Of a DNA stretch of 19,940 nucleotides, positions 1 through 19,940 are shown piece by piece (position 1 is the first letter of the stretch; each line of letters begins with the position of its first letter). Origin of the DNA: a bacterium (lineage in GTDB: Bacteria; Zhuqueibacterota; Zhuqueibacteria; Oceanimicrobiales; Oceanimicrobiaceae). The stretch spans positions 1-19,940 of the forward strand of contig JBHHXN010000094.1 in the NCBI GenBank assembly GCA_046757025.1, read 5' to 3'. The notes under the pieces are model-generated. The model was not told the origin of the DNA. It ran no database searches and saw only the letters and a list, made by a program, of their open reading frames with translations. The position numbers and the translations under genes were made by a program.

Positions 1-47
1 TGGACCACAACAAAGCAAGTCATTTAAACATTTGCGGCTCCGCCGCG

Positions 48-2432
48 CTAGGGATTTTCCAATTTATGAGGATCATGACAGCTAAAACAATTTTGATTGC
101 TGTCGTGACCTTGCAACGTGTATTCTTTACTTTTGGCAACCTGGAACGGCGGCGGATTTTCACCGCAATCGCCGCCGCAAAAATGGCAGTTCAAACACAA
201 GCCGGAAAATCCCAGGTCGGCCGGTGCACCAGAACCGCCATCATCGTGAATGCGAAAATTCACAAACGTTTTGATGTCCGCAAAACCGCACGCTTGTCCC
301 AATACCGGCTCATCGTACCAGCCGTGGCAAGCAAAACAGCGTGTGGCGTCGTGGCTGGTGGGCGGCAAGGCTTGCACATGGCAGGTGATACACAAAGCCA
401 AATTGGTTTCGGGATTCGCTACCACCGGCAGAGACTGACCCGCCGCGTCCGTGCAAAAATCGGACGGCGACTCATTCAATCGGGCGATTAAAAACGGATC
501 GTTGCCGGTGCTGTGCGGGTTGTGGCACCTGGAGCAATTGTTATTGCCGTGATCGTAATCAAAACCGCTCAGGATATCGCGGAAGGCATTTTTTTCGTCA
601 TGACATTGCAGACAAAGATTGTCGCCATCGAATCGGGTCATGGCGGTAAAACCCGTGCCGTGCGGGTTGTGACAGTCCGTGCACAGGCGGTTTCCGTGCT
701 TGGAAGCTTCGTAATTAGCCATGCTGCGGCTATGATAGGAAAGAAAATAACCGGAACCAGAGGTGGCAGTGGGATGGCACTGTCCGCACAACGTGTTGCT
801 CTGATTGTTGGCATATTTCAAAATGGGATCGTTGGCGCTGCCGTGGGTGGCATGGCAATTTGTGCATTGCAAATCGGCGCCGGGATTGGCGCTATCGCTG
901 TAGAGGTAAACCCACTCGCCGGACATGGGATCAGTCACCGGGCCCTGCGCTTTGAGCAGCGCATATGAATTGCCGTTGCCATGTCCGCTGCTCAAATAAT
1001 AGGTGCTGACATCGGGCACCGTATTGCCGTCGGTAAAAGGCGTTAAACCGCCGAATGCGGACGCGCCATCGGCATCGTGGCAATTAAGACAAAATTCCGC
1101 CGGCACACCCTGGGCAAAACTTTCTGCACGATACGAGACGACGGCGCCGTCGACGTCGTTCAGATCGACATACCCATCCATGTGCGTGGCCTGATCATGA
1201 CAAACCTTGCAATCCTCACTGTCAATTTCTGAATCGTCCACATGATGCGAGGAGCCGTCAAATTCGCCTGCGATGGCTCGACGGCCGCCGGCCGGAATGC
1301 CGTCGCCGTTATCTTGTGGCAGCGCATGACATTCGATGCAGGCCGACGGCATAAAGCTGTCTTTATGACGATGGCATTGCGTACAGTTCACACCCACGTT
1401 GTGGGTATGGTTGCCGCTGCTGTTATTGCGGTGAAAGTCCGTTTTGGTGTGACAAACTTCGCAGATGCCATTGTAAGTGCCGTCGCCGTCGGCAAAGGAG
1501 TTAGGTCCGCTTTCCGCCGTAAAAATCACCGGCTTGCTGCCGCTGTTGGGCGTTTCGACGGTCGGGCCAACCAAAAAGATATTCGTTTGCGCCGGATCAT
1601 GCGGCTGATGACACTGCCGACATCCCTGACTTTTGTGATCCTCATACGTGTGACAAGCCTGGCATAAATCGTCGTCGTTTTTATCCCGTAATATATAACC
1701 GTCGCCCGTGCCGCTGTGGCTGCCACCGGATTCAGCAAAATGCGGCGAATGGCAGGTGGTACACTCTACGCGGTCGGGATCGATCAACGGCAAATCCGGA
1801 TTTTGGGGACTGCTGTAAAAGCGCTCGTCGGATGTGGGGTACACCACCCCCACCGGGTGGCTGCCTTTGTTGTCCGGCGAGGTGCGGTAGCTTCCGACAT
1901 TGCGAACGGCATGACAATCCTTACACAGGGCATTTTGAAAATTCGACGCCCGTAAAAACGGTGGAAAGGTCTGATCGTGCTGATTGTGGCAGGTGGAGCA
2001 GACGATTTTTCCGTCATACACCCTCTTGAGCATTTCCGCATCGGTCGGAAGCGAAGCGCCATACGTGTTGTTGATGGCCGTGGCGTTCCAGGCGTGGGAA
2101 GTACCTGATACGCCGGGATTGGCCCGGTCGGCGTTGGTAAACGGCTTGTTGCTGGCTAATCCGGCGGGATTGTGGCAGGACATACACAGGTTGGCATTGC
2201 CAGCTACGTTGGTTAATTGCACATCCGCACTCTGATGCAATATATGACAAGAGCCGCACTCGATGCCGTTGCCTTTGTGCGGGGCATCTACCAGAGAGAG
2301 TTTCGCGTTTTTTCCCGTCGTTTCAAATGATGGGATAGGTACTTTGTACTGAGCTTTTAAAATGAAAGGACACATTAAGAAAAATATCACCCAAACGATT
2401 TTTGTCAGATTTCTACAAAATTCTGTTTTCAT
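48..2432 (-). CDS. Large secreted multiheme c-type cytochrome, 21 CxxCH, about 794 aa
   Basis: 21 CxxCH motifs counted from CGSCH to CFSCH, many as paired 'CxxCHxPH...LCxxCH' units. Start placed at ATG 2432 (MKTEF...) rather than TTG 2513 because AGGAAGGAAG (2450-2441) precedes it and a signal-like segment (KIVWVIFFLMCPFILKA|Q) follows. Confidence 0.92.
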   Translation of the reverse strand: MKTEFCRNLTKIVWVIFFLMCPFILKAQYKVPIPSFETTGKNAKLSLVDAPHKGNGIECGSCHILHQSADVQLTNVAGNANLCMSCHNPAGLASNKPFTNADRANPGVSGTSHAWNATAINNTYGASLPTDAEMLKRVYDGKIVCSTCHNQHDQTFPPFLRASNFQNALCKDCHAVRNVGSYRTSPDNKGSHPVGVVYPTSDERFYSSPQNPDLPLIDPDRVECTTCHSPHFAESGGSHSGTGDGYILRDKNDDDLCQACHTYEDHKSQGCRQCHQPHDPAQTNIFLVGPTVETPNSGSKPVIFTAESGPNSFADGDGTYNGICEVCHTKTDFHRNNSSGNHTHNVGVNCTQCHRHKDSFMPSACIECHALPQDNGDGIPAGGRRAIAGEFDGSSHHVDDSEIDSEDCKVCHDQATHMDGYVDLNDVDGAVVSYRAESFAQGVPAEFCLNCHDADGASAFGGLTPFTDGNTVPDVSTYYLSSGHGNGNSYALLKAQGPVTDPMSGEWVYLYSDSANPGADLQCTNCHATHGSANDPILKYANNQSNTLCGQCHPTATSGSGYFLSYHSRSMANYEASKHGNRLCTDCHNPHGTGFTAMTRFDGDNLCLQCHDEKNAFRDILSGFDYDHGNNNCSRCHNPHSTGNDPFLIARLNESPSDFCTDAAGQSLPVVANPETNLALCITCHVQALPPTSHDATRCFACHGWYDEPVLGQACGFADIKTFVNFRIHDDGGSGAPADLGFSGLCLNCHFCGGDCGENPPPFQVAKSKEYTLQGHDSNQNCFSCHDPHKLENP

Positions 2433-2628
2433 TGCCACCGCTTCCTTCCTTATTTTGTTTAACTCTATTTTCGTCCTCTGAACCGGTTTCCTCAATCGGT
2501 CGCTGCCGGGCAATTTCGATCAAATAGGTACAGCACAATTCACATTTCTCCATTCCCTGAATGAATTCGCTTGTTACTTCGCGTTCATCGCTACTTTTGT
2601 CCAGATCGACACAAACAAGCCACGAAAA

Positions 2629-4671
2629 TCAACGCAAAAGGATCATCTTTTTAGTTTTCGTAAAAGACTGTGTTTGCAATCTATAGAAATAAACACCCGC
2701 CGGCTGCGGTCGCCCGTGCTCATCGTCGGCATGCCAAACCGCGGATTGATAGCCTGCCGGCTGTCTGGCCTCCACCAGCACCCTAACGCGCTGACCCAGA
2801 ATATTAAATATCTGCAATTTGACGTCGGTTTCTTGCGATACCTGGTATTGGATGATGGTGGTAGGATTGAATGGATTCGGATAATTCTGCAAAAGCGCAA
2901 ATTGTTTGGGAATCGCGGCCACATAGAACAATCCCGGCCCCCGGCCTTGTTGGCCATTTTGATTGGAAATCTGCAGATCGTAAAAGCCGGCAGCGGCGTT
3001 TTCATCGATTGCGATGGTGGCGTTCATCTGGTCGGAACTGGGAACCGAAACCGATTGCACCGTGATTCCCGAACCGCTGAATTTTAGTTCGGCGCCCGCT
3101 TCGAAATGCGCTCCAGAAATTCGGAGATCGACCAGGTCGCCTTGATTGGCGCTGTCTGGCTCCACCGATACCACTGCCAGCGCCTCTGAAGGACGAACGA
3201 AAGTGGAAAGTACGCTCTCTCGCACATACGCACCGCTGTTGGCGGTCTCACCAGAAGCGCGAACTGTGAAAATATAACTGCCGTCAAAAACCGTGTTCGT
3301 AAAATAATTGGCATATACGCCATCGCGGGCCGCCCCATCGAAATGCTGCCCATCGTCATACAGAGGCACGGTGGCGGTCATAAAACCTTCAAATCGATTC
3401 GTATCGGACGATTTGGGCATACCATCCTCAGACGGCCAATCCTCCTCAGCCATCACAGAATTTGAACGAGCTTGAATCGCGGAAGTATTATCAACGGGAA
3501 ATCGTACTTCTGCGCTGACCGAGGCCTGGCTGAGAGGCAAACCGTTTTCTTTTAACACCGCCGTCACCAAAATGGGATCGCCGGCCTCGTATTTAAATTT
3601 GTCCAGAAAAACTTCGATTCGTAAGTCGGAGAATACCTGCACCGTGGAATAATAATTTTCCGGGACCGGTACAACGACCCCAAGCACACGCAGTCCCCAC
3701 AGACCTCGCTCCGGCATTTTTACCGAATAGTATTCGAAGGTGGCGCCTTCGAGATATTGTATGTCTTCAGCCGTTTTTGCGGTTTGCGGAGTGATGATTT
3801 TGCCTTTGGGTGTGATGAGCTCCAAGTCGATATCGCCATGATGATAAACGATGGAAAAAGTGGCAAAGGAAGTCATGCCATCGATTGAAACATAGTGTAG
3901 ATTGGTTTCCCCCTGCGAAATCGTGCCTTGAACGTTGGAAAGAGACTGCTGGCCGGCGATCTGTCCTTTGAGCATCACGTAAATTTGCTGAAGCTCGGCA
4001 GCGGTTGGTGCAAAATTATAGGTCCCGCCGGTGGTCATGGCAATGTGATTCAGCAATTCGCCGTCCACGGTGAATCCTAAACCCACCGTAAAAATATCGG
4101 TGTCTTCTGGAATATTCGGAAGCACATCGGCCACAAACGGCGGCTTGTTTTCTTTGCCGTCGCTCAGCAGCAGCATGGCTTTGCGGCTATCGGCCGCGCC
4201 TTTGTCGAGTTCAATTTGTCCGAATTGAATCCCACTACCGATGGCAGTGGAGCCGGTCGCCACAATGGAGTCGATGGCCATTTGAGCCTGGCTTTTCACA
4301 GTTTCCGACAAAATCGTTTGTAGCGGAAAATCCGTGCTGGCAAAATCGTGAAAACTGACCACACCAATCGCGTCGCCTAATTGCAAAAAGCCCACAAACG
4401 TGGAGGCGGCTATTTTGGCTTCACCAATTTTATCGTCCACGAGCATACTACCTGAACGGTCGATGACAAAAACGATATTGACATTTTCGCCCTGAGCTAA
4501 AACCGAACTCATGGCGCCATCGGCGTAACGCCGGCTCTCCGTATTCACCTGACCAACCAAAGAAATTGGCACCAGGCAAATCATTAAAAATTCAATTAAC
4601 GTGAATTTCTTTCTACGGCCTCGAGATTTTCTTTTTCCCAACAAACACCTTCCACCAGTTTCGATTTTCAT
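2629..4671 (-). CDS. Secreted vWA-domain protein with choice-of-anchor X-like motif, IPT/TIG-like Ig domain and T9SS-type/FlgD-Ig C-terminal domain
   Basis: vWA MIDAS (IVFVIDRSGSM ... GSTAIG ... LLLSDG), 'LYDDGQHFDGAARDGVY' motif, 'VVSVEPDSANQG..V.L.I.G..F' Ig-like strand and C-terminal 'FALLQNYPNPFNPTT...AGVYFYRL...KKMILLR'. Start at ATG 4671 follows GGGGAGGT (4684-4677); ATG 4695 is an alternative. Confidence 0.85.
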   Translation of the reverse strand: MKIETGGRCLLGKRKSRGRRKKFTLIEFLMICLVPISLVGQVNTESRRYADGAMSSVLAQGENVNIVFVIDRSGSMLVDDKIGEAKIAASTFVGFLQLGDAIGVVSFHDFASTDFPLQTILSETVKSQAQMAIDSIVATGSTAIGSGIQFGQIELDKGAADSRKAMLLLSDGKENKPPFVADVLPNIPEDTDIFTVGLGFTVDGELLNHIAMTTGGTYNFAPTAAELQQIYVMLKGQIAGQQSLSNVQGTISQGETNLHYVSIDGMTSFATFSIVYHHGDIDLELITPKGKIITPQTAKTAEDIQYLEGATFEYYSVKMPERGLWGLRVLGVVVPVPENYYSTVQVFSDLRIEVFLDKFKYEAGDPILVTAVLKENGLPLSQASVSAEVRFPVDNTSAIQARSNSVMAEEDWPSEDGMPKSSDTNRFEGFMTATVPLYDDGQHFDGAARDGVYANYFTNTVFDGSYIFTVRASGETANSGAYVRESVLSTFVRPSEALAVVSVEPDSANQGDLVDLRISGAHFEAGAELKFSGSGITVQSVSVPSSDQMNATIAIDENAAAGFYDLQISNQNGQQGRGPGLFYVAAIPKQFALLQNYPNPFNPTTIIQYQVSQETDVKLQIFNILGQRVRVLVEARQPAGYQSAVWHADDEHGRPQPAGVYFYRLQTQSFTKTKKMILLR

Positions 4672-5033
4672 GGATACCTCCCCCATTTTGCTCATGGTTG
4701 ATAAGCACCTCGCTTGAATTGTGTATGTCTTCTGGTCAGCTGTAGGAATGCATCCAGGCCGTACCAGATCATCGACCGTTAAAGCCGCTGTTTGGGCAGG
4801 ATAATTTTACAATCGCATGAAGAATGGATTATCGTCGCCTGCCCTGGCGACCCATCCCAAAACATAAATCGTTTTTTATGAAAAGAACCCCAGCTAATCG
4901 ATTCCGCCCGCCGTGGGCGGAGCTCATTCAAAAGGCCGTGTACTGAAATTTGTCCGTCATCGAGCCTCGTGCGCTCCGATGGCATGGGTCAGTGCTGGTT
5001 CCCGCAGCAATACGTCAAACCGGTGCGGCTAAA

Positions 5034-6272
5034 TCATTTGAGCAGCAGCATACGCCGCACCATCACCAGCTCCTCCAGGCGGATTTCGTAAAGGTACACA
5101 CCGCTGGCCACGATTTCGCCCCGGTCATTGGCGCCATCCCAAAAAATCGCGCTGCCTTCGGTAACGTAACTGCCGCGGCTTTTTTTACCCAGGTCAAACG
5201 TGCGCACCCTCTGCCCCATCTGGTTGTAAATATGAATGATCACCTGACTGTCTTTTTTAAGCTCAAATGGCAGCCAGGTGCCCGGATTGAAAGGATTGGG
5301 GAAATTCTGCAGCAGCGTGCTGGTTGAAGGCAGGAGTGATTCTGCTGGCGGTTCCACGGCGGTGGTAAAATCTCCAATGTCGTAAATTTCTATGCTGCCA
5401 TTATTCATGGCGGTCACCCACAGTCTGCCGCGAGAATCGATGGCCAGATCCATGGGTGCGCGCATTTCGCCCGGTTGCTCCCCGTATTTCCCGATGGCAG
5501 CCAAAAATTCCCCCTCTTCGCTCAACACCGTCACCAATCCCTGGTAGATATCGGCCAAATAAATGCGCCCCCATCGGTCCACGGTGATGCCCTGCACCCG
5601 GCTCAGCTTGCCGAGCTCGTGTCCGTATTTTCCAAATCCCGACTGCCAGATTCCGTTTTTGTCGAACGCGTGGATCATTTTGACGGTCTCTAGATTTTCA
5701 CTGAGGAACAATCCGCCGTGCTCAGCCACCAGTATCCGTTGATTTTTTTTGTCAAACGCAATGCCCGTGGGATAAATCAGTTTTTCCTGACCGAAAGATG
5801 TCACAAACTGACCGCGCTCATCAAATACATGAACACAGTTTTGCTGACTGTCCACTACGTACAACCGATTGTCGTCATCGAAAATCGCGCTGCTCAGCAG
5901 CCCAAAAGGGCCGACATTTTGGCCCATTTTTTTGATGAGCTGACCGTTGACATCCAGAAGGAGCAGCTCGCTCTGCACTCTGTCGCTGACAATCAGACGG
6001 TTTTGCTTATTTACGGCGATGGCCAGCGGAGCCTGGCCGACGGTAAATTCTCCCAGAAACCGGCCCGTGGAATCGAACCGACAAACGCGACTGCCGACGT
6101 CGTCGGTCACGAACACGTTATCGTGCGCATCCATAGTGATGCGCAGCGGACTCTTCAGTCCATCTGAAACACGGAACAAATAGGCGATCTGGTCCGAAGG
6201 ATTCTGCGCCTGTGCCAAGGCCGTGAATAAAAACCAAAAAAGTAATTTGTACAATTGCCGCAATTTTCGCAT
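5034..6272 (-). CDS. Secreted NHL-repeat beta-propeller protein with T9SS-type/FlgD-Ig C-terminal domain
   Basis: NHL blades (PLAIAVN, PTGIAFD, VQGITVD...GRIYLAD, PMDLAID..GRLWV), signal peptide MRKLRQLYKLLFWFLFTALAQA and tail 'LLQNFPNPFNPGT...WDGAND.G..VASGVYLY...RRMLLLK'. ATG 6293 is an alternative start. Confidence 0.88.
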   Translation of the reverse strand: MRKLRQLYKLLFWFLFTALAQAQNPSDQIAYLFRVSDGLKSPLRITMDAHDNVFVTDDVGSRVCRFDSTGRFLGEFTVGQAPLAIAVNKQNRLIVSDRVQSELLLLDVNGQLIKKMGQNVGPFGLLSSAIFDDDNRLYVVDSQQNCVHVFDERGQFVTSFGQEKLIYPTGIAFDKKNQRILVAEHGGLFLSENLETVKMIHAFDKNGIWQSGFGKYGHELGKLSRVQGITVDRWGRIYLADIYQGLVTVLSEEGEFLAAIGKYGEQPGEMRAPMDLAIDSRGRLWVTAMNNGSIEIYDIGDFTTAVEPPAESLLPSTSTLLQNFPNPFNPGTWLPFELKKDSQVIIHIYNQMGQRVRTFDLGKKSRGSYVTEGSAIFWDGANDRGEIVASGVYLYEIRLEELVMVRRMLLLK

Positions 6273-6413
6273 TTTATTATGCCCAAGACACATATTATTT
6301 ATACATTTTATGAGTATGGTTTGAGTAAGAAAAATATAGTAGAATCATTGGGATACTATAATTTCACCTGAGTCGTGCCGGCACAGGAATACGGCCAGGC
6401 AAAAAGCTTAATC

Positions 6414-6591
6414 TAACCTGAATAATTCAAGCTATAAAGTCACAAAGACGCAAAGTATTGTAAACATTGAGTAAAAGAGAATTCAAAAGATTACTTCAAA
6501 AAACTCAGTTCTAAATTCATACTTGTTGTAGGTTATTTATTCTTAGTGACTTAGTGCCTTTGTGGCGAAAGTAAATGAATAATGCAGGTTA
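6414..6591. mobile_element. MITE-like non-coding element (about 178 bp) with terminal and internal inverted repeats
   Basis: TAACCTGAATAATTCA (6414-6429) matches the reverse complement of 6576-6591 (TAACCTGCATTATTCA) at 14/16. Inner IR 6439-6456 vs 6549-6566 matches 14/18. Tandem 8-mers cttagtga/cttagtgc/ctttgtgg at 6542-6565. Confidence 0.6.
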
Positions 6592-6699
6592 AAACAAGGA
6601 CAGGAAGTCAACCCATTTACAAGATGTCGGCCAATGCCCACCGTGGATATCGTTTAGCCAAGTTGGAAGCGCTCGTTGTCAGAATACCGGAAATGAAAA

Positions 6700-6715
6700 A
6701 GCAATTTTTATACCC
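6700..6715 (-). promoter_or_regulatory. Putative sigma-54 (-24/-12) promoter of the leftward operon
   Basis: Minus strand reads GGGTAT-AAAAA-TTGCT: GG-N10-GC spacing with a perfect TTGCW -12 but an imperfect -24. It lies about 150 bp from the palindrome at 6866-6881. Confidence 0.5.
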
Positions 6716-6764
6716 AAAGCAGAATAAAGCAAGCATAAATTGATCGGGTTTCTTTTTCCTATCA

Positions 6765-6777
6765 TAATCCATTGATT
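6765..6777 (-). promoter_or_regulatory. Putative IHF site
   Basis: Minus strand AATCAA-TGGA-TTA matches WATCAANNNNTTR, between the putative sigma-54 promoter and the activator site. Confidence 0.4.
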
Positions 6778-6865
6778 CTATTCAAAATGATAGCAATTTA
6801 TCACCGAACAGGCCCGGAGGGAACAGCGCATGGCGTTTGTGTTGAAGCTCCTAAAAAACGGCAAC

Positions 6866-6881
6866 TGCGCCATTTGGCACA
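6866..6881. promoter_or_regulatory. Putative activator-binding palindrome (UAS)
   Basis: TGCGCCATTTGGCACA; its reverse complement matches TGCGCCAAATGGCGCA (10257-10272) at 15/16. Confidence 0.6.
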
Positions 6882-7025
6882 CCCGCATGGTTTCTCCCCT
6901 TGATTCTATCGGAACTTTTGCCTATCTTCAGAACATACATTTATCCTGACATTTTCATTCAAAAGAGAGCCAAGGTGTTGGGTGTTCAGTCTTTGGAGTT
7001 TTTATGGAAACGCGAAAACGACGTG

Positions 7026-7056
7026 TTTGTCATTCTATAAGAATCTTTTATATTTG
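7026..7056 (+). promoter_or_regulatory. Candidate housekeeping promoter for the two-component genes (Bacteroidota-type -33/-7)
   Basis: TTTG (7026-7029)-N19-TATATTTG (7049-7056) fits TTTG-N19..21-TAnnTTTG. An alternative TTGATT-N17-TATCTT lies at 6900-6928. The AT-rich context makes chance matches possible. Confidence 0.3.
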
Positions 7057-7082
7057 CACGTAAAGTGATATTTATTAAAAAG

Positions 7083-7100
7083 ATCCCGCAAATGCGGGAT
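7083..7100. repeat. REP-like palindrome ATCCCGCA-AA-TGCGGGAT
   Basis: Perfect 8-bp stem followed by GAC; same arms as the hairpins at 19043-19060 and 19469-19488. Confidence 0.55.
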
Positions 7101-7262
7101 GACTATAATGCCGAAATGGGTTTTTGGTTAAATTTCGACTTTTCACACAGCCTCGTTAGGCTACCAGAATACACTGAAGCGTGAACACCGAACGGGCTCT
7201 TCAATACTCCGTTTTTCGATTTTGAGCCTAAAATCCAGGTTTGTGAAGGATCCAAGTTATAA

Positions 7263-8762
7263 ATGACATCAAACCTAATTAGTGAGAACGACATGCTATT
7301 TAAAAAACTGCGTCACCGCATGTTAGCCCACATCATCTGGGTCGTAAGCGTGGTCGTTTTAACGGCGTTCTTTTTTGTGAACAAATTACATCAGCAGTCG
7401 ATGCGGGAGCACTTACAATCGGATGCGGTGAAAATCGCTGAAATGACCGAAAACGTTCTGGTAGAATTGATGCAACATGAAGAGCCTCGGTTGTTGGATG
7501 AATTGTTGCCTGAATTCTCCAGATTACATCACATCAAAAATATACGCATTGTAAATCCGCAAAAAAATGTCGCGTTTTCTTCCAATTCGGAAGAAAAAGG
7601 AAAGATAGTTGATAGAAATGATTTTGTTGAATTTATGCATACGCCGGGATTATCTGCCAATTTCCAAAAGGTAGAAGGTGACAAAACCACCTTTGTGAAA
7701 TGGCGCAAATTGATGAATCGCAGCTTGTGTCAAAGATGCCACGACAAAACCCAACCCTACAACGGCATTTTATGGATTGAGACTTCCGATTCGCTTTCGT
7801 TGAACGTATTGAAATTGAATCATTTCACGCTTGGCGGCATCGCGCTGGGCGTCATCACACTGCTGTCATTGGCCACCGTCATGCTATTTATACGCTCTGT
7901 TGATCGTCCTATTCAAGAGCTACGTGCCGCCATGAATGCCATCGAGCGCGGCGAATTATCGACGCGGATCCATATCACCAGCAAAGATGAGCTTGGACAA
8001 TTAGCCAGCGGTATGAATGCCATGGCAGCCCAATTACAAGAATCCAGACGTCAATTACTGGAGCATCACCGTCAAGAGCTCTCCCAATCTGAAGCCCTGG
8101 CGAAAATCGGTGAACTGGCGGCCGGTTTAGCGCACGAAATCAAGAACCCTATTTCAGGCATTGTTTTTGCTATGAATTCCATCATACGAGAGAGCGATCC
8201 CGATGACCATCGCCAGGAAATTTTCAAGGAGATCGTCAAACAGGCAAATCGAGCGGAACAGAACGTAGAATCGCTGTTGTCGTTTGCACGACAAAGCCGT
8301 CTTGAAAAATTTTCCACAAATCTCAACTCCGTAGTGGAAAGACTGCTTCTGTTTATACAGCGGCAACCGGACATGAGCTCCATCGAAGTCAAAAGCGAAT
8401 TAGACCCCAAGCTTCCGGACGTGATGGTGGATCCCAAACAGATGGAGCAAGTATTGATCAATTTGATCATCAACGCCGTACATGCCATGCCTAACGGGGG
8501 CACGCTAACAATCAAAACGCAACTGGATGCCTCGAAAAAAAAGGTAACCATTTCCATTAAGGACACCGGGGTCGGTATTATGGAATCGTCCAAAGAAAAA
8601 ATCTTCCAACCGTTTTTTACCACCAAAGAAAACGGCGTGGGATTGGGTTTGGCCATGTGCAAGGAAATCATTTCACGACATGCGGGAATTATTTCTTTTG
8701 ATAGCAAATTAGGAAAGGGCACGATTTTTACCATCGAATTGCCCTTAAACAACGAAGTTTAA
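7263..8762 (+). CDS. Membrane sensor histidine kinase (2 TM, periplasmic CxxCH, HAMP, HisKA, HATPase_c)
   Basis: TM1 IIWVVSVVVLTAFFFV; CQRCH (7728-7742); TM2 LGGIALGVITLLSLATVMLFI; HAMP (RPIQEL...DELGQLASGMNAM); H-box LAHEIKNP; N-box QVLINLIINA; DTGVGI, IFQPFFTTK, GVGLGL. ATG 7293 is an alternative start. Confidence 0.95.
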   Translation: MTSNLISENDMLFKKLRHRMLAHIIWVVSVVVLTAFFFVNKLHQQSMREHLQSDAVKIAEMTENVLVELMQHEEPRLLDELLPEFSRLHHIKNIRIVNPQKNVAFSSNSEEKGKIVDRNDFVEFMHTPGLSANFQKVEGDKTTFVKWRKLMNRSLCQRCHDKTQPYNGILWIETSDSLSLNVLKLNHFTLGGIALGVITLLSLATVMLFIRSVDRPIQELRAAMNAIERGELSTRIHITSKDELGQLASGMNAMAAQLQESRRQLLEHHRQELSQSEALAKIGELAAGLAHEIKNPISGIVFAMNSIIRESDPDDHRQEIFKEIVKQANRAEQNVESLLSFARQSRLEKFSTNLNSVVERLLLFIQRQPDMSSIEVKSELDPKLPDVMVDPKQMEQVLINLIINAVHAMPNGGTLTIKTQLDASKKKVTISIKDTGVGIMESSKEKIFQPFFTTKENGVGLGLAMCKEIISRHAGIISFDSKLGKGTIFTIELPLNNEV

Positions 8763-8793
8763 TAAAAGGTTAATCTAATAAATTTAATAAATT

Positions 8794-10164
8794 ATGCGCA
8801 ACAGCGGTATATTAATTATCGATGACGATAAGTTAGTCTCCTGGTCTCTGTCTCGTGACCTAAAAAACGACGGTTATGATATCCAGGTTGCCGGCGACGG
8901 CAAAAGCGGCATTGCAAATGTTCACGATTTAGCACCGGACATCGTCCTGCTCGATTTGAGATTGCCGGATATCGACGGATTGGAGGTGTTGCACAAAATA
9001 AAGCAAGCGTCTCCGGATACCATCGTCATTATGATGACTGCCTATGCAACTGTGGAAACCGCGGTGCAGGCAGTCAAATTGGGTGCCGCCGATTTGATCA
9101 AAAAACCGTTTACCTATGAGGAGCTCAAACTTATCCTTAATCGCGTGATGCAAAGCTATCATTTGAGCCGCGAAGTGTCTGAAATGCGTCACCAGCTCAA
9201 AGAAAAATTCGGCATCAGTAATCTCATCGGCCAATCACCCTGCATGCAGAAATCTTTCGAGCTCATCAAAAAGATCACGCACAGCGACGCCACCACGGTA
9301 CTCATCAACGGCGAAAGCGGCACGGGCAAAGATTTGGTTGCGAAAGCCATCCATTACGACAGTCAACGCTTTCAACATCCGTATCTGACCATGAACTGCG
9401 GTTCCTTGCCGGACACGCTTGTGGAAAGCGAATTGTTCGGACATGAAAAAGGCGCTTTCACGGACGCCAAGACAGCCAAAAGAGGTCTGTTTGAACTGGC
9501 AGACAAAGGCACGGTGCTATTGGATGAAATCGGCGATGCATCTCCGTCTTTTCAGGTTAAACTGCTGCGCTTTATCGAAGAAAAATCCTTCAAAAGAATC
9601 GGCGGCACCAAAAATATCGAAGTGGATGTGCGCATCATTGCTGCCACCAATAAAGATCTGGAAAATTTAGTCAATGAGGGTACCTTTAGAGAGGATTTGT
9701 ATTATCGTCTAAAAGTCATCCCTATCTATCTCACTCCCTTGCGGGAGCGCCTGGAAGACATACCGCTACTGGTTAAATTTTTTATCGATCAGTTGAACAA
9801 AGAATTGAACAAGCAAGTGAAGGGCATTTCTCCGGAAGCGCTTAAAATCTTAAAAAATTACCACTGGCCTGGTAATGTGCGAGAAGTTCGAAACGTGCTG
9901 GAGCGGATCATGATCCTCGAAAGCGGTGACACGATCCTAGCCAGTCACCTGCCCCTGGAGCTCACCGCAAAAAAAACGCCGGTGACGGTGCCCAACAATT
10001 TACAAATTCCGCCCGGCGGCACGGATCTCAGTAACATCGAAAAATCGCTCATCGAGATAGCGTTACAGCGCACGAACGGTAACCAATCTCGCGCAGCAAA
10101 AGTTTTACACATTTCCAGACACGCCCTGCGCTACAAAATGAAAAAACATCATTTGTTGAGCTAA
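8794..10164 (+). CDS. Sigma-54-dependent response regulator, NtrC/AtoC family (REC, AAA+, Fis HTH)
   Basis: Receiver ILIIDDD...VLLDLRLP; Walker A GESGTGKD; ESELFGHEKGAFTDA; Walker B LLDEIG; FREDLYYRL; WPGNVRE; HTH GNQSRAAKVLHISRHALRYKM. Confidence 0.97.
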   Translation: MRNSGILIIDDDKLVSWSLSRDLKNDGYDIQVAGDGKSGIANVHDLAPDIVLLDLRLPDIDGLEVLHKIKQASPDTIVIMMTAYATVETAVQAVKLGAADLIKKPFTYEELKLILNRVMQSYHLSREVSEMRHQLKEKFGISNLIGQSPCMQKSFELIKKITHSDATTVLINGESGTGKDLVAKAIHYDSQRFQHPYLTMNCGSLPDTLVESELFGHEKGAFTDAKTAKRGLFELADKGTVLLDEIGDASPSFQVKLLRFIEEKSFKRIGGTKNIEVDVRIIAATNKDLENLVNEGTFREDLYYRLKVIPIYLTPLRERLEDIPLLVKFFIDQLNKELNKQVKGISPEALKILKNYHWPGNVREVRNVLERIMILESGDTILASHLPLELTAKKTPVTVPNNLQIPPGGTDLSNIEKSLIEIALQRTNGNQSRAAKVLHISRHALRYKMKKHHLLS

Positions 10165-10215
10165 GGTCTCCGTTTATGCCGTTCACCATCCGGGCTGATT
10201 TTGAAATCCGCTCAA

Positions 10216-10276
10216 CACGCCAAATAGCACAAAAGTGCGCCAAATAACACAGCGATTGCGCCAAATGGCGCAATCG
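10216..10276. promoter_or_regulatory. Three tandem activator-binding sites (UAS)
   Basis: CACGCCAAATAGCACA (10216-10231), TGCGCCAAATAACACA (10236-10251), TGCGCCAAATGGCGCA (10257-10272), spaced 20 and 21 bp. The third extends to a perfect 11-bp IR, CGATTGCGCCA-AA-TGGCGCAATCG (10253-10276). Confidence 0.7.
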
Positions 10277-10404
10277 AAACGATTTACCAAGGTCTTTTGC
10301 CAAATTAAGCGATTGTCAAAAATTCTCTGCCTTGATTTTACTTAATTTACCAGCTTCTCTGCTGGCAAATGCCGCGCATTCCCACCTCAAATATTAGTAT
10401 ATTC

Positions 10405-10420
10405 TGGCATCATCGTTGCA
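10405..10420 (+). promoter_or_regulatory. Sigma-54 (-24/-12) promoter of the rightward cytochrome operon
   Basis: TGGCAT-CATCG-TTGCA, near consensus TGGCAC-N5-TTGCW, directly downstream of a sigma-54 activator gene and the UAS array. Confidence 0.8.
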
Positions 10421-10592
10421 TTCCAAAACCGAGTCAAAATCTATTAATATCGGCATGTCGCACTAATTCTTTAATTTTTTTAAATAAAAGATTCATTCAC
10501 ACCAAAATTTGTGCAAAAAGCAGCTTATGTCTCTATTATATATTAGCTCTAAATCAAGGTTTTCATACTTAAAACTAAGTTTACGGGGGAAA

Positions 10593-11744
10593 ATGAAGTC
10601 GAAATTCCCGGTGCTAAGCGCAGTGAGAAAGTTAATCATCGTTTTTATTCTGTTGAATTTATCTGGCTGCGGCGGCACGCGCGGCGGCAATAACACAGCC
10701 AATCCCGAAGACTTTGTCTGGCCGCTCCCACCGGATCCTCCCAAAATTAAATTTGTAAAAAGCATCCATTCGGAAATGGACGTGGGTCACAAACGATCGT
10801 TTGTTCGGCGTATTTATGAAGCCGTATTTGGTCGTGCCCCTTTGCGTGCTCTAAAGAAACCATTAGTAGTGCACACTGACAAATCCGAACGAATCCTGGT
10901 GGTGGATTCAGGCTGGCGCAAAGTTCTGGTTTTTGATTTTGAAAACAACCAACTGGGTGTTTTGGGTAAAAGCGGCCGGGGGCGGTTGCTCAATCCCCTG
11001 GGCGTCACCACCGACGATAACGGGCAGATTTATGTTGCCGACGCCGGCGGGCAACGCATCATGATCTACGATTCCGAGGGCAAATTTTTGCGAGCTTTCG
11101 GCGGCAAGGGCATTTTGGAACGGCCTTCGGGGATAGCCGTCAATCTTAAATTAGGAAAAATCTATGTGGTAGATACCTGGGCACACCAGATAAAAGTATT
11201 TGATATCAACTCCGGCAACGTGTTATTCACCATTGGCAAAAAGGGTGAAAAAACCACCAACAACATCGAAGGCGCTCTGGATTACACCTGGAATCGCGGC
11301 GATGGTCCGGGGGAATTTCGTTTCCCCACCCAGATAACCATCGGTCCGGACGGCAAATTGTACATCGTCGATACACTAAATTTCCGAATTCAGATCATTA
11401 CCGCGCTGGGAGAATTTGTGAACATGTTCGGAGAAGTTGGCAACATACCGGGCACCTTTTATCGGCCCAAAGGGATCGGTTTGGACAGCGAGGGGCACAT
11501 CTATGTATCAGATGCCGCTTTCAATAACATTCAAATATTCGATACGGATGGCAATCTTCTCCTCAACTTCGGTTCGTTCGGTTCGGGTCTTGCCGATTTA
11601 AGACTACCTGCAGGAATGCACATAAATGACATGGATAAAATATTTGTGGTCGATCAATTCAACAATCGAATACAGGTCTATCAATACCTGGGTGGTGAGC
11701 CCAAAAAAGAAAAGGACCTGATAACCGAAAAAGAAAGGAGGTGA
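10593..11744 (+). CDS. NHL-repeat beta-propeller lipoprotein
   Basis: Lipobox LSG|C after a hydrophobic stretch; WPLPPDPPKIKFV segment; repeated blades (PLGVTTD..GQIYVAD, PSGIAVN..KIYVVD, FPTQITI..GKLYIVDT.NFRIQ, PKGIGLD..HIYVSD..NNIQ). ATG 10593 follows GGGGG. Confidence 0.9.
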   Translation: MKSKFPVLSAVRKLIIVFILLNLSGCGGTRGGNNTANPEDFVWPLPPDPPKIKFVKSIHSEMDVGHKRSFVRRIYEAVFGRAPLRALKKPLVVHTDKSERILVVDSGWRKVLVFDFENNQLGVLGKSGRGRLLNPLGVTTDDNGQIYVADAGGQRIMIYDSEGKFLRAFGGKGILERPSGIAVNLKLGKIYVVDTWAHQIKVFDINSGNVLFTIGKKGEKTTNNIEGALDYTWNRGDGPGEFRFPTQITIGPDGKLYIVDTLNFRIQIITALGEFVNMFGEVGNIPGTFYRPKGIGLDSEGHIYVSDAAFNNIQIFDTDGNLLLNFGSFGSGLADLRLPAGMHINDMDKIFVVDQFNNRIQVYQYLGGEPKKEKDLITEKERR

Positions 11745-11750
11745 AAAACC

Positions 11751-12458
11751 ATGAAAAAGTACTTTGTTGTTATGATTGCCTTGATGTTGTTAGTCGGCTT
11801 TGCAGGGCCAAATAGCGTATATGCTCAATTTGGAAACAAAGTAGCAGATACCCCGCACAACATGCGTGAGGCTACCGTTGACGGAATGCCACTGACGGAT
11901 TACGGCGAAATCTGTGTGTATTGTCATACTCCACACAATAACAATCAAGACATCGAAGCGCCGTTGTGGAACCGAGGCACGCCGGCCGGTCCATACAACA
12001 TGTATGACAGCCCAACGTTGGACATGGACATTGCCAGCAGCCCGACCGGTGTTTCCATGGCTTGTTTGTCGTGCCACGACAATACCATCGCGCTGGATCA
12101 GATTGTGAACATTCCTTCGAGTCAATTCGGGGCCAGTTCATCCGGAACCACAATCGAAGCTTGTGCAACCCAGTGCCATATCGGGGATAACCCGGTCGGC
12201 GGTATCAACTTTGAAGGCTCTGTTATCGACACAGACTTGAGGAATGACCACCCGATTTCGGTCACTTACGATCCCAGCAAAGATCCCAAATTCCATGCCG
12301 CATCAAATGGAAAGGTCGGAACTTTGCCGTTGTATGGTGCCCAAAAGAATCTGGTGCAGTGCGCTTCGTGCCACAATCCTCACGACAATTCGAATCGTCC
12401 GTTCTTGCGGATTTCGAACGAAAACAGCGCTCTGTGTCTGACATGCCACGATATTTAA
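11751..12458 (+). CDS. OmcE-family (nanowire-type) multiheme cytochrome c, 4 CxxCH + 1 CxxxCH
   Basis: Signal peptide, strong RBS AAGGAGGT. Motif order TPHN...ICVYCHTPH...PLWNR...SMACLSCHD...TDLRNDHPIS...LPLY...CASCHNPHDN..PFLR...SALCLTCH matches Geobacter OmcE as I recall it. Extra CATQCH at 12162-12179. Confidence 0.85.
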   Translation: MKKYFVVMIALMLLVGFAGPNSVYAQFGNKVADTPHNMREATVDGMPLTDYGEICVYCHTPHNNNQDIEAPLWNRGTPAGPYNMYDSPTLDMDIASSPTGVSMACLSCHDNTIALDQIVNIPSSQFGASSSGTTIEACATQCHIGDNPVGGINFEGSVIDTDLRNDHPISVTYDPSKDPKFHAASNGKVGTLPLYGAQKNLVQCASCHNPHDNSNRPFLRISNENSALCLTCHDI

Positions 12459-12530
12459 GCGGGCAAGTTTCTACTTAAATAACAAAGTGATAATTATTCA
12501 GGATTGACACTAAGGCTCATTAACAATTAC

Positions 12531-12559
12531 GGGGGTGAGAGCTTGCTCGCCCCCTTTTT
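12531..12559 (+). terminator. Intrinsic terminator/stabilising hairpin after the first OmcE-like gene
   Basis: GGGGGTGAG-agcttg-CTCGCCCCC (9-bp stem, one G-U) followed by TTTTT. Confidence 0.75.
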
Positions 12560-12575
12560 ATTTTCAGGGAAAAGG

Positions 12576-13556
12576 ATGTTTGAAACGTATCGACTAACTC
12601 GCAAAACCACTCAGCTTTTGCTCACTCTGGCGCTGTGCGGCACCTTGGATTCCGCTTTGGCGAACAACAAGGTGGTGGCCAAAGTCAATGGCAAGGAAAT
12701 TAATGAAGCTGCTTTGTTCCATGAAATCAACAAAAAACTGCCGCAAACTTCGTTTCACTCGCAGGTTTCACCAGAAAAATTGCAAGAATTCAGAAAAGCG
12801 GCCCTGCAAAAATTAATCGAAGATGAGCTGTTTTTTCAGGCGGCACAAAAACAAAAAATCGCCGTGGAACTGCTCGAAATCGAACAGCAGATCGCTTTCA
12901 TGAAAAAGGGGTATGCCAGCGAAAAAGCGTTTCAACAGGCGATGTCCAAAAGCGGTTACAATGCCCTGAAGTTGATGAAGCGCGTGGAACGGAGTTTAAT
13001 GATCAAAAAGATTCAACAAAAAGAAATTTTCGATCGCGTGACCATCACCGACTCCGAAATACGTGAGTACTACCAAAACAACCAGTCGAAATTTCTTCTA
13101 CCGCAGCAATTCCGCTTGCGGCATATTCTCATTTCCGTTAAACCCGGCGCCATGGCCAAAGGGTGGCAAGCCGGCCTGGAAGAGGCCCAAAAAGTGTATG
13201 AGCGCATTCAAGCCGGAGAAAATTTCGCAGAGCTGGCAGCCGAGGTTTCGGCCGATTCCAGCAGCCGCGAAGCCGGAGGAGATATCGGCTGGTTCCACAA
13301 AGGGCAGCTCATTCCGGAATTGGAGAAAGCCCTTGGTGAAATCCAGATCGGCGACGTCAGTCCACCCGTGCGCTCGATTTATGGCTTTCATCTCATAAAA
13401 TTTGAAGAAGCCAGGCTGGCGAAACAGTTGACATTTGAAGAAATCAATCAAAAAGACTTGAAACAGAAATTGTATAATAAAAAGATCGAATCGCGCAGAC
13501 AGGAATTTTTGTCTGAATTGAAATCTCAAGCCCAAATTCAGATCATGGAACCCTGA
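12576..13556 (+). CDS. Parvulin-type peptidyl-prolyl isomerase/foldase (SurA/PrsA-like)
   Basis: VVAKVNGKEI N-domain; HILI...GENFAELAAEVSAD...GGDIGW...GDVSPPVRSIYGFHLIK rotamase motifs; signal-like LLLTLALCGTLDSALA. ATG 12576 lies after the terminator. Confidence 0.92.
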   Translation: MFETYRLTRKTTQLLLTLALCGTLDSALANNKVVAKVNGKEINEAALFHEINKKLPQTSFHSQVSPEKLQEFRKAALQKLIEDELFFQAAQKQKIAVELLEIEQQIAFMKKGYASEKAFQQAMSKSGYNALKLMKRVERSLMIKKIQQKEIFDRVTITDSEIREYYQNNQSKFLLPQQFRLRHILISVKPGAMAKGWQAGLEEAQKVYERIQAGENFAELAAEVSADSSSREAGGDIGWFHKGQLIPELEKALGEIQIGDVSPPVRSIYGFHLIKFEEARLAKQLTFEEINQKDLKQKLYNKKIESRRQEFLSELKSQAQIQIMEP

Positions 13557-13607
13557 ACAGTTCATTATCGAATTTTCTAATTGCCTGCTGCCACCCTAAC
13601 AACTACC

Positions 13608-14501
13608 ATGTTTTTGAATATTTTAAAAAATCATGCATGTCACCCACTCCGGACAGCAGGAAGGATTTTCTTGATAACGTCGGTCCTTTTTGCCCTGAGC
13701 TGCAGCCGCCAGGCGCGCTTTAAAGCACTAAATTTTTTCTTCGATGGCGTACCGTCACCGGACGCGAAAAGGGCGTCAGCCCAGGCTGACACCCTTGATC
13801 AGTCGCAACGCGCCGGCGAGCTGGCCACCGATTCCACGGCCACCAATGTACCGGTTTATTCTTTTCATCCTATTCTTGAACAAAACGAATGCGCAACCTG
13901 CCACGACCAGCAACAATCCTTTCGGCTTTCTGACTTGCCCGAGGCTTTATGCCTGAACTGTCATGATCAGGCGGAGGAGGTGGTAGTACACGAACCGGTC
14001 GCTTCCGGCATGTGCACGGAATGTCACAACCCTCACGGCAGTCAAGCTCCGCATCTGCTCAAGGAAGTGGAAGAAGATTTGTGTTTTCAATGCCATGATG
14101 AGCAAGAAATTAAACCGCAAACATTCGCGACGCTGCACGCGCCGGTACAGGCAGGGTCTTGTACGGAGTGCCACAATCCACATGGCTCGGCCAATCCGCG
14201 CATGCTGATTGCCGCCCAGGAAATATTGTGCTTCGAATGCCACGCGGAAGCCGACTTCAAACCGGCAGGCGAGGATGCTTTTACGCATGCGCCGGTGGCA
14301 GAAGATCTCTGTCTGGAATGCCACAGTCCGCACTATTCGGAAAGTCCCAAATTGCTGGTAACCGTTGGACAAGCACTCTGTTTTCAATGTCACGATGAAA
14401 ACGATATCACATCGTTGGAAATGCACGACGGCATCGAGGATATGGCGTGCTATGAATGTCACGATCCCCACAAAGGAGACAACGAATTTTATTTGAAGTG
14501 A
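13608..14501 (+). CDS. Nona-heme cytochrome c with doubled-CxxCH repeats, probable lipoprotein
   Basis: 9 CxxCH (CATCH, CLNCH, CTECH, CFQCH, CTECH, CFECH, CLECH, CFQCH, CYECH); three 'H(E/A)PV...CxECHxPH.S...L......LCFxCH' units; ALS|C lipobox followed by FFFDGVP. Exact start uncertain. Confidence 0.88.
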   Translation: MFLNILKNHACHPLRTAGRIFLITSVLFALSCSRQARFKALNFFFDGVPSPDAKRASAQADTLDQSQRAGELATDSTATNVPVYSFHPILEQNECATCHDQQQSFRLSDLPEALCLNCHDQAEEVVVHEPVASGMCTECHNPHGSQAPHLLKEVEEDLCFQCHDEQEIKPQTFATLHAPVQAGSCTECHNPHGSANPRMLIAAQEILCFECHAEADFKPAGEDAFTHAPVAEDLCLECHSPHYSESPKLLVTVGQALCFQCHDENDITSLEMHDGIEDMACYECHDPHKGDNEFYLK

Positions 14502-14506
14502 GATAG

Positions 14507-16477
14507 ATGACGGCTTGCGCAATTAAAAAACGACTTTTGTTTCTGTCCATGGTGATAGGCTTTTTGTCTATCGGTACGGATCCGGTTCCTGGGCAGGAGC
14601 TGGGATTGTTCCGCCTGCGAGGCCTGGGCGGTTCCATGCGCTTTCGCATTCAAAAGGAAAGAAGGGTGGCGCCGGAAATTTCCAACGAACGCACATTGAA
14701 CGCCATACTGGTTTTGCGCAACACCGGCTTCGTCATCAATCCGGAAATTTTAAACTTCAAATGGGCTGGCGATTTGGGCCTCTTTCACGAGCAGTTTACC
14801 GCGGATAATCTGGAGCGCAACAGCAAAGGCCGCTTTTTAGGCCACAATCTCACGGCCCTGTTTTTTCAATCCAGCCCCAATTCGCTGTCGTTCTTCTGGA
14901 ACCGCAGCACCAATTTCATCAATCTCGACGAAACCGGCAGTACTTTCCACAAAATCAATAACCTGCAAGCCACTCTGGAAATGCGGGAGCTGAAGCTGCC
15001 CTCCCGTCTGATGGCACGCTCCCGTGATACAGAAGAAAATTGGGAGCGCGGCGGTTTTAAGGCCAATCAAAATCAACGGCGGCGATCTTTGCATTACGAC
15101 GGTGAAAAAGTAGAAGACGACCGAAATTTCGAGCTGACTTACGACTGGATCGATGTAAAGGATCGCATCCGCAAGTCGGCAAGCTATTACAGCCACATGG
15201 GCAACGTGCGCTATCGAAAAGCTTTCGGTGAAGAACTGGCAAACAAATGGGACAGCAATGTGCGCGTATTCAAACGCAAAGGGCTCAGAAATCTGCTAAA
15301 TATTCGCTCGCGCCAATCGCTGGAAATTCAGCACAAGCCCTCGCTGACTTCACGATACCGCCACTCTTTATCTTTTACCAACTCCGATAACGGCTCCATT
15401 TTTCAGAACACGGGTTCGGCTTCCCTTTCCCATCGACTTTATGCTAGTTTGAACACCAACGCTTCGTTAGGAGGAACTTACAGCCTGTTACAAACCGGCC
15501 GCTCCTACACCTATTCCCTGAGCGGCGGCGTCACCTACACCAAACGCATTCCCCTCTCTGGCCGGTTGCAGATTCTCTACACGCGCGGTTTTTCCATCAA
15601 CGATTTGAATCTCGACCCCACCGAACAGGTGATTGTTAACGAGCGGCATTTTTTGCTGGGATCGCTGCCGGTGCTCCTGAACGAACGCAACATCATCGTT
15701 TCCACGATTATCATTTTTAATGAAGACGGCGATTTTGTTTTTGAGGAAGGGGAAGATAAAGATTACACCCTGCGCATCATTGGCGATCGCATCGAAATTC
15801 ATCGCAATCCCTTTGGTCGAATGCTCGAAAGCAGCGTCATTTTGGTGGACTACCATTTTCAAACGCTGCCTTCCATGCGTTACTCCACCAATACGGAAAT
15901 TTTCAGCGCTGGCGTTAACTTCGGGTGGATTTCATTGAATTACCTGGTGAATCGACATGACCAGAACCTGATCTCCGGGGACGAAGAATCCCTGCCGCAT
16001 TTGCAGGATTTGTTCACCAAAGCCTTGCAATTGAGCTCCACTTTGCGCGGTGAAAGAGCCGGCATGTCGCTTTACGCAGAAAAAAAATTCTACAATTCCA
16101 CATCTATTTCTTTCGATGCCATCGATTTGCGCTACGCTTTTTTCATCATGCCGTTTAGCAGATTTACAATCACCAACAACCTGAGCTATTCCTTTCTCAG
16201 TCACAATCTGGAAAGTCTGGACATCAAATCCTACTCTCTACGCTCAGAACTGCGCTGGCGCCCATCCTATTATTTTACCTTGCATGGTTTTGGTAAGTAC
16301 GATATCCGTGAAGAAACCAGAAGAGCCATCGAAAAAAATTTCGAATACGGAGTGAGCCTGGAACGGCTGTGGCGGGTTTTCAGAGTGCAGTTCAAATTTG
16401 ATAAGCGTCGGTGGGATTTTGGCGAGCGACATTTCAATGAACGGCGCGTTATGGTCGAAGTGGAACGCATTTTTTAA
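14507..16477 (+). CDS. Predicted outer-membrane beta-barrel protein (656 aa)
   Basis: Signal peptide, long runs of alternating amphipathic strands rich in S/T/N/Y/R/G and C-terminal ...VMVEVERIF (terminal Phe, BAM-type). Starts 5 nt after the nona-heme gene. Confidence 0.72.
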   Translation: MTACAIKKRLLFLSMVIGFLSIGTDPVPGQELGLFRLRGLGGSMRFRIQKERRVAPEISNERTLNAILVLRNTGFVINPEILNFKWAGDLGLFHEQFTADNLERNSKGRFLGHNLTALFFQSSPNSLSFFWNRSTNFINLDETGSTFHKINNLQATLEMRELKLPSRLMARSRDTEENWERGGFKANQNQRRRSLHYDGEKVEDDRNFELTYDWIDVKDRIRKSASYYSHMGNVRYRKAFGEELANKWDSNVRVFKRKGLRNLLNIRSRQSLEIQHKPSLTSRYRHSLSFTNSDNGSIFQNTGSASLSHRLYASLNTNASLGGTYSLLQTGRSYTYSLSGGVTYTKRIPLSGRLQILYTRGFSINDLNLDPTEQVIVNERHFLLGSLPVLLNERNIIVSTIIIFNEDGDFVFEEGEDKDYTLRIIGDRIEIHRNPFGRMLESSVILVDYHFQTLPSMRYSTNTEIFSAGVNFGWISLNYLVNRHDQNLISGDEESLPHLQDLFTKALQLSSTLRGERAGMSLYAEKKFYNSTSISFDAIDLRYAFFIMPFSRFTITNNLSYSFLSHNLESLDIKSYSLRSELRWRPSYYFTLHGFGKYDIREETRRAIEKNFEYGVSLERLWRVFRVQFKFDKRRWDFGERHFNERRVMVEVERIF

Positions 16478-16520
16478 CTTTGATAAAAGCTTTGTATCCT
16501 ATAAAAGGAATGATCTTCTC

Positions 16521-17234
16521 ATGTCAAAATCCATTTTTTTGATTTTATCCTGTTTTTACGGGCTCATCCATTTTGCAACAATCGGCTACGCACAAAGTGG
16601 CAGCAACGTCGCGGATACGCCGCACAATCTCCGCAAAGCCACACAGGGAGCCATGGCAAAGCTGGGGCTGCCGGACTTCGGCGATGTGTGCATCTACTGC
16701 CATTTGCAGCACGACGAAAATGCCAACCGCCCGTCGCTTACCTGGAATCGACTCTTGCCGGCGACCGTTTACCAGTTGTATGACAATCCCAACTCGAACA
16801 TGGCTGTGTCAGCTACTCCGGACAGCATTTCTTTGGTTTGCCTTTCCTGTCATGACAACAGTATGCCTTTGGCAGCGGTAAAAAAGACACCCGCAGGATA
16901 TAATGGCGAAACCACGTCACATCTCACTATTAGCGCCTGTTCTAATTCTTGTCACACCCCTTCTGAGCCCAGCGGCACTCTAATTTTCAAAGGAGGAAAT
17001 CTCGGCACGGATTTGCGCAATCACCATCCCATCTCGGTTATTTACAATTCGGTTCAAAACTCAAAACTCGTTCCGGCCTCCGGGCGCAACGTGAACGGGC
17101 TGCCGCTCTATGGAAAGAATTTTTCGCAATTAGGCTGCTCAACCTGTCACGACGTTCACGACAATTCCATTCGCCCATTTCTGAGAATTTCATACGAGAA
17201 TGGCGAGCTTTGTTCAGCGTGTCATAAGATTTAA
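16521..17234 (+). CDS. Second OmcE-family multiheme cytochrome c (paralog of 11751-12458), 4 CxxCH + 1 CxxxCH
   Basis: VADTPHNLR...VCIYCHLQH...WNR...SISLVCLSCHDN...CSNSCH (16938-16955)...GTDLRNHHPISV...LPLYG...CSTCHDVHDN..PFLRIS...LCSACH. ATG 16521 gives a signal peptide and removes the overlap with the upstream gene. Confidence 0.85.
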   Translation: MSKSIFLILSCFYGLIHFATIGYAQSGSNVADTPHNLRKATQGAMAKLGLPDFGDVCIYCHLQHDENANRPSLTWNRLLPATVYQLYDNPNSNMAVSATPDSISLVCLSCHDNSMPLAAVKKTPAGYNGETTSHLTISACSNSCHTPSEPSGTLIFKGGNLGTDLRNHHPISVIYNSVQNSKLVPASGRNVNGLPLYGKNFSQLGCSTCHDVHDNSIRPFLRISYENGELCSACHKI

Positions 17235-17373
17235 ACTCGATGCCGACTTGATAGATTTTACGTCTTGTCGCAGACGAGGCTGCGAATGCATAGCTGCCAC
17301 CGTAAAAGAAAAATGAAACCCATAACTTCCGATTGCAGATTTGGGATGGTGGATTTCGGAATGAACATGTAAA

Positions 17374-17624
17374 TAGGGTTCAAACGGAAACACCCTATGT
17401 TGTTATTCTGGGGAGTCCTTCGCCATGCTCAGAGCCACCCAGAGCCTGGCGAAAGGATAAATTCCGCGACGAAAAATCTCATGCAACCCAAATTGTGCGA
17501 AAAAGCCAAAGGGATGAATTTGTGCATAGGGATAGTTCTCTGAACAAATAGACCGTGAAAGAAAAGATACTTCGTCGCGTCGCTCCTCAGAATGACAATA
17601 AACGGAGTTTTCGGTCAAACACTA
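17374..17624. mobile_element. MITE/REP-doublet-like element (about 250 bp) with 41-bp imperfect terminal inverted repeats
   Basis: 17375-17415 matches the reverse complement of 17583-17623 at 30/41. Inner ends carry REP-like GTTATTCTG.../...CAGAATGAC arms. Confidence 0.55.
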
Positions 17625-17673
17625 ACTAAAGAATATCGTGAAAAAATACGTGCTAAGTTGCATGCAGATGTTC

Positions 17674-17728
17674 TGTCACGGGGCAGTTGAAAATGTACCA
17701 TTTGTGGGCAGTTGAAAGTGTACCACCC
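17674..17728. repeat. IS21 terminal inverted repeat (istB-distal end) with two subterminal direct repeats
   Basis: TGTCAC... then GGGCAGTTGAAAATGTACCA (17681-17700) and GGGCAGTTGAAAGTGTACCA (17706-17725). Confidence 0.85.
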
Positions 17729-17734
17729 AAAATA

Positions 17735-18490
17735 TTAGTGATTATTTTGTTTTGAATCAACGATTTTTTGTTCTTTGACTTTTAAATTTTTCAATCGATA
17801 ACTTTTACCAGTAATTTTCAAAAAGTGAATATTTTCTAAAAAACGGTCGAGGATAGCCGATGCAGTGGCATTGTCGCCGAATATTTTACCCCAGTCTTCA
17901 ATTGGACAATTAGTGGCAATGATAGTCGACGCTTTTTGATAGCGTCGATGAATAATTTCTAACAGGATTTCATTCGCTGCCTGCGACAAGTTTTTCATGC
18001 CCAATTCATCGATCACGAGCAGTTGGGGTTTGAGAAAGGTCTCGATGAGCTGATTCTGAAATTGGATGATTTCTGATGCGACATCAAAGGTGGAACGATA
18101 CAAGACCGTAAAGCCTTTTTGGATGGCCTCGATGCCAAAGGCGACTGCCAGGTGCGTCTTGCCGACGCCGGGCGGCCCAATCATTAAGATATTCTCGAAG
18201 TTAGCGATGAAAGCGGAGGTGGCGAGTTTTTTGATTTGTTGTTTGTTGACAGAGAGATTGAAGCTGAAATCAAAGTCTGCTACCGTTTTCAAAAAAGGAA
18301 ATTTTGCCTGTTTCATCCTGCGGTTCAGTAAACGCTCTTGCCGGATCTCGAGTTCATCCTCGATAAGGTTATCAAGGAATTCCAGGTAGGGCAGTTCATT
18401 GGCCTCTGCCTCCTGCAAGCGGATGTTGAGTTTATGCGTCATGCCGGACAGCCTGACAGATTTGAGTTTATAGAATAATTCTTCCATCAT
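17735..18490 (-). CDS. istB: IS21-family helper AAA+ ATPase IstB
   Basis: KTVADFDFSF; Walker A GPPGVGKTHLA; Walker B LLVIDELG; AILDR; ITGKSYR. Overlaps the istA stop (ATGA). Confidence 0.95.
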   Translation of the reverse strand: MMEELFYKLKSVRLSGMTHKLNIRLQEAEANELPYLEFLDNLIEDELEIRQERLLNRRMKQAKFPFLKTVADFDFSFNLSVNKQQIKKLATSAFIANFENILMIGPPGVGKTHLAVAFGIEAIQKGFTVLYRSTFDVASEIIQFQNQLIETFLKPQLLVIDELGMKNLSQAANEILLEIIHRRYQKASTIIATNCPIEDWGKIFGDNATASAILDRFLENIHFLKITGKSYRLKNLKVKEQKIVDSKQNNH

Positions 18491-19042
18491 TGACCTCCAG
18501 GGAAAAGAGATTGATACTCATCAGGCGAGCGAATAAGGTCACTTTCCTGGGTGAATTGAATTTCTTGTTGGATTTGGTTTTGAATCTGGATGGATTCTGC
18601 GTGTTTTTTAACAAGGTGGTAGCTGAAAACATGACTTTCAATACACCTTTGACAGGCCAGATTAATGATTGCATGCGGATAGGTTTTGGCCAGCGCGACC
18701 ACGCCTTGAATCGCACGATAAGCTCTTTGCTGACGCTCACTTTCCGCTAATTTCGCCCATTTAAGCACCGCGGGCCCGATTTGATTACACTGGTCAAAAA
18801 GAAATTGAGCGTATCGGTTTTGGGTCCAGGTTTTATGTTCCGGCAAGCAACTTTTATCTGGGTGGAACCGACCTTTCTGCACTGTCGATAAGAACTGAAT
18901 CAGTTCATCTTGATAATAGACTTTGACCCATTGGCTGTTATAATGGACGGTGACGCGTCGGCCCATATATTTGGGCGGTACTGGATAAAAGGCGCCGGAG
19001 ATTTCGACATGACTGTCGATGGGATTCACCTTGCGTGTGCCG

Positions 19043-19060
19043 ATCCCGAAGTTTCGGGAC
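19043..19060. repeat. Palindrome ATCCCGAA-GT-TTCGGGAC inside istA (frame preserved, encodes SRNFGI)
   Basis: 7-bp perfect stem (19044-19050/19053-19059) with the same arms as the 7083 and 19469 copies. Confidence 0.55.
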
Positions 19061-19468
19061 AGTAAAGGGCTTGGCGGTAGCGGCTGCAGGAGCGGTTTTT
19101 CTTCTCGAAACATGACGTTTACCTGTCGTTTGGTGGTGCCATGAATGCGAGTTGCGGCCCAGGTTTGATTCCAGTGCCTCAGATAGCGATTTTGCGCCTC
19201 TAAGGAGTCGAATGTTTTGCCGGTCAGCGCATTGTTCTGCACGTATTTGACGGCGCTTTCGACTTTGCCTTTGTGCTCGGGGGTTCGGACTTTACACGGC
19301 AGGGGCACAAAGTTATGGTGATGGGCGAAGGCGAGGTAATTGGGGTTCAGCTCTGGTTCATATATGTGGGCTTGCAGGACTCCTGATTTCAGATTGTCGA
19401 GTTTGACCACTTTGGGGACGCCACCGAAGTAGTCGAAAGCTTTCTGGTGACAGGCAATGAAGGTTTCT

Positions 19469-19488
19469 ATCCCGATACACATCGGGAT
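19469..19488. repeat. Palindrome ATCCCGAT-ACAC-ATCGGGAT at the istA frameshift
   Basis: Perfect 8-bp stem that coincides with the change of reading frame. Confidence 0.7.
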
Positions 19489-19940
19489 TTCCAGACCACT
19501 TCCTGGTAACTGTGACGGCTGTGCGAGAGCGTCATCACAAATAGCCAGGGTTTATGGTAGCGGCCATTTTTGAGAGTGGGTGCGCCTTTGCCAAAATCGA
19601 CCTGCGCTTCTTCGCCAGCCGGGGTTTCTATGCGGGCTTAGAGTTTTGGGTGCTTATTTTTGAGTTTTCGGATATATCTTTTGATGCTGTCATAGCTGCC
19701 GTCATAGCCGTTTTCGATGACCAGGTCCTGGAAAATGCTGCGAGCCTGGGCGCCGGTGTTGAGTTTTTTGCAGATAATCTCATGATAAGCCGCCGCTTTG
19801 CTTCTGGATACTACATCTTGATTAGCTGGTTTGGGGTCGGTGGGCACTTCAAAGTGTACCACTTCCTCGGTGGGCACTTTATTTTGCCCGGGTGGTACAT
19901 TTTCAACGGTTTGCTGGGTTGGATTTTGCGCCGAATCCCG

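Follow-up and report, generated by a model that had tools for sequence, protein, structure and literature searches.

A predicted sigma-54 operator beside a haem-type sensor pair and an OmcE-type cytochrome cluster

Palindromic sites that flank a two-component gene pair are predicted, from sequence and conservation, to be the upstream activator sequences (UAS) of the sigma-54 activator encoded beside them (8794-10164). At a probability of roughly 80%, this activator would switch on an OmcE-type operon from the promoter element at 10405-10420 and, more weakly, a left arm from the element at 6700-6715. The observed arrangement of palindromes and promoter-type elements is itself confirmed as real. 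It was studied in the window, meaning the whole stretch of 19,940 nucleotides that was analysed, and was followed through the 5.96-Mb genome of this uncultured bacterium and its relatives, which are labelled KSB1/Calditrichaeota. An earlier note on this DNA had proposed a mirror-image architecture served by one activator, and the core of that proposal stands as a prediction, since motif, spacing, both promoters and the adjacent activator are conserved together.

Operator sites and promoter elements

On the right, CGCCAAAT cores stand at 10218, 10238 and 10259, 20 and 21 bp apart, and among the 488 copies of this core genome-wide, clustering within 45 bp is found only in the right spacer. The 16-bp sites begin at 10216, 10236 and 10257; they start 190, 170 and 149 bp and end 175, 155 and 134 bp before the GG at 10406, just as the earlier note had placed three phased cores, 20-21 bp apart, about 130-190 bp ahead of TGGCAT-N5-TTGCA. 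This plus-strand element (10405-10420) is a canonical sigma-54 -24/-12 by sequence and conservation, with a predicted start at 10431. The full palindrome TGCGCCA-N2-TGGCGCA is present only at the proximal right site, a predicted UAS (10257-10272; 23.9 bits, genome rank 1). The second predicted site (10236-10251; 21.3 bits, rank 3) lies 21 bp upstream with three mismatches, and the third (10216-10231) is weak, with four mismatches and 12.0 of 25.2 bits. The left site, also a predicted UAS (6866-6881; 23.5 bits, rank 2), lies outside repeats. Read on the minus strand it equals 10257-10272 at 15/16 positions, and a minus-strand GG-N10-GC has its GG (6714/6713) 152-167 bp away, in agreement with the 15/16 copy reported earlier at about 150 bp upstream.

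Dinucleotide shuffles never reached the observed matrix score in either intergenic region (0/300). No site pair above 17.3 summed bits was found elsewhere in the genome; the runner-up sites on contigs C14 (20.3 bits), C267 (18.8) and C5 (17.8) are all single, and no sigma-54 element was matched in the 2.4-4 kb around each. This search for a further regulon covered 3 of the 86 genome sites of at least 13 bits.

The left -24/-12 (6700-6715, minus strand; predicted start 6689) is non-canonical, GGGTAT-N5-TTGCT, with GGGTAT in place of TGGCAC. Against a matrix built from canonical relatives it reaches just 2.2 bits, a value that 22,187 genome positions match or exceed, and its assignment is therefore drawn from conservation. 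Additionally, genome-wide counts of RGGTAT-N5-TTGC favour the sigma-54 spacing, with 24 occurrences against 12 (N4) and 9 (N6). The sigma-70 and terminator scans were overall at chance level, and the window gave no Rfam match.

An IHF consensus had been noted between left site and promoter. It is indeed exact (6765-6777, minus strand) and the window contains no other exact copy, but about 3% of shuffles yield one, and the consensus (WATCAA-N4-TTR) is exact in only one of seven left regions, the window, and in none of the six relatives. Within one mismatch it occurs in 3/7 left regions (2.5 expected) and 3/12 right loci (3.1 expected), and no right locus has an exact copy (0/12). The genome holds two HU/IHF-family genes, whose best matches are IHF alpha and beta, under cut-offs. 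IHF-assisted looping was rejected because the site lacks conservation between operator and promoter (general IHF background is taken from parts of PMC7962754).

Regulators and gene arms

The activator (plus strand) combines a receiver, an AAA+ domain with GAFTDA and a Fis HTH with the helix SRHALRYK; PF00072, PF00158 (E 2e-68) and PF02954 (HTH_8) all score over cut-off. The GAFTDA loop, which we take to be a functional variant of the GAFTGA-type loop, is invariant in 8/8 aligned activators and in all 28 close homologues. The recognition helix is SRH[AT]LRYK in 8/8 aligned activators, and SRHALRYK is carried by only one of the 46 sigma-54 activator paralogues in the genome, which has a single RpoN copy, on C61. 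Identity as an AtoC, NtrC or ZraR orthologue was rejected, all scores being below the equivalog cut-offs (AtoC 494 against 714; NtrC 445 against 559).

The preceding gene (7293-8762, plus strand; ORF from 7263) encodes a sensor histidine kinase with HAMP, HisKA and HATPase domains by Pfam. Its periplasmic CXXCH may be that of a c-haem PAS-like sensor, a type in which the motif stands between two TM helices. C146, C149 and H150 of this motif, and M60, are invariant in 6/6. The sensor scores 18-20 bits against PF21563, below the cut-off of 27 (one homologue reaches 26.7), and matches 3B42 weakly (E 0.001), with another weak match at E 0.02; no DUF3365 match was found.

The right arm, on the plus strand, is likely an OmcE-type nanowire cluster, whose product would be an electron-conducting filament. 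It opens with an NHL beta-propeller lipoprotein (10593-11744; ORF from 10509; PF01436, lipobox LSGC) and an OmcE-type cytochrome (11751-12458; 9YUQ E 1e-24, 7TFS E 7e-24) with four CXXCH and an invariant CX3CH, in which the distal H36, H62, H167 and H211 are invariant in 8/8. The terminator scan placed a GC-rich hairpin with a T-run (12531-12554) 3' of omcE, and a related GGGG-TG hairpin stands in 9/12 loci whose folds were inspected. The remaining genes encode a SurA/PPIC-type peptidyl-prolyl isomerase (12504-13556; Pfam; likely start 12576), a doubled-CXXCH multihaem cytochrome with nine CXXCH (13581-14501), a 656-aa protein (14507-16477) and a second OmcE-type cytochrome (16521-17234; ORF from 16398), 44% identical to the first and with CX3CH kept. 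The 656-aa protein, judged from context, is probably the outer-membrane beta-barrel of the cluster; it gave no Pfam or NCBIfam match, and its Atlas look-alikes are unnamed, with Porin_4 on 33% of one cluster (score 0.89). The OmcE-like protein modelled by AlphaFold2 without haem reached a pLDDT of 33, too low for use. Whether OmcE acts as a nanowire is itself a matter of dispute, according to the portion of PMC13194489 used here.

The left arm, on the minus strand, encodes an NHL protein with a C-terminal FlgD-Ig domain (5034-6293; Pfam), a VWA protein with a T9SS-type C-terminal sorting domain (2629-4695; PF18962 and TIGR04183 over cut-off) and a 21-CXXCH multihaem cytochrome (48-2513). The earlier note had missed the multi-copy inserts of the left spacer. 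One miniature insert (6417-6588; 14 other copies) lies in the predicted left-arm leader; an outer one (6945-7256, ends by inspection; nine other copies) lies between left site and kinase gene and has a second insert (6996-7154; 29 matches on 26 contigs) nested within it. No insert-free allele of this locus was found among the matches listed from four DNA runs of one study. A palindrome at 7083-7100 was rejected as an operator because it belongs to a multi-copy insert (exact copies 5, within two mismatches 38).

Conservation and competing readings

Activator orthologues are 63-75% identical among the seven aligned. A site pair lies upstream of YGGCAY-N5-TTGC in 12/12 loci with a full-length orthologue, 146-168 bp from the element and spaced by 21 bp in 10 loci and by 20 and 22 bp in one each; these kin are not independent, and four of the 12 (L026, L028, L030, L031) were outside the matrix training set. 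The matrix is partly circular because the search that first located the relatives' sites used the motif of the window. The refined motif, TGYGY-N-AWWT-N-RCRCA, is wider than the palindrome TGCGCCA-N2-TGGCGCA proposed earlier, and sites vary symmetrically, C/T at positions 3 and 5 being mirrored by G/A at 14 and 12. The N10 geometry of the operator recalls that of NifA, whose site is TGT-N10-ACA. No third in-phase right site of at least 7 bits was found in 11 relatives, so the suggested three sites against one is not supported: the third site is weak, and two against one is what is conserved.

On the left, a site of at least 18 bits is present in 10/10 loci. The element RGGWAY-N5-TTGC stands in 9/10 loci; its distance from a site is 164-169 bp in eight of them and 293 bp in L028. 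Additionally, a kinase-directed RGGCAY-N5-TTG[CT], about 45-50 bp ahead of the kinase start, is present in 7/9 relatives; this autoregulatory third element had also escaped the earlier note. The outer insert occupies its spot, no sigma-54 element was found for the 2.9-kb kinase-activator operon in the window genome, and this genome appears to have lost it. The earlier idea that the 17 kb form one regulon is not supported, given this operon and the hairpin: the stretch is not one uniform unit, because the conserved hairpin follows omcE.

The kinase-directed element also suggests a narrower reading, in which the activator serves the right arm only and the left site serves kinase-activator autoregulation, the left GG-N10-GC being weak, silent or another activator's and the site here a relic after the insertions. 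It would fit the retention of the left site without a left element in G004, the non-canonical 2.2-bit element and the insert within the left leader. We consider it unlikely, as the left element recurs, mostly at 164-169 bp from a site, and the spacing enrichment supports its type. Moreover, the three loci without a kinase-directed element (the window, L028 and L030) retain a left site, which scores 21.6-23.5 bits there.

It is more improbable still that a different protein, be it a repressor or any of the remaining 45 activators, binds the sites while the adjacent regulator acts elsewhere. The number of activators in the genome would allow it, one co-localised activator failed to bind in the part of PMC4641369 drawn on here, and G108 and G109 carry a strong 22-bp pair ahead of a small ferredoxin-like gene, the interval of about 30-40 bp containing no sigma-54 element. 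Against this, the scanned ORFs of the window yielded no further regulator gene, and over 125 genomes the motif tracks the orthologue and differs wherever the helix does. The strict tandem pattern occurs in 9/125 class genomes, all within the 13 with the orthologue (0/112 in the others; reversed control 0). Where a haem-kinase/activator pair carries a different helix, the site is absent or altered, at 10-11.5 bits (L151, L153, L154), and eight Gemmatimonadota omcE loci with other activators gave one site of at least 14 bits, inside a gene. Some Nitrospirota loci carry single strong sites and their closest activators have [ST]RDALRYR, so the motif is not private to the SRH[AT]LRYK helix. L092 and L066 were rejected as clean negative controls, both keeping degenerate 11.5-bit sites. 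L063 has a strong site ahead of a non-cytochrome gene, and of 14 extra strict single matches examined in relatives, most lack a nearby element and several are intragenic, those on G012 C7 and G041 C12 being exceptions.

That the palindrome is a terminator hairpin or dispersed repeat is hardly credible and is largely refuted already by copy number, phasing and repeat mapping: 10253-10276 is called as a minus-strand hairpin and the genome and left spacer contain multi-copy palindromic inserts, but the genome holds one exact copy and two within one mismatch, both at the window locus and outside repeats. The earlier note had named a high-copy repeat as its refutation, and this count shows none. 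No blastn match was found over 10150-10620, where the right spacer is unique, or over 6594-6927 among the 70 matches listed out of 107. In relatives, many sites are imperfect palindromes yet keep to a fixed phase of 21 bp, for which a hairpin would have no use.

Proposed mechanism and significance

In the mechanism that we infer for the adjacent activator, the periplasmic c-type haem of the kinase would sense redox state, or NO/CO, and the kinase would phosphorylate the activator's receiver. TGYGY-N-AWWT-N-RCRCA would be recognised by activator dimers, as two sites separated by two turns on the right and as one site on the left; the dimers would then oligomerise and, through looping, contact sigma-54 polymerase at a distance of 165-185 bp. 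In most relatives the left site may also drive the kinase-activator genes, as positive feedback.

The mechanism is textbook, and the predicted operator and its target are new. The Desulfovibrio vulgaris set of NtrC/AtoC-type activators, in the sections of PMC4641369 used, shares the receiver-AAA+-Fis HTH order, the palindrome upstream of GG-N10-GC, the activator gene beside its targets and the small regulon, co-localisation with 1-4 operons being usual there. The window activator differs from AtoC and NtrC in scoring below cut-offs and in its GAFTDA loop. Motifs of that set have TGT...ACA half-sites with 9, 11 or 12 bp spacers, whereas the window operator is TGY-N10-RCA with fixed inner GY/RC and AWWT. 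No operator for an OmcE cluster was found in literature searched by topic, and the motif tables of PMC4641369 may bear on novelty; the available text of PMC9769843 has nothing on OmcE or the window regulator.

The OmcE clusters of Geobacter sulfurreducens (7TFS) and Desulfuromonas soudanensis (9YUQ), as far as the text used from PMC13712944 describes them, share an OmcE-like subunit in which four CXXCH are accompanied by four other conserved His, the beta-propeller lipoprotein, the multihaem partner and a large putative barrel. The window cluster differs in its extra invariant CX3CH, two OmcE paralogues, PPIase and dedicated haem kinase and activator. Its KSB1/Calditrichaeota relatives fall outside the five phyla named in that text; 'KSB1' has no occurrence in the main text consulted, and the paper's homologue lists may bear on novelty. 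Beside the G. sulfurreducens omcS cluster, GSU2507/GSU2506 likewise place a kinase and a sigma-54 regulator, by gene number, next to a filament-cytochrome gene, but GSU2507 is described as Cache_1/HAMP and GSU2506 as containing PAS, unlike the window pair as compared by description; the parts of PMC10599522 and PMC11077965 used give no binding site for them. The sensor resembles the periplasmic c-haem domains of GSU0935 and GSU0582 (3B42, 3B47; PMC8396549, in part): an N-x-x-C-x-x-C-H segment aligns, and the invariant Met lies at about the position of the redox-switched Met60 of GSU0935, where the longer-profile match began. The similarity is weak, and the domain to which the window sensor is joined is a histidine kinase, not a chemoreceptor. 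GSU2915/2916, considered as a closer parallel, was set aside, literature support being one paper that gives GSU2916 only as a haem-bearing two-component protein.

Tentatively, at less than even odds, the locus may be a self-amplifying haem-sensing switch for five-haem OmcE-type nanowires. Through TGYGY-N-AWWT-N-RCRCA, one activator would let the periplasmic redox state govern a filament subunit that bears an additional CX3CH haem, the genes for its assembly and a second arm comprising a giant cytochrome and proteins sorted to the surface. The hosts would be KSB1-type bacteria, for which nanowires are not known, and a sister Nitrospirota activator clade would use a related operator. Control of when cells build cytochrome filaments is poorly defined, and the locus yields a concrete set of sensor, activator, operator and promoter that could be rebuilt in a laboratory host. 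The operator may also serve as a DNA tag for co-regulated cytochrome clusters in uncultured lineages; in G012 it marked another omcE cluster, which has a site pair of its own and its nearest matching element about 800 bp off.

Predicted operator sites and promoter elements

Judged from sequence and its conservation, the 16-bp palindrome predicted to bind the sigma-54 response regulator (8794-10164, +) is real and conserved, and is probably a functional operator. The positions claimed earlier for the palindromes, the -24/-12 elements and an IHF match were all confirmed by inspection. On the right side, two less perfect copies, at 10236 and 10216, come before the full palindrome (10257-10272), and a canonical element at 10405-10420 (+) comes after it. 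On the left side, a copy at 6866-6881 matches it at 15 of 16 positions, and the minus-strand element at 6715-6700 has the GG and TTGC, with GGGTAT instead of TGGCAC. The predicted transcription starts, 10431 and 6689, were obtained again when the C of GC was taken as -12. That the motif is a high-copy repeat can be dismissed, as the 5.96-Mb genome holds one exact match and two within one mismatch, all inside the window.

The best site score was matched by none of 300 shuffles of intergenic sequence at each spacer. A matrix was trained on 19 sites from seven relatives (consensus TGYGY-N-AWWT-N-RCRCA), and is partly circular because those sites were first located with the window's own motif; in the window's genome it ranks 10257 first, 6866 second and 10236 third, with 10216 scoring 12.0. 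The left element alone is unremarkable (2.2 bits on a matrix of canonical elements); its class is enriched genome-wide at the correct spacing (24, versus 12 and 9 at other spacings).

Conservation of the paired right sites

The seven relatives, out of 40, carry a kinase orthologue at E < 1e-130 and keep the same gene order around the kinase, to the limit of their contigs. A survey of 125 genomes of the class gave 12 with a full-length activator orthologue (E < 1e-230) and one more cut by a contig end. Conservation upstream of orthologous clusters, a check proposed in the earlier note, was borne out: all 12 full-length loci, four of them outside the matrix training set, have a site pair 20-22 bp apart, with the nearer site 146-168 bp before YGGCAY-N5-TTGC. 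The strict tandem pattern occurs in nine of the 125 genomes, all among the 13 with an orthologue, and in none of the other 112.

Two of these nine, G108 and G109, supply a counter-example, with a strong pair of 22-bp spacing away from the omcE cluster (loci L136, 1790-1827, and L138, 5726-5763). It lies before a small ferredoxin-like gene, itself downstream of a ccmF-like gene and adenosine deaminase; no sigma-54 element was found between pair and gene, and the pair is possibly a repression site.

The recognition helix SRH[AT]LRYK is conserved among the activator orthologues. The window's genome encodes 46 sigma-54 activators in total, of which only one has this helix. The site is missing or changed where a haem kinase pairs with a different helix (loci L151, L153 and L154). 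Among 79 omcE-family loci, the eight from Gemmatimonadota with a different activator in view gave one site of at least 14 bits, which is intragenic. A Nitrospirota locus (L070/L135) has a strong single site before a sigma-54 element and an omcE-like gene, and its closest activator helix is TRDALRYR; a sister activator clade may therefore read a related operator.

Other arrangements were also seen. Locus L154 (genome G058) carries a variant palindrome, TGGGT-N6-ACCCA (2884-2899), after a related activator (helix SRDSLRYK) and before a cytochrome gene. A second omcE-like cluster in genome G012 (contig C7; L119, 3065-3101) has its own 21-bp site pair, and the closest sigma-54 element that matches is some 800 bp further downstream. 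Locus L092 (genome G021, contig C17) is a natural regulator swap, in which the same omcE operon (subunit identity 76%) accompanies a different haem kinase and activator, a stand-alone receiver, and a degenerate TGCG-N8-CGCA site 143 bp upstream of the promoter element.

The left arm and the putative kinase promoter

The left site reaches at least 18 bits in all ten loci whose assembly covers the region (two contigs stop short), and a leftward RGGWAY-N5-TTGC follows in nine, being absent from G004, which has a different left neighbour. In eight loci the distance between this element and a site is 164-169 bp, measured in two of them to a second, weaker site; in locus L028 it is 293 bp. A third element, RGGCAY-N5-TTG[CT], points at the kinase about 45-50 bp before its start in seven of nine relatives, so that the ancestral design, on this comparison, was likely one of three promoters with positive feedback. 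It was not found in the window, L028 or L030. The best argument that the left site serves the left arm is that it is kept where the kinase element is missing; given control of the right arm, control of the left would be highly probable.

Where relatives carry the kinase-directed element, the window has a multi-copy miniature insert with CCTGAAT-type ends (6945-7256; nine other genome hits), and nested within it another with GAG-CTGTGTGAAAA-type ends (6996-7154; 29 other hits). A third, again with CCTGAAT-type ends, occupies the left leader (6417-6588; 14 other hits). Further dispersed repeats lie at the right-arm end (17259-17630), which is terminated by an IS21-type element (17735-19940; IstB plus transposase), the transposase frame apparently split (18487-19482 and 19638-end).

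In L018 (7145-7723) and L023 (990-1556), the first gene past the left promoter encodes a small tetrahaem cytochrome. Its closest homologue in the window's genome (49%; contig C12, 19333-19890) belongs to a large multihaem cluster, with no strong site listed there.

Two other proposals were not supported. The exact IHF match would seldom arise locally by chance (about 3% of shuffles give one), yet it is unconserved; matches with one mismatch are about as frequent as chance predicts on either side, and the genome's two HU/IHF-family genes score below IHF cut-offs. Nor was the suggested asymmetry of three right sites versus one left, since a third right site in phase is absent from every relative. 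The conserved asymmetry sets a pair of strong sites and a canonical promoter against a single strong site and a non-canonical promoter, and different activation thresholds for the two arms are plausible from this arrangement.

Sensing and the genes under predicted control

The centre of the window encodes a kinase with a periplasmic CXXCH (7293-8762, +) and a receiver-AAA+-HTH activator. The activator passes the domain tests for the two-component sigma-54 activator family, scoring below the AtoC, NtrC and ZraR cut-offs, and the system appears to work like a standard member. The sensor segment aligns weakly with the Geobacter c-haem sensors GSU0935 and GSU0582, which PMC8396549 describes as His/Met switches linked to redox state and able to bind NO and CO as well. 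Redox state is somewhat favoured as the signal for the kinase, with gas sensing as the rival reading. G. sulfurreducens, too, has an annotated kinase and sigma-54 regulator next to omcS (PMC10599522, PMC11077965), with sensor domains that differ from the window's.

The right arm carries genes for an NHL lipoprotein, a homologue of OmcE (9YUQ, E 1e-24; 7TFS, E 7e-24), a PPIase, a cytochrome with nine haems, a protein of 656 aa and a second OmcE paralogue. The 656-aa protein, for which no family assignment was obtained, is a probable beta-barrel; this putative barrel excepted, the arm fits the OmcE cluster definition in the accessible part of PMC13712944. Both paralogues (11751-12458 and 16521-17234) have an extra CX3CH, invariant in eight of eight aligned sequences and a candidate fifth haem site, with no obvious conserved distal His. 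A hairpin with a T-run follows omcE (12531-12554), with related hairpins in nine of 12 loci; it suggests an expression step-down past omcE, which would fit a subunit in excess of its helpers. The left arm comprises genes for two proteins with C-terminal FlgD/T9SS-type domains, one NHL and one VWA, and for a 21-haem cytochrome. The genome has 35 ORFs with at least four CXXCH, many on contig C12. The four DNA runs containing the stretch are vent metagenomes from one study.

The predicted operator is new, and the kind of switch is already known. It would control a nanowire-type cluster, in a lineage outside the OmcE phyla named in the accessible text of PMC13712944.
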